Source of the DNA: a virus | Taxonomy: Duplodnaviria > Heunggongvirae > Uroviricota > Caudoviricetes | Length of the DNA: 64,000 nt | Direction: 5' to 3' (one strand) | Virus record (IMG/VR): IMGVR_UViG_3300029641_000003 | Shown: positions 1 to 64,000 of the stretch, piece after piece | How positions within the stretch are numbered: position 1 is the stretch's first letter | Layout: the number at the start of each line of letters is the position of its first letter | Notes under the pieces: generated by a model | Databases searched by the model: none | Told to the model about the DNA's origin: nothing | What the model saw: the letters and a program-made list of their open reading frames with translations, nothing else | Program-made: the position numbers and the translations under genes

Positions 1-1049
1 TGCAATGCTGCCAGTTCGAGTCCGTGTTCACGGCTCAGGTCAGATGCAGCCATAACCGTATGTTCGGATGCGATCACGTACTCCGACGGGCGCAGGGCGT
101 AATTGCGCATGGACTGGTTAATGACAGGTATCAGGTTCGGATTGCGTTCAATGTTGATTTCAACCTGAACAGCGATTTCTGTGCCTTCTGCTGGTGCTTC
201 ATTAAAGGTGATATCGATAACGCCGGTATCGTATCGAACCTTTGCCGTCACAGAGAAAGAGTTGCCGTTGACGTCTTTGTCGTTGAAATACAGGTTGCCG
301 TCACCATCATCTACTTTGGACGGTTTGCGGTTAATCAGCAGTTTGTTGTAGCCCTGGCGCAGTGGGCAGGCCTGGCCTTCGAAGTTCTGGATATCAAACT
401 GGAAGGTGGTTTTGCTGCCATCGCCTTTTTCGGTCAGGATGTACAGGCGTTTCATCTGCGAATACACTCCAGCAGACTGCATGTTCAGTTCCTCGCCCTG
501 CTCGAATGTACCGAATTTTGTACCAGCAACGTTGGTCAGCTCGTAAATATTGGTTTCATCACGATCACAAGGGATAAACGTACATGCGTCGCTGGTGGCT
601 GCGCCGAGAGAAGCAGGCAGGATCAGTGCGGCATATTGTGCAACCTTCATTACACCATCGGAGGTGCGCATGTCCTTGGCTACTGATTCAAACATGGCTT
701 TGCCAGCGCCTTCATGCGTCTCTTTAGCGGACTCCATCATCAGGCGCTCAAGTGCTACATGGGCGTTGGCTAATACATCGCTTGCCGGATAATGCCCATA
801 CTGGCGTTTGTATTCATGAATAGACATGGCCCAGCTACCAATGATCTGGCGAGCTGCTTCTGGTTCAACGCCTTCAAACATAGGCTCTTTCTGGATAGCT
901 TTTTCCAGGTTAGCCATCATCACTTCGTTGTCGGCAATCATGTTACCGGCAGCATCAGTGGTTGGATCGACGGTCATAGCCATGACGCTTGCCGCCCGAT
1001 TCATAATCTCGCGCTCGCGCTTACGAGCTGGCTCAATGTTCTTGTTCAC
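1..1049 (-). CDS. hypothetical protein, 3' end lies beyond window start (possible virion or early protein)
   Basis: Continuous minus-strand frame with no stop from GTG at 1049 (AGGG 9 nt upstream) to position 1, normal amino-acid composition; absent from ORF track because it runs off the window; the plus-strand ORFs here are antisense to it. Confidence 0.5.
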   Translation of the reverse strand, partial: MNKNIEPARKREREIMNRAASVMAMTVDPTTDAAGNMIADNEVMMANLEKAIQKEPMFEGVEPEAARQIIGSWAMSIHEYKRQYGHYPASDVLANAHVALERLMMESAKETHEGAGKAMFESVAKDMRTSDGVMKVAQYAALILPASLGAATSDACTFIPCDRDETNIYELTNVAGTKFGTFEQGEELNMQSAGVYSQMKRLYILTEKGDGSKTTFQFDIQNFEGQACPLRQGYNKLLINRKPSKVDDGDGNLYFNDKDVNGNSFSVTAKVRYDTGVIDITFNEAPAEGTEIAVQVEINIERNPNLIPVINQSMRNYALRPSEYVIASEHTVMAASDLSREHGLELAAL

Positions 1050-1129
1050 GGTTAAACCCTAAATTCGGGCGCGGCGTGAAGATTCTTTTGACGAGGTGAC
1101 AATACTCACTTTGTTATTTAGTCAATAGC

Positions 1130-1193
1130 ATTAGAAAAATAATTTTCTTTAACAAAATCGTCATGTTGTGTTTTAATCTTAATTTTCTAACAC
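1130..1193. promoter_or_regulatory. operator-like half-sites ATTAGAAAAAT and ATTTTCTAACAC in divergent intergenic region
   Basis: Members of the TGTTAGAAAAT motif family, in inverted orientation, in AT-rich spacer between two divergent genes. Confidence 0.4.
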
Positions 1194-1208
1194 ATAACAT
1201 TAGAACAA

Positions 1209-1601
1209 ATGGCGTACAAGATCTTCGTTTCATACAAAAATGGTGCTAAAAGCCATTCTCTGAACACAAGCAGCAGATGCCTTGTAGAAGCTCAACTGTC
1301 ATCAATTCTTACCGAAAGAGATATTCTTTCCCTGGCTGAACGAATCGTGATTCTGCATTCAGGAAAGGCTATTCTTGATGTTCCCGCGCTTACCTCGCCT
1401 TCTGACGTTTTGGCATCTGTTAAGTGGCCTCAAATGGGCACACCTGTAAGAGTGGAAGATCCTGTAACGACCACTCTTTATATGCCGAAGTCAGTAAGGG
1501 ATTGGCTTGCTGCGGTTGGTAATGGGAAGGTCAGCGCGGGGCTTCGGAAGCTGGTTGAAATGGCTGATATTCCGGAGCTGAAAAATGCATGGAGACAGTG
1601 A
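1209..1601 (+). CDS. hypothetical protein (130 aa)
   Basis: ATG-initiated ORF downstream of operator-like sites; no recognised domain. Confidence 0.4.
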   Translation: MAYKIFVSYKNGAKSHSLNTSSRCLVEAQLSSILTERDILSLAERIVILHSGKAILDVPALTSPSDVLASVKWPQMGTPVRVEDPVTTTLYMPKSVRDWLAAVGNGKVSAGLRKLVEMADIPELKNAWRQ

Positions 1602-1659
1602 GTATAGGAAACATGAGTAACGCGAACCCATCGAAAACACAATATCGTTTAATGCTGGC

Positions 1660-3050
1660 TATCCCTCTATCGTTGATGATTGTTTTCAGCAAACAACCGC
1701 CTTTCCTCCGCGCCCAATGCGGGCTGGAAGGAAAGGCGGAAAAGCCCACAAGGCTTTAAAAAAATCATTACGGTGTTAGCATAAAAAACCTGTATCAATG
1801 AGCCGTGACTATGTTAAGAGCAACAAAAGTACGCATCTATCCAACCACTGAACAGGCTGAGTATCTCAATGCTCAGTTCGGTGCAGTGCGTTTTGCGTAC
1901 AACAAAGCTCTTCACATCAAAAAACACGCTTACCAGCGACACGGAGTGAATTTAAGTCCGCGTAAAGATTTAAAGCCGTTGTTGTCTGTGGCGAAGAAGT
2001 CCCGCAGATATGCCTGGCTTAAAGAATTTGATTCAATGGCATTGCAACAGGCGGTAATCAATCTTGATGTGGCGTTTTCCAACTTTTTTAATCCGAAGCT
2101 GAAAGCGCGGTTCCCGACGTTTAAACGTAAACATGGGAAGCAATCGAGCTACCATTGTGTCGGGATTAAAGTACTGGAGAATGCCATCAAAATTCCTAAG
2201 CTGGCACCGATAGAAGCGCGTATACACCGTGTAATGACGGGAAAAGTGACGAGCATAACAATCACTCGCAGTGCCACCGGGAAATACTACGCATCCATCC
2301 TTTGTGAAGACGGTATTCCCACACCAGCGAAACCTGCGTATCTGGAGGAAGAAAAGATTACTGGTGTGGATATGGGACTTGAGCACTATGCCATCACTTC
2401 TGATGCTGTAAAAGTTCCGAATCCTCGCCATCTCATCAATGCCAGCCGTAATCTGCGACGCAAACAAAAAACGCTATCCCGCAAACAAAAGGGAAGCGCG
2501 AACCGTAAAAAGGCCAGAATCCGTCTTGCGGCCTTACACGAACGGGTGGCGAATGCCCGTGCTGATTTTCAACACAAGCTCTCTCGTACAATTGTTGACG
2601 AAAACCAAGCGGTAATTGTGGAGACGCTGAAAACAGCCAACATGATGAAAAGCCACAATCTGGCAAGAGCGATAGGTGATGCTGGCTGGCACAGCTTCAT
2701 CACAAAGCTGGAGTACAAGGCAGCGACAAAAGGCGTTCACCTGGTAAAACTCGACCAGTGGTTTGCCAGTTCGAAAACGTGCCATTGTTGTGGTTACAAA
2801 ATGCCGGAAATGCCACTTCATAAACGCATCTGGCGATGCCCTGAGTGTGGAGCAGAGCACGACCGCGATATCAATGCGGCACTCAACATCCGGCAAAAAG
2901 GAATACTGGAACTAAAGGCGGCGGGACTCGTCGTCTCTGCCCATGGAGGCCAGCGTAAATCCGTCGCACAGACGGTTGCGGCCTGAGAAGTGGGAATCCT
3001 CGTCCGACCGGGCGGGGAGCAGTCACGAGCCTTGATCCCCCTTCCCTTCC
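1660..3050 (+). mobile_element. IS200/IS605-family insertion element carrying tnpB only (IS1341-like); ends approximate
   Basis: Subterminal hairpin CCGCCTTTCCT...AGGAAAGGCGG at 1696-1738 upstream of tnpB; no tnpA seen; structured sequence after tnpB stop. Confidence 0.5.
1805..2986 (+). CDS. tnpB: TnpB (IS200/IS605 OrfB, RuvC-like nuclease with C-terminal zinc finger)
   Basis: 393 aa; N-terminal RIYPTTEQAEYLNAQFGAVRFAYNKAL typical of OrfB_IS605; C-terminal CHCCGYKMP...CPECGAEHDRDINAALNI zinc ribbon. Confidence 0.85.
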   Translation: MTMLRATKVRIYPTTEQAEYLNAQFGAVRFAYNKALHIKKHAYQRHGVNLSPRKDLKPLLSVAKKSRRYAWLKEFDSMALQQAVINLDVAFSNFFNPKLKARFPTFKRKHGKQSSYHCVGIKVLENAIKIPKLAPIEARIHRVMTGKVTSITITRSATGKYYASILCEDGIPTPAKPAYLEEEKITGVDMGLEHYAITSDAVKVPNPRHLINASRNLRRKQKTLSRKQKGSANRKKARIRLAALHERVANARADFQHKLSRTIVDENQAVIVETLKTANMMKSHNLARAIGDAGWHSFITKLEYKAATKGVHLVKLDQWFASSKTCHCCGYKMPEMPLHKRIWRCPECGAEHDRDINAALNIRQKGILELKAAGLVVSAHGGQRKSVAQTVAA

Positions 3051-3322
3051 CAAATCTCCCTGTTTCTTTGGTTATTCAGTGCGTTTCTTTGGTTGCATTC
3101 ATCGATAGTGCTGAATAACTGTTCAGTGTATGCCGGATACTTGTTTAACAGCACAGGCGTGTCCTCTGGCACTATGCAAGGGGTATAATCAATCAGATTT
3201 CCCTGCGGTTTGCTGGTGGCTTCTACGGTAATTTGCATTGGCACGCTGATTGATTTCTTTTGCCCGTTCCCGCTGCATCCTGATAACGTCATCAGGCACA
3301 CGCACATCATTAACCCCGGCAT
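3023..3322 (-). CDS. o-spanin (Rz1-like lipoprotein) embedded out of frame in i-spanin gene
   Basis: Internal start gives MPGLMMCVCLMTLSGC with lipobox LSGC; lies inside 3189-3647 in another frame, the classic Rz/Rz1 arrangement. Confidence 0.55.
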   Translation of the reverse strand: MPGLMMCVCLMTLSGCSGNGQKKSISVPMQITVEATSKPQGNLIDYTPCIVPEDTPVLLNKYPAYTEQLFSTIDECNQRNALNNQRNREIWEGKGDQGS

Positions 3323-3647
3323 TGCGTAACGCAGTTTCAAGACGATTGATTTCATTCTGGCTTTCCTCCCGTTGTTTGATCAGGCTGGTATTCAGTTCTG
3401 CTGTTTTGCGCTGGTACTCCTTCTCCAGTGTTTTAATTCTTTCGTTTTCAGCCATCATGGCAGATCGCGATTTTTCACTTAACTGCAATGCGGTAGAAAG
3501 CGTGTTGTTCTCGCTTTCAAGTTGTGATTTTGAGTCTTCCAGGGAACGGATATACCTGATGTGATCGATAACTGCCGCCGTAGTACGGTAAATTCCATAA
3601 ATGGCTAAAAGCGCAACTACTATCAAAATTATCTTTTTCAAAACCAT
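3189..3647 (-). CDS. i-spanin (Rz-like): N-terminal transmembrane helix plus coiled coil
   Basis: Start taken at MVLKKIILIVVALLAIYGIY (TM helix) followed by charged coiled-coil region; overlaps o-spanin ORF. Confidence 0.55.
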   Translation of the reverse strand: MVLKKIILIVVALLAIYGIYRTTAAVIDHIRYIRSLEDSKSQLESENNTLSTALQLSEKSRSAMMAENERIKTLEKEYQRKTAELNTSLIKQREESQNEINRLETALRNAGVNDVRVPDDVIRMQRERAKEINQRANANYRRSHQQTAGKSD

Positions 3648-3718
3648 CCTCTTCAGATTTTTTTGTTGGTGTGATATGTGTACCAATTTGTAACCATTTA
3701 TGGGCTTAAATGGTGTGG

Positions 3719-4513
3719 TTATGGTTCCTTTTTAGTGTTGCTTTGGAGCGCATCGATTACACCTTGTGGCATGATCAAACTGATTGCGGGACTCATTACT
3801 TCATCGCCCAGTAGAGAACCGGTTAACGTAATAGCTACAGCATTCTCCAGTCCCTGTTTGGCTTTTCCGGTAGAGTCCTTAACTTGCTGTGCAAGTGTTG
3901 AGAGACTACTGCTCGTGTTGTTTATTGCATTTATTTGTTCTGTTGCTGCTTCCACAGCGTCTTTTAGTGCTTTGATCTCTTCTTCTGTTAGTGCTGGTTG
4001 CTGTGTTGTTCCGGTGGAACTTCCGTTGCCTGAAGCCTCCCCGCTTGACGCCTGAACTTTTGCATTTATAGCGGTCATGGCTGAAGTGATTGGCTCCAGT
4101 TCAAATGCTGCCAACGCGTCAATAAGCGATTGCGGATGCAGGGTATCTCCCATAACTGTTACGAGAGCAAATTCTGGCGCAGGAGATAACTCATTACCTT
4201 TGACGTAACATTCCCAGCCAATTTTCATCTGAAGTAATTCAGTTGGCGAAGCATACGGAGACAGCGAGTCGGCTAAATTGGTTGCTTCTGCACTGACAGT
4301 TTTCAGTTGTTCTGAAAAGACAGAAAGCTGATTGACCCATGAAACCACCGACGCCGGGTATGCTTTATCCTTCAGGATAAGAGCCTGGATATTCTCTTCC
4401 AGAGAACTGGCATTGGATGACGCTGTTTTACTTAGCGTGATAGATGCAGGCGTAGTTGTACCTGATGCATTTAGAATTTTGAATGCGTTAACTTCAGCGA
4501 TTGAATCAAGCAT
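3719..4513 (-). CDS. hypothetical Ala/Ser/Thr-rich protein (264 aa)
   Basis: Start overlaps stop of upstream PAAR gene (ATGA), so co-transcribed; no recognised motif. Confidence 0.45.
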   Translation of the reverse strand: MLDSIAEVNAFKILNASGTTTPASITLSKTASSNASSLEENIQALILKDKAYPASVVSWVNQLSVFSEQLKTVSAEATNLADSLSPYASPTELLQMKIGWECYVKGNELSPAPEFALVTVMGDTLHPQSLIDALAAFELEPITSAMTAINAKVQASSGEASGNGSSTGTTQQPALTEEEIKALKDAVEAATEQINAINNTSSSLSTLAQQVKDSTGKAKQGLENAVAITLTGSLLGDEVMSPAISLIMPQGVIDALQSNTKKEP

Positions 4514-4797
4514 TATGACACCTGAAAAATTGCCTCACCATTGGCGATGACTGAGCCACAAGAAAGGGGATCTCCCACACAAACAACTCCTTTCCCGCCT
4601 ATTGCAAACCATGAGCGCGTCGATACGGCTGATCCGGGGTGCGCGCTATTTCCGTCTGTATGGCTGGGGAACGCTCCCCCATCTACAACTACTGGCTTTC
4701 CATTTACGGTAAACCAGGAAACTGTTTCTGCTACAGGTCGCGGAGGGAATCCTCCATGACCAGAACAAACTGTGTCACTGGTCGCTATTGCACTCAT
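4513..4797 (-). CDS. PAAR-domain spike-tip protein
   Basis: 94 aa with PAAR-like repeats: DTVCSGHGG, VNGKPVVVDGG, AIGGKGVVCVGDPLSCGS. Confidence 0.6.
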   Translation of the reverse strand: MSAIATSDTVCSGHGGFPPRPVAETVSWFTVNGKPVVVDGGAFPSHTDGNSAHPGSAVSTRSWFAIGGKGVVCVGDPLSCGSVIANGEAIFQVS

Positions 4798-4859
4798 CTA
4801 ACACCTCCTTTTTCTTAAATCTTCTCCACTTTGTGATTTTCACTCTTCAGATTTCTTAC

Positions 4860-4965
4860 TTCTCATATTTGTCTCTGATTTGTCTCAAAAGGGTATCATG
4901 GGTACATCATGTATCATCTAAGTCTCTTTTGTGTCTCTTTTACGTCTCTAGTTTGATGCTTTTTA
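4860..4965. repeat. parC-like centromere iterons upstream of parM
   Basis: TGTCTC-containing units at about 11-bp spacing (TTGTCTCTGATTTGTCTCA; AAGTCTCTTTTGTGTCTCTTTTACGTCTCT), resembling R1 parC organisation. Confidence 0.45.
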
Positions 4966-5046
4966 CGCTATCTAACTTCTGGTCTTATTTTGTTTTCTCA
5001 TATAAAATTCAATTCTTTCTCAAATGTGTCTCAGAAGTGGAGCAAT

Positions 5047-6006
5047 ATGATGCGCATTTTTATCGACGATGGTTCTACCAATATCAAAATGCTGTGGGAA
5101 CAAGACGGGGAAACTCGAACCCATATCTGTCCGAACAGTTTTAAACGTGGATGGTCCGCCACATTTGGCGCAGGAAAGCCGTTTAACTACATCATTGATG
5201 ACGAAAAATATTCATATGACTTGATTTCGCCGGATGTGCTGCCGACGAATAATGTGGAATGGCAATACAGCCCGCTTAATGTGCTTGCTGTTCATCATGC
5301 CCTGCTTACAAGTGGCATTGAGCCTCAAGAAGTGGAAATAGTTGTCACGTTGCCACTGGCAGAGTTTTATGACGACGACGCACAATACAACATGAAAAAT
5401 ATTGAGCGGAAAAAGGCCAGCCTGATGCGACCAGTCACCCTTAACAAAGGTCAGGTTTTTACTATCAAAAAAGTGACTGTGCGCCCGGAGTCAATACCCG
5501 CAGGGATCGGTCTGTGCGACAGCCTTGTGCCAGCGCATTCTGTGCTTATTGTTGATCTTGGTGGGACTACTCTGGATGTGTCGATGGTCGCCGGGCAAAT
5601 GACCGCCGTTTCTCGCGTATTTGGCGATTCTAATCTCGGCGTTTCGCTGGTAACTAAAGAGGTCAGACAGGCACTTGCAAAAGCGAATACCGAAACCTCT
5701 AATTATAATGTCGATCAATTAATCATTAATCGTGATGATGAGGATTATTTGACCGACAATATTAACGATCCGTCTGCTATTGATGATGTTAAGAAAGCCA
5801 TTTCGTCAAGCATAGAACGACTCCGTACACGCGTACTGGATGTGATCAGTGATTTCAAAGGATACACGCATGTTATGGTCATTGGTGGCGGCGCGCCGCT
5901 TGTTGCTGATGCTATCCGTGAGCAGGTAAACATTCGTGACGATAGGTTTTTTGTTGCTGATGATCCACAACTTGCTCTTGTCTATGGTCTAAAATCTATC
6001 GGTTGA
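5047..6006 (+). CDS. parM: ParM/StbA actin-like plasmid segregation ATPase
   Basis: Start MMRIFIDDGSTNIK with GGAG upstream; recalled R1 ParM similarity along the length (SPNSFKR, WQYSPLNVLAVHHALLTSG, NIERKKA, GYTHVMVIGGGA). Confidence 0.85.
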   Translation: MMRIFIDDGSTNIKMLWEQDGETRTHICPNSFKRGWSATFGAGKPFNYIIDDEKYSYDLISPDVLPTNNVEWQYSPLNVLAVHHALLTSGIEPQEVEIVVTLPLAEFYDDDAQYNMKNIERKKASLMRPVTLNKGQVFTIKKVTVRPESIPAGIGLCDSLVPAHSVLIVDLGGTTLDVSMVAGQMTAVSRVFGDSNLGVSLVTKEVRQALAKANTETSNYNVDQLIINRDDEDYLTDNINDPSAIDDVKKAISSSIERLRTRVLDVISDFKGYTHVMVIGGGAPLVADAIREQVNIRDDRFFVADDPQLALVYGLKSIG

Positions 6007-6016
6007 TGAGGTTGCC

Positions 6017-6382
6017 ATGTCTCAGGAACGTCGAAAAGTATTGTTTTATCTTCGTCCTGGTCTTAACGCCAGTGAGCAATATGCTGATGCAAAACTTGAG
6101 GGCCATCCATTAAGAGATCGCAATGATATGGCGCGCACAGCGATGCTTGCAGGTATCGCTCTTGGCGAGGTTGATAGCAGATTACCTCCCATGTTGGCAT
6201 CGCTTTTATCCGGTGATAATAGCCCTGAAGTGATCAGAAAAATGCTGGTTTCATTTCTTGAAATTTCGCCTGAAGTTCGGGAAAACCCTGAAGGAAACCC
6301 CTCTGCCTCAGCGGATGTTAAAAAACCTGGCGTTTCGAAAAGCCGCTCTGCACAGAATTTGGCAAACTCACTCCCTGATTAA
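6017..6382 (+). CDS. parR: ParR/StbB-like centromere-binding adaptor
   Basis: 121-aa ORF immediately after parM; N-terminal RKVLFYLRPGLNASEQ...RTAMLAGIALG resembles R1 ParR. Confidence 0.6.
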   Translation: MSQERRKVLFYLRPGLNASEQYADAKLEGHPLRDRNDMARTAMLAGIALGEVDSRLPPMLASLLSGDNSPEVIRKMLVSFLEISPEVRENPEGNPSASADVKKPGVSKSRSAQNLANSLPD

Positions 6383-6399
6383 CAAATCTACATCTTCAA

Positions 6400-6424
6400 A
6401 GGCTGCAATTTGCAGCCTTTTTTA
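6400..6424 (+). terminator. intrinsic terminator after parR
   Basis: AGGCTGCA-ATT-TGCAGCCT hairpin followed by TTTTT. Confidence 0.6.
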
Positions 6425-6439
6425 TACTGTTATGGTTCT

Positions 6440-6660
6440 AATTTGGTGCTCTTTTAGTACCAAAATGGTGTTGTTGTGGTGCTGTTTTGTGTCTGGTTCC
6501 ACTTTGAGGCTGATTTCGTGTTAAACAGGATGCAACAGAGGGCAAATTTCGAGTGTTTAGTGTTATACTTTTGCAAAGCATAGTGACTCCACTATAGAGC
6601 CAAAACCGCATCAATAAGGCTTCTGTTTGGAACCATTTTGATACCAAAATAACACCGAGG
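6440..6660. repeat. centromere-like repeat cluster upstream of parA
   Basis: TTTTAGTACCAAAATGGTGTTGTT and GGTTCCA...TTTGAGGCT motifs, repeated again downstream of parG at 7595-7665. Confidence 0.4.
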
Positions 6661-6667
6661 GACGGAT

Positions 6668-7309
6668 ATGATTATATTGGTAGCCAGCCAAAAAGGTGGC
6701 TGTGGCAAATCAACCACCAGCGTAAACATTTGTGCGGAGCTTGCCCGCGCAAATAAGGACGTAGTTCTACTTGATGCAGATAAGCAAGGAACATCTGCCC
6801 GTTGGGCATCGGACCGTAATGCGGCAGAGGTTTCTCCAGTAATTCATTGCGTCCAGAAGTTTGGGAATATTCGTGAAACACTTCTTGATCTGGACAAGCG
6901 TTATGAATTTGTGGTTGTTGATACCGCTGGTCGTGATAGCAAAGAGATGCGCACCGGTATTACTGCGGCGGATGTTTTGCTTGTTCCATTCAGGCCATCT
7001 CAGCCAGATTTAGACACGCTGGCGCATTTTGTTGAAGTCTTTGAAGAGGCTTTGGATCTGATGCCTAATCCTAGCATTAAGGCGTGCGCAGTTTTAACAA
7101 TGGCCCCATCCAATCCGGTTGTGAATGAAGCCAATGAGGCCAAAGAGTACCTGGCTGAATATCCGCAACTGAAGTTGCTGAAAACCATCATTCGCGATCG
7201 CAAGGTTTACCGCGATTGTATGGCTGAAGGGAAGGGCGTTGTTGAGATGGACAACGGGAAAGCTAAAGGTGAAATCCAGATGTTGGTTAAGGAGTTATTA
7301 AGTGATTAA
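6668..7309 (+). CDS. parA: ParA/ParF-type small Walker ATPase (type Ib partition)
   Basis: 213 aa; deviant Walker A SQKGGCGKST at N-terminus, VVVDTAGR Walker B region. Confidence 0.85.
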   Translation: MIILVASQKGGCGKSTTSVNICAELARANKDVVLLDADKQGTSARWASDRNAAEVSPVIHCVQKFGNIRETLLDLDKRYEFVVVDTAGRDSKEMRTGITAADVLLVPFRPSQPDLDTLAHFVEVFEEALDLMPNPSIKACAVLTMAPSNPVVNEANEAKEYLAEYPQLKLLKTIIRDRKVYRDCMAEGKGVVEMDNGKAKGEIQMLVKELLSD

Positions 7310-7589
7310 GCCTCGTAAATCGGTAAAAGCCCCCGAAGTAAAAGACCTCGATCTTGAACGCCGAATTGAGGCTTTTGCCAGCAAAGCTGATTTGGTGCCG
7401 GGTGAGCAACCAGAAGACAACAAAGTGCTCGATAAGGACGCCCCACGTGATTTTAAATCCATTCGTGTTGGCTTCAATGAATACGAGTACCAGGTACTTG
7501 ATGCGTTAAGCAAAAAGCATAATCGCAGCAAATTGAATATGATCCGCCATGCTATCCTCATGCTTGCAGAGTCTGAGGATACAAAATGA
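7302..7589 (+). CDS. ParG-like ribbon-helix-helix centromere-binding protein
   Basis: 95-aa ORF with GTG start overlapping parA stop; C-terminal RHH-like segment IRVGFNEYEYQVLDALSKK...MIRHAILMLAE. Confidence 0.5.
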   Translation: MIKPRKSVKAPEVKDLDLERRIEAFASKADLVPGEQPEDNKVLDKDAPRDFKSIRVGFNEYEYQVLDALSKKHNRSKLNMIRHAILMLAESEDTK

Positions 7590-7594
7590 CGCTG

Positions 7595-7665
7595 GAATGA
7601 CACCGTTTTGGTTCCATGTGTTATTTTGAGGCTACTTTGATTCCTTTTTAGTACCAGAATGGTGT
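7595..7665. repeat. second copy of centromere-like repeats flanking parA-parG
   Basis: GGTTCCATGTGTTATTTTGAGGCT and TTTTAGTACCAGAATGGTGTTGTT match motifs at 6440-6660. Confidence 0.4.
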
Positions 7666-7700
7666 TGTTAGTGTACCGTAACGGTGCTTGTTTGATGTTA

Positions 7701-7724
7701 TAAAAGCCCCATATGGGGCTTTTC
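7701..7724. terminator. bidirectional intrinsic terminator between convergent par and methyltransferase operons
   Basis: AAAA-AGCCCC-ATAT-GGGGCT-TTTT palindrome flanked by A-run and T-run. Confidence 0.55.
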
Positions 7725-8759
7725 TTAATTAAGTGTGGCTATAATGTCGTTAGCTATCATTCGCGTTGATGCTTTACAGGATACAGAGCGACGGGATGGC
7801 ATAGGATACACCTTGAAGCCATTGCCAACGTAAAGTTCGCGAATGTTAGGCGCACCACTGTTTGTTATCACAATTTTCGCTCCGCGTCTGTGGGCATCCA
7901 CCAGCAGTGACACCAGCCGTTGTTGATCTTCAAACCTAAAGCTATGCCCTGAGTAATTTGTAAATCCGGTAGTGTCGGGCAATGGTTCATAGGGGGGATC
8001 GCAGAAAATCACATCATCATTCCCGGCAGCCTCAATTACACCAGCAAAATCGCCGGACACAAATTCCGAATACTTTGAAATATCGTCAGCCAGGAACGCC
8101 TCCATTTCCGCGAGAGGGAAGTGGGGTGATTTCTGCTTTCCATATCCGACGTTGAACTCTCCTTTACGGTTATAGCGAGTGACGCCATTAAAACAATGAC
8201 GATTGAGATACAGGAACGCCGCTGCATGGTGAAGGGAATCATAAGCACCATTGTTGAATGCATTGCGAACATTCAAAAATGCATCAGCAGAGTTGTAATC
8301 CTGAAAAAAACGATATGCCAGTGTGATAAGAGAATGCCCTTCACGCTGCAATGTCTGATAGAAGTTAATCAGGTCATTATTGATATCGTTCAGCAGGTTG
8401 CTTTTAAATCCGGCATTAGTGAAAACAGCGCCACCTCCAACGAAAGGTTCTATCAACCGTTTTCCGTGGGGCAGGTGTTCGAAGATAATGGGCAGTGCAG
8501 AAAATTTGCCGCCGACCCACTTAAAGACTGGGCGATCAAATTCGTCCTCCGAGCGAATACGTCGCATATGGCTGATAGTGGCTTCCGCCGCAGGACGATG
8601 ATTGTCGCTATAAGAAATAAATTTAGCACCAATATCAGCCACGGATTCCCTCCTTATTTGCTTCAAATACAGCTCTTGCAAAACCGTAAGGTGTCGCGCT
8701 ACGAAAATTCGCTCTTTCAGGCCCTGGCGGTGCCTTGTGTATTCGGTTATCTGGATCAC
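7725..8759 (-). CDS. Dam-like N6-adenine DNA methyltransferase (start uncertain, possibly ATG at 8567)
   Basis: KWVGGKF, FVGGGAV (SAM motif), NRHCFNGVTRYN, DPPY catalytic motif; recalled E. coli Dam similarity begins at about residue 75 of the ORF. Confidence 0.8.
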   Translation of the reverse strand: MIQITEYTRHRQGLKERIFVARHLTVLQELYLKQIRRESVADIGAKFISYSDNHRPAAEATISHMRRIRSEDEFDRPVFKWVGGKFSALPIIFEHLPHGKRLIEPFVGGGAVFTNAGFKSNLLNDINNDLINFYQTLQREGHSLITLAYRFFQDYNSADAFLNVRNAFNNGAYDSLHHAAAFLYLNRHCFNGVTRYNRKGEFNVGYGKQKSPHFPLAEMEAFLADDISKYSEFVSGDFAGVIEAAGNDDVIFCDPPYEPLPDTTGFTNYSGHSFRFEDQQRLVSLLVDAHRRGAKIVITNSGAPNIRELYVGNGFKVYPMPSRRSVSCKASTRMIANDIIATLN

Positions 8760-9441
8760 CTAACGACTTGTCGATTCGCGGAGTTGGCATGATGAATCCT
8801 TGCCCGCTCCACAGGCATGTTTTTTTGGTGTAATTGTCTTCCTTGCAATATGCAGTGAAGTGATAAGGATGGAATATGTGATCAGGTTTACGCCAGAATG
8901 TCGATATTTGGCTGACCGGGTTTTCAATCATGTACGGGCAACCAATCATCTTTGCAATGTCGTAACACTGCCAGACAACCTGCATTGCTTTGAACTGGAA
9001 AACCGGATCTTTTTTTGCTTTATCTGCGAACCAGCGTGCGCCAGATACAGCCAGGTCAGTACATGGAGGGAAACCGGCTAAAAATACAACTCTGTGCAAA
9101 TTTTTCCGAAGGAAATTGTAGACCTCATCACTGTCAATAATTGCGCTGATACGTGTGAGTACAGCACCTGACTCCATCAATTGGCTGCCGGACTCCTGGT
9201 GTTGCGGATCGACAATGACTGCATCAATGCCGTGTTCCAGCCAGGGGGAAACCATATTCCCTGTATAATCACAAAGACTCACCGCCAGCGGTCGGTTATT
9301 AATGCTCTGCTTCACCGCCAATGGCCTCCACCAGCGAGCTAAACATCGCGGATAATTCGCTTGTGAACAGAATGAAGTCAGCATCAAATCGCTGGGCAAC
9401 ATCTTCACGGTCGATGTCATCGTTCTGGTCATAGAGATCAT
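8635..9441 (-). CDS. divergent C5-cytosine methyltransferase-like protein
   Basis: Motif IV-like GFPPCTDLAVSG and motif VI-like ENP; motif I degenerate (LCDYTGNM); overlaps the Dam-like ORF by 125 nt and rdgC by 143 nt in other frames. Confidence 0.4.
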   Translation of the reverse strand: MISMTRTMTSTVKMLPSDLMLTSFCSQANYPRCLARWWRPLAVKQSINNRPLAVSLCDYTGNMVSPWLEHGIDAVIVDPQHQESGSQLMESGAVLTRISAIIDSDEVYNFLRKNLHRVVFLAGFPPCTDLAVSGARWFADKAKKDPVFQFKAMQVVWQCYDIAKMIGCPYMIENPVSQISTFWRKPDHIFHPYHFTAYCKEDNYTKKTCLWSGQGFIMPTPRIDKSLGDPDNRIHKAPPGPERANFRSATPYGFARAVFEANKEGIRG

Positions 9442-10213
9442 CGCAAAACGTCAGTGCTTTGATGCTCATGTCATCGTTTAACCTGAAGGTCGCGCGGTCC
9501 TGCCAGTTGATTGCAACCGTTGTTGCAACTTTTCCGGCTTCAATATGAGTCATTATTTCCTCTGACTGTAGGTCTACTTTCTTGCAACGAACTGCGCCGC
9601 CGTCATCGAACAGAGATTTCAATATGGCTTCTTCGCCTGCTTTAAAGCCTTGAGGAAATGTTGACTTGAACCATTCGGTCATAGTCATTTCGAGCGGTTC
9701 TATCGGCGTGAATGGAATCACTGGCAGGCTGCCAAGTGATTTACGTAAGAGCGCCAGCATTTCTTCTGCTTTTCTGGCGCTGGAAGCTTCTACGAAGACC
9801 AGATAGTTGTCGCGATCAATAAGGATTCGCGACAATGATTTGCGAGTGAATGCGCGAGGCAACAAAGAGTGGAGAACTTCATCCTTCAGGGTGTTTTTTT
9901 CCGACTTCTTCAGCTTACGAGATTGCTCATTTTCGAGCTTTTCCACTTTTTTCTGCACTTCCTCCTTAATGACATGAGAGGGCAGGAGCTTAATTTCTCG
10001 CTGTTGCTGGAGAAGTAGAAAACCGTGGTATTCATGGATCAGGTTGTCAGCCAGCACCGGCACCCATCCGACTTTTGCCATTTCTTGTGATGCGCATGGA
10101 GTGAATGTGAATTGGCTTAAGGCATCACTAACGGTGGTTGAGTCCAGTTTTATTTCGCGGGCAAGGCGATAGACGTATATGTTTTTAAAGGCGACTAATC
10201 TCATGTTTCGCAA
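9299..10213 (-). CDS. rdgC: RdgC recombination-associated protein (ATG probably at 10204)
   Basis: FTPC, KDEVLHSLLPRAF, ALLRKSLGSLPV, DIDREDVAQRFDADFIL, GGEA match recalled E. coli RdgC along the full length. Confidence 0.85.
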   Translation of the reverse strand: MRNMRLVAFKNIYVYRLAREIKLDSTTVSDALSQFTFTPCASQEMAKVGWVPVLADNLIHEYHGFLLLQQQREIKLLPSHVIKEEVQKKVEKLENEQSRKLKKSEKNTLKDEVLHSLLPRAFTRKSLSRILIDRDNYLVFVEASSARKAEEMLALLRKSLGSLPVIPFTPIEPLEMTMTEWFKSTFPQGFKAGEEAILKSLFDDGGAVRCKKVDLQSEEIMTHIEAGKVATTVAINWQDRATFRLNDDMSIKALTFCDDLYDQNDDIDREDVAQRFDADFILFTSELSAMFSSLVEAIGGEAEH

Positions 10214-10216
10214 AAT

Positions 10217-10250
10217 TGTGTTAGAAAATAAAACTCAATTATCTAACACA
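10217..10250. promoter_or_regulatory. operator: inverted pair TGTGTTAGA(N16)TCTAACACA
   Basis: 9-bp perfect inverted repeat of the dispersed TGTGTTAGAAAAT motif, just upstream of the rdgC start. Confidence 0.5.
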
Positions 10251-10263
10251 GTTTTGCATTTTG

Positions 10264-10941
10264 CTATCCCTTCACAAAGGAGAAATTGCTCGCTGTTGCT
10301 TTTAGCGCGCCACCAGCTTTCAGGGCTATATCACCATCAGCGGCGACGGTTACATTGCTGCCTTTTACATTAACGTCTCCATCTGAGGATACATTGGTTT
10401 TGCTGCTTGATTTGACGTTAACCTCACCTCCAGCATTAAGCACTATATTCGCCGGGCCGATTATGTAAATCTGGCCGGATTCGTTCATCCCTATCCTTGA
10501 TCCTGCGGCGGTGTTTGCTATTTCATAGCCACCGCCAGCCGTTCTGACCTCAAGGATATTGTTTCGGTGAATAACAAAATCTTCAGTCGCCGAAAACTGG
10601 GGGCGGGCAGGAGCACCATCAACTTCTTCTGGTGACCATCCACTTCCTTGTCCGGAGGCTTCCGGAGGCACATTTGGTACGCCTCCTGGGGCATCCTGCG
10701 CCGCGCCAACGATTAAAGGTCGGCGCGTGTCTATCCTGCCTTTAGCATCCAGATAAGGAAATTCGACCCAGACTAAATCGCCGCTGACTGTAGGTGTAAA
10801 GGCGTTACCGATAGGCATTTGATACTCTGCCCATGGGAGGTCTTCATCCGGTACACCGTTCCAGTCAGGCAGTATGCGGACCTGCGCTCGCATAAGTCCG
10901 GCAGGGTGTTTGGTCCCTACGATTTGCGCTCTGCGTTTCAC
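10264..10941 (-). CDS. baseplate central spike protein (gpV/gp5-like)
   Basis: 225 aa; N-terminal OB-like region then Gly-rich beta-helix-like repeats (NVKSSSKTNVSSDGDVNVKGSNVTVAADGDIALKAGG); first gene of a 4-gene overlapping cluster. Confidence 0.5.
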   Translation of the reverse strand: MKRRAQIVGTKHPAGLMRAQVRILPDWNGVPDEDLPWAEYQMPIGNAFTPTVSGDLVWVEFPYLDAKGRIDTRRPLIVGAAQDAPGGVPNVPPEASGQGSGWSPEEVDGAPARPQFSATEDFVIHRNNILEVRTAGGGYEIANTAAGSRIGMNESGQIYIIGPANIVLNAGGEVNVKSSSKTNVSSDGDVNVKGSNVTVAADGDIALKAGGALKATASNFSFVKG

Positions 10942-11918
10942 TGGTTGGGTACTCCTAATATTATTCGTGTTGTATAGCCGATCCGGTCCTCAAAATGGGC
11001 TACGTTTTTCACCAACAGCTTACGAGGCAACGATTCGTCCAGCTTATTTTCCTGGTCGTAACGATACACGAGGATCTCAATAACCATTCCCGGCGTGATG
11101 TCGGGATTACCCGCGACCTCAATATCCATTTTGGGTACGAGCGACAATTGCATATTGCGCAGAGTTTCCATATCCGGATCGGATATATAGCGTATTGGAA
11201 GTGAGCTATCGCCATATTCGACATAGCCTTCAGTCATTGAATAGCCGGTAAATCGATACTGAGTATTTGCCGTAACGGCATACTCTTGCTGTATAAGCCT
11301 CATTTTTGAAATCGTGTATTCCGCCCTGGGGTTGTTCCCTTCATAGGTGAATGATGGTTTAGCTTTCATAAGGTCAGCTAATGTATAAAAGTTAAACTGA
11401 CCACGGCAGGCCCAGCATAAAGCGCCTTTGTCGCGGGCCATTTCAGATAGCATTTTGGAGGGTTTTTCCCCGGCGGAAAGATGGTACGTACAGCTTCGTT
11501 TCAATGCGCTGGAGGCGATTTTCAGTGTACCGGTATACGTCTTGAAAATGGTATCAGGCGTTTTATTTGTATGCAGGTTAGCCCGTATAGCGGGGATCTT
11601 AAATATCCGAACGTCTTCACTGACTGCAATGACCGTGATGACATCACCAGCCAGCACCGCAGATGTTACGAAAAAAGTTGTTTTAAACGTGCCTGAATTG
11701 CCTTGTGGATCTCCCATCTCTGCAACCAGTGATGCGCCGTATTTTGTTTTCCATTCATCAATTATGGTGCCGGTAATATCGTGAATTTCCAGTTTCAGCA
11801 ATGGTGCACGCAGGTTTGCCTTTTCCACATATATGGCAGTGAATATCCACTCCCTGGGTACTTTGTTTTCGTTGATGGTAACGGACTGTAGAAAGTATTG
11901 CTGTAGCTCCTGGGACAT
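10938..11918 (-). CDS. baseplate structural protein (by context)
   Basis: 326-aa ORF translationally coupled within the baseplate cluster. Confidence 0.4.
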   Translation of the reverse strand: MSQELQQYFLQSVTINENKVPREWIFTAIYVEKANLRAPLLKLEIHDITGTIIDEWKTKYGASLVAEMGDPQGNSGTFKTTFFVTSAVLAGDVITVIAVSEDVRIFKIPAIRANLHTNKTPDTIFKTYTGTLKIASSALKRSCTYHLSAGEKPSKMLSEMARDKGALCWACRGQFNFYTLADLMKAKPSFTYEGNNPRAEYTISKMRLIQQEYAVTANTQYRFTGYSMTEGYVEYGDSSLPIRYISDPDMETLRNMQLSLVPKMDIEVAGNPDITPGMVIEILVYRYDQENKLDESLPRKLLVKNVAHFEDRIGYTTRIILGVPNQ

Positions 11919-11921
11919 GGC

Positions 11922-12689
11922 TTACCCCATTCTCAGAGAGGTTTCAGTGATAATTCGTTTCGCGTCCAGCTCCCAGGCCGTGATCACGTCTGCTATAACA
12001 CTAATTGCCGTTTGTGCAGCATAAATACGCTCTTCCCCAATTGGGGCTGAAACATCAGTAAAACTGATATCTTTAGCATCCTGAATCGCGCAAATTAGCG
12101 GAACGGGTACTCGTACCAGCGGGGTTGTTGCTTCAAACTGCGTTCCTGCCATCAAGCGAAGACGTGCTCCTAGCGAATTACACATCAGACTCATGGTCGC
12201 CTTATCCGTCGCCATTAACGTAACGTCATACGTCAGATTTGCTTGGGTGTATTCCAGGGCTACTAAAGGCATACCGCTGCCAGGTTCGCAGAAGTGATCA
12301 CAGCTTTTGCGGTCTATCTGCTGGTCATTGTTGATATAGCTGATATCCATTGAGCGCGAGATATTAATCAGAGGGAGCGCATCGCGATTAATGTTCGGAT
12401 TCTCTGGCTTTCTCCCTTGCCCGGCATTAGCACGGCGAACCGCTTTAAGGAACTCGACCGCGTTATCAAAACGGGCAACATAAACACGCTCCGCTGGTGG
12501 GCGACTCAGGAATGATGCAAAGCGCCTTTCTTCTTTTGCTGGTTCCACCAGCGTTACGTCAGAAAAAATGTCGCTGATTAGCGTAGCAAAAGCGTTATCC
12601 ACTCTTTCCAGACCAGTTGTCTGGAATTTTCCAGTACGCGTTGTCTGCCACTCGCCAATGCGGGACAGGAGAGTTTTGTTGGATGTCAT
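11922..12689 (-). CDS. baseplate/tail structural protein (by context)
   Basis: 255-aa ORF coupled to its neighbours. Confidence 0.4.
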   Translation of the reverse strand: MTSNKTLLSRIGEWQTTRTGKFQTTGLERVDNAFATLISDIFSDVTLVEPAKEERRFASFLSRPPAERVYVARFDNAVEFLKAVRRANAGQGRKPENPNINRDALPLINISRSMDISYINNDQQIDRKSCDHFCEPGSGMPLVALEYTQANLTYDVTLMATDKATMSLMCNSLGARLRLMAGTQFEATTPLVRVPVPLICAIQDAKDISFTDVSAPIGEERIYAAQTAISVIADVITAWELDAKRIITETSLRMG

Positions 12690-13558
12690 TCGATCACTCC
12701 GTTTTGAGTGGTATCAAAGTTCCTGGCCGGGATGCAGTAATAAAGGGAGCCGACGTGTTGTGTTCCGTAGCTGAAGATTCGGTGCACGTACCACCAGCGG
12801 CGGGCGAGGCCATTCGCCATTTCTTCGTTCCATTCCAGGATTGAACCAACAGGTACGTTGTTTGCAGCAATACGCAGGATTAGCACTTCATCAGCAAGAC
12901 CATCCTGTTCTCCATCGGCATCAATGGCATGAAACGAATCCCTTCCGTCCGGGTTGTCCAGGACGTATACGATTTCCGGTTCCAGATAGGTAAGCTCACG
13001 CTGGTTGTTGTCCAGTTGCGTGAAAGACTCTTCACCTGTTTCATCGTTTACGACGCCATAGGTGCCATCAGCCGGGCGATATAAAAGCGCCTCGAATGCG
13101 TCAGGGCTTGATTCAATAATGAGCATCCAATCGGCGCGGATCTGGTCGTTGAACGCTTTGTGTCCGTTATATCGGGTTTTAAGCTTCTGGTTTGGTTCTC
13201 TGTTAGCGAGCGATGCCGGTAGGGGGGCGATGTCAGGTTCAATCACTTCCGTAACAGAGTCACCAGCATTATCAGGCCAATTATCATGGCGGCTATCAGC
13301 TTCGGTGGCCGCGTGTTCTTCCAGAATACTGAATGGCCCTGTACTGACCTTCCCATTTTCCGTTGTGCTTCCTTCATTCGCTTCAACCGTCGTTGTCTCT
13401 TCTCTCTGCGTGCTGTCATGTTCTGTTCCCTTTCTCATCAGGCTTGCATCATCAGCAAACCATTCATCAAAACGGCCCATAAGCGTCCTCAAAGGTCGAT
13501 TTATCAGGTATCGAGGGGCATTGTCAGGAGATTGTGATTTCAATTCATATCCCAGCAT
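12686..13558 (-). CDS. acidic baseplate/tail protein (by context)
   Basis: 290-aa Asp/Glu-rich ORF, first of the coupled cluster. Confidence 0.4.
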   Translation of the reverse strand: MLGYELKSQSPDNAPRYLINRPLRTLMGRFDEWFADDASLMRKGTEHDSTQREETTTVEANEGSTTENGKVSTGPFSILEEHAATEADSRHDNWPDNAGDSVTEVIEPDIAPLPASLANREPNQKLKTRYNGHKAFNDQIRADWMLIIESSPDAFEALLYRPADGTYGVVNDETGEESFTQLDNNQRELTYLEPEIVYVLDNPDGRDSFHAIDADGEQDGLADEVLILRIAANNVPVGSILEWNEEMANGLARRWWYVHRIFSYGTQHVGSLYYCIPARNFDTTQNGVIE

Positions 13559-13624
13559 GGGACTAAAGTGCTTTACATTGTCCCATATTGGGACTACTAT
13601 ACTTTCAGAGAGAAGGAATCTGTG

Positions 13625-13927
13625 ATGAAAATAATTTCGGTAAAAACACTAAGGGATTTCTGGGCGAAGAATCCCGATGCAGAACAGCCATTAAAGGCAT
13701 GGGTTGATGAAGCAACAAAGGCTGACTGGAAAAATCCGGCTGAGATCAAAGAACAGTACCGGACAGCCAGCATCCTTAAAAACAGGCGCGTGGTGTTCAA
13801 TATTAAGGGAAATGATTACAGGTTAATTGTCGCAATTGCTTATCAGCGAGGATGGATGTTCGTTAAGTTTATTGGAACACATAAGGAATACGATGCCATT
13901 GACGCGGATACAATAGAACTGGAGTAA
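13625..13927 (+). CDS. higB: HigB-like mRNA interferase toxin (RelE/ParE superfamily)
   Basis: Start MKIISVK after AAGGAA; KGNDYRLIVAIAYQRGWMFVKFIGTHKEYD resembles HigB; followed by HTH antitoxin. Confidence 0.7.
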   Translation: MKIISVKTLRDFWAKNPDAEQPLKAWVDEATKADWKNPAEIKEQYRTASILKNRRVVFNIKGNDYRLIVAIAYQRGWMFVKFIGTHKEYDAIDADTIELE

Positions 13928-13930
13928 ATC

Positions 13931-14290
13931 ATGAACATTAAACCTATCCGTACAGAACAAGATTATGAGGCCGCACTGCGTGCGGTCGAACCGATGTTCG
14001 ATAACGAACCGGAAATGAACACCCCGGAAGGTGATTTCTTTGAGGTCATGTGTCTTCTCATTGAGGAGTACGAGAAAAAACATTACCCAATTGAGCCACC
14101 ATCACCTATTGAGGCCATTAAATTCCGTATGGAACAGCAAGGGCTGACCGTGAAGGATCTGGAACCGGCGATTGGTAAGTCAAATCGTGTTTACGAAGTG
14201 CTAAATGGAACACGAAATTTAACGTTACCTATGATTCGTCGTTTACATTCCCAGTTTGGCATTCCTCTTGAAAGCCTGGTTGGTGTATGA
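13931..14290 (+). CDS. higA: HigA-like antitoxin (XRE-family HTH)
   Basis: 119 aa directly after toxin; C-terminal HTH LTVKDLEPAIGKSNRVYEVLNGTRNLTLPMIRRL. Confidence 0.7.
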   Translation: MNIKPIRTEQDYEAALRAVEPMFDNEPEMNTPEGDFFEVMCLLIEEYEKKHYPIEPPSPIEAIKFRMEQQGLTVKDLEPAIGKSNRVYEVLNGTRNLTLPMIRRLHSQFGIPLESLVGV

Positions 14291-14324
14291 GTTCGGCGGT
14301 CTGTATGACCGCCTTTGTTGTCAA

Positions 14325-15521
14325 TCAAGAACCTTTCTTCACGTACTCCATAAACATTTTTTCAGCTTGCCCAGGTGACGTTCCTGCCATGACCAGCGCA
14401 TCAATGAACGCCTGCTTCTTCAGTGCGAACTGATCGGCAAGGCGTTGCTGAAGCTCCTTGTTTTTCTGTTTCTCACGTTGCAAGGCTGCTTCTTTTGCTG
14501 CTGCCCGTTTTTTCTGTGCATCGGACAACTTTCTGGCCCTGGTCAGCTGGTCACGTAGCTTGTCAATCTTGCCGTTGTCCTTTGCCAGTTTTGTGCTTAA
14601 AGCGGCCTGGCGTTTCTGATAGAGCTTCCATTCACGTTTAGCTGCCTCAACATTCGTTTTGCTGCTACGGTTTCGATTGAACGCCTTCTCGTCTTCTTTT
14701 GTGAAGTGTTTTGTCGTGCGGCGGCGATCGTCACCAAAGGCAACTTGCGTTGCAGCTTTTTGCAGGGCGCGAGCAATACTCATCTGCCAACTGGCAGACT
14801 GTAGTCGTGTCATTGAGTGGATCACATGTTTACAGGCGACGCCTTGCAGCTTAGGGTTGCGAACTTTTGGATAGGCGTATTCTTTTGGCGGGGCCAGGGC
14901 AAAGTTACCCGCAGTGGCGATGTAGCGATACCAGTATTGATGGCGACCGCAGTCACAGTCGAAAGACACTCGCCCGGCACACAGTGATTTTGTGACTTTC
15001 AGGGCTGATTTGTCGTCTTCTGCGATGTCATCGACCATCTGATCCCATTCTTCAAAACGTACCCGGACAATGTGGTGCTGGTGAACGGATATATCGGACG
15101 CTTCCACGCGGATATTAATCACATTGTGACGAAGAGATACGGGCGTAGCTCTTTTGATACCAGAACCGTCGTCTACGGCGTTATTTGCTCGCTTAATATC
15201 GATAGCCTGGCTGGACGCTACCAGTTGTGCGTATGTAATGCCAGCCGTCTTGCTGTCATATTTTTCGCGTGCTTTGCTTCGCAGCTTTTCGAAGCCTTTC
15301 AGATCGTCACGCGTAAAGAACGTGCCACCTTTCTTTTTCCCCAGCTTAAGAATGTCTTCGGCTGATTTATTCCTAAGCCTGCCCGGCGTGAGTGTCCTGT
15401 GCGCCTGGCGGCGTTTGCGGTTTTGCTCTTTCCTGATGAGTTCAAATACGCGTGTGAAATCCTTAGAGGACAGACCGTCAGTGATATATCGCCCGTCCTG
15501 ATTTTTCAGGAAGTCAGGCAT
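14325..15521 (-). CDS. SWIM zinc-finger protein with Lys/Ala/Gln-rich coiled-coil C-terminus
   Basis: CDCGRHQ...(38 aa)...CKHV fits SWIM CxCxnCxH; C-terminal 120 aa predicted coiled coil; overlaps upstream gene by 8 nt. Confidence 0.5.
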   Translation of the reverse strand: MPDFLKNQDGRYITDGLSSKDFTRVFELIRKEQNRKRRQAHRTLTPGRLRNKSAEDILKLGKKKGGTFFTRDDLKGFEKLRSKAREKYDSKTAGITYAQLVASSQAIDIKRANNAVDDGSGIKRATPVSLRHNVINIRVEASDISVHQHHIVRVRFEEWDQMVDDIAEDDKSALKVTKSLCAGRVSFDCDCGRHQYWYRYIATAGNFALAPPKEYAYPKVRNPKLQGVACKHVIHSMTRLQSASWQMSIARALQKAATQVAFGDDRRRTTKHFTKEDEKAFNRNRSSKTNVEAAKREWKLYQKRQAALSTKLAKDNGKIDKLRDQLTRARKLSDAQKKRAAAKEAALQREKQKNKELQQRLADQFALKKQAFIDALVMAGTSPGQAEKMFMEYVKKGS

Positions 15522-15843
15522 TTTCTATCTCCGGTGCCGAGCCAGCGTAATCGCGAATCTTGTTTCTTAGCCATGCTGCGTCAGGAAGAGTTAACGTTGT
15601 CCCTACCGGCATTTCTTCCATTTCTGACTCATGGCCCACCAGCACGCGAAATACCCAGCGCAAATCAGCGTTGCCATAGGCGCGATAGGCCGCCAGGTCT
15701 GAGCGATAAACCTCATCAATTTTTATCGTGTACTGGAAATTATCGGAGTGATACTCCGATACCCGCTTGATCATCTCCTGATGGAATAGTGCGCGTAGCA
15801 CATCGTCTTCAATGCATCGATCGTCGAGTCTGCTGTAACTCAT
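15514..15843 (-). CDS. hypothetical protein (109 aa), first gene of the SWIM operon
   Basis: ATG ORF coupled to 14325-15521. Confidence 0.4.
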   Translation of the reverse strand: MSYSRLDDRCIEDDVLRALFHQEMIKRVSEYHSDNFQYTIKIDEVYRSDLAAYRAYGNADLRWVFRVLVGHESEMEEMPVGTTLTLPDAAWLRNKIRDYAGSAPEIENA

Positions 15844-15892
15844 AACAGTTCCTCACAGTCATAACCTGGGGGGAACTGTATGCAGGGTGTGA

Positions 15893-15930
15893 AATGCGAG
15901 AAAGCAGCGTCACCTTGCCTGGTGACGCTG
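15893..15930 (-). terminator. intrinsic terminator after toxin-antitoxin triple cassette
   Basis: CAGCGTCACC-TTGCCT-GGTGACGCTG hairpin followed on minus strand by CTTTCTC. Confidence 0.4.
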
Positions 15931-15935
15931 TGAAA

Positions 15936-16217
15936 TTATGCGTGTGAAAATAATGGACGGATGTTTGGGCGAGCGGTTTGCGAAGCAACCCAAAGCTCAT
16001 ACTGGGATTGCATACCGGTCCACATTTCGGCACTGGTTCCAAGAGCGGACTCCAGACGAAGTGCCATATCAGCGGAAATACCTGTTTTTTCGTTCAAAAT
16101 TCGGGAAAGTGCCGTGCGAGTAATGGCTAATGCAGCGGCGGTGTCTGTGACTGATATGTCTCCCAAATATTCACGAAGAACCGCGCCTGGATGCGGGGGA
16201 TTATGCATACGACTCAT
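15936..16217 (-). CDS. HigA/VapI-like HTH antidote protein
   Basis: [18 protein letters not shown]...[19 protein letters not shown] typical of HigA antidote proteins. Confidence 0.65.
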
Positions 16218-16513
16218 ATGTGGAAAGCAACCCGTTTACCGGTTGGCAATTCAACGTCCAGACTCAACTTTCCACCCATAGCCTCAACGTAACGTTTAAG
16301 CGTTGCTACTTTCAAGTCATTGCCTCGTTGTTCTAGTTTTGTGATGGCTGGTTGACTAATTCCCATCGCATCGGCAACTGTTTTTTGTGATAACTGAAGC
16401 TCCTCTCTCAACATCTGCAATCCGACTTCCAGAATCATTTCATCAGCCTGCTCTTTGATACGAGCTTGGCTTTCAGGGGATTGCGCAGCAATAACTTCTC
16501 TTAGAGTTCTCAT
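16214..16513 (-). CDS. XRE-family HTH antitoxin
   Basis: [22 protein letters not shown] helix-turn-helix; overlaps toxin stop by 1 nt and next gene by 4 nt. Confidence 0.6.
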
Positions 16514-16860
16514 TATTTTTTCTCAAGTTCTGCAAGATGGTTGGAAAATTCGTCGTCTGCAATCCGTATCATTCTTTCGTAGAACTTTTTATCGTTACTT
16601 TTATCTCCGGCGCACAGGATTATGGCTTGCCTTACCGGATCAAATGCGAAGAATGCTCTGATAGGGCGACCAGCGTACTGAATCCGTAACTCCTTCATGT
16701 TTTTATGGCGTGAGCCTTTAACTGTGTCGGCATATGGCCTTGATAATGAAGGGCCATATGTTTCCAGATTGATCAGGTCAACCAGGATTTTTTCTTTTAA
16801 TGCAGGTTCCTGTTCCTGGAACCATTCATCAAAAATTTTTCCAAAATAAATTTGCCACAT
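16513..16860 (-). CDS. RelE/ParE-superfamily toxin (phage Gp49-like)
   Basis: 115 aa; KELRIQYAGRPIRAFFAFDPVRQAIILCAGDKSNDKKFYE resembles Gp49/RelE toxins. Confidence 0.65.
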   Translation of the reverse strand: MWQIYFGKIFDEWFQEQEPALKEKILVDLINLETYGPSLSRPYADTVKGSRHKNMKELRIQYAGRPIRAFFAFDPVRQAIILCAGDKSNDKKFYERMIRIADDEFSNHLAELEKK

Positions 16861-16897
16861 AGTTATTCAAAATCCTTTTTAATAAACTACATGTTAT

Positions 16898-16930
16898 AAA
16901 CTACAGGTTATAGCATATAACCTGTAGTTT
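16898..16930. promoter_or_regulatory. 15-bp perfect inverted repeat (candidate toxin-antitoxin operator)
   Basis: AAACTACAGGTTATA-GCA-TATAACCTGTAGTTT located 38 bp upstream of toxin start. Confidence 0.5.
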
Positions 16931-16965
16931 ATATTTTCAAGACCGTTTTTTATTCGATTTAGCAT

Positions 16966-17619
16966 TTAAAGTATCACGGTATCCTCATCAACTTCTGTCC
17001 CTGCCAGTGACTTTGGCTGGGAGGCGGCTGCTTTAACCTTCTCATGCCCAATAATGGACAGGAACGAGGCCATTATCCCTGCTTTGTTTTCTTTCTCTAC
17101 CGCTCCTGTCATTTGTTTCAGGTAATCCGCGCTGGCAACATTGTGGTATACCGTTGCATAGCAGCACAGAATCATCAGGATGTGCTCTGGTCGGATATCT
17201 TGCCAGTTAACTCGATAAACCTCTTCACCGTTGCCGTTGTATTCGGTATCGACGATAGAGTCGGGGATCTCGAATGCCCCTTTGTTCTTGTCAGGCAGGG
17301 ATAGCAGTCTTTGTAGTTTCAGCTCTCGGTATCTCTCCATGCCGACAATGATCGCCGCTCTGCCGTCGGCGTGCCGTGTTTTTAATGTTACCTGGCTGGC
17401 ACCTGTACCGGCTGAAATGGTTGGCGTGATTTCGTCAACCAGCACCTTAAATTCGCTTTTACGCAGCTCGGCAATTGCTGGTGGAATTTTTCGTTTTTGT
17501 TCAATAGCAGATGCTGGGAGGGGCTTTACTTTGTCAATTACAAGCGCACCGTCTTTCAGGACTGCCGTAGCCATCAGCGGCTTGTTAGTCGAAAGGCTGA
17601 ATATTGCGATCTTTTGCAT
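16966..17619 (-). CDS. hypothetical protein (217 aa)
   Basis: ATG ORF with strong intrinsic terminator just upstream of its start. Confidence 0.45.
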   Translation of the reverse strand: MQKIAIFSLSTNKPLMATAVLKDGALVIDKVKPLPASAIEQKRKIPPAIAELRKSEFKVLVDEITPTISAGTGASQVTLKTRHADGRAAIIVGMERYRELKLQRLLSLPDKNKGAFEIPDSIVDTEYNGNGEEVYRVNWQDIRPEHILMILCCYATVYHNVASADYLKQMTGAVEKENKAGIMASFLSIIGHEKVKAAASQPKSLAGTEVDEDTVIL

Positions 17620-17643
17620 GGCTTTTGCTCCACGATAGCAGGC

Positions 17644-17670
17644 ACAAAAAAAGGCCGCACATGGCGGCCT
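17644..17670 (-). terminator. intrinsic terminator (minus-strand sense)
   Basis: GGCCGC-ACATG-GCGGCC hairpin followed on minus strand by a run of 7 T. Confidence 0.55.
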
Positions 17671-17884
17671 GCTTTGGCGTTATGACTCCCTACCGCGCAT
17701 CGGCTGAAAGTTAGTCGTCAAAAGAACCTTCAACGGGAGCCGTTTGCGCAATGGATTTTGTCCAGATTGTGATTTCCAGAATAGTGTCAACAATTTTTTT
17801 GAATTTTTTATTCGCGCTGAATTTGGCCTAAGTCATTTTGGCGTAGATGTTTGCTTTTGTAACATAAAACTTCAGTTTGTTTAC

Positions 17885-18505
17885 ATGAAGGATGGTTTTG
17901 TGAAGTTAAGGGTTTTGGGAGCAGTGCTCGCGGTTATATTGGGGGGAGTTTCTCTTAATGCTGCCTATGCAGGCGCGTTACCTGCAAAGTATGAGGCTGG
18001 ACTGAAGGTATTGCGGAACTATAAAACCGATAGACCTGATGAATTTATAGACTTTTGCGAAAAAGAAAATATCACGCTGCAACCGGTTGAACCGGGGTTT
18101 ACAGGGAAGGGCGATTTCTGTTTGTTTGCGTATTCAGCAGACCGATTAGACAAGGCTATACGCAAGGCTGGCTATTCCACCAAAGACACTATGACAGCGT
18201 TAAGTAAAAGCTGGATGCAGTTTCAAGTTTATAGCCGGGAAGGTATGGGGGAGCTGTTGCAGCCGTTGTATGCTCTAGCATTGGTGCCGGAAGGTCAGCA
18301 GTTTCTGATCAAGAAAGGGTTCATGAGGGAGGAAGATGTAGCTGGTTTCGATGCCATCGTTGCCTATGAAAAACAACTCAAGGAACAGCGCAATAAAAAA
18401 CCATCTGCCTCATGCGTGCAAAGCAAAACAGCAGAATACAGCGCAGTGGCTGGGCCTTTAGCCCCACAAATGGCAGAGCAATGGTGTAAACAATACGGGC
18501 AATAA
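17885..18505 (+). CDS. secreted hypothetical protein
   Basis: Start taken at MKDGFVKLRVLGAVLAVILGGVSLNAAYA (signal peptide). Confidence 0.5.
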   Translation: MKDGFVKLRVLGAVLAVILGGVSLNAAYAGALPAKYEAGLKVLRNYKTDRPDEFIDFCEKENITLQPVEPGFTGKGDFCLFAYSADRLDKAIRKAGYSTKDTMTALSKSWMQFQVYSREGMGELLQPLYALALVPEGQQFLIKKGFMREEDVAGFDAIVAYEKQLKEQRNKKPSASCVQSKTAEYSAVAGPLAPQMAEQWCKQYGQ

Positions 18506-18525
18506 GTTACACAGCGGAGGCAGAA

Positions 18526-18918
18526 TTGAAAAGATTAGCTATTGCTTTATTGGCAGCTTTCCCTTTGATCGCTCACGCCGGGAATTTACAAGTGAAGTGC
18601 GGTAGGTTTGATATAAAAATCTATCCGAACGCCATATTTCTGAATGGGAATAAGGTCGATAACGCGCACCGGAAAACTGAATCTGACGTAATGAGCTATG
18701 TGTTCCAGGAGTATGCCGAGATGGGGGGAACTTACACGTTGTACTCGCTGGATGTTCCTTCTCGCGGTGATATGACGTTATCTCATCAATGGCAGAACGC
18801 CGATGGCGAAGCTCTGCGCGAGGTTAAAACAGAAAAATGTGGCACTTTCCATTCTTTTAAAGGGAAAGCGCCCAATGTTAAATCTACGCTTGAAAAACAG
18901 CGTGCTGGTGAGCTTTAA
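18526..18918 (+). CDS. secreted hypothetical protein
   Basis: MKRLAIALLAAFPLIAHA signal peptide; 130 aa. Confidence 0.5.
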   Translation: MKRLAIALLAAFPLIAHAGNLQVKCGRFDIKIYPNAIFLNGNKVDNAHRKTESDVMSYVFQEYAEMGGTYTLYSLDVPSRGDMTLSHQWQNADGEALREVKTEKCGTFHSFKGKAPNVKSTLEKQRAGEL

Positions 18919-19253
18919 GCCCCTTTAATCACGGAGATTTCGTTTCCCGCACGATAGCGGCGGGGAACGGAACTCTCCATCAGGTCACGAATTACTCCCG
19001 CTTCACGCAGTTTCTCTGTCTCCCAGTATCTGTTTGTCACCAGGTCAAGGCTGGCAATGACTTTATGCCGGTCATTCGGCATTGCTTCTTTTTCAGCCAT
19101 TATCATCAGTGAGAACTCTTCATCCAGTAGAATTTGATACCAGACTTTTGACAGTTCCAACTCTCTAATGAGGGTGAAGCGCCGCTCAATTGTGGCGGAA
19201 GAATAAGTGAAATCAATTTTTTTCGTGGCATACATTTTGCTGTGTCCGGTCAC
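18915..19253 (-). CDS. hypothetical protein (112 aa)
   Basis: ATG ORF convergent with secreted-protein genes. Confidence 0.4.
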   Translation of the reverse strand: MTGHSKMYATKKIDFTYSSATIERRFTLIRELELSKVWYQILLDEEFSLMIMAEKEAMPNDRHKVIASLDLVTNRYWETEKLREAGVIRDLMESSVPRRYRAGNEISVIKGA

Positions 19254-19291
19254 TTAGTAGTTAAAGCCCCGGCATGACCGGGGCAAATCTA

Positions 19292-20233
19292 TTAACTAAC
19301 AATCCAGTCAGTCGCTGCTACATCTTCTGGCTGTAAATCAATCGCACAGATCTTGCCGTCGCGAATGGTGCGCCAGTTTTTCCGTGAGCCTCTTTCGGGC
19401 CATACCCAGACACTTTCAGGCCAGGATGCTCGACGGCATACGGTTGCATACCCTGTTTTAATCTTCTCTCTGGCGGTATGCAACGACAGGTTTGCCTTTG
19501 GACTTTCAGGCACAGGATGGTGAATGGCCTGAAATAGCCCCATCCTGGGATGATACCAGCGTTTGTTGCGTGGTTCAGCCTCCGACATAACCTGCTTAAA
19601 GGCTTTCCGGAAGGGGGCCAGGGCCACAATGGAACGTCGCGCAAGCAAACCATCGGGAGTTAAAAACTCATGCGTATCAGTGGGTATCCGGTAAGCGTTG
19701 ACCAGGTTACGGCATTTGGCTTCAGTCAGGCCGCATTTTGCCGCCAACTGGCGGTAGCCAATGTAGCCTTCCGGAATATTGCCTTTCTTTATTTGCTCGA
19801 CGGTTTCAGCGACTTTGGACACTTGTGCCGATACTTCGGCTACCTGGGCATTAACGGCGTTGATCCGGCGTTCATGCTCAAGATGCATTTGCGCCATTTC
19901 GGCCAGGATTTCGGCTTTTGATTTTAACGGTCCCCTGGCATTCTCCAGTTCGCGCCAGCGGTCCACCAGCCGGGCGGTGAATTCCGGAGAGAGCTGCGCG
20001 ACGACAATGATGCTGTCTCGTTTTCCTTGTTCTCCTTCAAAGATGTAAGCCTTGGAAAATCGACGAGGGCCAACTGATTGTTTATTTTCAATTTCCTCAA
20101 TTTGAGGAAATTGAATGACACCACCTTTAGTTAATACTTCAATGGTTCGCTTCACATTATCATGACGCTTACCTACCAGTTCCGCGATCTCAATGCTGGT
20201 CATTGTCGCTTTTTGAGAGATGGACAGATTCAT
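19292..20233 (-). CDS. antirepressor-like protein (Rha/Ant family), immI-like copy 1
   Basis: N-terminal TMTSIEIAELVGKRHDNVKRTIEVL Rha-type domain; start overlaps stop of upstream small gene (ATGA); paralog at 55936-56643. Confidence 0.6.
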   Translation of the reverse strand: MNLSISQKATMTSIEIAELVGKRHDNVKRTIEVLTKGGVIQFPQIEEIENKQSVGPRRFSKAYIFEGEQGKRDSIIVVAQLSPEFTARLVDRWRELENARGPLKSKAEILAEMAQMHLEHERRINAVNAQVAEVSAQVSKVAETVEQIKKGNIPEGYIGYRQLAAKCGLTEAKCRNLVNAYRIPTDTHEFLTPDGLLARRSIVALAPFRKAFKQVMSEAEPRNKRWYHPRMGLFQAIHHPVPESPKANLSLHTAREKIKTGYATVCRRASWPESVWVWPERGSRKNWRTIRDGKICAIDLQPEDVAATDWIVS

Positions 20234-20448
20234 CAGTGCACCTCCACGCAGTTCATTGGCAGATTCCAGTAATTGAGGATCTCCATCGCATCAAGAGTGA
20301 AGCGTGCGGCAAAAATGCAGGGGTCTTCGGGAAGGTATGAGCGCGCCTCTGCTTCGGTAGCAGCCATTACGCAGATATAGAGGTGTTTTTGGCAGGAATA
20401 GAAACGCCAGATAAATTCAGAATGAGTTGGGGTAGGGATAGTAGCCAT
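20233..20448 (-). CDS. Icd-like small protein, copy 1
   Basis: 71 aa with EFIWRF...AATEAEAR, motifs I recall from Icd-like proteins; AGGAGG RBS; paralog at 56643-56867. Confidence 0.5.
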   Translation of the reverse strand: MATIPTPTHSEFIWRFYSCQKHLYICVMAATEAEARSYLPEDPCIFAARFTLDAMEILNYWNLPMNCVEVH

Positions 20449-21249
20449 ATTGGCAGCCTCCTTTGACTAAGTTAAGGAGCTACCGCGTGAGGTTCCAATC
20501 TCAATGGCGGTAGCACTGACTGGGTTGGAACTACCGGCGTCAAAGGGAACCGGCCTGCCTTTCGGCAGCCCAGCCAGCACTACCATTGATCTCTGAGCTA
20601 AACGCTACGTATGGCTGTGCGATGGCATGACACAAAAAAAGACGCTTTCGGCGTCTGTGTCGCCTTTGACATTATCCGGGGTTCCAATCCCGGCACCCGT
20701 TTTTCTAAGGTGCCGTAGAAATATACCCCACGATAATGCCAGGGCGCAACAGTCAGTATTTTATGCTTTGGCAGATTTCTTTCGGGCTTGCTTGCAGGCG
20801 TAGGCCATTGCTTTAGCTTTCACTTCATCCAGCTTTCCGGTGATCACTTCTTTTCCGAGAGTGACAAACCAGTCATAGCAACCGCCAGTGATGTTCTGGA
20901 TTTGAAAGTTGAGATAGCGAACGGTCATTTTGACACCCCCAGCGCGAGTAAAGAATGCAGATTATCGCGTGAGTGGCGGACAACGAGTGATGGGAAAAGA
21001 CAGTAGCTGTTCATAGTGTAGTGACTCCTTGCTTTCGGAGCCGCCATCGACTGTTCCACGGTCTGGTGGCGGCGCAATAAAGGTTGGAACACCGTGAGTC
21101 AACGGGGGCTTTTCAGCCACCTATATTGCACCGCCATTGGTATGGCGGCGGCAATCATACGAAAAACCAAACGGTTTGTCTCAAAAAGTTGACCGGTGTA
21201 CCAATCGGTTGTGAATGTACAACGGCGAATTTCACAATTCAACTTAAAA
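20449..21249 (-). other. structured untranslated leader between operator and icd-like gene; candidate c4-like antisense RNA region
   Basis: About 800 bp with no credible ORF, several hairpins (GCTACCGC...GCGGTAGC; CTGCC-TTTC-GGCAG) and an internal intrinsic terminator (GACGCCGAAAGCGTC plus T7) at 20630-20665. Confidence 0.3.
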
Positions 21250-21260
21250 TGTTAGAAAAT
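21250..21260. promoter_or_regulatory. operator half-site TGTTAGAAAAT
   Basis: Exact core motif at the head of the immI-like leader. Confidence 0.4.
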
Positions 21261-21835
21261 TAATTTATTAATTCAGTCACCATCTGATACAACGTCATTT
21301 CATCAGCATTGTGCCGCCTGAAATCTGCTTTGCCGCCTATTTTTCCATCAGCATGAACAGGGACCAACCAAGGGTATTGCTCGCGGATCTCTGCTGGCGC
21401 TGCGTGTTGATGGTGCCATTTACACAAAGGGAGGACGTATTTATGCGCGTTCTCTGCTGTTCTCCCGAAGATGTGGTGCAGGGATACCACAGGGCTATGC
21501 TGTCCGTGCATATGGCAGGCAATGCAGGGGAGAGCACCGATGGCAGTTTGTATCCGGCGCTCATCTGCTGTGAGTGTTCTGCCTTTCAGGCCGCGTGACG
21601 CGCGAGTTTTTTTGACAGGAGCAGAAGCGGCCTTCTCTTTTCTTCGCTGTTCATATTGCTTCGCTTTTTCAATTTTCTTTTGCCGATATTCAGGCGATGC
21701 GGCTTTTTCTCGCGCACGCTGCTGCTGGCGTTGAGCTTGCTGAAGACGCTTTGCCCTTTGTTCCTCCCGCCATTTCGGATCAGCCAGTTTTTGCAGGGCT
21801 TTTTGTGTCTGTTTCTCCCAATAGCTTTGCTTCAT
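21260..21835 (-). CDS. ref: Ref-like HNH endonuclease (track ORF extends to TTG at 21877)
   Basis: LPCIACHMHGQHSPVVSLHHIFGRTAENAHKYVLPLCKWHHQ HNH motif; Lys/Arg/Gln-rich N-terminus; start taken at ATG 21835. Confidence 0.7.
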   Translation of the reverse strand: MKQSYWEKQTQKALQKLADPKWREEQRAKRLQQAQRQQQRAREKAASPEYRQKKIEKAKQYEQRRKEKAASAPVKKTRASRGLKGRTLTADERRIQTAIGALPCIACHMHGQHSPVVSLHHIFGRTAENAHKYVLPLCKWHHQHAAPAEIREQYPWLVPVHADGKIGGKADFRRHNADEMTLYQMVTELIN

Positions 21836-21879
21836 AGAAATACCCGGTTTGTCTACATCGCCGCTATGGTTGATCAAAA

Positions 21880-21913
21880 TGTGTTAGAAAATCAAAATTG
21901 ATTTTCTAACACA
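21880..21913. promoter_or_regulatory. 34-bp near-perfect palindromic operator TGTGTTAGAAAATCAA-AA-TTGATTTTCTAACACA
   Basis: 16-bp arms are exact reverse complements; sits between ref and a divergent plus-strand operon. Confidence 0.55.
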
Positions 21914-21952
21914 AAATGAAGATACTTTTTTCAGACGCTATATCAGGAGGTC

Positions 21953-22108
21953 ATGATGCTTGTCGCAATAAGTGCAATCCACCAGCAATCCGGTACAGAA
22001 ATTGGGTTGCTATATGCCCTGTTTTTCACTGTCCTGGCGTTGTTTGAGCTGGGCATTGAACTCTTTGCTCTCATCAACTTTTGCGTAACGTTCCTGGGGA
22101 AACTTTGA
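21953..22108 (+). CDS. small hydrophobic protein (51 aa)
   Basis: AGGAGG 6 nt upstream of ATG; stop overlaps next start (TGATG); below ORF-track length cutoff. Confidence 0.4.
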   Translation: MMLVAISAIHQQSGTEIGLLYALFFTVLALFELGIELFALINFCVTFLGKL

Positions 22109-22269
22109 TGTCAAAACGCATTATGAAAATTTACATCGCGGGTCCGATGACTGGTTATCCCGACTACAACCGCACAGCGTTTTTTTCGAAAGCAAAAGAG
22201 CTGATGGAGGAAGGGCATATTGTTCTGAATCCGGCGCTGTTACCTGCTGGCCTCTGCCAGAGCGAATAA
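22108..22269 (+). CDS. DUF4406-like protein, N-terminal half
   Basis: MSKRIMKIYIAGPMTGYPDYN Rossmann-like N-terminus; ends at TAA overlapping next ATG; domain appears to continue in next ORF. Confidence 0.45.
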   Translation: MSKRIMKIYIAGPMTGYPDYNRTAFFSKAKELMEEGHIVLNPALLPAGLCQSE

Positions 22270-22718
22270 TGGATATTTGCCTTGCAATGGTGCGTTCGGC
22301 TAATGCGGTCTATTTGCTCAAGGGGTGGGAGGAATCAGTTGGCGCTCGTGCAGAGCACGAGCTGGCTCAAAAGCTGGGGCTGAATGTAATTTATGAGTCA
22401 CCAACCAACATTGAATGCCAGGTTGCTCCGCATATTTACCGGGAACTGGTCAATGCACTGCGTGATATCGCTGCTGTATATCACGGCACAGAACAGCTTC
22501 GTGAGCGTTTAGCCCATACCATTTCCTATTACCTGTCTGCATCTCATGAGCACAAGCTCCGTCAGAAGGTAATGATCAAATTTATCATGAGGTTATCGAA
22601 ATCCCTGGCAAGCGCCGATCCAAAGAATCCATTACCGAAAGAGGCAATGAATTACCTGAAGTCCTGCAACGTTGTTTCTGAAGATGGCGTTCTTTTGGTT
22701 AGAAGGAGTTCTGCGTGA
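22269..22718 (+). CDS. DUF4406-like C-terminal half plus about 100-aa extension
   Basis: MDICLAMVRSANAVYLLKGWEESVGARAEHELAQKLGL matches the C-terminal part of the same domain family as I recall it, in a different frame from the previous ORF. Confidence 0.45.
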   Translation: MDICLAMVRSANAVYLLKGWEESVGARAEHELAQKLGLNVIYESPTNIECQVAPHIYRELVNALRDIAAVYHGTEQLRERLAHTISYYLSASHEHKLRQKVMIKFIMRLSKSLASADPKNPLPKEAMNYLKSCNVVSEDGVLLVRRSSA

Positions 22719-23032
22719 GCTGGCGGGGATGGGGAAGGGCAGAAATCATGATACTCCGCCAGTGCGCCGGGACTATGACAGTCGAGGGTATTGGGAGACT
22801 GATCGGGCGTACCGGTGGTGCTGTCAGGACTAAAGCGCGGCAACTGCGGATCAGCATGATTCTGAAAGGAGACTTTCACCAGTCAGCCAAATACCGGCAG
22901 AGCGATATAGAACTGGCGCGGCAGCTTCATCAGTGTGGTGTTCCCCGCCGTGAGATCGCAGAAAAACTCGAAATGCCCCTGGGAATGATTAATCAGTACG
23001 TTTATTTCGAAAGGAGAGTACATGAAGTCTGA
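22715..23032 (+). CDS. small DNA-binding protein with two HTH-like segments
   Basis: MTVEGIGRLIGRTGGAVRTKARQL and GVPRREIAEKLEMPLGMINQYV. Confidence 0.45.
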   Translation: MSWRGWGRAEIMILRQCAGTMTVEGIGRLIGRTGGAVRTKARQLRISMILKGDFHQSAKYRQSDIELARQLHQCGVPRREIAEKLEMPLGMINQYVYFERRVHEV

Positions 23033-23525
23033 AGGTTTAACGCCAGAGCAACTGGCGGAGCGTAACGCTGAGTATGTAACGGAAATTTCCCGACTTGAGA
23101 AAGAGCGCGCGGCGCTGGCGGCGGAGAATGCACTTGCTCGTAAAGCTGTTCAGGCATTCTGTGAGGTTGTTGGCGACAACACTGAGATTATCTCCGAGTT
23201 GGTTGGGCAAGATGACGTTCTGGTTATTTTGAAGGCCATGAAGGCAACAGGAAATATGTCAGCCACCGATGCTTTCCTGGCTGAAATACGTGCGGAGGCA
23301 CGCAACGAGGGGATTAACTACACCGCAAGCCGTCTTGCTGCTGCGTTCAATCACGGATTTATCAATAAGTCTTTGCGTGAAGTTTTCGACGTTACACGCA
23401 TGATTTTGTCAGCGAAAGAAGAGTTGGCTAATGAACCGCATCCGATTGATGGCCTGTCTGGTGAATATGCGGAGAAATCCCTTGAAGAATGGGCGGAACA
23501 GCTTCGTAAAGGAGTCATCCAGTGA
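23022..23525 (+). CDS. hypothetical protein (167 aa)
   Basis: Coupled ORF in long plus-strand accessory operon. Confidence 0.4.
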   Translation: MKSEGLTPEQLAERNAEYVTEISRLEKERAALAAENALARKAVQAFCEVVGDNTEIISELVGQDDVLVILKAMKATGNMSATDAFLAEIRAEARNEGINYTASRLAAAFNHGFINKSLREVFDVTRMILSAKEELANEPHPIDGLSGEYAEKSLEEWAEQLRKGVIQ

Positions 23526-24352
23526 GCAAGATTGACTATCAGGCACTGCGTGAGGCGGCAGAGCGTGCAATTCCGGCAATGGAACGCCTGTTAATGTTGC
23601 CAGTTGATGATGATCTGATAAGCGAGCAGGAACTTAAAGATAGCGGTGTTGATATTGATGCGCTCAACGCCTTCAAAATTCTGGCCGGACCAGAAACCGT
23701 GATGGCGCTACTGGATGAACGGGAAAGAAACCAGCAATACATCAAATCTCGCGACCAGGAGAACGAGGATATTGCGCTAACGGTAGGGAAGCTGTTAATC
23801 GAAAACGGTCAGCTTGTTGCCGATACGCTACGCCACTTAGCTGATAACGAAATCGACTCTGATTATTTTGCTATCACCTCAACTAATGAGAACGGTACTG
23901 AAATTGATCATGAGATGTCTATTACCGATTACGCACTGCAAGCTGCCGGAACTGTAGACGAATTGGTTGCGGCGCTGGAAGCCGCAAAATCAAAACTCAA
24001 CGAGCAGCGTGAGTATTACGAGGGCGTTATCTCGGATGGAAGTAAGCGCATTGCAGAACTGGAAGCACGGGAAATAAAACCAGCCAAAGGTGAAGTTCTG
24101 GTCGTTGTATCTGGTTTTACTGGTTGCGGAAAAAGCGCCATTGCCGGGGAAATAGAAATCGCGATGAAGGCTATTGGTGTACCGGTTCAGTGGACTAATG
24201 GCGATGCGGAAAAGCGCATGACAGGAGCTGACTGGCTGACAGCGATTGAGATGTACAAACCAACAGTGCGCATCGTGGAAGTTAATGTGCCACGCGCCCC
24301 TGGCATTCGCATCAAAGGAGACGCAGGAGAACAAAACGATGAAAAACCGTAA
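23522..24352 (+). CDS. hypothetical protein with C-terminal P-loop-like motif
   Basis: GFTGCGKS Walker-A-like motif near C-terminus; 276 aa. Confidence 0.45.
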   Translation: MSKIDYQALREAAERAIPAMERLLMLPVDDDLISEQELKDSGVDIDALNAFKILAGPETVMALLDERERNQQYIKSRDQENEDIALTVGKLLIENGQLVADTLRHLADNEIDSDYFAITSTNENGTEIDHEMSITDYALQAAGTVDELVAALEAAKSKLNEQREYYEGVISDGSKRIAELEAREIKPAKGEVLVVVSGFTGCGKSAIAGEIEIAMKAIGVPVQWTNGDAEKRMTGADWLTAIEMYKPTVRIVEVNVPRAPGIRIKGDAGEQNDEKP

Positions 24353-24578
24353 AGCAAAATTACTTCTTTTATCGCGTTCGACGGGGTACGAGAAGCTACC
24401 AATCAGCAATCACAAACGGGCGGTGATCGGCATGTTTGGTAGGGTGGTATTCGCATTTAACTATAAACCCACCGCGTCGCGGAACAGACGAGAGAAGGGG
24501 TACGCAGTGCGATGAAAAACCGTAAGGCAAAGATGCTGATAGCAAAGCCCGGGCAGCGTATCCGTATCTCAAATCGGC

Positions 24579-25160
24579 TTGTTATTTACTATAGATATCT
24601 GGGTTTTAGGGGGTGTTCCTCTATTCGTTTTTACGGTGTCTGGCGGAGCAGAAGCGCGGCGCAAAACCGCTGGAAAAACCACTTGCGCACTAAAGGAGAG
24701 TGAGGTGCCTACACTATTCAGGAAAAACTATCCGCGAAAGAGTAGAGCAATAGAATTGCTGTTTATCATTCTGTTTTTCGTGTTGCTGATACCAATAGCC
24801 TCAATATTAGTGACTGTTCTAATGGGGAGAGTATTTGAACCGTTAGTTGAACTGTATATCGATATAGTGTGGACCCCATTCAGGAAGCTACACAATAAAA
24901 TTAACCCACATAAGGAAACAGATATGGCAACTTTGACAAAAGAAGATCGTTTTACCAAAAAACAAATCGCCGAGGCAAAAATCCTCGATAACAACGGAAC
25001 CTACTTCATCAACGGCTCCATTCTTCCAGTTTATATCAATGAAGATGGAGACACTTACCTTATTGAAGAGTACGAAAAAGGCGAGCCGAGCGAACACCTC
25101 ATTAAAGATTTGTTCGCGGATGGCGTTATTGTTGCTGTTAATCCGATTGGCTACAACTAA
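24579..25160 (+). CDS. hypothetical protein (start uncertain: GTG about 24705 or ATG 24924)
   Basis: Frame contains a hydrophobic helix LLFIILFFVLLIPIASILVTVLM and C-terminal soluble domain. Confidence 0.35.
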   Translation: MLFTIDIWVLGGVPLFVFTVSGGAEARRKTAGKTTCALKESEVPTLFRKNYPRKSRAIELLFIILFFVLLIPIASILVTVLMGRVFEPLVELYIDIVWTPFRKLHNKINPHKETDMATLTKEDRFTKKQIAEAKILDNNGTYFINGSILPVYINEDGDTYLIEEYEKGEPSEHLIKDLFADGVIVAVNPIGYN

Positions 25161-25170
25161 AGCATAAATT

Positions 25171-25683
25171 ATGACCAGTATTACCAGAGAACAGGCCAAG
25201 AAAATTATTGAAGCTGCCGATGAGGTTATTAGTGCGCTTGCCGGAACTAACGAGGATGTTCACCCTGGTAGCGATAACATGCTACGTCTGTGGGATGACC
25301 TGAATGACCGTTACGCGCCGCCGGAAGTTGTGCGTGAGCTGGCGCGTATCGTGCTGGCATCGCTGGAAGCGGAGCCTGTAGCGTGGCGATATCGCTACGT
25401 GAAAAAAGGCGTTACGGACTCTCAGGGGGAGCCGTGGGTTGGTGACTGGAAATATGTACCGACAAAAGAGGATTGCAACGACAGGCCGAGCTATGAGATT
25501 CAGGCCTTATTCACTGCCCCGCCAGTCCCGGTGACATCAGAAGGACTGGTTAAAGCCGTGCGTTTCTATGAACAAGTTAAGCGTGAAAATCCGCCAGTCG
25601 AAACCGGAGCATGGAAAGACGCGGTTGACTGGGTGCTCAAAGAGGCCTGCCAGGTTGTAAACACTGGCATCAAAGGAGACTGA
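25171..25683 (+). CDS. hypothetical protein (170 aa)
   Basis: Shares ASLEAEPV motif with 25891-26856. Confidence 0.45.
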   Translation: MTSITREQAKKIIEAADEVISALAGTNEDVHPGSDNMLRLWDDLNDRYAPPEVVRELARIVLASLEAEPVAWRYRYVKKGVTDSQGEPWVGDWKYVPTKEDCNDRPSYEIQALFTAPPVPVTSEGLVKAVRFYEQVKRENPPVETGAWKDAVDWVLKEACQVVNTGIKGD

Positions 25684-25684
25684 T

Positions 25685-25894
25685 ATGGCTATTGCCGCAA
25701 GTTACACCATGCATCTCTATTGTGATTGCCTCCAGTGTACAGATGGCAAATATAAGTCGCCAGACTTCGGTGAGTATATCGGTACGTCATGGGCTGGCTG
25801 TGCAAAAGAGGCGCGCAAGGATGGCTGGCGAATAAGCAAAGACAAAACGCGTGCTTTTGCGCCCGGGCATAAAGTTTTGAGGATTAACAAATGA
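25685..25894 (+). CDS. small Cys-rich hypothetical protein
   Basis: 69 aa, CDCLQC...C motif, coupled to neighbours. Confidence 0.4.
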   Translation: MAIAASYTMHLYCDCLQCTDGKYKSPDFGEYIGTSWAGCAKEARKDGWRISKDKTRAFAPGHKVLRINK

Positions 25895-26856
25895 CCACTT
25901 TAACCGACAAAGAACTGATTAAAGAAATCAAAGAGCGCATAGGCAGTCTGGACGTGCGAGACAATATTGAGCGCCGTGCTTATGAAATTGCTCTGGCATC
26001 GCTGGAGGCAGAGCCTGTTCTGTATCAGTCCTGCACTCGCCCCACCTGGAATAGCGGTGTTCCGTGGACGGAATGGAAAGAACGAAGTCGTGAGTGCTAC
26101 GAAGACGATTTGCGCTTTACAGACACGCCTGACCATGCCGGTTGGATATACAAATGTCGAAAACTATATACCACTCCGCCAGCGCCGATAGCGTTAGAGG
26201 CCATTGAAAACGCAATTGAATACATCCGCAGTATCGCTTTTCACATCAATGAAGACGATTACCACGGCAAGCATATTGCGTATTTCATGCGACAAGCATT
26301 GGCCTGGCTGGAAGGGCATTCATGCAGCGACGACAGACTGGGTAAAGCCGAGAATCAAACAGTACACGGCAACCAGGCTGCCGAATCCAATCGCGGTAAT
26401 GAGTGGACCGGCAATCCTGATATTGATAACGCCATCATCATGCTCGATCGCATAGATACGCTGGAAAGTTGCGATGATGACCGTATTGAGGCGGTTAAGA
26501 CTGTTTTGCGTAGACTGGCAGGCAACTCTCCGGTAATTCCGGATGGTTTATCCACGGTATGCGCTGAGGCTTATCAGGTTGTAGGAGTTATGGCAGATGC
26601 GCTTGGTGTATTCGGTGATGCAGCAGTACAGAAAGTTCTGGATAACCTGTCACAGCAAAAACTTGTTCACAGAGATGTGCTGCCGTTCTCGCTTCCGGTA
26701 ACTCCGGATGGTTGGGTTATGGTTCCTAAACAGGTAACGCCGGAAATCAGCAACGCGATAAACGTTGTGGGTCAACGCTGTACATGCGGAAATTGCTCTC
26801 AGCGGTTGTGGGATTTATTACTCGACGCCACACAGCAAGGAGTTAACCGTGGCTAA
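25891..26856 (+). CDS. hypothetical protein (321 aa)
   Basis: Coupled ORF; shared N-terminal motif with 25171-25683. Confidence 0.45.
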   Translation: MTTLTDKELIKEIKERIGSLDVRDNIERRAYEIALASLEAEPVLYQSCTRPTWNSGVPWTEWKERSRECYEDDLRFTDTPDHAGWIYKCRKLYTTPPAPIALEAIENAIEYIRSIAFHINEDDYHGKHIAYFMRQALAWLEGHSCSDDRLGKAENQTVHGNQAAESNRGNEWTGNPDIDNAIIMLDRIDTLESCDDDRIEAVKTVLRRLAGNSPVIPDGLSTVCAEAYQVVGVMADALGVFGDAAVQKVLDNLSQQKLVHRDVLPFSLPVTPDGWVMVPKQVTPEISNAINVVGQRCTCGNCSQRLWDLLLDATQQGVNRG

Positions 26857-27032
26857 CCTGCAACTTATCCTCAAAGGTGAAAAGATTTGAGGATTCGCAT
26901 CATTAATAACACCGACAAACATCCGGATGATTATTTGGATTGCTCGTTAGCAGAGCGCGTGGAATTGATATAAGAGAATCTCCGCGCATCGGCAACACAC
27001 AGCTAAATATGTTCGCAATAAAGGGTAAATCA

Positions 27033-27434
27033 ATGGCTAAATTTCGGAGAACTATTATTTTTCTGGCAATGTTATCTGCCTGCCATTTATCACATGCATC
27101 GGTTATTGTTGCAACCGCCGCAACAACGGCAGCAATTAGCGCCTCAGCCGCAAGCGAGCAGGAGCAACGCACTGCAATCAATGCATCCGCAAATACTACC
27201 ACTGTAGCAGTCACGCAAGATAAGCCAAATATAGGCTTTGTTACTTGCGGAAAACGGTATGGAGAGACGGTCGGTTCTCTTGGTTGCGCAGTGTGGCATG
27301 ACGAACGAGCAGAAATTCCGTGGAAATCATGGCCTGGTTACATTCTTGGCGAAAAGATACCCACCAGCTATGAAGTAAATGCTATTTCGTTCGATCAATA
27401 TAACAGAGTCGCAACGGTCTACTTTTCTTATTAA
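27033..27434 (+). CDS. secreted hypothetical protein
   Basis: MAKFRRTIIFLAMLSACHLSHA signal peptide. Confidence 0.45.
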   Translation: MAKFRRTIIFLAMLSACHLSHASVIVATAATTAAISASAASEQEQRTAINASANTTTVAVTQDKPNIGFVTCGKRYGETVGSLGCAVWHDERAEIPWKSWPGYILGEKIPTSYEVNAISFDQYNRVATVYFSY

Positions 27435-27440
27435 CACGGA

Positions 27441-27740
27441 GTGATTATGTGGCGCGGTAATAATCATGGCAGAAGCCATATGATACTTACCGAATATAAG
27501 CTAGACCACAAAACCAATAAATCGCGCTCAGTATATTTGCTCCGGCACAATAGCCGCGTAAGGAATACCGTGCTGGAGCAAAATCTGACCGTTGAAATGG
27601 ATAATTTCGGGAATTTCAAGCCAACAATATCGCTTGATGATTTCCCTCGTGGTTTAAGCGAAAGAGAAGCAATGCTGAAGTTAGCAGAATGGCTACAAAG
27701 ATTGAGCATTGTTATTGAAGATAACTGGAGTCAACCATAA
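27441..27740 (+). CDS. hypothetical protein (99 aa)
   Basis: ATG ORF, stop overlaps next start (TAATG). Confidence 0.4.
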   Translation: MIMWRGNNHGRSHMILTEYKLDHKTNKSRSVYLLRHNSRVRNTVLEQNLTVEMDNFGNFKPTISLDDFPRGLSEREAMLKLAEWLQRLSIVIEDNWSQP

Positions 27741-27916
27741 TGAAAAACAGAAAGAAATTTTGGATTACTTTTTTGTTTGTATGCCTTTGCGGTTTATTTG
27801 TTTTATTAGCTGGTGGTGTTAAATGGGGTACGGTGGGGTGTGGTTTTTGGAGTGGGCTTACTCTTTTCGCAGCTTGGCTTATCGCCAACTTTGAGTCAGG
27901 CGGAGGGTATTGGTAA
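27740..27916 (+). CDS. small membrane protein (58 aa)
   Basis: MKNRKKFWITFLFVCLCGLFVLLAGG with two predicted transmembrane helices; below ORF-track cutoff. Confidence 0.3.
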   Translation: MKNRKKFWITFLFVCLCGLFVLLAGGVKWGTVGCGFWSGLTLFAAWLIANFESGGGYW

Positions 27917-27995
27917 GTGGTCTTATTCCCCACTTCATAACGGATATCACGCTCGTGATAACGGATATTCCAATTTTGATAACGGATAAGGCCAA

Positions 27996-28205
27996 ATGAA
28001 GCATTTTTTAAGGTTGGCATTTGTTCTGGCGCTATTTGCTCCTCAGGCTGCAATGGCTGGAGAACAGCAACATTGCACAAAAGAGAATGAACACCCTTTC
28101 ATCGTTATTCAATGTGATGACGGAACGGTGACAGTGGTTAATGTAAGAAATGACCGTGTAGCTGTATGCCGTAAAGGCGAACCATGCAAGGAAATAAAAC
28201 TATGA
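27996..28205 (+). CDS. small secreted Cys-containing protein
   Basis: MKHFLRLAFVLALFAPQAAMA signal peptide, four Cys in mature part. Confidence 0.45.
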   Translation: MKHFLRLAFVLALFAPQAAMAGEQQHCTKENEHPFIVIQCDDGTVTVVNVRNDRVAVCRKGEPCKEIKL

Positions 28206-28999
28206 CTAAAATCACTAAATTCCGCATATCAGAGATTATTGCACGCATCGAAATGTATGGACACGGCGCTGGATACACGGCAGATGAGGTATTGGAGCTT
28301 GCCCAAATAGCGTTAGCAACCTGCAAAGACGGTGAGAGTATAAAGCTGATTGACTTGTTGGTGCAGGAGCTGCCAAAGCGTGGAGGGTGGCCTGATGATA
28401 TGCTCGATTGTCGCATGGTTAGAGAGGACTGCTGTGAACCATCATATGGTTTCTTTGCTTTTGGCTCTGATCCAGCGAAAAGCCCGTGTGGGCGCAATTT
28501 TTGCCTTGAGGTCAGGCTTCCGATAAGTAACCTTTATCGCGAGGAATACACGGAAATAATTTCGCGCAAACAATACGAAGAGGCTCTTGAAGCATCCAAT
28601 AAGTTAAATTTTGAGCAATGGCTGGGGCAACAACACGAAAAAATCGACCTGGACTGCGGTTGTGTGTCTACTGAAACATTCATGCACTGGCTGCGGGTAG
28701 CCTATGAATCTGGCAACCGTCTGGATACTCATCCACAAGAGGTGCCGAAGCCAAGAGTAAGCACAACTCTGGAAAGGAGCTATCTTGAAACTGCATTAAA
28801 GATTAAGGCAGGCCATACGCTAGGCGTCATTGATGCCATGTTGGTTCATGAAATGGCGAAGGCTTTACTACCAGAAATTCCCGCGAATACGCCTACGCAA
28901 GTATTGGCGCTAATGAACAAACACAATCTGCCCAGGGAAGCATTCTGGTGCTTTGATCATGAACAGTGGAGATACTCATGCTATGAATGCCGGTATTAA
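28202..28999 (+). CDS. hypothetical protein
   Basis: Start MTKITKF overlaps previous stop (ATGA); last gene of the plus-strand accessory operon. Confidence 0.45.
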   Translation: MTKITKFRISEIIARIEMYGHGAGYTADEVLELAQIALATCKDGESIKLIDLLVQELPKRGGWPDDMLDCRMVREDCCEPSYGFFAFGSDPAKSPCGRNFCLEVRLPISNLYREEYTEIISRKQYEEALEASNKLNFEQWLGQQHEKIDLDCGCVSTETFMHWLRVAYESGNRLDTHPQEVPKPRVSTTLERSYLETALKIKAGHTLGVIDAMLVHEMAKALLPEIPANTPTQVLALMNKHNLPREAFWCFDHEQWRYSCYECRY

Positions 29000-29055
29000 T
29001 GATGACTGGTGATCTTGTAGTTCTGGCTACCCGCAGTACCCCTGGTTACTACAAA

Positions 29056-29406
29056 TCATTGTAGTGGGTGGCATTTAACGAAATCGATCACCCTATTCTG
29101 AACTTCGGAAAGAAGGTCTTTTTCACGCGCCAGGACGTCAGGATATTGACGTTCTGGCCTTACCAGATGCCGGAGCTTCCCATTAAGCAGAATGGCCTCA
29201 GAAAACACTTTTACGCTGTGCTTTATCCCCTCTGTTTCACTTTTCAGCGTCAAAATAAAGCGCAATTGCTTATTAGCCTGATTCAGATTCAATACACGAA
29301 TTTGCAGTTCGTCTATGCTGTTTCGCAATGGGATTGATGCCACCACACTGGTGCAGTCTCTGATTGTCTGAATTGAACGGCTAACATTGAGAACGTTATT
29401 GTGCAT
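29056..29406 (-). CDS. hypothetical protein, paralog of lxr-like gene
   Basis: Shares N..RS.QTIR...VV.S.P and F.VTxKS pattern with 29715-30065. Confidence 0.4.
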   Translation of the reverse strand: MHNNVLNVSRSIQTIRDCTSVVASIPLRNSIDELQIRVLNLNQANKQLRFILTLKSETEGIKHSVKVFSEAILLNGKLRHLVRPERQYPDVLAREKDLLSEVQNRVIDFVKCHPLQ

Positions 29407-29438
29407 GTGCCTGATCCACTAACTCCGGGAGGTTTCTT

Positions 29439-29690
29439 GTGTCAGATCGAAATATAGCAGCTAAAAGCCAGGAAGAGCGAGACAATGTGAACGTAGACCT
29501 TGCCGCCAGCGGCGTTGCTTACAAAGAACGGCTGAATATACCTGTGATTGCAGAGCAGGTGGCCCGTGAGCAACCGGAAAACCTGCGCGCCTATTTCATG
29601 GAACGGCTACGGCACTACCGGCAGTTAAGTCTCCAGTTGCCAAAAGGGAGCGATCCGGTGTATCAGAACGAGGATGCGCAAAAAAAATAA
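29439..29690 (+). CDS. hot: Hot, homolog of DNA polymerase III theta subunit
   Basis: [41 protein letters not shown] closely matches recalled HolE; GTG start after GGAGG. Confidence 0.75.
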
Positions 29691-29714
29691 CGGCAAGATG
29701 GGGGAGACTTAAAC

Positions 29715-30065
29715 ATGCTTAACTATCACGACAACACGCGTTCTATGCAGACAATCCGCACCAATACAGCGGTGGTCGATAGCTTTCCTGTACATACTCA
29801 AGGCCGTGAAGATACCGTGGAAGTGCGACGCATGTTGTGTCGCCGGTCACCAGGCCACCAGCACTTCATCGTAACGTTTAAAAGCGATGTAGAGCGCGCC
29901 GAGAAAATCTCTAACTCCACATCTCTGGTTAAGCCATTGGCGGAGGTTATTGTGCGCAACAATAAGGCGCGCTTTGTCCTTGAGGAGCATCATTCTGATT
30001 TTAATGAAAAAATCGAGTCAAGCATTTTGCAATATATGAATGGCAAGTTCACGCCACCAATGTGA
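29715..30065 (+). CDS. Lxr-like protein (by position between hot and humD)
   Basis: 116 aa, positional equivalent of P1 lxr; paralog on opposite strand at 29056-29406. Confidence 0.4.
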   Translation: MLNYHDNTRSMQTIRTNTAVVDSFPVHTQGREDTVEVRRMLCRRSPGHQHFIVTFKSDVERAEKISNSTSLVKPLAEVIVRNNKARFVLEEHHSDFNEKIESSILQYMNGKFTPPM

Positions 30066-30126
30066 TTAGCCCCCAGCGTGGCGCGCGTACAAACCCCGCT
30101 TTCACAAACTATGCCTTTTCAATGTA

Positions 30127-30146
30127 TACTGTATAAATAAACAGCA
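30127..30146. promoter_or_regulatory. LexA box upstream of humD
   Basis: TACTGTATAAATAAACAGCA fits CTGT-N8-ACAG SOS box consensus, 19 bp before humD start. Confidence 0.7.
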
Positions 30147-30164
30147 TCATTGAGGTAAAACGCT

Positions 30165-30554
30165 ATGGGCTTCCCTTCTCCTGCGGCGGATTATGCAGAG
30201 AGCCGTATTTCTCTTGATCAGCAACTAATCAGACATCCTTCTGCGACCTACTTCATGCGAGCGGCAGACAGTCATCACCGTGAGGGAATATTGCAAGGTG
30301 CTTTGCTGGTGGTTGATTCCTCACTTACTCCGGTTGATGGTTCACTGCTTATATGCGCTATGGAGGGTGAATATCGCATAAAGAGATACAGGAAGTATCC
30401 GCGCCAGCACCTGGAGGATTTAAGCACCGGGAAGAAAGAGGCGCTACCAGTGGATGACGATGGATACACGGGCAGTAATGCTGTTTTTGGTGTGATCACT
30501 CATGTCATCAATGATGCCCGAAGTGGGGAGTTTGATGATTGTCCGGTCATTTAA
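30165..30554 (+). CDS. humD: HumD, UmuD'-like protein
   Basis: FPSPAADYAESRISLDQQLIRHPSATYFMRA and downstream segments match recalled UmuD. Confidence 0.8.
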   Translation: MGFPSPAADYAESRISLDQQLIRHPSATYFMRAADSHHREGILQGALLVVDSSLTPVDGSLLICAMEGEYRIKRYRKYPRQHLEDLSTGKKEALPVDDDGYTGSNAVFGVITHVINDARSGEFDDCPVI

Positions 30555-30588
30555 GCTGCAAAGTGCTGGTGCTTTATGCCTGTGAAGT

Positions 30589-30617
30589 TTATAATTGTGT
30601 ACACATAACGAGTACAC
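30589..30617. promoter_or_regulatory. phd-doc promoter with palindromic Phd operator sites
   Basis: TATAAT at 30589-30594 followed by TGTGTACACA and GAGTACAC palindromes immediately upstream of phd. Confidence 0.55.
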
Positions 30618-30626
30618 GAGGTGTTT

Positions 30627-30848
30627 ATGCAATCCATTAACTTCCGTACCGCGCGTGGCAACCTTTCTGAAGTGCTCAACAATGTTGAAGCCGGGGAAGA
30701 GGTTGAAATCACCCGCAGAGGCCGTGAGCCAGCAGTAATTGTCAGCAAGGCTACTTTCGAAGCCTACAAAAAAGCGGCGCTGGATGCTGAATTTGCATCC
30801 CTGTTTGACACCCTGGACTCCACCAACAAGGAACTGGTTAACCGATAA
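30627..30848 (+). CDS. phd: Phd antitoxin
   Basis: [73 protein letters not shown] matches P1 Phd as recalled. Confidence 0.9.
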
Positions 30849-31228
30849 TGAGGCATATATCACCGGAAGAACTTATTGCGCTTCATGATGCGAATATAAA
30901 CCGCTACGGCGGCCTGCCGGGAATGTCTGATCCGGGCAGGGCAGAGGCCATTATCGGGAGAGTCCAGGCCAGAGTTGTGTACGAAGAGATCACCGACCTT
31001 TTCGAAGTCTCCGCCACCTACCTGGTGGCAACGGCGAGAGGGCATATATTCAATGATGCCAATAAGCGTACCGCGCTAAACAGTGCGCTGCTATTTCTAC
31101 GCCGTAACGGTATACAGGTATATGATTCTCCCGTGCTGGTGGAACTTGCGGTGGGGGCTGCAACTGGTGAAATCCCCGTATCTTCAGTAGCGGAAAAACT
31201 ACGTGAACTATATGGTTCCAATATTTGA
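30848..31228 (+). CDS. doc: Doc toxin (Fic-fold kinase)
   Basis: 126 aa, start overlaps phd stop; [19 protein letters not shown]ic-like motif. Confidence 0.9.
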
Positions 31229-31257
31229 AAAGAAGCCCGCTCAACCAGGCGGGCTTC
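31227..31257. terminator. hairpin terminator between convergent doc and terminase-paralog operon
   Basis: GAAGCCCGC-TCAACCAG-GCGGGCTTC, A-run on plus side gives U-run for minus-strand transcripts. Confidence 0.45.
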
Positions 31258-31263
31258 CTACTA

Positions 31264-32370
31264 TCACTCAATGATTTTTTCTGCTGTCAGCCAGCTAATT
31301 TCTTGCCTGTCTTTCGGCGGTTTTAGCATGTGGGCGTATTCAGCGACATTCTCCCACGGAATTGTTTTTGCCCACTCAACGATAGCATTGTGATCTGCAG
31401 TGAAGAGTGGAATGGTGTGCGATTTCAACCACTCTAATGTTGTAACGCCATGTTTTTTGGCGTGGTGCTGTGCATGATGCCGGGCTATCACTAGTAATGG
31501 CATTGTCCATTCACTACCATCATGCATCGTAAAGCGCATTGTTTTCGGCATATCTGATTCAAGAACAGCCTCCCGAATACCCGGGAACTCACCAAGAACC
31601 ATGCGACGGTAATCATCGCCGCTTTTACCACCATACATTTCTGCGATCCCATCAAGATAATCTTGAGTAAGCAGAGGTGATTCTTCTGCGTTCAGCTTGA
31701 TGGCAGTATAAATACCACATGGATTTTCTTCAGTTTTTGCACGACCATGATGGGAATCGTAAAAGTGTCCATGTTCCTCCTCTGGAGGAGCAGACGTCAA
31801 AAGTATACGTGAGTCGCCACTAACTAAAGATGCTCTTAACATCCCGAATAGCCGATAGCTTACCAGAGCCGCGTCCATAACAATGATCAAAAGATGTTCA
31901 GCATAATATCCGGCTACATCTTCCTCATAATTTAGGCGATATGGTTTAATTTCGCAGCCCCAAGATTTTTGGTAACGATGATTGAGGCCATTTTGGTCGA
32001 TTTGAAAATACTCTCCCAGTAATGGCGCTTTTGTATTAGCTTTCTCCCAATACATATTCATGAGTGAGAGAGTTACCATTCCATTACGCTCAAAGTCTGG
32101 AGCGACCATGACCGTTTTAGACTCAGGCATCAGGATCGTATAAAGGATACAAATGATAGCCATAGCAGACTTATGCCCTATCCCAGTCGGTGTGGTAACG
32201 CTGACTGCTGAACCTTTTTGTTGAATCGCCTCAACAATTAATTTTTGCTGGTGGGTTAACTTAACCCCCATCAACTCTTCTGCTGCTAATGCCCAGTCAT
32301 GGCTATATTTGCTTACCAGCTCTCTCCACTCTGGTAATTCGGTGATGTTTTTAGGCGTCAGCATCAGCAT
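31264..32370 (-). CDS. terminase large-subunit ATPase-domain paralog lacking nuclease domain
   Basis: Aligns by eye with N-terminal half of PacB (37719-39227): SVTTPTGIGHKS vs TVTSGHGTGKSS, LLTSAPPEEEHGHFYDSHHGRAKTEENP vs [27 protein letters not shown]; only 368 aa. Confidence 0.5.
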   Translation of the reverse strand: MLMLTPKNITELPEWRELVSKYSHDWALAAEELMGVKLTHQQKLIVEAIQQKGSAVSVTTPTGIGHKSAMAIICILYTILMPESKTVMVAPDFERNGMVTLSLMNMYWEKANTKAPLLGEYFQIDQNGLNHRYQKSWGCEIKPYRLNYEEDVAGYYAEHLLIIVMDAALVSYRLFGMLRASLVSGDSRILLTSAPPEEEHGHFYDSHHGRAKTEENPCGIYTAIKLNAEESPLLTQDYLDGIAEMYGGKSGDDYRRMVLGEFPGIREAVLESDMPKTMRFTMHDGSEWTMPLLVIARHHAQHHAKKHGVTTLEWLKSHTIPLFTADHNAIVEWAKTIPWENVAEYAHMLKPPKDRQEISWLTAEKIIE

Positions 32371-33157
32371 CCTCCGCTACCTCTGCTTCCACATCTGCCG
32401 CGACTTCATCGGACTGTTCTTCTTTGGCCTGTTCTGCAATCGCCGCACGGCATTTCGCCCTGGCTGTAGCGATAGCCTCAACTTTCACGTCATTAGGAAT
32501 ACTTGAGGTGACATACATATCCAGTTCTTCAGCACGGAATACTGTTTTGCCCAGGAATTCATCAAGCATCCAGGTTAAGGAAAAGTCGCAGGAAATCAGG
32601 TCTACTTCGCCTTCCGCGCCGTTTGGGAAATGGATAAATATCTGTTTGCCCAGGCCAAGCACGCGACAAGCAGCCATCATTACTGCAAGTTCCAGGTCTT
32701 TGTTTTCACCTGCTACTGGTTGATCCACACCAGTAATAGTGCCGTTCAAATGGATATTATATGGCTGATATTTAGAGATACGTTCTACACGCCATGTGCC
32801 GGTTAAGGTTCCCTGGCGGAAGATTATTGGCGTGACCGAAAGCGACAGCTCTCGAATGAGTTGTTGCGCTATGGCTGGGTCATACAGCGGATCTAACGCG
32901 ATGCATCCATAAGACTGCGCCAGTTCAAACAATTCTTCCTGTGTGCACTGAATGCCTCTTGCCGTAATAAAACGTCTGACTCCCGTTTTCCCATCACGCC
33001 AGATAGCAATGCCATTCTCACTATCTAACTCTTCGTCTAAGCCCAGGTATGTAAGGATGGTTCGCTCAATGGTGGCAAAGGGCAGGGACATATCATCGTT
33101 TACATCCACCAGCAGGCCATTACGCAGGCGATATTGAATGTTTTTGGTATTTTCCAC
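32351..33157 (-). CDS. hypothetical protein with acidic C-terminal tail
   Basis: 268 aa; overlaps next gene by 20 nt. Confidence 0.4.
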   Translation of the reverse strand: MENTKNIQYRLRNGLLVDVNDDMSLPFATIERTILTYLGLDEELDSENGIAIWRDGKTGVRRFITARGIQCTQEELFELAQSYGCIALDPLYDPAIAQQLIRELSLSVTPIIFRQGTLTGTWRVERISKYQPYNIHLNGTITGVDQPVAGENKDLELAVMMAACRVLGLGKQIFIHFPNGAEGEVDLISCDFSLTWMLDEFLGKTVFRAEELDMYVTSSIPNDVKVEAIATARAKCRAAIAEQAKEEQSDEVAADVEAEVAEDADADA

Positions 33158-33163
33158 GTTAAA

Positions 33164-33826
33164 TCACTCCACAACAAACCAGTCACAGGCCAGCAGGTCG
33201 CCAACTGAAGGCACCCACGGAACAACTACACCTTGTGCATTTTTTAAGGCGAAATAAGCACCATACGGAACGAGGTCGCCGGGGAAATATCCCTTAATGG
33301 CTTCCATTCGTGCCGGGTACTGTCCTTCAGGAACCAGCCAGCAGAATTGGTTTTCGCCGTTCCACCCACGTCGGGCAACTTTCTTGCCATCCTTCAGCCA
33401 CATCAGCGCGTCAGAAAAGTCGGCTGCTTCAAGGTCGATTTCTTCTTGTAGAGTAACGATACCGCCAGCAGAAATAGTTACGTCCCTGGCTGTAATGAAT
33501 GTCACCCCATTGTGACCTTCAATGCTGAGCGATACCCCATTTTCGGAGGCGTCGTTAACCCGGCTATAGCATTTTTCAAATGCTTTCTCTGGCACATAGA
33601 CCAGATAGCCATTTTCAGCAGTGACGAGATATCCTCCTATTTGCGGTCGGAATTTTTCCAAGAACACACCATCAACACGAAGCGTCATTCCTTTTGGCTC
33701 AACGACTTCGATACTGCCAAAAATGGGCGCATAAGCTTCGCCGACAATAACAATATCTTTGATTTTCGATGCCCGAATGATGCTGTGGCATTTGTATTTG
33801 GGGAACACCTGAAAAGTGCTGACCAT
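33164..33826 (-). CDS. two-domain protein with C-terminal DUF2829 (Tad2-like) domain
   Basis: C-terminal ALMWLKDGKKVARRGWNGENQF...VPWVPSVGDLLACDWFVV fits DUF2829 signature as recalled; N-terminal 130 aa unassigned. Confidence 0.5.
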   Translation of the reverse strand: MVSTFQVFPKYKCHSIIRASKIKDIVIVGEAYAPIFGSIEVVEPKGMTLRVDGVFLEKFRPQIGGYLVTAENGYLVYVPEKAFEKCYSRVNDASENGVSLSIEGHNGVTFITARDVTISAGGIVTLQEEIDLEAADFSDALMWLKDGKKVARRGWNGENQFCWLVPEGQYPARMEAIKGYFPGDLVPYGAYFALKNAQGVVVPWVPSVGDLLACDWFVVE

Positions 33827-33840
33827 AATCCTTCCTCTAC

Positions 33841-34335
33841 TTAAAACTTTGCGTACTGAAGCGGTGTACGCTTGATTTCAACGCGGCCTTCCGATGTGCT
33901 ACCAAAGCCACCAGCACCTCGCTCTGTTTCATCGAGTTCATCAACTTCTACCAGCGATACCGGTTCAACACGCTCAAAAATGCCTTGCATGACCGCCATT
34001 CCTGGCTTAAGGCAAACGCCTTCACCACCGGGATCTGTAATCAGTTTTGCCATGATTTCACCGCGATAATCGGAGTCGATAATTCCTACGCAGTTAGCCA
34101 GGCGCGTATGCTTTTTGCAGCCCAATCCGGAACGAGGATAAAGTTTCAGACACCAGCCAGGAGGGATCGCCATAGCGAGGCCGGTATGCACCCACCAGCT
34201 TGAGGAAATAGCGCCGTTGCTATCGATACCCGGCGTTATTTCAACAGCAACAAAATCCATCGCCGCCGATCCGGCGGTGGCGTAAACGGGGAGTTTTGCC
34301 GCCGGATGAAGGCGTTTCACTTTCACGTTAATCAT
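33841..34335 (-). CDS. dut: dUTPase
   Basis: AGSAAMDF, PRSGLG, GIIDSDYRGEI, GGFGSTS motifs of trimeric dUTPase. Confidence 0.85.
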   Translation of the reverse strand: MINVKVKRLHPAAKLPVYATAGSAAMDFVAVEITPGIDSNGAISSSWWVHTGLAMAIPPGWCLKLYPRSGLGCKKHTRLANCVGIIDSDYRGEIMAKLITDPGGEGVCLKPGMAVMQGIFERVEPVSLVEVDELDETERGAGGFGSTSEGRVEIKRTPLQYAKF

Positions 34336-34820
34336 TGCTTTTTAGCTCTCCGGGTAAATGTATAAATCCGGCGTTTGATATGCGGAGCGGTCGGAACGGA
34401 GACGCAGGTATTCTCGATAACACCTTGTTCCTCCAGCGATCGCACAGCACGCAAGAACTGTGATGCATCACCACCGCCAGACAGCCAGAATTTGCGGGCA
34501 TAGACGCTGCCATTACGGATAATTTCTGCGATCACCCGCGCTTGCGTCTGGCTTTCTCGATAGCCAAAGAGTTCTCTTGCCTCTCCTTGTGGGATAGCCA
34601 ACTGATAGCCTTTCCCGCTACGGTGACGAACAAAACCGTGAGCAATGAGGTTCTTCAGCTCATTTCTGGTGCGGATACACCCGTACTCAGGGAACTGTAT
34701 GTTGATATCACCAGGCTTATGCCATTCATCAGGACTATCAGCCAGGAGGGACAGAAGTTTCCCTGACAGCTCAGGATTAGTGGTTGGATAACAGTTCAGG
34801 GATGGGTAGTAAGTTTTCAT
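34332..34820 (-). CDS. hypothetical protein (162 aa)
   Basis: Coupled ORF in operon downstream of cre. Confidence 0.4.
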   Translation of the reverse strand: MKTYYPSLNCYPTTNPELSGKLLSLLADSPDEWHKPGDINIQFPEYGCIRTRNELKNLIAHGFVRHRSGKGYQLAIPQGEARELFGYRESQTQARVIAEIIRNGSVYARKFWLSGGGDASQFLRAVRSLEEQGVIENTCVSVPTAPHIKRRIYTFTRRAKKQ

Positions 34821-35161
34821 TTGCGCCCCCTTGCCGGATAGCGCCCGGCATTCGCATCAGGGGCAATGAAGCCGCTGGTGGGGCGAGTGAAAACATGGTT
34901 AATTTTCTCGGTCATAGCGCGATAATTTTCCTGATAGTGGGCCAGGAGTTTTTCAGCAGCAATGACGGTTACTTTCCGGACGTAGCGTTCAGCTTCCTCC
35001 AGATTTCGCCAGTTTTTTTCGAGGGTAAATACGGGAACGGCATCAAGTCCGGTCATAACACCGAACACCACGACCGCCTGGTCGCGCTTAACGCCCGCAG
35101 TGAAGGTTATGGTGTAACCGTCAACAGTGAAGCGTTTTGATTCCGTAATACGATTGTGCAA
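34817..35161 (-). CDS. hypothetical protein (114 aa)
   Basis: First gene of operon, behind operator half-site at 35219. Confidence 0.4.
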   Translation of the reverse strand: MHNRITESKRFTVDGYTITFTAGVKRDQAVVVFGVMTGLDAVPVFTLEKNWRNLEEAERYVRKVTVIAAEKLLAHYQENYRAMTEKINHVFTRPTSGFIAPDANAGRYPARGRK

Positions 35162-35218
35162 AGTACCCTCCGCAATAGGCGAGGGTACTTTACATTAAAA
35201 TGCACTGTCTAAAAAGAT

Positions 35219-35229
35219 TGTTAGAAAAT
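35219..35229. promoter_or_regulatory. operator half-site TGTTAGAAAAT
   Basis: Exact core motif between cre stop and start of downstream operon. Confidence 0.4.
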
Positions 35230-35233
35230 TAAT

Positions 35234-36262
35234 TTATGAATCCATCAGGCGACTATTTGCACCAACGGATGCCCCGCTACGGCGCAAATATCGCATAAGT
35301 GTTTCGGGCTTTTTCCATGTGCCTTCCTGCATGATCTCGACCATTGACACCTGTTTCTCAGCCATATCAATTGCCGCACCAACACGCGCACTATGGCCTG
35401 TCCACGTCCGGTATCTTCCTTTGTTCGGCGTGGCATCTCGTTTGTTCAGCAACCCCCAGGCATCGCTGAATATTTTCTCCATTGCAGGTGCAGTAAGGGG
35501 CGTTGTCGTGATTCTGGCCTTATTACTGCGGTGTATTGGCGGGAATAGCACCGCGTCCGGATGTTCTCGAAGTCCGGACACCTCCAGCCAGTCGTTCAGT
35601 ACGGCGGTAGTGTAACGAGAAAGCACCTTATCAAGTCCGGCGGCGGTCGTGATGGTCTTCGTGTGTGAAATATGCAGCGTTACAGTGTCACCTGTTTGGT
35701 CCAGATCTCCGACGCGGATGCGCGAGATTTCTGACATACGCATCAGGGTATTGTATGCCACGAAGAGAAACGCCCGATTGCGCAGGTCCACCAGCCGCTC
35801 GGAACGGGACAGCAACACGTCGAGCAATTTCAGATCATCCCACCGCAACGGTATAGCCTGGCCTGTTCGCTCGCCTTTTTCCGTTGCCGCTTCGCGCCGG
35901 ATGCGCCGCATGGCCAGAGACACACTTTTATCGTCCGACAGCGGCGGGAGGCCACATTGCGAAAGCAGCATGTTAAGCATGGCATAGTGCTTATCAATGG
36001 TGGTCGAAGCCAGATCGGCCTCATGCAACTGGAGAAGATACTCGCGGGCCATTTCCGGCGTAATCGGGAACCAGGGGCGCTGGCGCGAGTTACACCACCG
36101 CGCCCAGGAATGAAACACCAGACGGAGATCACGAAGTGTATTTGGGGCATAAGCTCCCTGGTCGTTCATGAACTGCATAAAGTTTTTTGCAGCTTCCTGG
36201 TATTCGGTGCCAATATCGCGCAGAAAACCACCAGAACCGCCGGAGATAACTAGTTCACCCAT
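35234..36262 (-). CDS. cre: Cre-like tyrosine site-specific recombinase
   Basis: 342 aa; aligns by eye with recalled P1 Cre along the length (WFPITPE, NTLMRMSEISRIRVGDL, HSARVGAAIDMA, MQEGTWKKPETLMRYLR) at roughly 40 percent identity. Confidence 0.85.
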   Translation of the reverse strand: MGELVISGGSGGFLRDIGTEYQEAAKNFMQFMNDQGAYAPNTLRDLRLVFHSWARWCNSRQRPWFPITPEMAREYLLQLHEADLASTTIDKHYAMLNMLLSQCGLPPLSDDKSVSLAMRRIRREAATEKGERTGQAIPLRWDDLKLLDVLLSRSERLVDLRNRAFLFVAYNTLMRMSEISRIRVGDLDQTGDTVTLHISHTKTITTAAGLDKVLSRYTTAVLNDWLEVSGLREHPDAVLFPPIHRSNKARITTTPLTAPAMEKIFSDAWGLLNKRDATPNKGRYRTWTGHSARVGAAIDMAEKQVSMVEIMQEGTWKKPETLMRYLRRSGASVGANSRLMDS

Positions 36263-36413
36263 GAAACTATTAAACCTCTATATACAGATAACGCTACGTG
36301 AAAAATAGAAAACTGACAGGGTAGTTATAAGTTAATTTTCAAAATTCAAGCCTTTGATTCGAGGCATGATTTTTCATCCTTGTCAATACTGCCTGTTTAC
36401 TGGTGATTATAGC

Positions 36414-36447
36414 CTAACTTTAAATAATGCCAATTATTTAAAGTTAG
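36414..36447. other. lox-like recombination site (34 bp)
   Basis: CTAACTTTAAATA-ATGCCAAT-TATTTAAAGTTAG: perfect 13-bp inverted arms, 8-bp asymmetric spacer, 150 bp upstream of cre; 9 of 13 arm positions equal to loxP. Confidence 0.65.
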
Positions 36448-36530
36448 AAATCGGGGCTTTTTTCCCAAAAAAAACACCGACCAGATCACTTCGCAAATCC
36501 GTCAGCCATGCGGTAGCCGCTCCTGGTTAC

Positions 36531-36626
36531 ATTTTCTAATAGGAACAATCAAAAAAAAGCGGTTTTATCCTTTACTCACCTTGTTATTCAGCATAAATTT
36601 GTCACAGGACTTTTATGTTAGAAAAC
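36531..36626. promoter_or_regulatory. operator pair flanking promoter of the c1-position gene
   Basis: ATTTTCTAATA (36531-36541) and TGTTAGAAAAC (36616-36626) in inverted orientation. Confidence 0.45.
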
Positions 36627-36643
36627 TAAATCGAGTAGGAATA

Positions 36644-37681
36644 ATGAGTAAGAAGTCGATCGAGAATGAGTACAAACGGTTCCTGCAAACCGCTGAACGG
36701 TGGAAAGAGCTGGTGGTCGCAAACTCTGTTTTCCATGATACCAGTTATGTTGGCGAGGAATTTCGCCATGTTGCATTAACACATGATCCGGCTGTATTAG
36801 AAGAAGCTGAAAAATGCATAGCCGAATGGAAAGCCTTTGTTGATCTGTGTCGCAAGGATGATGACAAAGCCTCAAACATTGTTGAGTCGGTTTATTTACC
36901 GATCCCATTCATTGTTGAGGATACTAATCAGAGTACGCATATCGTTATGCAAAGCGCAACCACAACGAGAACATTTACGCGCGAAGACCTGTTGAAAAAA
37001 TACGATAAAACTATAAAGAAAAGCATGAAAAACAGGATATTTTCACAGGTTGTCGGTGCGCTTGAAGAAGAACGCAGATTCTTCGCCGCTGAACGTGAGG
37101 GCGAGGTATACCGCGCAAGAAAAGAAGGTTATACCGATGTGGTGATTACCACCAATATCGAGGGCAACAATGGACTTTCACGCTTCAGAGTGGGTACGCA
37201 CGGTGCGCTGATCTTTGCCAGAAAAGCAAACACAGAGATTCCCGTTGTTAACAACGTTGGTGAGCGCCGCACCCTTACCATTTACACTGGCATTAAACCG
37301 CTTCCGTGCGGACTTCTCGGCGAATTTGACCTTTATCGGGTTCGTGATCTGGAAAAGCAGCAGCCAAGCTATGTCGTGAAGTCATATATCCTGAGAAACA
37401 TTGATATCCGCAATCAGAGTTTAAAAAACAAATCAGATAAAATGCTGGCCGAAGCCGATCCAGCCATACACCAGATCGTTAGCCGGAAAATTCAAGAGGC
37501 TAAAGATGCAATGGCAAGGCTGGATAAAATGGACCTGGAACTACTGGAAGTTATGATTGCCTCCGGCGATGACCTGACAGGCATCCGCCTTACTGAAGCC
37601 AGGAAAAAATACGGTAAAAGCGTTGAAGAACGCTATGGGTACACATTCACACAAACGATGTACGCGGCAAAACTCTGGTAA
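36644..37681 (+). CDS. candidate primary repressor (occupies the c1 position between lox and pacB)
   Basis: 345 aa, AGGA RBS; convergent with pacB and divergent from cre as c1 is in P1; homology to C1 not verified. Confidence 0.35.
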   Translation: MSKKSIENEYKRFLQTAERWKELVVANSVFHDTSYVGEEFRHVALTHDPAVLEEAEKCIAEWKAFVDLCRKDDDKASNIVESVYLPIPFIVEDTNQSTHIVMQSATTTRTFTREDLLKKYDKTIKKSMKNRIFSQVVGALEEERRFFAAEREGEVYRARKEGYTDVVITTNIEGNNGLSRFRVGTHGALIFARKANTEIPVVNNVGERRTLTIYTGIKPLPCGLLGEFDLYRVRDLEKQQPSYVVKSYILRNIDIRNQSLKNKSDKMLAEADPAIHQIVSRKIQEAKDAMARLDKMDLELLEVMIASGDDLTGIRLTEARKKYGKSVEERYGYTFTQTMYAAKLW

Positions 37682-37697
37682 TCGCAAACCACCCACA

Positions 37698-37721
37698 AGC
37701 CCCGAATCGCCGGGGCTTTTA
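37698..37721 (+). terminator. intrinsic terminator after c1-position gene
   Basis: AGCCCCG-AATCGC-CGGGGCT followed by TTTT. Confidence 0.55.
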
Positions 37722-39227
37722 AATGTCAATATCAGGAATATCCACTTCTGCCAACACCTGATCGCGGAATGTTGCGAGTTCTGCGCCAATGTCTTCATTA
37801 GCAGGCACGTAATCCACCAGCATAGTGAAGCAGTAGGTATCCCATCTGTCCGGCGACTTGATGTTTAACTTCTGCCGCATGTGCTCCTTGCGCATCATCG
37901 CTACCTTCCCTTCTTCGTTAAGCATATACGGGATTTTTGATGCCTGATCTGCGGTTTTGGGGTCACTATCGATACGCATACGCCCGGATTTAATGGCATC
38001 CCCTGCCATAATATTGGCGTAAGCACGCTGATTGACAAAGCGTTCTCTGTCTCTTAGCGCAAACATAGGCTTACCCCAACGGATGCGAACGGGATTAGCA
38101 CCACGGCGGACAAGCTGCGCACACGTATCTGAACCAAAGCCATCAGCATCCACAGCAATGGTGATGTTCGGGTATTTATCAGGAGTGCATTCGTTATAGA
38201 TAAAGTCGGCAAAAGCCAACGGGTCCATAGTGCCTGGCATCTCCAGTATCTTAAAGTTCACAACGCGTCGTTTCTCACGATAACCGGATACTTTGCATAT
38301 ATTGAGCACCGATTTGTCGCGACCATTACCGACGTCAGCGGTCGCTACCCAGCCCCAATCTTTCTCCAGCAACACTTTACGCCGTGCGGCGCGGTCGCAC
38401 TCATCACGACCAAGCAAATACCCGTTAATTGCACGCGGGAACTGGCCCAGCACCTTAACCATGTACTCCAGCGAATCCCTGCCGCCGTACTCAAGCAATT
38501 TCTCACGAATAAAGCTCGGTTCAACGAATGGTGATTCTTCAGAGTTAAGGACTATTGCCGTCCAGACACCTTCCGGATTGCCTTCTGCCTTTGCCCTTGA
38601 ATGGTGAGATTCATAAAAGTAACCGCTTGGACGCGTAGGCTGGGAAAGCATGAGCATACGGTTATCTTTCTGCGTTAACGCCCCCGTCATGACGTTAATC
38701 GCCTTATCGGATATGCCCGATGCTTCATCAAGGATTAGCAGTAAATGCTCCGCGTGCTCCCCCGCCAGTGCCTCTTCGTTACCGAGTCGATAACCTTTAC
38801 AGAGCACTTCCCATATCCCTTTACGGGAACGCTCATAAAACATGGTGTCAGACAGGACAAAATAGGTCTGTAACCAGCCGTGGCGCTTAACAGCATTCGC
38901 CCAAAACTGTTTCACGTATTTGAATACGCCTGTTTTTACCTGGCCTATTTTGTTCGCAACAATAATGACGCGGGCGTCGGGGAACAGGATCATAAAAATT
39001 AGTAGCAACATCGCGGTAAGGGACGACTTACCCGTTCCGTGTCCGGACGTAACGGTCGTCCTGCTCCCCGTCTCCTGCACTGACTGAATGATCTGCTGCT
39101 GCTGGTGGGAGGGGAACATCCCAAAAATATCGACAACCGCCTGGGTAAAGTTGTATCGATACCTGATAACCATATCGCGCCAACGTGGATCACTGGTGAC
39201 GCACTTAATCTTACGACCACCAGCCAT
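37719..39227 (-). CDS. pacB: PacB terminase large subunit
   Basis: 502 aa; Walker A GHGTGKSS, LLLILDEASGI Walker B, C-terminal nuclease-like region with acidic residues. Confidence 0.85.
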   Translation of the reverse strand: MAGGRKIKCVTSDPRWRDMVIRYRYNFTQAVVDIFGMFPSHQQQQIIQSVQETGSRTTVTSGHGTGKSSLTAMLLLIFMILFPDARVIIVANKIGQVKTGVFKYVKQFWANAVKRHGWLQTYFVLSDTMFYERSRKGIWEVLCKGYRLGNEEALAGEHAEHLLLILDEASGISDKAINVMTGALTQKDNRMLMLSQPTRPSGYFYESHHSRAKAEGNPEGVWTAIVLNSEESPFVEPSFIREKLLEYGGRDSLEYMVKVLGQFPRAINGYLLGRDECDRAARRKVLLEKDWGWVATADVGNGRDKSVLNICKVSGYREKRRVVNFKILEMPGTMDPLAFADFIYNECTPDKYPNITIAVDADGFGSDTCAQLVRRGANPVRIRWGKPMFALRDRERFVNQRAYANIMAGDAIKSGRMRIDSDPKTADQASKIPYMLNEEGKVAMMRKEHMRQKLNIKSPDRWDTYCFTMLVDYVPANEDIGAELATFRDQVLAEVDIPDIDI

Positions 39228-40591
39228 TAGTCATCCTCCGGCTGGTCTATCGCAATCTCGTCATCTACAGCATCAAAACCGGTATCCCCCGCGTCATAAT
39301 CACCGTAGATATCAGCCGTGGCGGAAGGGTCTATATTCAGGTCTTCATCATTGGCCTCAAATTCACCGGCTTTACGTTCTCCGTTCCGGTCGTAATCCCC
39401 CATCCCAAGCCTATCAACGATTTTCGCTACTTCAGCCCGGCGTTGTGCAAGCCATTGTGGGAGTCCAGCTTGTTGCTCGGCAAACTGCTTCGCCTCTTTA
39501 TCCAGTTGCTCATCATCAACATCGTTAACGTCAGAAACCGGAGGCTCCAGAAGTGAGATCGCTTTTGCCGCTCGTGCCGCCAGGATAGCCGGGACACTGA
39601 CGCCCTGCCGCTCGATATATTCAGCAACACCTATATCATCCAGCTCCTCGCGCTCACGCATACGTATAGCGGCGGCGATAACTCTGGCGGCGCGTGCGTC
39701 AGCGCCAATGCGATACTCAATCTCCTTGCCACGCTGCTCGGCTTGTAGGCGGGCAATCGCCAGTTTTTCTCTGGCCTCAGCCTCCCTGAATGCCTGCTGA
39801 CGCGCGCCCTGCGCAAGTTTTTCATCCCCCTGGCGTAGCTTCTGCTCGTTCTGATAGATGGCTGCCAGCCTGGTGATAAAGTCATTCATGTAGTAGGCAG
39901 CATCGCTGATCAGTCCGAGAAGACGTTGCCCTGGATGCATCCCCTCTGGCTGTGTATCACCGAGGGCATCAATCTCTTCCTGTAGTCGCTCCGCTTCCTG
40001 GTCAACGATAGCCTGATACTGAATTGCTCGTTCCTGCGCCATCTGTATCGCAAGTCGTAAATGTTCAGTCGCGCCGTTCTTCATCATCTCGCGGGCGACG
40101 TTGGTGGCAGGCAAAGTGGCGCTTTGAGCTGATGAATCAGGGATCATTTGCAATGATCCCTTGTTTCGTTGGGCTTTTTCGCTGCTTTTAGGGATCATTT
40201 CTCCCATTTCATCACAAAATGATCCCTTTACATCCTTGTGTATCTTGTTGTTATTATTTGGCTTTTCTTTGTGATCCGCATTTTGTTTTTGCGGCATGGC
40301 GCGGAACCGTCCACCAGCTAACGGTTTGTCAGTTTTTGTAAATTCTGTGCTTTTATCAGCCTTTTTTTGCTCTTTTTTTGAGCCGGTGGCGCTGCTTTTT
40401 GCGCGCTGTTTTGTACTTTTCCCGGCAGCCTTAGCTTTCGCCTTAACCTCATTTTTTTTCATATTGAGATGCTTTCTGGCGGTGTTAAAGCTGAGGTCAT
40501 GCTGCTCGCAATATTCTTTTATGGTGATCCCGGTTTCTTCTCTTAACTCCAGGAACTTAGCTCGATGCGCTTCCCAGTTAATTAACGTCAT
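39227..40591 (-). CDS. pacA: PacA terminase small subunit
   Basis: N-terminal HTH (ITIKEYCEQHDLSFNTARKHL), start overlaps lpa-like stop, stop overlaps pacB start; pac-like GATC cluster inside 5' third. Confidence 0.7.
   Translation of the reverse strand: MTLINWEAHRAKFLELREETGITIKEYCEQHDLSFNTARKHLNMKKNEVKAKAKAAGKSTKQRAKSSATGSKKEQKKADKSTEFTKTDKPLAGGRFRAMPQKQNADHKEKPNNNNKIHKDVKGSFCDEMGEMIPKSSEKAQRNKGSLQMIPDSSAQSATLPATNVAREMMKNGATEHLRLAIQMAQERAIQYQAIVDQEAERLQEEIDALGDTQPEGMHPGQRLLGLISDAAYYMNDFITRLAAIYQNEQKLRQGDEKLAQGARQQAFREAEAREKLAIARLQAEQRGKEIEYRIGADARAARVIAAAIRMREREELDDIGVAEYIERQGVSVPAILAARAAKAISLLEPPVSDVNDVDDEQLDKEAKQFAEQQAGLPQWLAQRRAEVAKIVDRLGMGDYDRNGERKAGEFEANDEDLNIDPSATADIYGDYDAGDTGFDAVDDEIAIDQPEDD
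40139..40226. other. candidate pac packaging site with four GATC heptamers
   Basis: GGGATCATT-TGC-AATGATCCC palindrome (40140-40160) and GGGATCATTT...AAATGATCCC (40190-40227), two pairs flanking a 30-bp core inside pacA. Confidence 0.5.
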
Positions 40592-40980
40592 AGGGAAGCC
40601 TCACGTTTTTTCACAGCGGCGTTCCATAGCTGGTTAGTCATCGCCACCAACTGACGCTGCTCCTTTCGTAATTGAGCTTCTATCTTTCGGTTGGTGTTTT
40701 TCACCAACAGCCGACCGAATTCAGGAGTGCGCCCGCGCACCTTGAACTGGTATCCATTCAGGCCATGTAACCAATATTTCCGGGGGTATACGCGGTCGTC
40801 TATTTCGCAAATGGCACGACTGGAACGAACAAAAAAACGTATGATGTTATTTACGTTTACGCGCGACACATGAAGGTGAGGATATTGTGCTTTTGCACGG
40901 CTGGTGATTTCGGTGACCGTCAGATAGCAGTCAGCCCTGATCATGATATCCGCTATTTCGGCGCTACTGATTTGCTCCAT
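40588..40980 (-). CDS. Lpa-like late promoter activator (by position upstream of pacA)
   Basis: 130-aa ORF overlapping pacA start; operator pair 70 bp upstream. Confidence 0.4.
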   Translation of the reverse strand: MEQISSAEIADIMIRADCYLTVTEITSRAKAQYPHLHVSRVNVNNIIRFFVRSSRAICEIDDRVYPRKYWLHGLNGYQFKVRGRTPEFGRLLVKNTNRKIEAQLRKEQRQLVAMTNQLWNAAVKKREASL

Positions 40981-41047
40981 TTATCCCCCGGATAGAAAAA
41001 GACCGAGGGGATGATAATCAGCTTGTTAATACTGAGAAGACTGTCAA

Positions 41048-41078
41048 AAACATGATGTATTAGAAAATTAATATTAAT
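41048..41078. promoter_or_regulatory. operator pair TATTAGAAAAT ... AATTTACTAACAC
   Basis: Inverted motif-family half-sites upstream of lpa-like gene. Confidence 0.45.
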
Positions 41079-41087
41079 TTACTAACA

Positions 41088-41471
41088 CTACCAGCGGGAT
41101 AAACGAACAACATGCTTAACTTTTGCCTCCCACTTCCCTTTATGTTTGTTGATCACCGCCTGGGCCATCTTCAGACTGGCTTCAAAATCGGCTTTTCGAC
41201 CACTATTACCCACCAGCAACGCTCCGTCTATTTCAGGTAAGCATAAGTAATCCTGCTCGACGGTAAGCGGCATTGATGATGTAACCTGGCAGGCTTTCCA
41301 TCTGAAGCGTATGCGCACACTCCTGACTGACATCACGACATAACCTGATATTGTGCTCTTGTGTCCGGCGTCTGTGCGTGTAGCCTTGCATGATGTTATC
41401 TTGCAGGTGATAATGTCCCAACCAATGTGCATCGCATCCTCAATGCGTAATTTAGTAGCCTCGTACATCAA
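41088..41471 (-). CDS. hypothetical protein (127 aa)
   Basis: ATG ORF overlapping next gene by 4 nt. Confidence 0.4.
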   Translation of the reverse strand: MMYEATKLRIEDAMHIGWDIITCKITSCKATRTDAGHKSTISGYVVMSVRSVRIRFRWKACQVTSSMPLTVEQDYLCLPEIDGALLVGNSGRKADFEASLKMAQAVINKHKGKWEAKVKHVVRLSRW

Positions 41472-42043
41472 AAAACCTCCCAGTCAGTAGCGATAATATC
41501 AACACCAGTTGCAAACCAGTCTGTCTGTGCCTGTAAATCCCCATTCATCATTACCAGGCGAGGCATAACCATCACATCACAACCTTCAACAATATCGAAT
41601 GCCTCTTCCGGCAGGAATTCGACGAGCTTTTCTTTGCTGCCAACACTGCCACGGAGCATCGATATATAGCTCCCTTTAGGCCATGATGTTCGCCGGGCAT
41701 CAAGCCCCTTCATCATCCAGTAAAAGGCCGATGAGAACGGGATGTTCTTTTTGGCGATGAGCACGTTATTCGCTTCTGTGTACTTCAGGAACTTAATTAA
41801 CCTTACCATTGACTCGGATAACGCAATGTACGGCTCATGATTGATTGCTGACACGCTTACGCCGTGCAGTCCAACACTTACCACAGTCATATCACCGTTC
41901 TGTGCGGTTTCGATGTTGACGCCTTTACGAACTAACGCTGCATAAAGCTCCTCGCGCTTTTGCGTCCAGCATTCTCGTCGCCCTATAAAGTCACTCAAAA
42001 CGAGATCATCTTCTGAATACGCGTTATCGTTCGCCGTTAACAT
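41468..42043 (-). CDS. hypothetical protein (191 aa)
   Basis: ATG ORF; no recognised motif. Confidence 0.4.
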   Translation of the reverse strand: MLTANDNAYSEDDLVLSDFIGRRECWTQKREELYAALVRKGVNIETAQNGDMTVVSVGLHGVSVSAINHEPYIALSESMVRLIKFLKYTEANNVLIAKKNIPFSSAFYWMMKGLDARRTSWPKGSYISMLRGSVGSKEKLVEFLPEEAFDIVEGCDVMVMPRLVMMNGDLQAQTDWFATGVDIIATDWEVF

Positions 42044-42497
42044 AACGTCTCCTTTTTTACACGCGCGACTATCCCCCGGCTGAACCGGTAGTGACGTCGT
42101 AACTTCGTATTAATTAAGGGTTACAGCCTGAGCGGCTATATGATGAATTGAAAGGAGTTGTGGCGGTGGTGCCTCCACCTGCCAGGTTAGCCACGCCCGG
42201 CGACGACACTTATCAGAACGTAGTGAATGAAAATGGCTTCGTCACGAGCGCATAGCCGCAATTACCACAACGGAGAAGGCGCTCGTATTAATTAAACACC
42301 TTTTCCTGTTGTACGCCGTGCTATTCCGGCTGTCACACCGAATCGCCAGGATGGTGAGTCCCTGAGTCCGCTATCCCTCCAACGGTGACTTGCACATTCC
42401 GGCTACCTGGTGTGCCCATGCAGTGTTAGTAAGGCACCTAACAGCTACACCAGACCGCTAACGACGCATGTGCCATACGCCGTGTTACAACCAAATG

Positions 42498-42573
42498 TGG
42501 TGGCCCCTACCGGACTTGAACCGGTGACCGTGCGATTATGAGTCGCCCGCTCTAACCACTGAGCTAAAGGGCC
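42498..42573 (-). tRNA. tRNA-Ile (anticodon CAU, ileX-like)
   Basis: 76 nt GGCCCTTTAGCTCAGTGGTTAGAGCGGGCGACTCATAATCGC...GGTTCAAGTCCGGTAGGGGCCACCA; cloverleaf with CAU anticodon and encoded CCA; near-identical to E. coli ileX as recalled. Confidence 0.8.
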
Positions 42574-42710
42574 AGATTACTGTTAATTACGCTTACGCTT
42601 TTTGCCAGAACCGCGTAAGGCTTTTGCCGCTTGCTCTACCCCGTATGCAACCACCAGCAGAAACAATAATGTCCACTCCGGGTTTTTATCGGCAAACGCC
42701 CAAAAATTCA

Positions 42711-42944
42711 TCACTTACAGCCACCTTGCATTTCCTCGGATAATTCATTGACTTTAGTGCTCAATAAGTAATCAAAGTAAAGATAAAACACAAAAGTAAC
42801 GATAGTGCTTAAAGTGTCTGAAATTGCGTATTTCAGCTCAGGAAGCATGACAAAGCAGACAAATAGCGGAAGAAATAACTGCACTATGCACAGACTCTCC
42901 TTCCACAACCATCTATATCTGAAGTCTGACAACAAAAACTCCAT
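42711..42944 (-). CDS. small membrane protein (77 aa)
   Basis: Hydrophobic segments; stop overlaps start (TGATG) of a further 41-aa hydrophobic ORF at 42583-42711. Confidence 0.35.
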   Translation of the reverse strand: MEFLLSDFRYRWLWKESLCIVQLFLPLFVCFVMLPELKYAISDTLSTIVTFVFYLYFDYLLSTKVNELSEEMQGGCK

Positions 42945-43194
42945 TGCTTGAAACTTTATTAGATTGCGGTGCCTGGTGCCTCCAGGTGACGTTAACCAGT
43001 TAACAATTAACGCCGGGATGTTTGACTTAACTATTAAGGAAAATTGTTTTAACTGTTCCGCGTGCGCTTAGCCGCATTCACCGCAATGGTAAGAGCATTT
43101 GGCTGGCTGGGCGGCGATGACGCCTGTACGCATTTGGTGATCCGGTTCTGCTTCCGGCATTCGCTTAATTAGCCAAATACTCTTAACGTTGCGC

Positions 43195-43281
43195 TGGCGG
43201 AGAGTAATGGAATCGAACCATCATCGCTTGCGCAATGGGACGGTTTTCAAGACCGCTTGAGCACCATGCTCCCTACTCTCC
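43195..43281 (-). tRNA. tRNA-like gene, type II (long variable arm), possible tRNA-Ser(UGA)
   Basis: GGAGAGT/ACTCTCC 7-bp acceptor stem, discriminator G plus CCA, T-arm GATGG-TTCGATT-CCATT, anticodon loop CTTGAAA; D-arm atypical. Confidence 0.4.
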
Positions 43282-43529
43282 AGTGATTGTGGTGGTCGGT
43301 ACTGATCTCCGACTGCGCCTCTTTTTTTCATAGCCCATAAGGCCGGTCAGTGCGCTTGATGACTGAGGCATCGATATTTACTACGCCGCCTCGTTGCCAT
43401 AGGGCGGACTTGCGCGCCAGCAACGCGCATTCACCACAACGGAAAGAGCATTTATGGCTCGCATCGCGGGAAGCGGGAAAAAACCCACGGTAGAGAGTCG
43501 AACTCTACAAATGCTCTTACCTGTTGTGT

Positions 43530-43605
43530 TGGTGCCGGTTAACGGACTCGAACCGCTGACATCCTGCTTACAAGGCAGGCGCTCTACCAACTGAGCTAAA
43601 CCGGC
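43530..43605 (-). tRNA. tRNA-Thr (anticodon UGU)
   Basis: GCCGGTTTAGCTCAGTTGGTAGAGC...CTTGTAA...GGTTCGAGTCCGTTAACCGGCACCA canonical cloverleaf. Confidence 0.85.
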
Positions 43606-43607
43606 AT

Positions 43608-43682
43608 TGGCGATGGTGGATGGATTCGAACCACCGACCAGTTGGTTAACAGCCAACTGCTCTACCACTGAGCTACACCATC
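43608..43682 (-). tRNA. tRNA-Asn (anticodon GUU)
   Basis: GATGGTGTAGCTCAGTGGTAGAGC...CTGTTAA...GGTTCGAATCCATCCACCATCGCCA; 2 nt from tRNA-Thr. Confidence 0.85.
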
Positions 43683-44995
43683 ACTTGCCGGGTACGTCTC
43701 CGGCGAGGGCTTCCACCTCCGTATGCTTTTCGGCGCACCGCGCCCTGGCTGCAATTCGGTAACAGGGGATGCACAACCCTGGCTTCCAGCGTGATTAGCG
43801 CCTTCAGCATGACGGGATATACCCGTTACAAGACATTATTCCAGAAAGCCATTAACCAATGGCTGTTACGCGGAAAGGACGTAACAGGTAAGGGCGCTGA
43901 CCAGAAAGACCTGACCCTTCTCATTCATCTGGTTAATCACACCAGCGCCCTTGCCTGTTATGCCTCCCCGTTCCCTAATACACAGACGGGGACACTCTGC
44001 GGTCGATTTTTTGACGGGGGACGACTCATACCCCGTGGTGTCAGGCTTCTTAGGCCGCTACCATCATCAGATCATCGTTTGCATTTACTTTAATGGTCGG
44101 GTTCTAAACCGCCGCAAAGTCGCTAACCATGACGAAAACACTGAAAAAACACCCACCCGAAGGTGGGCAAATATCCCACTCGCGGTATTGCCACTTAGGC
44201 GTATGGTCAACCTGGCAACTCGGTGTCCTCAACGGGGAAGGAATAACCCCGCCATACTTACCGCCGCGCCTGTCGCGGTTATCGCTACGTATCAACATAA
44301 AAGCCGACTGCCTGAGCAAGATTCACTTTCAAAGGCCCGCAGAAAGGAATCCATAGTCGGCTTTTATCTTGAAGCGGCTCTCTCTCCGCCCGTCACCGCT
44401 CTGTCTCGGTTGTCACGTTTGCCACGCCAGCCGTAACGAGGTTTAAAGTCTTTGCACGTTTCCATCACTCGACTGCCGTCTGTGGCTGTTCGTTGCAGCG
44501 GGGGTGCCTCCCCCTGGGGATATCCCCGGCCTTACCCCATTCTTTCAAGACACAATGCAAGGCCACATCCGCATAGGTGCATTACCGCAACGTTAAGGAG
44601 ACTCAGAGTCAGCAAAATAAGAGGAAAACCCAACTCTGCGCCTCCTTAACGTTGAGGATGTGCACTGATGATGACCCGATGCAGCCTGGCCCACTTAACA
44701 TACTCACTGCCAGATCATCATCAATGAACACCATAAAAAGACCTTCCGTGGCTCAAGTCACTGTCGTTTACTCCGTAAAATGCTCTCGCTGAAACCACTT
44801 TACGCACTAAACCTGCCGGGCATGTATTTGCACGGTGCCGGAGCTTTCCCTTACCTTAAAATTTACTTTCTAACACTTAAATTTGTTTGATGCTGGTGGG
44901 GAAAGACAATGAAGTGACTATCAAACCCGCAAGCGACATGGGAAGCTCCCCACCAGCACGAAAAATTCTATGTTAAGTTAACCCCATAATCAATA

Positions 44996-45027
44996 TGTTA
45001 GAAAAACAATTTTAATTTTCTAACATA
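44996..45027. promoter_or_regulatory. operator: inverted pair ATGTTAGAAAA(N10)TTTTCTAACAT
   Basis: 11-bp perfect inverted repeat; another half-site TTTCTAACAC at 44867-44876. Confidence 0.5.
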
Positions 45028-46236
45028 TTATTTCCCGTAAAGATTTTCAACTCCACCGTTCTTCTTATCCCACTCGTTCGCCCATACCCGGCAAGCATCA
45101 ATTATTTCCTGACGGCGATCGCCCTGCATGAACGGAATGCTTTCATGAAAGCTGCTTGGAATGCAGGCCACACTGAACACTGTATCAAACTCAGTCTGCT
45201 TGATTGCCTCCAACGTCTCTGGACGCATTTTCAATTCGTCGATCGGTGCATCCTTAGAGTCCATAATCCGGCGATGCAAGCGTGGAAAATCCGTTTCAAG
45301 GTACGCCATAATTTTATCTGCCAGGCATTCGTCTATGTCGGTATTCCAGTCAGTTTCGAAGCCAGGAATTCGGTAGTAAAGCGGCGTTCCCCATACTGAC
45401 GGGATCACATCCATCGTCAGCAGGCGGCTGGTTCTGATTTGCTGATGGTAATTTGCCGTCAGCAACGCTTCGCCACGTTGCCCAGTCTCCGCGACCAGAC
45501 CATGCGGAAACTCATGGATATAGGCAATAGCTTCTCTTCCGTCATACATTAGCGGGAATGTCTCTGGCCTTTGCCCCATGCCACAGGCGCGATTCAGATC
45601 ATGACCAAGCTCTGAGCACTCTCGTTTCAATGTTTCAATAATGCTCTGCGCCGCTGCTAACTTTTTACGCAGTGTGACGAGTTCGCCTTGATACTCAACG
45701 CATTGCTGATTTAGCTTGGTTAAACGCTCTTTTAGTTCCCGACGCTCTCTTTTCAGCGTGCGGTTATCTTTCTCCGCAACATCCAGTCGTTTTGTCAGGC
45801 TTGGCGGATAGTCTTTTTTGTAACGACTCAAATCGACTTCAGCAGATTTGCGCAGTGTATTTGCCTGCTCAAGACGCGCCTCCAGATTGCCGATCTCATT
45901 ACGCATATTCGCGGCAAATTGATTAACTGCATCCCCCAGGCTTTCAACTGTCGCTGATACACCAGTGACTTGAGAAAAACGGATCAAGCCATCATTAACG
46001 GCTTGCTGATATTCCTCAAACTGATCCACCAGCTTATTGTAATCAACTGCCCCATCATCAAGGAGCTGGTTGATTTCCGCCACCAGGTTATCTGTAGTGG
46101 CAATGACGCTCTCATGCAGTCGCTTTGACAGGTCATCGCCCGGATTTCGTTTCTGTATAAGCGCGATTTGTGTCCGCAGCGTTTCAATTGCGGTTGAGAT
46201 GATCTCCAGGCTTGATGATTCTACTTGCTGACTCAT
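45028..46236 (-). CDS. hypothetical protein, N-terminal coiled coil plus C-terminal globular domain (402 aa)
   Basis: Single gene bracketed by operator sites and an intrinsic terminator upstream. Confidence 0.5.
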   Translation of the reverse strand: MSQQVESSSLEIISTAIETLRTQIALIQKRNPGDDLSKRLHESVIATTDNLVAEINQLLDDGAVDYNKLVDQFEEYQQAVNDGLIRFSQVTGVSATVESLGDAVNQFAANMRNEIGNLEARLEQANTLRKSAEVDLSRYKKDYPPSLTKRLDVAEKDNRTLKRERRELKERLTKLNQQCVEYQGELVTLRKKLAAAQSIIETLKRECSELGHDLNRACGMGQRPETFPLMYDGREAIAYIHEFPHGLVAETGQRGEALLTANYHQQIRTSRLLTMDVIPSVWGTPLYYRIPGFETDWNTDIDECLADKIMAYLETDFPRLHRRIMDSKDAPIDELKMRPETLEAIKQTEFDTVFSVACIPSSFHESIPFMQGDRRQEIIDACRVWANEWDKKNGGVENLYGK

Positions 46237-46260
46237 GTTTGTTCCCTTTCTTGAAATTAG

Positions 46261-46270
46261 TTTTCTAACA
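46261..46270. promoter_or_regulatory. operator half-site TTTTCTAACA
   Basis: 25 bp upstream of start of 45028-46236. Confidence 0.4.
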
Positions 46271-46311
46271 TATTTTATTAGTATGCAATTTCAATAAAAA
46301 GACTCAGGCAA

Positions 46312-46335
46312 CAAAAAACCCGCCAACTGGCGGGT
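46312..46335 (-). terminator. intrinsic terminator ending the darB operon
   Basis: CCCGCC-AACT-GGCGGG hairpin followed on minus strand by a run of 6 T. Confidence 0.55.
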
Positions 46336-46345
46336 TTATGACCGT

Positions 46346-46672
46346 TTAGACGTGTTGGAGTAGCATGTATGCCATATAAATCAAAGCTATCAGTACGACA
46401 ACTACCTCTGAAATTCTAAACGCGCGCTTTACTATCTGCCGCTCACCGTGGGGTATACCATCCGAGTATTCCTGATCCGTCATTTTCCCCAGCCAGCTTA
46501 CCGATAACAGAGCTGCATTCTCACTCATATCAAGTTCACTTACGGCCTCTCGTATAAGTGGAGCGGTTACTTTCCTGGAAGCAACTTTCATGGTTATGCT
46601 TCTGGTTCTTCCGGCGTCATCAGCAAACGTCAGATTTACGTGGTGTTTTCTGCTCAATGAACAAACTCCCAA
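46346..46672 (-). CDS. hypothetical protein with C-terminal membrane anchor
   Basis: 108 aa ending VVVVLIALIYMAYMLL. Confidence 0.4.
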   Translation of the reverse strand: MGVCSLSRKHHVNLTFADDAGRTRSITMKVASRKVTAPLIREAVSELDMSENAALLSVSWLGKMTDQEYSDGIPHGERQIVKRAFRISEVVVVLIALIYMAYMLLQHV

Positions 46673-46854
46673 TCATTGGCTTTCGCGCTTTCCGGGGTAA
46701 TGCATACCTTGTCGCCGGTAACTATGTTTCGGGCTTCTAATGCCCCATCATCCATCTTTTTAAGCTCTATACAGAAAGAATGAGGCCATGAGCAGCGACG
46801 AGCAACAACGTTAGCACCGGCAGGGATAAGTTCAGCCACGTTAAGTAAACGCAA
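46654..46854 (-). CDS. small hypothetical protein (66 aa)
   Basis: ATG ORF overlapping neighbour by 19 nt. Confidence 0.3.
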   Translation of the reverse strand: MRLLNVAELIPAGANVVARRCSWPHSFCIELKKMDDGALEARNIVTGDKVCITPESAKANDWEFVH

Positions 46855-46868
46855 AACGATTTCTCCGT

Positions 46869-47315
46869 TTAATCAAGATTTACATATTCCGTGATAGCTT
46901 TTATGGCTTCATCGGCACTGCGCGCCTCAAAGCAGTAATAGCCTGCTTCCGTGAGGCGAGTCATCCAGACGAGCTGTTCGGGAGTCAGACGGTTTCTCCC
47001 GTGCTTCATCTCAATGCGCATTCCGTGATACCCACCACGAGCAAGGTCAATAGAAAGGTCCGGATAGCCCTTCTTCTGACCTTCTGCCACCATCTTAATG
47101 GCTGTCCTTTTGCCTCTCAGGCCGCCGTTCGGTGTTGAGTGTGTGTGCTCATACACGTATCGCATGTTGCGATACAGCCAATCCAGAACGCGAACCTGTT
47201 CGTAATGTTCGTAATTCCGTTTTAATAAGTCAGGTTTTCTTTCTAACTCTCTCAGTGCAGCAGCGTGCGGGGATATTTCAGAATACGCACTATGATGCCT
47301 GCGTCTTCGCATCAA
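46869..47315 (-). CDS. VRR-NUC domain nuclease (start uncertain)
   Basis: GYPDLSIDL...RIEMKHG fits PD-(D/E)xK core of VRR-NUC. Confidence 0.55.
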   Translation of the reverse strand: MMRRRRHHSAYSEISPHAAALRELERKPDLLKRNYEHYEQVRVLDWLYRNMRYVYEHTHSTPNGGLRGKRTAIKMVAEGQKKGYPDLSIDLARGGYHGMRIEMKHGRNRLTPEQLVWMTRLTEAGYYCFEARSADEAIKAITEYVNLD

Positions 47316-47316
47316 A

Positions 47317-47327
47317 TTTCTAACACA
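47317..47327. promoter_or_regulatory. operator half-site TTTCTAACACA
   Basis: Motif-family member abutting the VRR-NUC ORF start. Confidence 0.4.
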
Positions 47328-47501
47328 AACCTCCTTAATTCATAATCACGATAATAACAAGAGCGTTAGTTTTATCAAAACCGGGGGGAATACTACTAAA
47401 GAGATAGGTGGATGCAACAGGTCGGATTTGTTTTTAGAGCAAATGGTGATAAGGGTCAACAAGCCGGGTAAATTGTATGTCATTTACCCAACTTGTTATT
47501 T

Positions 47502-47762
47502 TTAATGGTTTATTTTATCCGGTTCGTTAATTTCCGTAACCGCCTTGTCGATAGCGATCATCCATCCTTCATAGGATAAATCATCAACAAGCCCCACCAG
47601 CTTATCGTCAGTGTGCGGAAAATAAATCCATCCCCATTTCGAAGGGTTTTCTATATGCCGCAGGGTAAATACCCGCTTATAACGGTGGTATTCAAGGGCG
47701 TATCCCTTCCCTTGTGAGTACGCTTTTAAGTCGTCGATCGTAAACCTACGATTCTTTCGCAT
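47502..47762 (-). CDS. hypothetical protein (86 aa)
   Basis: ATG ORF in darB operon. Confidence 0.4.
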   Translation of the reverse strand: MRKNRRFTIDDLKAYSQGKGYALEYHRYKRVFTLRHIENPSKWGWIYFPHTDDKLVGLVDDLSYEGWMIAIDKAVTEINEPDKINH

Positions 47763-47764
47763 GG

Positions 47765-48199
47765 CTACCCCACGATTCGATATTTCTCTATAGACTCGTC
47801 GTAACTTGTGTATACGTATGGCTCTGTATCATCAGCATAAGGCGCGACTTCCAGAGCATGAACGGGATTGTATACCGCGTCATTTTCCAGGCGATCGCTC
47901 GAATACAGATGCCCGGCTAAAACCGTAAGCGCCGGGCGACTCATTTTGTAGATCTCTGCCACATCACTATCTACAACTTGTCCAAATGATATGTCGCCGC
48001 GCTCCAGCAATAACGTTTTAAGCGCAGGCCACCACGGCCCATAAAGGTGATAAAGCTGTGGATCTCTTTTCAGCCTTTCCACCATGCCATCCAGATATGC
48101 ATCCAGAAACGCCTCTTCACTCCTGCCATTGAGCGCCTGCGGCAAAATGTCCTCAAGGTAGGATTCCGTCGGTTTTACAGTGTCAATTAATGTCGTCAT
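47765..48199 (-). CDS. hypothetical protein (144 aa)
   Basis: ATG ORF immediately downstream of darB. Confidence 0.4.
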   Translation of the reverse strand: MTTLIDTVKPTESYLEDILPQALNGRSEEAFLDAYLDGMVERLKRDPQLYHLYGPWWPALKTLLLERGDISFGQVVDSDVAEIYKMSRPALTVLAGHLYSSDRLENDAVYNPVHALEVAPYADDTEPYVYTSYDESIEKYRIVG

Positions 48200-48235
48200 T
48201 CAAATTCGGCCCCGGATGGGGCCGCTCCTTATCTG

Positions 48236-51200
48236 TTAGGCCGCATCGGCGATTATTTTACGCAGTTCATCTACCGAGTAACGCGTAGATACCATCCATG
48301 CCGGACGGTCAAAGTTCACATCAGCAACCGGGTTTGCTTCAAAATTCCAGAAACGCCCGCCAATCTTCTTAATCGCGTCTTTGGCGTTTCGTATTGTCGA
48401 GGAACCAGGTTGGTCGGCAATGAGATAAACCGCGCCAACGTCCTCGCTGACGCTCCACCAGCGCCCGCGAACACGCGCCTTAGCGCGAATCGGCTTATCA
48501 TTAACCACAATGATATAGTCATCATTCGCCGCTTCATCAGCTCTGGCTTCAGCCACTGCCGCCTGCTCTTCTCTTTTGCTTTCAGCCTGTTCAAGCCTTT
48601 CCGCGATCTCTGATTCGGTGGCCCCGCCGTTTTTCAGCGATACATAGTCTTGCCACGTAGCTGATTTGAGCGCATCCGGCAACTCATTCACATAGTCACC
48701 GTCTTTCAACTCACGGGCGCGGCGGGTAGCCATTTCTACCAGGCGATTAACAGAAACAGCATCAGCAAAATCGTCCTTACTAATTTTTTCATCAAATGCA
48801 TTGATGACAGCCCCCACCTTAATCCACTGTGCTGCCGGTGATTCCAGGGGGTTATCAGCCTGGACTATGGCGAGTTTCGCTCCATCTACCCCATTATTCG
48901 CCAGCTGTTCCAGTGCCGCCCATCCATCTGCATCACTGAGTGATTTATATTGCTCAAACAATGCATCGCGCCAGGCCACCAGCGCAGAACGTGTTTTTTC
49001 GATCTTCGTCTTAATTTTCGCGATCTTGACCTGATTAAACATCCGTTCAATATCATCGATATTGCTAAAGGCTTTCATCCTGCCCTGGAATAAACGGTAT
49101 GCCAGCACGGTCCTCCAGAATGATTCCAGACCTTCTCCGGACGGTTTGCGGAACAAGCTAAGAATATCTTCAGAAGTGACTTTATTAAGCGAACGACCTG
49201 ACAGACCACGCCCAGCCATCCAGTTTTCGAACTCCTGGGCAACATCATCCATCGTTGCCTGTGCGCCCCATGCCTGCATTCCCTGGATGTAATCATACCC
49301 ATACAATGCCTGGAGGAATCCCTCACCGTCCACGATATTCAGCGGGTTATCACTGGCTTGTATTTTTGCCACTTCACGCTTCAGCGCCTCATCGTTGCCA
49401 TCTGGATATATCCATCGTTCAGGTGCTATATCCGATGCTCGCCCGATTTTTTGGCCTATCACGCCATCATAGGCCGATGACAGCGCGATCTGACCATCAT
49501 CTGTGCGATATGCCCAGTATTTAATAGCTGACCCACCGCCCCATGCATTACCAGGTTTACCAGCAATAACATTCATTACCCCATTGCGAATAGCATCATA
49601 GAACTGATCGCGAGTAAGTATTGTTGATAGCTGGTGGCACTGAACACCACGCGCAGCCGTTGCGCGCGATTCAGCTACCCCCTCTTCAAAAGTTACCGCT
49701 TCAATCACAGAGTCAAACGGCAATGTAACGATTGACCCCGGTGATCGAGCGTAACGACTTGCTCTATCCAGCCAGGCGATACGGCAGAGGTATTGTGCTT
49801 TTTCACCGTCAATTTTTTCCACCCGGACAATCGCTGTTGTTTCGCGATCATCAATGACTGCACGGTAATAACTACCTTTATGCAACAGGATATTCTTGTC
49901 AGTGCGCATATATTCCTGTGGGTTCTGAATAACATCGATACTGATATCCAGCACACCAGACTTAATAGCGCGCTCCACATCACCACGAGAGCGTTTCATT
50001 ATGGTATCCGCGTCTTTTGCCCTGGTGATCGCAAACCGCAGCACCCGCGCACGTTTTCTGTAGCTACTCAACTGCTCAAGCGCGAATTTTTGCCCATTCC
50101 TGTTCGTACCCGCTTTTATCAGGTCGTCAAGATTTCGCTGGTAATACTCTATCTGTTCCATCGCGCTTTTCAGTTCTGTCTCCATCATGCCGATATCTTT
50201 TCCAGCGGCGTTTGCCGCTTTCAGGTAGATATCGAGAGCATTGTTGGCCTCGCGCTGTGCTTTCAGTTTCAGACGTTCTTCACGCTCTTGCGCCTGGCGA
50301 GCCATGATTGCGCGGCGTTCTTCCGGGTTTGCCGCCAGCATAATGGCGCGTTCATCAGCATCATCCGCATCACCATTGGCGATCTCTGACATGTCGGAGG
50401 TCATCACCATCTTGATCCAGTCTTTCTTACGTTTCAGCGTATCCAGACGGAAGTCGTCGAATGTGCCTTTGCCACAATAGTAGTGAACATTGACCTTCTC
50501 TTGCGGTGAACCTACGCGCGCACCGCGCCCATTTCGTTGGTCGATACTGGCTGGTGTCCAGGGTAGTGTCAGGTGGTGGATATCGGTTGTCCCGATATGC
50601 AGGTTAATACCTACTTCAGCCTTCTTGTTACAGATAATGATGCGCGTGCGCCCTTCGTTATAGTCGGCGGCAATGCCTTCCATACCCTCAAGGCCAGCAT
50701 CATTTTTAGCTGAGAGATAATCCTCATATTGGGCAAGTTTGCTGTAGTAGGTTTCCCATGCCCCTTCTTTGTATTCACCGTTTTTATTCGGAGTAGGTTC
50801 AGTCGGCTTATTCACCTTCTTCAGCTTGATGCCGCCAGCCTGGCTAACGGTCGTCGCATTGATAATGCCTATCTCCTGCTCCGGCATTTGCAGTGCACTG
50901 GCGATAATACGGCGCAGCTTCTGGTGCTGGGCTTTTTCATCAATGAAGACAATTTGTTTACCGTTCTTCAGACCTTCACGAAGGTTTTCGATCAGCGCGG
51001 CATACTTCGGCGGGATGGGGTGTGATACCTGCTGCAGATCAATCCCGGCGGCAGCAATGGCCTTCAGTATTTCAGCTTCCAGTTCAATGCTGGCGCGTAT
51101 TTCAACATGCACCGGATGTTCACTAAAGGTGGTCTTCACTACCTTGCTGGTACGTGTATTGACCAGTCCACCAGCGCCGTCTTCTTCGACCTCGTCTGCA

Positions 51201-54200
51201 TCATCTGCCACTTTACCGCCAGCTACTTTTGGCAGGGCATCAGCAATAGCTTTTACCTTGTCTGCAAGCTCAACGGGGAACTGGAATGTAATCGCACTGG
51301 CATACAGATCCGGATCTATAGCAACCTTATCCATGTCGCGGATGATGGAGAAGATGAAATCATCCGGTTTTTCGTTTGTGATATGCCCGTTTTCATCAAC
51401 CGTCAGCGCATCTTTACTACTTAACTCCTGTGCACGCTTACGAAGTTCTTCATAAGCAGCCTCCTGCTCCCCTGTCATCGGGATCTGCAAGGTATTCTCG
51501 ACAATATCAGGGATTTTAACCGTCGCCCCGACGTCCGCAGCAGTCTTCAGAGTAGTCCAGCGATGGAAAATACCACGCAGGCCATCAAGGTTCTGGAAGC
51601 CAACCAGCCCCTGCTTCTCTTCCACTTCCCCGGAAATTTTCTGGACCTGAACTGTGGCTGTTTTACCAAACACACGAACGAAATCATCAGGCGTAATGAT
51701 GCCCATGCGCATCCACTCTTCCTGCGGAATGACAGTAGACAGCATGTTGAAGGCATCAATCGGACTGTTCACCAGCGGTGTTGCCGTCAGCATGACTACA
51801 CCACGCCCGTTGTTGCGTTTCATCATGTACGCAGCTTTTACAGCCATGTCGCGGGCCATCTTGGATACTGCCGGGTTAGGCAAATATGCCAGTTGTCCCG
51901 CTTCACGCCCGGCATTAAAGGAGTTGCGGTAGTTATGCCCCTCGTCGGCAATCACGCTATCGAAGTTCATATCCTCAAAGTACGGGATATTCTGCTTCTT
52001 CGTTGTACCGGTATTCGCGGCCTGATCCTTAATCTTGTTCTTCTTCTGCGCATCACGGTGTTTACCAGACGCCAGGTCAAGACGCCCCATTTCCACAGCA
52101 TTAAAGACAGCTTGCTGTGAGTTCTCCTCGATGGTTTTTTCTCGTAGCGGGATAGACGCGAATTGTTCTTTTGTCATGATGACCGTTCGCCAATTTGACG
52201 ACGGGATCATGTTCATGCGCTGAACGATAACGGCGCTGGCGGACTCTTTCACAACATTTCTGGTAAGAGGCTGCCCGTTACTGTCGAGGCGGGGTTCGCC
52301 ATTTTCATCAAGCACCGGCGCGGTCAGAATATTGCCGTCTTCATCACGAACCTCATCCAGACCGATAAACATCATATTGGCGAAGGCATCAGCACTGTAG
52401 AAGCTCTGTGCCTCGTGATACCAGTTCTGATAAACCGCCTTCGGAACAACAATACACGTGCGTTTAGTGCGACCTGTTTCGAAGTTATACGCCTCAAGCG
52501 CAAGCGCAGTCGTGGTTTTACCCAGCCCGGTACCAAATCCCATGATGCCGCGCCCATCTTCTGACAAGCGACGAACTTCTTCATTCTGATAAGTCAGAGG
52601 AATGCGCTTTCCACTAATCCCTTCCAGGCCAAGCGGTGCGTTAGAGTGCGTAAACGGAATGAAGCCATTGAATGCGTCGTTATAGTCACGGGCTATCTGA
52701 TCCGCCTGCGGGTGGGTGCGTAACCAGTCGTTAAAACTAACTTCCAGTTGAGCAATTTTATCCAGGTACTCGTTAGCGTTCTGCCCACGCGGTTTAACAC
52801 CGTTCAGGTAGTTTTCTAACTGGTTCAGGAAGCCGTCTTTATTGTTGGCCTTCTTGAACTCATTCCCGTTTTTGCCGTTTACGGTTCGTAGTTGATAGCC
52901 GGTAAATACCCCGTCCTTACCTTCGTAATCGTCCGGAGATACCAGAATGCCATCGACGACCTTCAGATCAGGTTCAGTGTACTTAAACTCGTCATAGCCC
53001 TGCTCTGCCAGGAACTCTTTTATCAAGCGGCGATCCAGCCAGCGGGCGTTCAGATTAACGGTGACTTTATTTAGTGGCGTGAAAATGCGTTTCTCTTCGA
53101 TTTTCGCCAACTGACGCTCAAAGTTCGCTTTCTGCTCACCTGTTGACGCATCACGCCAACCCACCAGCAATGTTGTTTTGGTTGCAATATCGCCGCTGGT
53201 GGCGCGGTCCATCGGCAGCAGGCAGCCATACCCATCAATAGCGATATCATCAAATTTCGCCAGGTATTCAAGGGCCGCGTCGTCGTCCTCTGGCAGTTCA
53301 CCAGCAAACGCCTCACGAAAGTCGCCCAGCGTTATAGGATTAAGGGCTACATCACTGAAAAGATGTGCTATCACTTGTTCAGGACGTGTAAAGTCAATAC
53401 CGGCAGCACCATCCGTTACATCAAGTCGCCCTGCCAGAAGGTCAGAAGTGGAACCATCCTGTTTCACATTGCCAGTGAACGTCATCCAGTTTTTAGCGCC
53501 AGCTTCTGCAAGCCCATTCAGCTTAATCGCGTGCGGTGGTCCATACTTCGCAACTTCTGCTGCCGCCAGGCGGGATGCATCTGCCAGTTTGTCATCAACG
53601 TTCACCCCCAGGTTACGCAAATCAAGTGCCTTGTTGATCAACTGCCCTATCAACGCACCGCGCATAACGCGCTCCCTGTCTTTTTCTCGCTGTTTGCCAG
53701 CAAAGCGAATCATTGCTGCCACTTCATCACTGACAACCGATGGATAGTCGGACGCGATCGCCGATATCTGGTCCCATGACAAAGCCAGAATCCCGTTTGT
53801 TGACTGGAACGCGATCTGCAGATCGCCAAACGTCGAAACACCATATCGACTTACATCAAGCGCGGAGGATTTGGTTGTCGTGTCCTTAACCCATTTCAGA
53901 CCATCAAACTCATGCCAGATACCGCCTACAAGGCGTTTATCGCCCACTTTCGCGCCCTGCCATGCCTGAGTAGTTACGCCGAGCAAATCCCAATTGATGC
54001 GACTATCAAAGCGACGAGATAGCGCGGTTTTCATCGACTCATTGGATACACGACCGTCTTTTTTCACCACCAGGGTATTGCGGAAGCTGGTGCGTTCCAT
54101 GTCGCCGTAAACAAATCGCTTCCCTTCGGTTGTAAACCATTTCCCTTTGAGGAAGGTATCCCAAAGGACGTTTGCCGATTTGAGCGTTGCATCATCCGTG

Positions 54201-55084
54201 TCGGGGATCATCTCCAGGAAGGTTTCCGGGTGTTTACGCAATACCCATACGTCCACCACCGTATCTGTACCGGATTCGCTGAACGTACCAGAAGGCATAC
54301 GATGCGCGCCCAAAAATTCCGCTTTACGGCTGACTTTATCGCGCAATTTTTTGTATTTCGTACCATCGGTCATGCCATTCGGCACCACCAATACAATTAG
54401 TCCACCAGGCTTAACCTTGTCGATTGTGCGCAGCACAAAGTAATTGCCAACGTTCTTCTCGTTTGCATATGCCGGATCAAGCCCGGCGACACCGGAACGC
54501 CCTTCACCAAACGGTACGTTACCAACAGCGTGATCATACATTGCGTCTTTCGCCGCCAGCGCCTCAAACGCCCCGATATTCACATCGTCTTCCGGGTGCA
54601 AAAGCTGGTTTATTCGACCGGAAATCGGAGACAGTTCGGCGCTGGTCATTATCATGCCCTGCCGTTTTGTCTCCTGGAAAATACCTGTGCCCGCTGATGG
54701 TTCCAGTACGTGCCCGCCATCAATACCGTAGTCAGCAAACAGATCCCATATACCTTCAGCCATAAACTGTGGCGTGTAGTATTCGTATTGGCTGCCCTCA
54801 CCATCTGTCAGGCCGCCTTCACCGGTATACCCGGCAAGAATCTGACGTTGTTCGTCAGTTAATTTCGCCCCATCGAAGCCGGGCGGAAGGGAATTAAGAA
54901 GATTTACTGCGGCGTTGTTTGCTGCCCGGCGTGTTTTCTGAATACTGACGCCATCGACTTTCTTAACGCCAAAGGTCACTACAGCTCGCGGTTTATGCAA
55001 CCGACTAACAATTTCAATCAGCGCCCCAATGCTGGTGGCCTGGCTAATTGAATCAATTATTTTGTCCAAAGGAAGCCCCCTCAA
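48236..55084 (-). CDS. darB: DarB-like antirestriction protein (N6-adenine methyltransferase plus SF2 helicase, 2282 aa)
   Basis: Single 6.8-kb frame; SAM motif VLEPSAGTG in N-terminal region; helicase Walker A GFGTGLGKTT and DEGH box (SVIADEGHNYRNS); size matches P1 DarB. Confidence 0.85.
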   Translation of the reverse strand: MRGLPLDKIIDSISQATSIGALIEIVSRLHKPRAVVTFGVKKVDGVSIQKTRRAANNAAVNLLNSLPPGFDGAKLTDEQRQILAGYTGEGGLTDGEGSQYEYYTPQFMAEGIWDLFADYGIDGGHVLEPSAGTGIFQETKRQGMIMTSAELSPISGRINQLLHPEDDVNIGAFEALAAKDAMYDHAVGNVPFGEGRSGVAGLDPAYANEKNVGNYFVLRTIDKVKPGGLIVLVVPNGMTDGTKYKKLRDKVSRKAEFLGAHRMPSGTFSESGTDTVVDVWVLRKHPETFLEMIPDTDDATLKSANVLWDTFLKGKWFTTEGKRFVYGDMERTSFRNTLVVKKDGRVSNESMKTALSRRFDSRINWDLLGVTTQAWQGAKVGDKRLVGGIWHEFDGLKWVKDTTTKSSALDVSRYGVSTFGDLQIAFQSTNGILALSWDQISAIASDYPSVVSDEVAAMIRFAGKQREKDRERVMRGALIGQLINKALDLRNLGVNVDDKLADASRLAAAEVAKYGPPHAIKLNGLAEAGAKNWMTFTGNVKQDGSTSDLLAGRLDVTDGAAGIDFTRPEQVIAHLFSDVALNPITLGDFREAFAGELPEDDDAALEYLAKFDDIAIDGYGCLLPMDRATSGDIATKTTLLVGWRDASTGEQKANFERQLAKIEEKRIFTPLNKVTVNLNARWLDRRLIKEFLAEQGYDEFKYTEPDLKVVDGILVSPDDYEGKDGVFTGYQLRTVNGKNGNEFKKANNKDGFLNQLENYLNGVKPRGQNANEYLDKIAQLEVSFNDWLRTHPQADQIARDYNDAFNGFIPFTHSNAPLGLEGISGKRIPLTYQNEEVRRLSEDGRGIMGFGTGLGKTTTALALEAYNFETGRTKRTCIVVPKAVYQNWYHEAQSFYSADAFANMMFIGLDEVRDEDGNILTAPVLDENGEPRLDSNGQPLTRNVVKESASAVIVQRMNMIPSSNWRTVIMTKEQFASIPLREKTIEENSQQAVFNAVEMGRLDLASGKHRDAQKKNKIKDQAANTGTTKKQNIPYFEDMNFDSVIADEGHNYRNSFNAGREAGQLAYLPNPAVSKMARDMAVKAAYMMKRNNGRGVVMLTATPLVNSPIDAFNMLSTVIPQEEWMRMGIITPDDFVRVFGKTATVQVQKISGEVEEKQGLVGFQNLDGLRGIFHRWTTLKTAADVGATVKIPDIVENTLQIPMTGEQEAAYEELRKRAQELSSKDALTVDENGHITNEKPDDFIFSIIRDMDKVAIDPDLYASAITFQFPVELADKVKAIADALPKVAGGKVADDADEVEEDGAGGLVNTRTSKVVKTTFSEHPVHVEIRASIELEAEILKAIAAAGIDLQQVSHPIPPKYAALIENLREGLKNGKQIVFIDEKAQHQKLRRIIASALQMPEQEIGIINATTVSQAGGIKLKKVNKPTEPTPNKNGEYKEGAWETYYSKLAQYEDYLSAKNDAGLEGMEGIAADYNEGRTRIIICNKKAEVGINLHIGTTDIHHLTLPWTPASIDQRNGRGARVGSPQEKVNVHYYCGKGTFDDFRLDTLKRKKDWIKMVMTSDMSEIANGDADDADERAIMLAANPEERRAIMARQAQEREERLKLKAQREANNALDIYLKAANAAGKDIGMMETELKSAMEQIEYYQRNLDDLIKAGTNRNGQKFALEQLSSYRKRARVLRFAITRAKDADTIMKRSRGDVERAIKSGVLDISIDVIQNPQEYMRTDKNILLHKGSYYRAVIDDRETTAIVRVEKIDGEKAQYLCRIAWLDRASRYARSPGSIVTLPFDSVIEAVTFEEGVAESRATAARGVQCHQLSTILTRDQFYDAIRNGVMNVIAGKPGNAWGGGSAIKYWAYRTDDGQIALSSAYDGVIGQKIGRASDIAPERWIYPDGNDEALKREVAKIQASDNPLNIVDGEGFLQALYGYDYIQGMQAWGAQATMDDVAQEFENWMAGRGLSGRSLNKVTSEDILSLFRKPSGEGLESFWRTVLAYRLFQGRMKAFSNIDDIERMFNQVKIAKIKTKIEKTRSALVAWRDALFEQYKSLSDADGWAALEQLANNGVDGAKLAIVQADNPLESPAAQWIKVGAVINAFDEKISKDDFADAVSVNRLVEMATRRARELKDGDYVNELPDALKSATWQDYVSLKNGGATESEIAERLEQAESKREEQAAVAEARADEAANDDYIIVVNDKPIRAKARVRGRWWSVSEDVGAVYLIADQPGSSTIRNAKDAIKKIGGRFWNFEANPVADVNFDRPAWMVSTRYSVDELRKIIADAA

Positions 55085-55221
55085 AACCGTTAAATCCGCC
55101 TTAAGCGGTTCGGTTTGAGAGGGTATGGAGAATGTTATTTTCAGGGATGAACGACACTACCGTCAAAATCACATACTCACCATAGTTTGCCTACTTATTA
55201 ACCCATGAGCGGGAGAAATAT

Positions 55222-55707
55222 ATGGCAAACATTGAACCTCGCTGGCTTATTGAGGCCCGTAAAAATATTGGAGTCACCGAAATAAAAGGAGCGAAACACA
55301 ATCCAGAGATCGTTCAGTTCTGGCGGGATATTAAGCGCAGCGGAATTAAAGACGACGAAACGCCGTGGTGCGCTGCATTTGTTGGTGCAATGCTGGAACG
55401 TGTAGGTATCCGCTCAACAAGATTTGAGTCGGCAAAATCCTATCTGGATTGGGGCGAGAAATTAGATACACCGGCATACGGATGTATCGTTGTATTTACC
55501 CGCGTAGGCGGTGGGCACGTAGGCTTCGTTGTCGGACACCGCGCCAATGGCGATCTGCTTGTCTTGGGTGGGAACCAGGGGGATGCTGTTAATATTCGCG
55601 CATTCCCAACATCAAGAGTGTCTGGCTATCGCTGGCCTGCTGGCGAACCACGCAATACAGCTCTGTTACCAGTCGGAGACGCAGCAACCTCAACTAATGA
55701 GGCATAA
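55222..55707 (+). CDS. CHAP/NlpC-P60-like cysteine peptidase domain protein
   Basis: Candidate catalytic Cys in ETPWCAAFVG and His in GGGHVGFVVGH. Confidence 0.5.
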   Translation: MANIEPRWLIEARKNIGVTEIKGAKHNPEIVQFWRDIKRSGIKDDETPWCAAFVGAMLERVGIRSTRFESAKSYLDWGEKLDTPAYGCIVVFTRVGGGHVGFVVGHRANGDLLVLGGNQGDAVNIRAFPTSRVSGYRWPAGEPRNTALLPVGDAATSTNEA

Positions 55708-55731
55708 AAAAGCCCCGGCCAAGCCGGGGCA
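55704..55731 (-). terminator. intrinsic terminator after immI-like copy 2
   Basis: GCCCCGGC-CAA-GCCGGGGC hairpin followed on minus strand by a run of 6 T. Confidence 0.5.
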
Positions 55732-55738
55732 TCACACT

Positions 55739-55951
55739 TCAAGTTACGATCCAATCATTACCGACTGCATCCGCCGTCGATAAATCGACTTCCCGGATCT
55801 GGTATCCATTAATACAAAACCATCCAGTAGTAGAGCTATTATCAGGCCAGACCCATACACCAACACTCCATGCTTTACGGCGGCACACTTCAGCCTGTCC
55901 TTCCCTGATTTTTTTTACCGCCTGCATGATGTCCATCACTCGCCTCCCCAA
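55739..55951 (-). pseudogene. C-terminal segment of Ant-like protein in shifted frame
   Basis: Product aligns with the C-terminal tail of the copy-1 Ant (CRRKAWSVGVWVWPD vs CRRASWPESVWVWPE; DWIVT vs DWIVS) but is in another frame from 55936-56643. Confidence 0.4.
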
Positions 55952-56643
55952 CCGATTACCTGGAATTGCCCCATCCTTGGGTGATACCAGCGTTTTCCTC
56001 GGTGTTCAGCCTCCGACATCATCAGGGTAAAGGCATTCATGAAGGGAGATAAGGCCACAATAGTACGACGCGACAATACCCCCTCTGGCGTCAAAAACTC
56101 ATGCGTATCTGTGGGGATCCGGTAAGCGTTGACCAGGTTACGGCATTTGGCTTCAGTCAGGCCGCATTTCGCCGCCAGTTGGCGGTAGCCAATGTAGCCT
56201 TCTGGTATGTTGCCTTTCTTGATCTGCTCGACGGTTTCAGCGACCTGGCTAACCTTTGACTCAACAGCATGAAGCCGCTTTTGCTGCTGAACTGCATTCG
56301 CAGCCATTGCAGCGATCATCTCTATTTCGGTCAACGGCTGGCGTACTTGTTCTTCCAGTTCGCGCCAGCGGTCCACCAGCCGGGCGGTGAATTCGGGAGA
56401 GAGCTGCGCAACGACAATAATGCTGTCTCGTTTGCCTTGCTCGCCTTCGAAGACGTAAGCCTCAACGCCACGACGCAATCCTAAGTTATTGATTTTTTCG
56501 AAAACAGCCATTGGCGGTTTTCGGATAATGCTTCGAGCAACCATACGCTCAATACTACGTTTAACGTCAGAGTGTTGACTTCCCACCAGCTCCGCAATCT
56601 CAATGCTGGTCATTGATAGTTTTTCGAGAATGCAGATATCCAT
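55936..56643 (-). CDS. antirepressor-like protein (Rha/Ant family), immI-like copy 2, C-terminally truncated by frameshift
   Basis: Paralog of 19292-20233 with identical central block (VFEGEQGKRDSIIVVAQLSPEFTARLVDRWRELE); ends early at GWGGE. Confidence 0.6.
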   Translation of the reverse strand: MDICILEKLSMTSIEIAELVGSQHSDVKRSIERMVARSIIRKPPMAVFEKINNLGLRRGVEAYVFEGEQGKRDSIIVVAQLSPEFTARLVDRWRELEEQVRQPLTEIEMIAAMAANAVQQQKRLHAVESKVSQVAETVEQIKKGNIPEGYIGYRQLAAKCGLTEAKCRNLVNAYRIPTDTHEFLTPEGVLSRRTIVALSPFMNAFTLMMSEAEHRGKRWYHPRMGQFQVIGWGGE

Positions 56644-56867
56644 CAGTGAGCCTCCGCAATGCCGGGATTGGTAATATTGCGATACCAGGGATTAGTGTTT
56701 GGTTGTGGGGAAGTAGAGAAACGACCAGTGAGAACGCCATACTGATCAGGGATCAGAGAACGGGCTTCTTTTTCAGTTGCGGCAATTGCGAAGTGATCAC
56801 AATGTTTTTGCAGGGAGTGGAAACGCCAGATGAATTCTGGGCGTGAGCAATGATTGGCATTAACCAT
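56643..56867 (-). CDS. Icd-like small protein, copy 2
   Basis: EFIWRFHSLQKH...AATEKEARS, paralog of 20233-20448; start of ant overlaps its stop. Confidence 0.5.
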   Translation of the reverse strand: MVNANHCSRPEFIWRFHSLQKHCDHFAIAATEKEARSLIPDQYGVLTGRFSTSPQPNTNPWYRNITNPGIAEAH

Positions 56868-57196
56868 AGTTACGGCCTCGTAAGTTGATAAACAACCTGC
56901 GACCCGCTGTCAAACAGGTGGCAGGACGTGACAGGGTTGACAGACTGGCACTTACGAAACCAGCAGGCCGAAGCCTCCCCATCACGCCCCACCATAATTC
57001 GGGCGTAACGTGGTTTTACGGACACAAAAATACCGCAATATCGGAAATGTGCGGTTGTCCGCGTAAGTATTCAGGCTGTCAAACCTGGTCGCAGAATTTG
57101 CTACGACGGCATGAATATAAGCCTGAACATTAGAAAGATCAACAGAATTTTTATCAAATGCTGTTTTTTAGTGACAATGTAAATCATACATTCTTG
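56868..57196 (-). other. structured untranslated leader, copy 2 (candidate c4-like RNA region)
   Basis: No ORF; hairpin CCGCA...TGCGG followed by U-run ending TTTTTGTGTC, the same tail as in copy 1. Confidence 0.3.
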
Positions 57197-57226
57197 ATTA
57201 GAAACATCAATTTAATTTTCTAACAT
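57197..57226. promoter_or_regulatory. operator pair ATTAGAAACAT ... TTTTCTAACAT
   Basis: Inverted motif-family half-sites at head of immI-like copy 2. Confidence 0.45.
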
Positions 57227-57282
57227 AGATTTTCGAGCGATGAAATTCCCGCCGCACGGTTATTGTACAGTCAATCGCAACA

Positions 57283-58242
57283 TCATCCCCGAAAGCCCTC
57301 CGGAATTGACCAGTCTTCCCGGTCAAATTCAGACCGATAGCCACGCTGTATCATCAGGTCAAATGCTTCATTGATGGTTGCACATCCCTGGGAACCAGAA
57401 TAATCCATAGAGAAATCCAGGGCGCTGGATCGTTTGGGCTTATTCACTGTGGTAGCACTACGTAACCATGCAAATTTTTTTGCCAGTTTTTCAGCGGTAC
57501 GATACAGAGCCTGCCGTTTTGCGTACCCCTCGTCTGAACGACGCTTTGCAGCTCTCGCTTTTGCTGCCGCCAGGCAGTGGTTGGTATGTTCTTCCCTGAT
57601 TACTGTTTTTTTATCCAGCAAGCCATTATCCGCTTGAGAACTATCTGCTGGTGAAGCCTTTGGCTGAACCGCGCATGATCTTTCTCTTCTTTTGGCTATA
57701 GAGTGACTCTTATTTTCTATTGGCTGTTCATTTTGAACATGGGGGGGCTTGTTCAATTTGAACAGGGGGTTCCCAGTTTCAAAAAAATAACGAACCTTTG
57801 AAATCAACTGCTTAACCAGTTTTGTGGCGTTGGCAAATTTGATGCCCTGCTTACTCCCTATCTCCATTGCTACATGAATGAAGTGGAGAAATTGTGTTGT
57901 AAACCGGTACACGTTACACACCTGAGCATTGTTATTCGCTACCTGATGCTGCTTAACAAGCATTCCGCACTTCGTCGCTTCGGCAAATGCCCGGCGCACA
58001 GTAGAAATACTGCGTCCTGTAATCTCGGACATATCCGCATATGAGCGACGGATCATGTATTCATCGGTAGCTCCTGCCAGGTTGGCGAACTCGGCAATAA
58101 TGGCGCTATGTGAAGGGGAAAGAAAACCGCTATGACGAGCAAAAAAACTCAACTGATGACCTTTGATTTTTTTGTGGTATTCAGTGTTGTTTTTATACTC
58201 AGAAGTGTTGAAAGTAACTGAAACTGAATTTAAAATACTCAC
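57283..58242 (-). CDS. putative replication/regulatory protein with HTH (RepL-like by position)
   Basis: 319 aa; HTH MSEITGRSISTVRRAFAEATKCGML; operator 170 bp upstream; adjacent to immI-like module as kilA-repL is in P1. Confidence 0.3.
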   Translation of the reverse strand: MSILNSVSVTFNTSEYKNNTEYHKKIKGHQLSFFARHSGFLSPSHSAIIAEFANLAGATDEYMIRRSYADMSEITGRSISTVRRAFAEATKCGMLVKQHQVANNNAQVCNVYRFTTQFLHFIHVAMEIGSKQGIKFANATKLVKQLISKVRYFFETGNPLFKLNKPPHVQNEQPIENKSHSIAKRRERSCAVQPKASPADSSQADNGLLDKKTVIREEHTNHCLAAAKARAAKRRSDEGYAKRQALYRTAEKLAKKFAWLRSATTVNKPKRSSALDFSMDYSGSQGCATINEAFDLMIQRGYRSEFDREDWSIPEGFRG

Positions 58243-58412
58243 CAGATAGTTCCGTGAAAAATCTATCTACCGTATAAATCTATGCCAGTGGATTTATACA
58301 CCCAAAAGCCGCTACTCAGCGGCTTTTGCTTTTTTTGGCAGTCGCTACCGGAGCAGTGACCGCGATCCTACTCGATCACGTGCCGTCGGATCAACAGTGT
58401 ATAAAAACACAC

Positions 58413-58425
58413 TGTGTTAGAAAAT
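58413..58425. promoter_or_regulatory. operator half-site TGTGTTAGAAAAT
   Basis: Exact 13-bp motif between pro-like stop and RepL-like start. Confidence 0.45.
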
Positions 58426-58441
58426 TAAGCTATCTTTTAGC

Positions 58442-59440
58442 TCACATCCTCTTAGACACAAAGATCAGCGGAGTCACCGTCTTGTTCTCTTTCACCGGTA
58501 TTTCTTGTTGTTTATTGGCTGATATTGGCAGACCATAAGTGGCATTAGCCCCCAGGGATTCAAGCATCGCTGCAACAATGCGTGCATCATCCTCTGACTG
58601 CATACGGCAGAGCGCCCGGCGCTGTTCTGTGCTGATAAAAACAGGCATTTCCTGGATAGCATCACGCAAAATACGGCGGCATTTCTTCGCGTTCTCCCCC
58701 TGGCTTTCCATCATCGCGGCCTGGTCGCGTAGTTTGTCGCGAAGCTGCATATTTTCCACTTCAAGATGTATCAGTTCCGACTCCAGAACTTCACGTTGTG
58801 CTGATTCGAGTATGGCTTGCTGACTCTTCATTGCTGAAAAGTGGTGAACCAGATCCGTAGCAGCATTATCGGTAAAACCTTGTTCGATAAGTGCCGCATG
58901 AATCGCCGCGTCGCGTTCTTCTGCTGATTCAAGCATCAGGCTTTTCTTGTCGAGGCTGATATAGTTAGGCACAGTTACGTAATCAAAACCGTGAAAAGAC
59001 TTTACCAGGGATACAGAGTAATCTGGACCAGATGTAGCCCATGACCAACCACCTGCGCCAGAATTAATCATACCCTGAACAATACGTCCGGTGTCCGTAT
59101 CCAGTATTTCCTGTGTATGGGTAACAATGCCGTTGTCGTCAATTGAAATGTCGATAGTCCTGTTTGACGGCACGTTCTCCAATACAACAGGCTTCCCATC
59201 TACCATCACAACAGAGACTTCCGGCAAGTCCAGGCTTTTCGTTTTGTTATAGTGCATCGCCCGGCGACCATGACCGTAATAACCATACATCTCACCCAGT
59301 GCGATACGCTCTTTTGTTTCTGGCGAGTTGAATGTGTCTCGTACCGACTGGATAACGTAATTGCGATTGTTCTGAGGTGTGTGTTTGCGGATTTTCTCTA
59401 CCAGGGAGAAGCGATCCGTAACGGTATTCAGTGATTGCAT
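58442..59440 (-). CDS. hypothetical morphogenesis protein (possible prohead protease/scaffold by position)
   Basis: 332-aa ORF directly downstream of portal-like gene. Confidence 0.35.
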   Translation of the reverse strand: MQSLNTVTDRFSLVEKIRKHTPQNNRNYVIQSVRDTFNSPETKERIALGEMYGYYGHGRRAMHYNKTKSLDLPEVSVVMVDGKPVVLENVPSNRTIDISIDDNGIVTHTQEILDTDTGRIVQGMINSGAGGWSWATSGPDYSVSLVKSFHGFDYVTVPNYISLDKKSLMLESAEERDAAIHAALIEQGFTDNAATDLVHHFSAMKSQQAILESAQREVLESELIHLEVENMQLRDKLRDQAAMMESQGENAKKCRRILRDAIQEMPVFISTEQRRALCRMQSEDDARIVAAMLESLGANATYGLPISANKQQEIPVKENKTVTPLIFVSKRM

Positions 59441-59453
59441 TATTTCCCTCCGG

Positions 59454-61139
59454 TTAATTATTGCTCATCACAAATTTTGCAAAGTTGATTAATTGTTCTT
59501 GCGTCCAGTTTTCCGGATCGTCACCGGACGACAACGGCGCGGATTCGTACATACCATGCTCGTTGTTTTGCTCTGATTCATTCGCCTTAAACTCTTTGAT
59601 CATTACGTTGAGAGTGTCATCGTCGATACGAAGCTGTTCGGTGAACAGATAACGCATAAACGCGTCGCTACCCGCCAGTTTCGGGTTGTTCTGGATCTGG
59701 TCCATTATTTGCGAGATGACAGCTACGAAGTTGGCGCGCGCATCCAGCTCTCGGTTTTCCTCTTCCTGGATAGCTGTATTCATTGAGTTGAATTGCACGT
59801 CATAAGGACGGTTTTTTTCGGTGTAAACCTTCCCGTATTTATAAGCGAGGTGAATGTCATGAAGCCGATAAATAGTCCGCTGGGCGGCCTGTCTGATCCA
59901 GTTCGCGCGTAATGCGGCCTGGATAGCTGTTTGCTGCCAACCGCCTTCTCCAAGTCCACCACTCATCTGATCAGCCCAGCCAAGCATTGTTGCGTCAATA
60001 CCGAGGCTTGCCGCGAGCTGTCGGAGATGAAACATAACGTCTTCGATACCACTGATATCTGCGGGTATAGATTGCGTATCAATGGTGATCCCGTTCTTCC
60101 CATCCCCCATGACGGGTATCAGATGGTTAAGTACAGATGGGAGAGCATTAGAATTAATCGACCGTTGCGCTACGAGGTCGCTATGACGCTTCAGTGCCTG
60201 GCTGACCCCGCGCGTATAATTCGCCGCGTTTACCGGATCTATCGTGTTCGTTGTGAGTGCAATCAGGCGATCAATTTTTGCAGCGTTGTTTCGCGTTGCT
60301 TTCAGCGCAGCAAGCGCGGCACATAAATTCAGGTAGGGTTCATAACTGTATTCAAGAAACGACGTACCGTAGTTCTGCGTCTCCATTAACGGCTTGTCCT
60401 GCTGTTCACTAAGCAAGGAATAGCCTTTAGTGCCGTAAGTTACTGGCATTACTTTATGCTGAGGCGTCCAGTACGGGTTTTTCATGGAAACCAGATTCCA
60501 CGGTTCGGTTATAACTCTGCGCAAAGTATGCGTATCCAGAATGTAATCACCGCTGAATCCGACAAGTTGGCTACCGCGATAAAACTCCTGAACGAAATGA
60601 GGGAGCGTGTAATAGCTCGACTCAATTCCAGTTATCCCCTTCCCTTGCTCTGCATATGGACGGATATACGACACACCGAAAATAGCCATGATCATGGCCC
60701 ACGATGGAAGGCCATCATTAATCATTGAGCTTAAATCAGCGGTCAATTCCTCACATCGACTTACAGCCTCCTTATCCGCCCCATTTTTCGGCGCGAGAAT
60801 AAATGCGAGGCCTGTTTTTTTTGATGGAGCCAGAGAATGCGCAATGTGAATGTTTAATGCTGTGGAGATAGTCGGACTTTTCGCCATCGTCTCCAGTATG
60901 TTGTATTTTTGCAGGCGGTCACTCGGTAATTCTGCCGATATAGATACTGTATCCGCCGCGCTTGTCATGCCATCGCTATTGCTCCCCAGGATGCCAGGAC
61001 GCAAGGCGGACAGGCCAGAACGAGCAACGACGCTATGCCCGCTCGCAAATACGACCGGATCGGCAGGCGTAACATCACCACCGCTGAAGGCTTTCTTCAA
61101 TGCCGACAGAAAGCCCTTGTTTTTGTCTTTCGTTGCCAT
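59454..61139 (-). CDS. portal-like protein
   Basis: 561 aa, size and position typical of a portal (prt) gene; no motif verification possible. Confidence 0.4.
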   Translation of the reverse strand: MATKDKNKGFLSALKKAFSGGDVTPADPVVFASGHSVVARSGLSALRPGILGSNSDGMTSAADTVSISAELPSDRLQKYNILETMAKSPTISTALNIHIAHSLAPSKKTGLAFILAPKNGADKEAVSRCEELTADLSSMINDGLPSWAMIMAIFGVSYIRPYAEQGKGITGIESSYYTLPHFVQEFYRGSQLVGFSGDYILDTHTLRRVITEPWNLVSMKNPYWTPQHKVMPVTYGTKGYSLLSEQQDKPLMETQNYGTSFLEYSYEPYLNLCAALAALKATRNNAAKIDRLIALTTNTIDPVNAANYTRGVSQALKRHSDLVAQRSINSNALPSVLNHLIPVMGDGKNGITIDTQSIPADISGIEDVMFHLRQLAASLGIDATMLGWADQMSGGLGEGGWQQTAIQAALRANWIRQAAQRTIYRLHDIHLAYKYGKVYTEKNRPYDVQFNSMNTAIQEEENRELDARANFVAVISQIMDQIQNNPKLAGSDAFMRYLFTEQLRIDDDTLNVMIKEFKANESEQNNEHGMYESAPLSSGDDPENWTQEQLINFAKFVMSNN

Positions 61140-61371
61140 GATTCACCGCAAAAGGTTTCCGATTTCGTGGCAGCTTATCCAGTGTGTGATTTCATCAGTA
61201 ATTTTTCGTTGTTTTCACTATTTGCTGATGTTTTTTCATATGCGGAAATGCTTTTCCAAAAACGCAACCACTAAACAAAGAAGTTATGTTTATAAACATT
61301 TTTGTTGTGTTTTATATCTTTTGTGTTATTATCCTTGTCGCCCATGATGGATAAATTGCATAAGGAAACTT

Positions 61372-61554
61372 GTGAAGTATTCAGAGTTCAAACGCTGGTT
61401 AATCCAGCAAGGGGCAGAGTTCAGGAAAGCGCCAGGTGGCGGCAGTCATCAGAAAGTGAACCTGAACGGAAAGCGGTCGGTTTTCCCGGACCACGGTTCA
61501 AAGGAAATGCCTGAACCGCTACGCAAGAAAATAATGAAGGACCTGGGGCTTTAA
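61372..61554 (+). CDS. hicA: HicA mRNA interferase toxin
   Basis: 60 aa, GTG start after AAGGAA; FRKAPGGGSHQK...FPDHGSKEMPEPLRKKIMKDLGL fits HicA. Confidence 0.7.
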   Translation: MKYSEFKRWLIQQGAEFRKAPGGGSHQKVNLNGKRSVFPDHGSKEMPEPLRKKIMKDLGL

Positions 61555-61584
61555 GCCCCAGCCTTTTTCACTAGGAGCTTCTCT

Positions 61585-62016
61585 ATGTTTAACTATCCGG
61601 TAAAACTGGAGCGCGACGACAAAACCGGCGCGTATGTCGTATCATGCCGCGACCTACCATTGTTTAATTCCGTGGGTGACTCAGTTGAAGAAGCGTTGCT
61701 TGAGGCTGGTTATGGATTGGTCGCAGCGGTTGCGATTGAGATTGAAGAACGCCGACCTGTTCCCACTGGTAGCGAGCCAAAAGAAGGTGAGTACGTTGTC
61801 TCTTTGCCAGTGCTACCAGCAATGAAGGCTGCACTCCACAACGCGATGATAGAAACCGGCACACGCAAAGCAGAGTTGGCGCGCAAACTCGGCAAAAATG
61901 GAACACAGATTGATCGGCTTCTCGACGTCGAACATTCATCGAAAGTTGAAACTGTCGAGCTGGCACTGCATCAACTGAATAAAAATATCGCCGTATCTGT
62001 CACACCAATGCGGTGA
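61585..62016 (+). CDS. hicB: HicB antitoxin
   Basis: 143 aa; N-terminal MFNYPVKLERDDKTGAYVVSCRDLP HicB fold, C-terminal HTH-like TRKAELARKLGKNGTQIDRLL. Confidence 0.7.
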   Translation: MFNYPVKLERDDKTGAYVVSCRDLPLFNSVGDSVEEALLEAGYGLVAAVAIEIEERRPVPTGSEPKEGEYVVSLPVLPAMKAALHNAMIETGTRKAELARKLGKNGTQIDRLLDVEHSSKVETVELALHQLNKNIAVSVTPMR

Positions 62017-62128
62017 CTGCTCCCCGCCCTGGCTGGGCGAGGATTTACGGGGTATTTGTTAAAAACGCTCTATTCAAAGAAGAAATACCGAATCCCCCGG
62101 AGGTTATCCGGGGTGTCCGGTCGCCAGG

Positions 62129-63514
62129 TCAGGTTTCCAGCCCAAAATCGCTTTGTTCTGTTTTGGCTTCGAACATCGTGAAGTTAAGCCCTTTCCCCTC
62201 TCCATGTTCCAGTTCAATCTCATTAGAAACAGCGGTCAAAATACTACGTAGATCAACATCTCCACCGCCGAACATATCGCCCAACGCCTGCTGTTTATGA
62301 ATCAGTTCGTCGTTGATTTTTTGTGCCATTTTTTTGAATGCAGCCCCCATGCGCTTCGCGCTTCGATTATTTGCCACGATGAATAGCGCCAACGCCTCAG
62401 CTTCCGGCGTGCTATCACCGAAGAGTCCGCGCTGGGCTATCACCTCTTCCACTGCCTGACCGTTGTCTTTGGCTTCACGAACAAGGTTAATCGCGTCCTG
62501 GAGTGCTGCTATAGCCTGTTTATCCAGACCGTTCACCTGCTCTATACCATCAACCAGACCAGTTACAGCATCATGATGTGCATCGCCAGAAATCGACTGC
62601 ATTTGCGCAAAGTCACTGGCTGCTGTATTAAGCGCGGTCAGGATATTGCGCATTTCCGGATCCGGTTCTTCCGCCACAAGCCGAACAAGTCGCTCATCCT
62701 TATAGGCTTTGGCAAAAATCGCATTCTGAATGCGATCGATAAGCTGTTTCGTTGGACGTCCATCGGCTGTAAGCAAACCTGCCGTCGCGGTATCGCCTAT
62801 TTCGTGCAAAAACGCACGAATAAACGCATCATTGGACCGCGCCAGTAGATTTCCATCATCTGAAGGATTAAATAGCGCCATGACGCTCTCAGTGAGAAAT
62901 TGCGCATCCGCATACGCTTTCTCACTTGCAGCCATCTCTTGCAGATCGCTGATGTTTGAGTCGCGTGCAAATTGAGCACGATCAACGTCAGTGAGGCGCT
63001 CGCGAACCAGTACAGGCATCACCATTGCCCTGACGTCTTCGGGATTAAGGCCAAACTCTTTAGCGTGATCGATAAGATATTGTCGGTAATCTTCAGCCTG
63101 CCCTTGTTCATAAGCACGCCAGATTCCCATGCTTCGACCATTACCAGACTCAACGACATTATCCGGACCAACAATCGGGGAACCATGACTACTCATACCC
63201 GAATCAGTGAGTTGTGCCGGGCGTAAATTGGCGGCGATACGGTTAACCTGGAGCTTGCTTGACAGTCGGGTGCGATCGCGAGGCTGGAGTTCCTCCGGAA
63301 ATGACGGATTTATACTTCCGTCCAGGTTGTTAGAAATGATGAGCTTTTTGGCATCAATAACCTTGAACGCTGTTTTAACTTCGTCGCCTTTGCTGGTGAC
63401 GACATAGCTGCTACGCCCCAACTTCGTCTCTTGCTTTTCAAGAGATGACACCACAGCGATAACCCCCTCAATGTTCGCTGCGGCCAAAAGTGCTGATGTT
63501 ACGTTTTGAGTCAC
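62129..63514 (-). CDS. hypothetical protein (461 aa), possibly virion-associated
   Basis: Long ATG ORF convergent with hicAB; acidic, helix-rich. Confidence 0.45.
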   Translation of the reverse strand: MTQNVTSALLAAANIEGVIAVVSSLEKQETKLGRSSYVVTSKGDEVKTAFKVIDAKKLIISNNLDGSINPSFPEELQPRDRTRLSSKLQVNRIAANLRPAQLTDSGMSSHGSPIVGPDNVVESGNGRSMGIWRAYEQGQAEDYRQYLIDHAKEFGLNPEDVRAMVMPVLVRERLTDVDRAQFARDSNISDLQEMAASEKAYADAQFLTESVMALFNPSDDGNLLARSNDAFIRAFLHEIGDTATAGLLTADGRPTKQLIDRIQNAIFAKAYKDERLVRLVAEEPDPEMRNILTALNTAASDFAQMQSISGDAHHDAVTGLVDGIEQVNGLDKQAIAALQDAINLVREAKDNGQAVEEVIAQRGLFGDSTPEAEALALFIVANNRSAKRMGAAFKKMAQKINDELIHKQQALGDMFGGGDVDLRSILTAVSNEIELEHGEGKGLNFTMFEAKTEQSDFGLET

Positions 63515-63605
63515 AATTAACCACCTTTCTGTAAAAAAGGCAGTGTAAAAAGTGTGTTATTTCGGTGACTATTTTAAGAAGAAAGGGGCATTCTGCCCCT
63601 TTCTT

Positions 63606-63977
63606 TCACGCTGCATACCCGTTAGCTGAAACCCAGTTTACGGTCTGTTCTTTGGCCTGGTCGAGTGTCAAAAATTCACCAATATATTGAGATATGCCTC
63701 TCAAAGCATCGATGAACTCCATTTGTGATGATTTAGTAAATGCACCACTAAGGAAGTCAGCAACAATTTTAGGCGTTTCTTGTGCCGCCGGTTGCACTTC
63801 CTCTTCTTGCTGTTGTGCTGGATTATTCGATGAACCAAGCCCCAGCTTCATCATCACTTCAACTATCCGCACGCCAATAGTGACACGTTGTACCGCAGTC
63901 GCGCTTTTTTGCGCTGACATCAGCTCAGACAGTTCTTTGCCTAAGCTAAGGCGCTCCGTTACTGATATTTTCACCAC
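63606..63977 (-). CDS. hypothetical protein (123 aa)
   Basis: ATG ORF followed by hairpin AAAGGGGCA-TTC-TGCCCCTTT at 63582-63602. Confidence 0.4.
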   Translation of the reverse strand: MVKISVTERLSLGKELSELMSAQKSATAVQRVTIGVRIVEVMMKLGLGSSNNPAQQQEEEVQPAAQETPKIVADFLSGAFTKSSQMEFIDALRGISQYIGEFLTLDQAKEQTVNWVSANGYAA

Positions 63978-64000
63978 ACGCCCCCTTGTTGTATCTCTGC

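What the first reader, a model, noticed from the sequence alone, without database searches (positions are those of the whole stretch)
46312..55084. DarB-like giant gene heads an operon with a VRR-NUC nuclease and four small proteins
The 2282-aa methyltransferase-helicase is followed on the same strand by 144-aa, 86-aa, VRR-NUC (148-aa), 66-aa and membrane-anchored 108-aa ORFs, ending at a strong terminator. I recall darB in P1 being linked to ulx and lxc rather than a nuclease. The nuclease and partners may be additional injected antirestriction or DNA-processing factors.
Basis: partly seen in the sequence, partly recalled or inferred. Interest (0 to 1): 0.4.

Follow-up and report, generated by a model that had tools for sequence, protein, structure and literature searches.

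The report
Known darB–ulx plus pmg gene cluster
This stretch holds the already-annotated anti-restriction genes darB and ulx of a D6-like, P1-family phage-plasmid, followed by homologues of P1's pmgM (a DNA-junction nuclease) and pmgR (head completion) and two small lineage-specific genes; the layout is ordinary and conserved, and published P1 knockouts argue against the nuclease being an anti-restriction factor.

Summary
The ORFs and the terminator are real. All lie on the minus strand. The window is a D6-like P1-family phage-plasmid (99.1% identical to an E. coli plasmid, 94.3% to phage D6).

- **Gene identities:** the 2282-aa ORF is DarB (43% identical to P1 DarB). The 144-aa ORF is Ulx itself (46%), DarB's known packaging partner. 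The VRR-NUC ORF is the homologue of P1 PmgM (55%). The 108-aa ORF is PmgR-like, and pmgS follows the terminator. The 86-aa and 66-aa ORFs are conserved, lineage-restricted genes of unknown function.
- **Layout:** two P1 modules, darB–ulx and pmgM…pmgR–pmgS, sit side by side. D6's GenBank record already annotates this, and Cronobacter phage JK004 shows the same juxtaposition.
- **Transcription:** darB has its own conserved Lpa-type late promoter. A 17-bp hairpin and a conserved σ70-like promoter lie in the 186-nt gap before pmgM. "One operon" is therefore plausible only as late read-through.
published P1 ΔpmgM, ΔpmgL, ΔpmgN and ΔpmgS mutants plate normally and keep normal anti-restriction. PmgM is absent from the virion proteome. 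ΔpmgR blocks head completion. The "injected anti-restriction nuclease" idea is not supported.
- **Weak lead:** the 66-aa protein may have a DUF2829/Tad2-like fold.

Interest is low.

The parts
55120..55140 (-). Lpa-type (D6-variant) late promoter of darB: AAATAACA-N7-TACCCT
   Evidence: The motif AAATMACA-N7-nAnnnT has 8 matches in the window against 0.52 expected. The other matches sit in front of the MCP, upfC/B, tail gene 7, mat, portal, ddrB-like and CHAP genes. The same architecture (AAATTACA-N7-TACCCT) lies directly upstream of darB in the diverged contig L009.
48236..55084 (-). darB: N6-adenine methyltransferase plus SNF2 helicase, a capsid-internal anti-restriction protein. Likely start is TTG 55069.
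   Evidence: 43% identity to P1 DarB over about 2000 aa. Pfam N6_Mtase, SNF2-rel_dom, ResIII and Helicase_C. phrog_1685 hit over the full length. D6 orf15 is annotated 'similar to P1 gene darB'. Motifs EPSAGTG, NVPF, GTGLGKT and DEGH are visible in the alignment.
48200..48230 (-). darB-ulx junction: SD AAGGAG (48230-48225), a 7-bp GC hairpin (48224-48207), then 7 nt before the ulx ATG
   Evidence: dG -17.7 kcal/mol, z -3.1. The same SD-hairpin-ATG layout occurs in P1, JK004 and L009, with three compensatory pair changes between the P1-type stem CGCCCGG/CCGGGCG and the D6-type stem CGGCCCC/GGGGCCG.
47765..48199 (-). ulx (called olxA in P7): the virion protein that helps DarB incorporation
   Evidence: 46% identity to P1 Ulx, E 1e-44. 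phrog_1629 'Ulx-like anti-restriction', E 4.8e-59. P1 Ulx was detected in the virion (PMC9024508).
47502..47762 (-). orf86: a lineage-restricted conserved protein of unknown function. It starts 2 nt after the ulx stop, in the position that lxc holds in P1.
47457..47498 (-). 17-bp RNA hairpin directly after orf86, with no U tract. It overlaps a near-match to the late-promoter motif (AAATAACA-N7-TAAATG at 47501-47481).
   Evidence: dG -22.4 kcal/mol, z -7.3, 0 of 200 shuffles as stable. The two G·U pairs are possible only on the sense strand. It is conserved in D6 and L010, and L009 has a different hairpin. Motif near-match.
47351..47378 (-). sigma70-like promoter TTGATA-16-TATTAT with TG, upstream of pmgM-like
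   Evidence: Best-scoring promoter-like site in the region, 10 of 12. The -35-like and -10-like hexamers keep the same position in four lineages. This is a consensus match only and has not been shown to be active.
46869..47315 (-). pmgM-like stand-alone VRR-NUC (PD-(D/E)XK) nuclease, a probable dimeric Holliday-junction or branch resolvase
   Evidence: 55% identity to P1 PmgM. Pfam VRR_NUC is above its cutoff. PDB 4qbl (psNUC) matches at E 1.1e-16. D86, E102 and K104 are invariant. psNUC is a dimeric HJ-cleaving enzyme (PMC4103454).
46654..46854 (-). orf66: a lineage-restricted small protein with an SH3-like beta barrel, possibly a minimal DUF2829/Tad2-like fold
46346..46672 (-). pmgR-like protein (likely start TTG 46657, 103 aa) with an added C-terminal hydrophobic tail
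   Evidence: Hits the P1 PmgR family phrog_3177 at 6.8e-10, and P1 PmgR hits the D6-type phrog_9115 at 0.0018. Pairwise identity is 28%. The tail is present in three D6-like lineages and absent from P1 PmgR.
46316..46337 (-). intrinsic terminator ending the pmgM-orf66-pmgR unit
   Evidence: AAACCCGCC-AGTT-GGCGGGTTT followed by TTTGTT. dG -18.6 kcal/mol, z -3.5.
45028..46236 (-). pmgS-like coiled-coil protein in a separate unit after the terminator. This is context: in P1, pmgS directly follows pmgR.
   Evidence: phrog_1660 'PmgS-like head morphogenesis', E 3.8e-143. tblastn with P1 PmgS gives E 2.7e-11. A sigma70-like site lies at 46294-46267.

Best explanation
The region is the junction of two conserved P1-family gene modules in a D6-like phage-plasmid.

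Module 1 is darB-ulx-orf86, driven by a late (Lpa-type) promoter.
- DarB is a methyltransferase-SNF2 helicase. By homology with P1 it is loaded into the capsid, injected with the DNA, and protects that DNA in cis from type I restriction.
- Ulx is its packaging helper. Its translation is probably set by a conserved hairpin that bridges the Shine-Dalgarno sequence and the start codon.
- orf86 is a translationally coupled gene of unknown role.

Module 2 is pmgM-orf66-pmgR, ending at the strong terminator.
- PmgM-like is a cytoplasmic, dimeric VRR-NUC junction resolvase. It most likely trims branched replication or recombination intermediates before headful packaging. It is dispensable in P1.
- orf66 is an accessory small protein.

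Module 2 has its own promoter region and probably also receives late read-through from the darB promoter. The layout is ancestral-type synteny and not a new anti-restriction operon.

Shown here: the homologies, the motifs, conservation, purifying selection, the promoter motif statistics and the RNA structures. Inferred: all biochemical activities, the packaging status and the transcript boundaries.
For: - Identity of the element: megablast 99.1% to plasmid NZ_CP104667 and 94.3% to phage D6, whose record names orf9-15 as pmgS, pmgR, pmgM, ulx and darB homologues.
- Homologies: DarB 43%, Ulx 46%, PmgM 55%, PmgR by reciprocal profiles, PmgS.
- P1 map: darB-ulx-lxc-mod-res lies apart from pmgL...pmgS.
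- JK004 has darB-ulx-lxc-like-...-pmgL-pmgM...pmgR-pmgS contiguous on one strand.
- Synteny is kept in three further D6-like lineages, and window-vs-D6 dN/dS is 0.05-0.19 for ulx, orf86, pmgM and orf66.
- Late promoter motif: 8 matches against 0.52 expected, including one in front of darB. It is conserved in L009.
- Hairpin, promoter-like site and terminator.
- VRR-NUC catalytic D/ExK residues are invariant, and the closest solved relative, psNUC, is a dimeric HJ resolvase.
- P1 genetics and proteomics: Ulx and DarB are in the virion and PmgM is not listed. Delta-pmgM, L, N and S have no plaque or anti-restriction phenotype. Delta-pmgR gives unjoined heads and tails (PMC9024508). CRISPRi scores pmgM as non-essential (PMC10695390).
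Against: - No experiment exists for this element or for D6 itself, so every function is transferred from P1 at 28-55% identity.
- The P1 anti-restriction assays covered only three type I systems. A role for PmgM against other defences is not excluded.
- The PmgM 'debranching before packaging' role is an analogy (T4 gp49, T7 gp3; my own knowledge). The lack of any P1 phenotype leaves it untested.
- PmgR-like carries a hydrophobic C-terminal tail that P1 PmgR lacks, so its mode of action may differ.
- Transcript boundaries are predictions. The hairpin after orf86 lacks a U tract. The internal promoter is only a consensus match. The late-motif near-match there lacks the final T.
Confidence: 0.8

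Rival explanations
1. All six genes form one dedicated Dar operon, and the VRR-NUC nuclease and the small proteins are extra capsid-packaged, injected anti-restriction or DNA-processing factors.
For: - The genes are co-directional and tightly packed, with only one canonical terminator, at the end.
- darB has a late promoter, and no canonical late promoter lies between it and pmgR. Late read-through is therefore plausible.
- orf86 is translationally coupled to ulx.
- The P1 assays tested only EcoA, EcoB and EcoK.
Against: - P1 delta-pmgM has parental EOP on EcoA, EcoB and EcoK hosts and plates normally. PmgM is not in the P1 virion proteome.
- PmgR is a morphogenesis gene.
- In P1, pmgM and pmgR lie about 26 kb from darB on the other strand. 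The linkage is therefore not functionally required.
- The orf86-pmgR segment recombines independently of darB-ulx: 53-89% against 96-100% identity to D6.
- A hairpin and a conserved promoter-like site split the cluster.
Confidence: 0.07
2. The variable orf86-to-pmgR segment is partly an anti-defence or accessory islet. orf66 would be a minimal DUF2829/Tad2-like ligand sponge or Acr-like inhibitor, and orf86 another counter-defence or regulatory protein (for example a positional analogue of the C1 co-repressor Lxc). These would be expressed in the cell and not injected.
For: - Its best BFVD hit is a 66-aa DUF2829 protein (prob 0.99, E 0.011, 26% identity), and two more Tad2-like hits follow.
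- It shares G-x-x-V-x-RR-x-SW and A-x-DWE motifs with the window's own 191-aa Tad2-like protein at 41468-42043.
- The single hhalign comparison gives P = 0.002.
- The segment exists as sharply distinct alleles: about 9 plasmids carry the window type and about 110 carry the D6 type at about 77% identity.
- P1 carries its res/mod cargo at the equivalent place after ulx-lxc.
Against: - No sequence-profile method confirms DUF2829. Pfam PF11195 reaches only E 0.48 on one family member. Pfam, NCBIfam and PADLOC give nothing for orf66 itself. The PDB profile search returns unrelated hits. hhalign probability is 5-13%.
- orf86 has no informative match at all.
- Sharp allelic divergence is common phage mosaicism and need not mean an arms race.
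Confidence: 0.2
3. The small ORFs (86, 66 and 108 aa) are chance open frames, and only darB, ulx and the nuclease are genes.
For: They are short, have no Pfam domain, and PGAP omits some of them in several plasmid records.
Against: - Lengths and positions are kept in four lineages down to 33-54% amino-acid identity.
- dN/dS is 0.15-0.23 at dS of about 1.
- Start codons overlap or abut the preceding stops.
- AF2 models are confident.
- The 108-aa ORF matches the essential P1 PmgR family.
Confidence: 0.02

Closest known systems
Phage D6 orf9-orf15 (GenBank MF356679 / NC_050154; Gilcrease & Casjens 2018)
   Same: Same genes in the same order on the same strand: darB, ulx, orf13, pmgM-like, orf11, pmgR-like, pmgS-like. 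darB and ulx are 96-100% identical at the nucleotide level.
   Different: The orf86-to-pmgR segment is a different allele: 53-89% nucleotide identity, amino-acid identity 72/89/71/52%. The PmgM N-terminus is 16 aa shorter. The window allele is the rarer one among sequenced plasmids.
Phage P1 Dar system, darB-ulx(-lxc) unit
   Same: DarB is 43% and Ulx 46% identical. The MTase and SNF2 motifs are the same. The SD-hairpin-ATG junction before ulx is the same. The other Dar genes (hdf, darA, ddrA, ddrB) are present in D6, and the ddrA/ddrB homologues lie at the window's end.
   Different: No lxc, mod or res follows ulx; orf86 is unrelated to Lxc. The promoter box is AAATMACA-N7 instead of P1's AAGTGACTT-N4. 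The DarB N-terminus, which is the capsid-targeting region in P1, is diverged.
Phage P1 pmgL-pmgS cluster (and the contiguous darB...pmgS layout of Cronobacter phage JK004)
   Same: pmgM, pmgR and pmgS homologues appear in the same relative order. JK004 also places this cluster directly downstream of darB-ulx on the same strand.
   Different: The D6-type cluster lacks pmgL, N, O, P, ppp and Q. It has orf66 between pmgM and pmgR, and a terminator plus a 110-nt spacer between pmgR and pmgS. Its PmgR-like protein has an extra hydrophobic C-terminal tail.
Stand-alone bacterial/viral VRR-NUC nucleases (psNUC 4qbl, stNUC, saNUC; Pennell et al. 2014, PMC4103454)
   Same: Single-domain protein of about 150 aa. 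The D...ExK catalytic residues are present. E is 1e-16 to psNUC. Those enzymes are dimeric Holliday-junction resolvases.
   Different: No biochemical data exist for PmgM or this protein. About 35 N-terminal residues are conserved only among P1/D6-type proteins.
DUF2829 / Tad2 (anti-Thoeris sponge) and AcrIIA7
   Same: For orf66 only: a small SH3-like barrel with N-terminal G..V.RR.SW and C-terminal A.DWE motifs. Weak structural matches.
   Different: orf66 is shorter (66 aa against 86-104 aa). No significant profile match exists. Ligand-binding residues were not assessed.

Membership tests
DarB (P1-type methyltransferase-SNF2 helicase anti-restriction protein) | Full-length homology to P1 DarB with the N-terminal adenine-MTase plus SF2/SNF2 helicase dyad | tested here: met
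   43% identity over about 2000 aa. Pfam N6_Mtase, SNF2-rel_dom, ResIII and Helicase_C. phrog_1685 and phrog_10089 'DarB-like'. Motifs EPSAGTG, NVPF, GTGLGKT and DEGH are seen.
DarB (P1-type methyltransferase-SNF2 helicase anti-restriction protein) | Packaged in the capsid through an N-terminal targeting signal and injected; protects DNA in cis from EcoB/EcoK | not testable with these tools
   Known for P1 only (PMC9024508; PMC12810830). The N-terminal 200 nt are among the least conserved parts of the gene against D6 (86%).
DarB (P1-type methyltransferase-SNF2 helicase anti-restriction protein) | Presence of the partner Dar genes (ulx, hdf, darA, ddrA, ddrB) | tested here: met
   ulx is adjacent. 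DdrA and DdrB homologues lie at 62165-63968. hdf, darA, ddrA and ddrB are annotated in D6.
Ulx / OlxA | Sequence homology to P1 Ulx and position immediately downstream of darB | tested here: met
   46% identity, E 1e-44. phrog_1629, E 4.8e-59. 36-nt spacer with a conserved SD-hairpin-ATG.
VRR-NUC (PF08774) stand-alone junction-resolving nuclease | Pfam model above the gathering threshold | tested here: met
   26.2 bits against a cutoff of 23.8, E 9e-6. PDB 4qbl matches at E 1.1e-16.
VRR-NUC (PF08774) stand-alone junction-resolving nuclease | PD-(D/E)XK catalytic residues intact | tested here: met
   PD86 and E102-x-K104 are invariant in the window, D6 and P1 proteins and align with psNUC.
VRR-NUC (PF08774) stand-alone junction-resolving nuclease | Homodimer that cleaves four-way junctions symmetrically | not testable with these tools
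   Shown for psNUC, stNUC and saNUC (PMC4103454). No assay exists for PmgM.
P1 PmgR (head completion / head-tail joining factor) | Sequence homology to P1 PmgR | tested here: met
   The window protein hits phrog_3177 (the P1 PmgR family) at 6.8e-10. The reverse hit is 0.0018. Pairwise identity is 28%, E 9e-8. tblastn against the whole window did not reach E 0.01, so the relationship is distant.
P1 PmgR (head completion / head-tail joining factor) | Essential for producing joined, infectious virions | not testable with these tools
   P1 deletion phenotype only (PMC9024508). The D6-type protein has an extra hydrophobic tail.
DUF2829 / Tad2-like (PF11195), considered for orf66 | Significant match to the family profile | tested here: not met
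   No Pfam hit for orf66 even at E 10. One family member reaches E 0.48. NCBIfam gives nothing. hhalign probability is 5-13%, P 0.002.
DUF2829 / Tad2-like (PF11195), considered for orf66 | Fold similarity to solved or predicted Tad2/AcrIIA7 structures | tested here: inconclusive
Single operon (one transcript from darB to the terminator) | One promoter, no internal terminator or promoter, one terminator | tested here: inconclusive
   A late promoter lies before darB and a terminator after pmgR-like. Between them lie a 186-nt gap with a 17-bp hairpin lacking a U tract and a conserved sigma70-like site. Transcript data are needed.
Lxc (P1 C1 co-repressor), considered for orf86 because of its position | Sequence similarity to P1 or JK004 Lxc | tested here: not met
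   BLASTP E 5.6 against both. They belong to different PHROGs, 6844 against 2160.

The most novel reading that the evidence does not exclude
The two lineage-restricted small proteins are new counter-defence or Dar-accessory factors. orf66 would be a 66-aa minimal Tad2/DUF2829-type sponge or Acr-like inhibitor embedded in a late morphogenesis unit. orf86, translationally coupled to ulx, would be a further component of the DarB packaging or anti-restriction machinery specific to D6-type phage-plasmids. The sharp allelic replacement of exactly this segment would then reflect selection by host defences.
Probability: 0.15. Interest if true: 0.5.

Novelty: already known. Interest (0 to 1): 0.15.

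Why it matters
As it stands it matters little. The gene content and order are already annotated in phage D6 and in more than 100 sequenced E. coli, Salmonella and Shigella phage-plasmids. The P1 homologues of the supposedly new partners have been knocked out without any anti-restriction phenotype.

The work does give three useful things:
- A correct reading of the locus: two P1 modules placed side by side.
- A usable late-promoter motif for D6-type elements.
- Two compact, conserved, uncharacterised proteins (orf86 and orf66) as candidates, should anyone study Dar-system accessories or small anti-defence proteins in P1-family phage-plasmids. These elements are common carriers of resistance genes in Enterobacteriaceae.

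Tried and rejected
- **P1 C1 operator:** the consensus (ATTGCTCTAATAAATTT, up to 3 mismatches) gave no match in the window. The TTGCTCTAA core upstream of pmgM is unique and at chance level. I make no claim of repressor control.
- **P1 late-promoter consensus:** AAGTGACTT-N4-TANNNT gave only scattered 2-mismatch hits and none near darB. I replaced it with the D6-type motif derived from D6 upstream regions.
- **orf86 against Lxc:** no similarity to P1 or JK004 Lxc.
- **orf66 against PmgL:** no similarity.
- **Other P1 genes in the window:** P1 Lxc, PmgL, N, O, P, Ppp, Q, Pap, PmgT, PmgV and Res gave nothing.
- **Family libraries for the small ORFs:** Pfam at E up to 10, NCBIfam and PADLOC gave nothing useful.
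- **Profile search for orf66:** the search of 1.84 billion representatives found only more 66-aa family members plus repeat-protein noise.
- **Third homologue search:** using the window's Tad2-like domain, it returned only 4 proteins, so the hhalign test was underpowered.
- **Library not available:** the afdb50 fold library was not on the machine.
- **Papers not held:** the D6 genome paper, Piya 2017 and Lobocka 2004.
- **Not examined:** long antisense ORFs inside darB on the + strand (up to 228 aa). D6's annotation has no genes there.
Full report
**What the window is.**
Megablast of 46000-55300 finds phage D6 at 94.3% identity and 121 plasmid records. The best is E. coli plasmid NZ_CP104667 at 99.1%. 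These are about 90-kb, non-mobilizable, P1-related phage-plasmids. The rest of the window carries homologues of P1 Cre, C1 (weak), PacA/B, Lpa, Mat, Ref, DdrA and DdrB, as well as a C4 antisense RNA and three tRNAs.

**Observation.**
The six ORFs exist at the stated coordinates, all on the minus strand. The terminator at 46337-46316 is a 9-bp stem followed by a U run, with dG -18.6 kcal/mol.
- Pfam confirms the MTase and SNF2 helicase domains in the 2282-aa ORF and VRR_NUC in the 148-aa ORF.
- The last ORF has a hydrophobic C-terminal segment.
- Two starts need small corrections. darB most likely starts at TTG 55069, 6 nt after GAGGGGG, as annotated in D6. The last ORF most likely starts at TTG 46657, overlapping the preceding stop codon as TTGA.
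- The small ORFs are real genes. Order and lengths are kept in D6 and in the diverged contigs L009, L010 and L011. Window-vs-D6 dN/dS is 0.05-0.19 at dS near 1 for orf86, pmgM and orf66; pmgR-like is too diverged for dS.

**What each gene is.**
- **DarB:** 43% identical to P1 DarB over about 2000 residues, with motifs EPSAGTG, NVPF, GTGLGKT and DEGH.
- **Ulx:** the 144-aa ORF is Ulx (46% identity; phrog_1629).
- **PmgM:** the VRR-NUC ORF is the homologue of P1 PmgM (55% identity).
- **PmgR:** the 108-aa ORF belongs with P1 PmgR. It hits phrog_3177 at 6.8e-10, and P1 PmgR itself defines that family and hits the D6-type family in return.
- **PmgS:** the 402-aa ORF after the terminator is PmgS-like.
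- **orf86 and orf66:** these fall in the PHROG families 6844 and 7206, both of unknown function. Each has only about five 90%-identity clusters among 5.8 billion proteins.
- D6's GenBank record already labels orf9, 10, 12, 14 and 15 as pmgS-, pmgR-, pmgM-, ulx- and darB-like.

**Comparison with P1.**
In P1, darB-ulx-lxc-mod-res occupy 3.5-17.2 kb on the minus strand. The genes pmgL-M-N-O-P-ppp-Q-R-S occupy 78.6-83.7 kb on the plus strand.
- Here the two modules abut on one strand.
- lxc, mod, res, pmgL and pmgN-Q are absent.
- This juxtaposition is not peculiar to D6-like elements. Cronobacter phage JK004, which has P1-type proteins, carries darB, ulx, an lxc-sized gene, two small genes, then pmgL-, pmgM- and pmgN-sized genes through pmgR and pmgS, contiguously on one strand.

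**Transcription.**
- I derived a D6-type late-promoter motif from the regions upstream of D6 late genes. The motif is AAATMACA-N7-nAnnnT.
- It has 8 matches in the window against 0.52 expected, and 0 of 100 shuffles reach 8.
- The matches lie in front of the major capsid gene, upfC/B, the tail gene-7 operon, mat, the portal gene, the ddrB-like gene, the CHAP gene and darB (55140-55120).
- The diverged contig L009 keeps AAATTACA-N7-TACCCT immediately upstream of darB, even though a HigB/HTH module has been inserted there.
- darB is therefore a late gene with its own Lpa-type promoter.
- Downstream, ulx follows after 36 nt and orf86 starts 2 nt after the ulx stop.
- Then comes a 186-nt gap. It holds a perfect 17-bp hairpin (dG -22.4, z -7.3) without a U tract. 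It also holds a late-motif near-match that lacks the final T and the best sigma70-like site of the region, TTGATA-16-TATTAT with TG. The hexamers of that site keep their position in four lineages.
- pmgM, orf66 and pmgR-like are then tightly packed up to the terminator.
- My inference: late read-through from the darB promoter into pmgM-pmgR is plausible. PmgR must be made late, and no canonical late box precedes it. But the second unit also has its own promoter region.

**Independent evolution of the two halves.**
- Against D6, darB and ulx are 96-100% identical, but identity falls to 53-89% between 47800 and 46280.
- Ulx is 99% identical at the amino-acid level. orf86, PmgM, orf66 and PmgR-like are 72, 89, 71 and 52%.
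- Among plasmids, about 9 carry the window's allele of this segment and about 110 carry the D6 allele at about 77% identity.
- This argues against one indivisible functional unit.

**Function.**
- **Published P1 work on the Dar proteins:** DarB and Ulx are virion head proteins. [quoted passage not shown] Ulx, DarB and DdrB protect against EcoB and EcoK.
- **DarB model:** DarB-type methylase-helicase dyads are proposed to translocate on, and modify, the entering DNA (PMC5512222).
- **Published P1 knockouts:** Gonzales et al. deleted 29 P1 genes, including pmgL, M, N, R and S. All except the essential ones made normal plaques and had parental EOP on EcoA, EcoB and EcoK hosts. Delta-pmgR gave tails and incomplete heads. 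PmgM does not appear in the main text, which includes the virion-protein table. CRISPRi also scores pmgM as non-essential.
- **The nuclease:** its closest solved relative is psNUC (E 1e-16), a dimeric Holliday-junction resolvase. The catalytic D86, E102 and K104 are invariant.
- **Most likely role:** PmgM-like is therefore most likely a cytoplasmic branch or junction resolvase that clears DNA for headful packaging. This is an analogy with T4 gp49 and T7 gp3, from my own knowledge. It is not an injected anti-restriction protein.

**The two unknowns.**
- **orf66** folds as a small SH3-like barrel (pLDDT 84).
  - The best Foldseek hit in BFVD is a 66-aa DUF2829 protein (E 0.011, prob 0.99).
  - It shares the G..V.RR.SW and A.DWE motifs with the window's own Tad2-like protein.
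  - Sequence profiles do not confirm this.
  - I treat it as a lead with roughly even odds for the fold and much lower odds for an anti-defence function.

**Verdict.**
The locus is an already annotated, widespread arrangement of known P1-family modules.

Noticed in passing
window 48200-48232 (-); P1 L004:10436-10470; JK004 L012:9193-9227; L009:9524-9564: The darB-ulx junction has a Shine-Dalgarno sequence (AGGAG), then a 7-bp GC-rich hairpin, then 7-9 nt before the ulx ATG. The layout is conserved from P1 to D6-like elements. Three compensatory base-pair changes separate the P1-type stem (CGCCCGG/CCGGGCG) from the D6-type stem (CGGCCCC/GGGGCCG), and the loops vary. It looks like a hairpin-bridged ribosome-binding site or a darB 3' stabiliser.
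   Followed up: partly
window 1099-1119(-), 4819-4839(-), 13520-13540(-), 17755-17775(-), 55120-55140(-), 55166-55186(+), 61172-61192(-), 63542-63562(-): A D6-type late-promoter motif, AAATMACA-N7-nAnnnT, has 8 matches against 0.52 expected. It precedes the capsid, tail, mat, portal, ddrB-like, darB and CHAP genes. It differs from P1's AAGTGACTT-N4-TANNNT box. L009 uses the variant AAATTACA.
   Followed up: partly
window 46280-47800: There is a sharp mosaic boundary at the 3' end of ulx. The orf86-to-pmgR segment is 53-89% identical to D6, while the flanks are 96-100%. Plasmids fall into two allele classes: about 9 carry the window type and about 110 carry the D6 type at about 77%.
   Followed up: partly
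between darB and the CHAP gene: window 55085-55221; L009:1797-2527; L010:1324-2493; L007:10184-10657: This is an insertion hotspot in related elements. L009 has a HigB/HTH toxin-antitoxin pair, L010 and L011 have an IS605-family OrfB/TnpB gene, and about 5 plasmids have a 'carboxypeptidase-like regulatory domain' gene. The window has none of these.
   Followed up: no
window 47457-47498 (-): An unusually stable 17-bp hairpin (dG -22.4, z -7.3) sits directly after the orf86 stop codon. Its two G·U pairs form only on the sense strand, and it has no U tract. It could be an RNA processing or stabilising element or a weak terminator. L009 has a different hairpin at the same place.
   Followed up: partly
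L005:3870-4094 and L007:1870-2166 (closest plasmids), equivalent to window 46869-47315: PGAP annotates the VRR-NUC gene of the window-type allele as only 74 or 98 aa, starting at internal Met codons. Such a protein would lack the first helix and strand of the nuclease fold. Strong purifying selection over codons 13-74 (amino acids conserved at dS of about 1.2) indicates the 148-aa frame is the real one.
   Followed up: partly
window 41468-42043 (-): A 191-aa protein has a C-terminal Tad2-like (DUF2829, PF11195) domain and is the homologue of D6 orf6. It is a candidate anti-Thoeris gene just downstream of lpa.
   Followed up: no
window 56914-56999 (-); 42501-42573, 43533-43605, 43611-43682 (-): Rfam finds a C4 antisense RNA (69.6 bits), the P1/P7 immI-type regulator, upstream of the icd/ant-like genes. 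It also finds three tRNA genes.
   Followed up: no
window 31561-32334 (-) and 30112-31218: A second, partial PacB-like (terminase) reading frame is 37% identical to P1 PacB residues 9-266. It is additional to the full pacB at 37749-39203. A humD/phd/doc block next to it is 93% identical to P1.
   Followed up: no
L012 (Cronobacter phage JK004) 62000-80000: JK004 carries darB, ulx, an lxc-sized gene, pmgL, pmgM and onward to pmgR and pmgS contiguously on one strand, with every gene annotated 'hypothetical'. It is a P1-type intermediate that explains the D6-type layout.
   Followed up: partly
window 49793-50389, 50769-51455, 51563-52120, 53178-53747 (+): Long open frames of 185-228 aa run antisense to darB. 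D6 has none annotated there, and they are probably composition artefacts.
   Followed up: no

What the first reader, a model, noticed from the sequence alone, without database searches (positions are those of the whole stretch)
55739..57230. Second paralogous immI-like module whose ant gene is broken by a frameshift
A second operator-leader-Icd-Ant module exists 35 kb from the first, with a diverged leader that keeps the same U-run tail (TTTTTGTGTC). The Ant paralog ends prematurely (GWGGE stop) at a GGGG run, and the C-terminal tail homologous to copy 1 continues in a shifted frame as ORF 55739-55951. I recall only one immI in P1. Two antirepressor circuits, one possibly decaying or using frameshifting, would be unusual.
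Basis: seen in the sequence. Interest (0 to 1): 0.65.

Follow-up and report, generated by a model that had tools for sequence, protein, structure and literature searches.

The report
Second P1-type antirepressor operon, split gene
This is an intact second copy of the P1-style antisense-RNA/antirepressor switch of a D6-like plasmid prophage. The supposed frameshift is a conserved boundary between the antirepressor gene and a small downstream gene, so the finding is largely ordinary and already annotated.

Summary
The sequence observation is correct. A second c4–icd–ant module lies at 55712–57224 (minus strand), and the 65-aa ORF after its ant gene matches the C-terminal 65 residues of the 313-aa Ant of copy 1 (40% identity).

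The interpretation as a broken gene is not supported:
- The junction GGTTGGGGAGG[C/T]GAGTGATGGAC is identical in phage D6, eight D6-like plasmids and 17 IMG/VR contigs.
- 97 of 5,426 complete E. coli genomes match this stretch at 80% identity or more.
- The "GGGG run" is a GGAGG ribosome-binding site 6 nt before an ATG that overlaps the ant stop (TGATG). The icd/ant junction has the same layout.
- The two copies differ at the linker by a 16-nt unrelated stretch, not a 1-nt indel.
- Ant ends at a domain boundary.
- The small ORF is a weak Tad2-like (DUF2829) match, a family that occurs both standalone and fused.
- In most relatives a stop two codons before the ATG excludes a frameshift fusion.

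Each module has its own C4 loops matched to its own targets, so the two circuits look orthogonal.

One caveat: the small ORF is less constrained at protein level (omega about 0.85) than the fused paralog (0.12). It still varies 2–3 times less than neighbouring synonymous sites.

The duplicated module is already annotated in D6 and noted for pYU39_89.

The parts
57210..57224 (+). C1-type operator-like site (ATTTAATTTTCTAAC) overlapping the -35 of the upstream promoter-like site
   Evidence: the 15-mer family occurs 21 times against 3.0 expected. Position is analogous to P1 Oc4/Op51.
57114..57210 (-). Two tandem sigma-70-like promoters (TTGATG-16-TATGAT at 57210..57183; TTGATC-17-TATATT at 57142..57114)
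   Evidence: They align with the region of P1 P2c4/P1c4. Consensus matches only; not shown to be active.
57061..57082 (-). a1 (TTGACAG, 57082..57076) and b1 (ACTTACG, 57068..57062) decoy/target sites for C4 RNA
   Evidence: Rfam c4-a1b1, 55.2 bits. Watson-Crick complementarity to the C4 a' and b' loops.
57021..57054 (-).
   Evidence: Read. Invariant between the window, D6 and P1.
56914..56999 (-). C4 antisense RNA, copy 2 (b' loop UCGUAAGU, a' CUGUCAA)
   Evidence: Rfam RF01695, 69.6 bits, E 1.7e-11. Nearly identical to P1 c4 except the b' loop.
56876..56913 (-). a2 (TTGACAG, 56913..56907) and b2 (ACTTACGA, 56885..56878) targets; b2 abuts the icd Shine-Dalgarno GAGG
   Evidence: b2 changed together with b' and b1 relative to P1.
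56643..56867 (-). icd-like gene (74 aa)
   Evidence: phrog_1426, E 2e-38. NCBIfam phage_ICD_like. omega 0.04.
55936..56643 (-). ant2: Rha/Roi-type putative antirepressor, 235 aa, complete
   Evidence: Pfam Phage_pRha. phrog_63, phrog_1726 and phrog_6610, the last ending at residue 234. 119 of the best 120 database homologs are 235 or 232 aa.
55943..55947 (-).
   Evidence: Sequence. Invariant in all relatives.
55739..55936 (-). Small ORF (65 aa, ATG 55936..55934 overlapping the ant2 stop as TGATG); Tad2-like/DUF2829-like domain; D6 orf17
   Evidence: phrog_7385, E 4e-47. Pfam PF11195 below threshold in 6 of 7 family members. Foldseek top hits are Tad2 / Tad2-like proteins. Intact in 25 of 27 relatives.
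55909..55916 (-). A8 homopolymer inside the small ORF (codons V-K-K-I)
   Evidence: Length 8 in 26 of 27 sequences. This argues that the reading frame is maintained.
55703..55730 (-). Intrinsic terminator (GCCCCGG-loop-CCGGGGC + T run) closing the operon after the small ORF
   Evidence: Relatives vary only in the loop. Copy 1 has a homologous hairpin at about 19265-19285.
57283..58242 (-). repL-like lytic replication gene immediately upstream, with its own operator-like site at 58416-58430
   Evidence: D6 orf20, 'similar to P1 repL'..
19292..21265 (-). Copy 1 for comparison: operator-like site 21251-21265; 55-aa ORF 20761-20928; isrK-like leader 20635-20713 with a1 (20681-20687) and b1 (20663-20670); C4 20503-20590; a2 20492-20498; b2 20460-20467; icd 20233-20448; ant1 19292-20233 (313 aa) with fused Tad2-like domain 19295-19489

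Best explanation
The region is the second of two complete P1-immI-type operons carried by a D6-like plasmid prophage.

Layout (shown): a C1-type operator and promoters are followed by a leader with a1/b1 sites, the C4 antisense RNA, a2/b2 sites over the icd ribosome-binding site, icd, a Rha/Roi-type antirepressor (235 aa), a 65-aa Tad2-like protein and an intrinsic terminator.

Mechanism (inferred from P1): C4 RNA processed from the same transcript pairs through its a' and b' loops with a2/b2. This blocks icd translation and, through translational coupling (TGATG overlaps), the genes downstream. When C4 control is overcome, Icd, Ant and the small protein are made together.

The supposed frameshift is the normal boundary between two translationally coupled cistrons (shown). 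The stop overlaps the start, with GGAGG 6 nt upstream. The same domain that is fused to Ant in copy 1 is a separate polypeptide in copy 2. The two modules have non-cross-reacting C4 loop/target pairs, so they are independent circuits (shown at sequence level only).

Not shown: that the Rha-type proteins inactivate the D6-type C1 repressor, that the small ORF is translated, and what the Tad2-like domain does.
For: - Module completeness: Rfam C4 and a1b1 hits. Loop/target complementarity holds only within each copy.
- Covariation: relative to P1, b', b1 and b2 changed together while the rest is almost invariant.
- Regulation and boundaries: operator-like sites, promoters and a terminator placed after the small ORF.
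- Junction conservation: identical in D6, eight plasmids from E. coli, E. marmotae and Salmonella and 17 IMG/VR loci. 97 of 5,426 complete E. coli genomes match this 401-nt stretch, all on plasmids.
- Colinearity: all three ORFs are intact and colinear in 24 of 25 modules.
- Domain boundary: phrog_6610 and phrog_1726 profiles end at or before the Ant2 C-terminus.
- Small ORF as a recognised standalone family: phrog_7385, with distant standalone homologs in other phage-plasmids of about 90 kb that are not next to a Rha gene.
- Tad2-like assignment: Pfam, Foldseek against PDB (top 17 hits all Tad2) and Foldseek against BFVD.
- Not neutral decay: 25 variants in 195 nt, against roughly 58-82 expected at the synonymous density of the flanking genes. 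The A8 run keeps its length in 26 of 27 sequences. Terminator stems are invariant and only the loops vary.
- Not a recent frameshift: the tail is only 40% identical in protein and about 55-60% in DNA, next to 84-93% identical ant DNA.
Against: - Within D6-like alleles the small ORF shows 6 synonymous against 19-20 nonsynonymous variants (omega about 0.85). By that internal test it cannot be told from neutral. It differs significantly from the adjacent ant2 third (Fisher p = 0.002) and from the fused copy-1 domain (omega 0.12).
- A few disrupted alleles exist: L030 with A7, and P0002, P0003 and P0007.
- There is no expression or proteomic evidence.
- The Tad2-like assignment is below Pfam's gathering score. 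The AlphaFold model is only moderately confident (pLDDT 69.5) and the Foldseek E-values are weak (0.015-0.2).
- Antirepressor activity of the Rha-type proteins is inferred from position and family names only.
Confidence: 0.72

Rival explanations
1. Ancient, fixed gene fission followed by loss of function. The ancestor of copy 2 had a fused Ant like copy 1. A linker rearrangement split it. Ant2 works without the tail, and the 65-aa ORF is a dispensable remnant that survives only because too little time has passed.
For: - omega is about 0.85 in the small ORF, against 0.12 for the fused domain and 0.13 for adjacent ant2 codons.
- Occasional broken alleles exist.
- The GGAGG and the TGA are partly constrained by ant2 coding, so their conservation alone is not proof.
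Against: - Total variant density is 2-3 times below the flanking synonymous density.
- The mutable A8 run is kept at length 8 in 26 of 27 sequences.
- The ATG sits exactly at the domain start.
- The residues invariant across the family alignment (I10, C18, R19, R20, W23, W28, P31, D56, D61, W62) are retained in all nine intact protein alleles. G13 changes in only one allele.
- The ORF is intact in 25 of 27 relatives.
- Standalone homologs exist elsewhere.
Confidence: 0.2
2. Programmed -1 ribosomal frameshifting (or transcriptional slippage) near the GGGG/GGAGG stretch yields both a short Ant and an Ant-Tad2-like fusion from copy 2.
For: - The small-ORF frame is -1 relative to ant2.
- In the window allele that frame is open for 23 codons upstream of the ATG (L014-type).
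- An SD-like GGAGG can stimulate frameshifting in other genes (general knowledge).
Against: - By eye, no X XXY YYZ heptamer is visible in the last 22 ant2 codons (sequence).
- In 11 of the 16 intact IMG/VR alleles, and in D6, the small-ORF frame has TGA two codons before the ATG (GGAGGTGAGTGATG). No usable overlap window remains.
- A canonical SD-ATG is present.
Confidence: 0.03
3. Sequencing or assembly error at a homopolymer, so the true gene would be a single 300-aa ant.
For: Short G and A runs lie near the junction.
Against: - The junction is identical in 26 independent assemblies, including phage D6 and RefSeq plasmids.
- The difference from copy 1 is a 16-nt non-homologous linker, not a 1-nt indel.
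- Hundreds of database contigs encode the 235-aa form.
Confidence: 0.01

Closest known systems
Bacteriophage P1 immI operon (c4 antisense RNA - icd - ant1/ant2, controlled by Op51/P51a,b)
   Same: - Same order: operator/promoters, a1 b1, c4, a2 b2, icd, ant.
- The c4 region and the icd 5' end are about 88-90% identical to P1 DNA.
- The same a' specificity is used, and icd/ant are translationally coupled.
   Different: - The b'/b1/b2 specificity has switched.
- By the Pfam and PHROG assignments, the ant gene is a Rha/Roi-type protein, unlike the gene P1 annotates as ant1/ant2 at this position. The two proteins were not compared directly here.
- An extra 65-aa cistron follows ant.
- repL lies upstream instead of downstream, and no kilA is present.
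- The element carries two such operons.
Escherichia phage D6 orf17-orf20 and orf82-orf83 (NC_050154), and D6-like plasmid prophages such as pYU39_89
   Same: - Identical gene order and the same split (orf18 235 aa plus orf17 65 aa) and fused (orf82 313 aa) arrangements.
- 92.6% and 89.4% DNA identity.
- The second c4/icd region was noted in PMC6799933.
   Different: Only allelic differences. In the records I could read, orf17 is 'hypothetical protein', with no link to the Ant C-terminal domain or to the Tad2-like fold.
Tad2 / DUF2829 (Pfam PF11195; SPO1 Tad2, PDB 8SMF and others), a phage sponge for Thoeris gcADPR signals
   Same: - Similar size (65-90 aa).
- Predicted helix, four strands, helix, strand.
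- Full-length Pfam alignment.
- Top Foldseek hits in PDB and BFVD.
- The family occurs both standalone and fused.
   Different: - Scores are below curated or significant thresholds.
- Ligand-binding residues were not assessed.
- Here the domain is attached to, or co-translated with, an antirepressor under C4 control. I know of no precedent for that context.
Salmonella Gifsy-1 isrK-orf45-anrP (antirepressor) locus
   Same: The copy-1 leader matches Rfam isrK (62.7 bits). It precedes a C4-like RNA and an antirepressor operon.
   Different: This applies to copy 1, not to the flagged copy 2, whose leader is P1-like. The functional equivalence was not tested.

Membership tests
P1-type immI (c4-icd-ant) immunity operon | C4 antisense RNA with tRNA-like fold encoded upstream of icd on the same strand | tested here: met
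   Rfam RF01695, 69.6 bits against a gathering score of 45. About 95% identical to P1 c4 outside the b' loop.
P1-type immI (c4-icd-ant) immunity operon | a'/b' loops complementary to a2/b2 at the icd ribosome-binding site, and to a1/b1 upstream | tested here: met
   Watson-Crick matches of 7-8 nt for both loops at both target pairs, in cis only. b', b1 and b2 covary relative to P1.
P1-type immI (c4-icd-ant) immunity operon | icd ORF translationally coupled to a downstream antirepressor gene | tested here: met
   Icd-like family hits. TGATG overlap with GGAGG 7 nt upstream.
P1-type immI (c4-icd-ant) immunity operon | The ant product antagonises the C1 repressor | not testable with these tools
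   Only family names (phrog_63 and phrog_1726, 'anti-repressor') and gene position are available. By family assignment the protein is Rha/Roi-type rather than the type P1 annotates as Ant1/2.
P1-type immI (c4-icd-ant) immunity operon | C1 operator controlling the operon promoter | tested here: inconclusive
   A member of an over-represented 15-mer family (21 observed against 3 expected) overlaps the -35. Binding by a D6-type C1 was not shown.
Frameshifted pseudogene | Disruption absent from close relatives, or variable among them | tested here: not met
   The junction is invariant in all D6-like sequences examined.
Frameshifted pseudogene | The downstream fragment evolves neutrally and accumulates stops and indels | tested here: inconclusive
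   The internal omega of about 0.85 is compatible with neutrality. Against that, variant density is 2-3 times below the flanking synonymous density, the A8 run is maintained, and 25 of 27 alleles are intact.
Programmed -1 ribosomal frameshift | Slippery heptamer within a conserved overlap of the two frames | tested here: not met
   No heptamer was seen by eye. In most alleles the overlap is closed by TGA two codons before the ATG.
Tad2-like / DUF2829 (PF11195) | Pfam match at or above the gathering score (25 bits) | tested here: not met
   16.7 bits, E 0.011, for the window ORF. The best family member reaches E 6.2e-5. 6 of 7 members hit, over the full profile length.
Tad2-like / DUF2829 (PF11195) | Tad2 fold | tested here: inconclusive
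   The AlphaFold model has pLDDT 69.5. The top 17 PDB hits are all Tad2 chains (E 0.16-1.2, TM about 0.5). BFVD top hits are Tad2-like/DUF2829 proteins (E 0.015-0.07, probability 0.93-1.0).
Tad2-like / DUF2829 (PF11195) | Binding of gcADPR or related Thoeris signals | not testable with these tools
   Needs biochemistry.
Rha family phage regulators (PF09669) | N-terminal Phage_pRha domain above the gathering score | tested here: met
   31.0 bits (Ant2) and 37.5 bits (Ant1) against a cutoff of 29.9. 75% identity to the N-terminal 107 residues of HK629 Roi.

The most novel reading that the evidence does not exclude
The Tad2-like module may be a genuine nucleotide-signal binder of the Thoeris gcADPR/His-ADPR type. 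D6-like phage-plasmids would have wired it into their antirepressor circuits. In copy 1 it would be fused to Ant, so a host defence signal could gate prophage induction. In copy 2 it would be released as a free, fast-evolving sponge co-expressed with Ant. That would couple the lysis-lysogeny switch to sensing or evasion of anti-phage defence.
Probability: 0.07. Interest if true: 0.7.

Novelty: already known. Interest (0 to 1): 0.2.

Why it matters
The main value is corrective. The flagged frameshift should not be treated as a pseudogene or sequencing error. The duplicated immI module is a standard, already annotated feature of D6-like plasmid prophages, and about 1.8% of complete E. coli genomes match this stretch.

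Three smaller points may interest specialists:
- The two C4 circuits are orthogonal. The copy-2 circuit is a P1 c4 with a coordinated b'/b1/b2 specificity switch, a clean natural example of antisense-specificity covariation.
- An Ant C-terminal domain of weak Tad2-like character exists both fused and as a separate coupled cistron within one genome, under very different protein-level constraint.
- The paralogs recombine, giving chimeric alleles.

Tried and rejected
- Sequencing error: rejected by 26 identical junctions.
- A 1-nt slip at the GGGG run: rejected by the copy1/copy2 DNA alignment, which shows a 16-nt non-homologous linker difference.
- Programmed frameshift: rejected, with no heptamer and the overlap closed in most alleles.
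- HK629/HK97 Roi as a yardstick for the Ant C-terminus: uninformative. Similarity covers only residues 9-112.
- Sequence searches for the 65-aa domain gave very few hits. The word-indexed search found 3. The 1.84-billion-representative HMM search found 7. tblastn against 50,697 phages found only D6.
- PDB sequence-profile searches gave only chance hits. NCBIfam had nothing for Ant2 or the small ORF.
- Clustering of nonsynonymous variants, as a sign of diversifying selection, was not significant (P = 0.18 and 0.38).
- The Gilcrease & Casjens 2018 D6 paper (PMC5800970) is not held, so I could not check what it says about orf17/orf18.
- The afdb50 fold library was unavailable.
- The RNA duplexfold energies were not used, because the numbers are implausible for whole-sequence duplexes. 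Only exact complementary stretches were used.
Full report
**What the window is**

The flagged stretch and its surroundings are 92.6% identical over 2.9 kb to Escherichia phage D6, a P1-related plasmid prophage. The junction region is 100% identical to RefSeq plasmid NZ_AP019805.1. The D6 annotation already lists, in the same order:
- repL (orf20)
- an Icd-like protein (orf19)
- 'anti-repressor Ant, similar to HK97 Roi' (orf18, 235 aa)
- a 65-aa hypothetical protein (orf17)

A second Icd/Ant pair (orf83 and orf82, 313 aa) lies elsewhere in D6.

**Checking the observation**

On the minus strand, Rfam finds two C4 antisense RNAs, at 56914-56999 and 20503-20590. It also finds the c4-a1b1 target element at 57068-57120 in copy 2 and an isrK-like RNA at 20635-20713 in copy 1. 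Both leaders contain a hairpin followed by TTTTTGTGTC.

Icd-like ORFs of 74 and 71 aa precede Rha-domain proteins. Ant2 (235 aa) aligns with Ant1 residues 1-237 at 66% identity. The next ORF aligns with Ant1 residues 249-313 at 40% identity, E 6e-17, and its ATG falls exactly at the start of that alignment.

A 15-mer, AATTAATTTTCTAAC, occurs 21 times in the window against 3.0 expected. One copy sits at each module and one lies before repL. These are plausible C1-type operators.

**Is ant broken?**

Six lines of evidence say it is not.

1. The junction GGTTGGGGAGG[C/T]GAGTGATGGAC is the same in several independent sources:
   - phage D6
   - eight D6-like plasmids from E. coli, E. marmotae and Salmonella
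   - all 17 copy-2-type IMG/VR contigs
   - in addition, 97 of 5,426 complete E. coli genomes match this 401-nt stretch at 80% identity or more, always on plasmids

2. The 'GGGG run' contains GGAGG (55943-55947), 6 nt upstream of an ATG (55936-55934) that overlaps the ant2 stop as TGATG. The icd/ant junctions of both copies use the same layout, GGAGG-N7-ATG inside TGATG. This is the usual signature of translational coupling.

3. The DNA alignment of the two copies shows 84-93% identity up to codon 230. A linker follows in which copy 2 is 16 nt shorter and otherwise unalignable. The tail then has only about 55-60% DNA identity. That pattern does not fit a recent 1-nt indel.

4. Ant2 ends at a domain boundary. 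PHROG profiles phrog_6610 (122 positions) and phrog_1726 (264 positions) end at Ant2 residues 234 and 214. Only phrog_63 carries the extra C-terminal segment.

5. Of the 120 best database homologs of Ant2, 118 are 235 aa and one is 232 aa. The remaining one (P0057, 306 aa) is a chimera with a copy-1 tail.

6. In 11 of the 16 intact IMG/VR alleles, and in D6, the small-ORF frame has TGA two codons before the ATG. A frameshift fusion is therefore not possible there. No slippery heptamer is visible by eye in the window allele either.

**What the small ORF is**

It matches phrog_7385, a 65-position standalone family (E 4e-47). Distant homologs at 31-38% identity are standalone genes in other phage-plasmid-like contigs of about 90 kb, from Raoultella and others. 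They are not next to a Rha gene.

Evidence for a Tad2-like fold comes from three sources, each weak on its own:
- Pfam Tad2-like (PF11195, formerly DUF2829) aligns over its full length but below threshold, at 16.7 bits. It hits 6 of 7 family members, best E 6.2e-5.
- An AlphaFold2 model (pLDDT 69.5; helix, four strands, helix, strand) retrieves only Tad2 chains as its top 17 PDB matches (E 0.16-1.2, TM about 0.5).
- The same model retrieves Tad2-like/DUF2829 proteins as its top BFVD matches (E 0.015-0.07).

Some of those matches are standalone proteins of about 65-85 aa, and others are fused into larger proteins. I regard the Tad2-like assignment as probable but not proven. Nothing here shows ligand binding.

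**Is the small ORF under selection?**

The evidence is mixed and I report both sides.

Against constraint: among 25 copy-2 sequences (10-11 distinct alleles) there are 6 synonymous and 19-20 nonsynonymous variants. That gives omega of about 0.85, which is not distinguishable from 1 by that internal test. Comparable values are:

| Region | omega |
|---|---|
| icd2 | 0.04 |
| middle third of ant2 | 0.11 |
| C-terminal third of ant2 | 0.13 |
| homologous domain fused in copy 1 | 0.12 (48 synonymous : 19 nonsynonymous) |
| small ORF | about 0.85 |

The small ORF differs from the adjacent ant2 third with Fisher p = 0.002.

For constraint:
- Overall variant density in the small ORF is 0.13 per site. 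This is 2-3 times below the synonymous density of the genes on either side (0.42 and 0.30 per site). Roughly 58-82 variants would be expected under neutrality, against 25 observed.
- The slippage-prone A8 run (55909-55916) has length 8 in 26 of 27 sequences.
- The residues invariant across the family alignment are retained in all nine intact protein alleles, apart from G13 in one allele.
- 24 of 25 modules have all three ORFs intact and colinear.
- The terminator stem after the ORF is invariant, while its loop varies.

My reading is a translated small protein under relaxed or partly diversifying constraint, not a decaying remnant. The remnant reading keeps about 20% probability.

**How the module most likely works**

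By analogy with P1 immI (annotation), transcription from operator-controlled promoters yields a transcript from which C4 is processed. The C4 loops a' and b' pair with a2/b2 and occlude the icd ribosome-binding site. Through coupling, this also blocks ant and the small ORF.

The window supports this directly at sequence level. In copy 2:
- b' (UCGUAAGU) pairs with ACTTACGA next to the icd SD, and with ACTTACG upstream.
- a' (CUGUCAA) pairs with TTGACAG at both sites.

Copy 1 uses different pairs, CCUUUGAC with GTCAAAGG and GUUCCAA with TTGGAAC. No cross-complementarity exists in the loops.

Against P1, the copy-2 region is nearly identical except that b', b1 and b2 have all switched together, from GTTAGT to ACTTAC in the targets. 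This is textbook covariation and shows selection for a working antisense pair.

The steps not shown are antirepressor activity of the Rha-type proteins, C1 binding to the 15-mers, and any role for the Tad2-like domain.

**Fused versus split**

Copy-1-type loci are fused (313 or 308 aa) in 14 of 17 IMG/VR contigs and in D6; two of the others are damaged and one is cut by the contig end. Copy-2-type loci are always split. Chimeric alleles (P0057, L042) show that the paralogs recombine within the conserved central ant segment.

The direction of change, fusion or fission, cannot be settled. Standalone homologs and antirepressor families that end before the domain slightly favour fusion in copy 1.

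**Comparison with what is known, and novelty**

The module is a member of the P1 immI kind, with three differences: a Rha/Roi-type ant, a switched b specificity, and an extra cistron. It is the same locus as D6 orf17-20.

The presence of a second c4/icd region in D6-like plasmids is stated in PMC6799933 and is implicit in the D6 annotation. The P1-like phage RCS47 also carries a second isrK/c4-like stretch with an ant gene next to c1. 'Two antirepressor circuits' is therefore not unusual in this group.

I did not find in the accessible literature the link between orf17 and the Ant C-terminal domain, its Tad2-like character, or the contrast in constraint. My search was limited, and the primary D6 paper was not available.

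**Verdict**

The 'frameshift-broken ant' interpretation is not supported. The feature is ordinary and already annotated, with a minor unexplained point about the evolution of the small ORF. Interest is 0.2.

Noticed in passing
window 1130-58430 (21 sites, e.g. 10220/10233, 21883/21896, 41059/41072, 44997/45010, 21251, 35220, 57210, 58416): The 15-mer AATTAATTTTCTAAC (up to 3 mismatches) occurs 21 times against 3.0 expected. Most sites are intergenic, and several form back-to-back divergent pairs. These are probably the D6-type C1 operator set.
   Followed up: partly
window 20635-20713 (-): The copy-1 leader matches Rfam isrK (Gifsy-1 Hfq-binding sRNA; 62.7 bits). It contains that copy's a1/b1 C4 target sites and a terminator-like hairpin.
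   Followed up: partly
window 56878-57068 compared with P1 (L048): The copy-2 c4 region is almost identical to P1 immI, except that the b' loop, b1 and b2 changed together (targets GTTAGT to ACTTAC). This is a coordinated switch of immunity specificity.
   Followed up: yes
P0057 (306 aa) and L042:2128-3198: Chimeric ant alleles have a copy-2-like head and the copy-1 fused tail. This shows homologous recombination between the two paralogous modules.
   Followed up: partly
L049 (phage RCS47 103405-103807 and neighbouring ant next to c1): The P1-like phage RCS47 (and JL22) carries a stretch 88-90% identical to the copy-1 isrK/c4/icd-5' region. In RCS47 the stretch is unannotated and lies beside an 'ant' gene next to c1; JL22 was not inspected. 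A second c4-type module is therefore not confined to D6-like elements.
   Followed up: no
window 55934-55947 and 56641-56655 (-): The icd/ant2 and ant2/small-ORF junctions share GGAGGC..TGATGGAYATC, and both downstream proteins start with MDI. This could be chance, or the coupling junction may have been copied.
   Followed up: no
window 55909-55916 (-): An A8 homopolymer lies inside the small ORF. One IMG/VR relative (L030) has A7 and a shifted start region.
   Followed up: yes
window 42501-42573, 43533-43605, 43611-43682 (-): Three tRNA genes, as in P1-family phages.
   Followed up: no
window 56329-56643 (-), ant2 codons 1-105: The Rha/HTH N-terminal third of ant2 is far more variable among D6-like alleles than the rest of the gene. 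It has 111 nonsynonymous variants and omega about 0.46, against 0.11-0.13 for the other thirds. This suggests allelic replacement or specificity diversification.
   Followed up: no
window 48236-55084 (-) and 55222-55707 (+): A DarB-like methyltransferase/helicase of 2282 aa and a CHAP/TIGR02594-type peptidoglycan hydrolase flank the module, as in D6 orf15/orf16.
   Followed up: no
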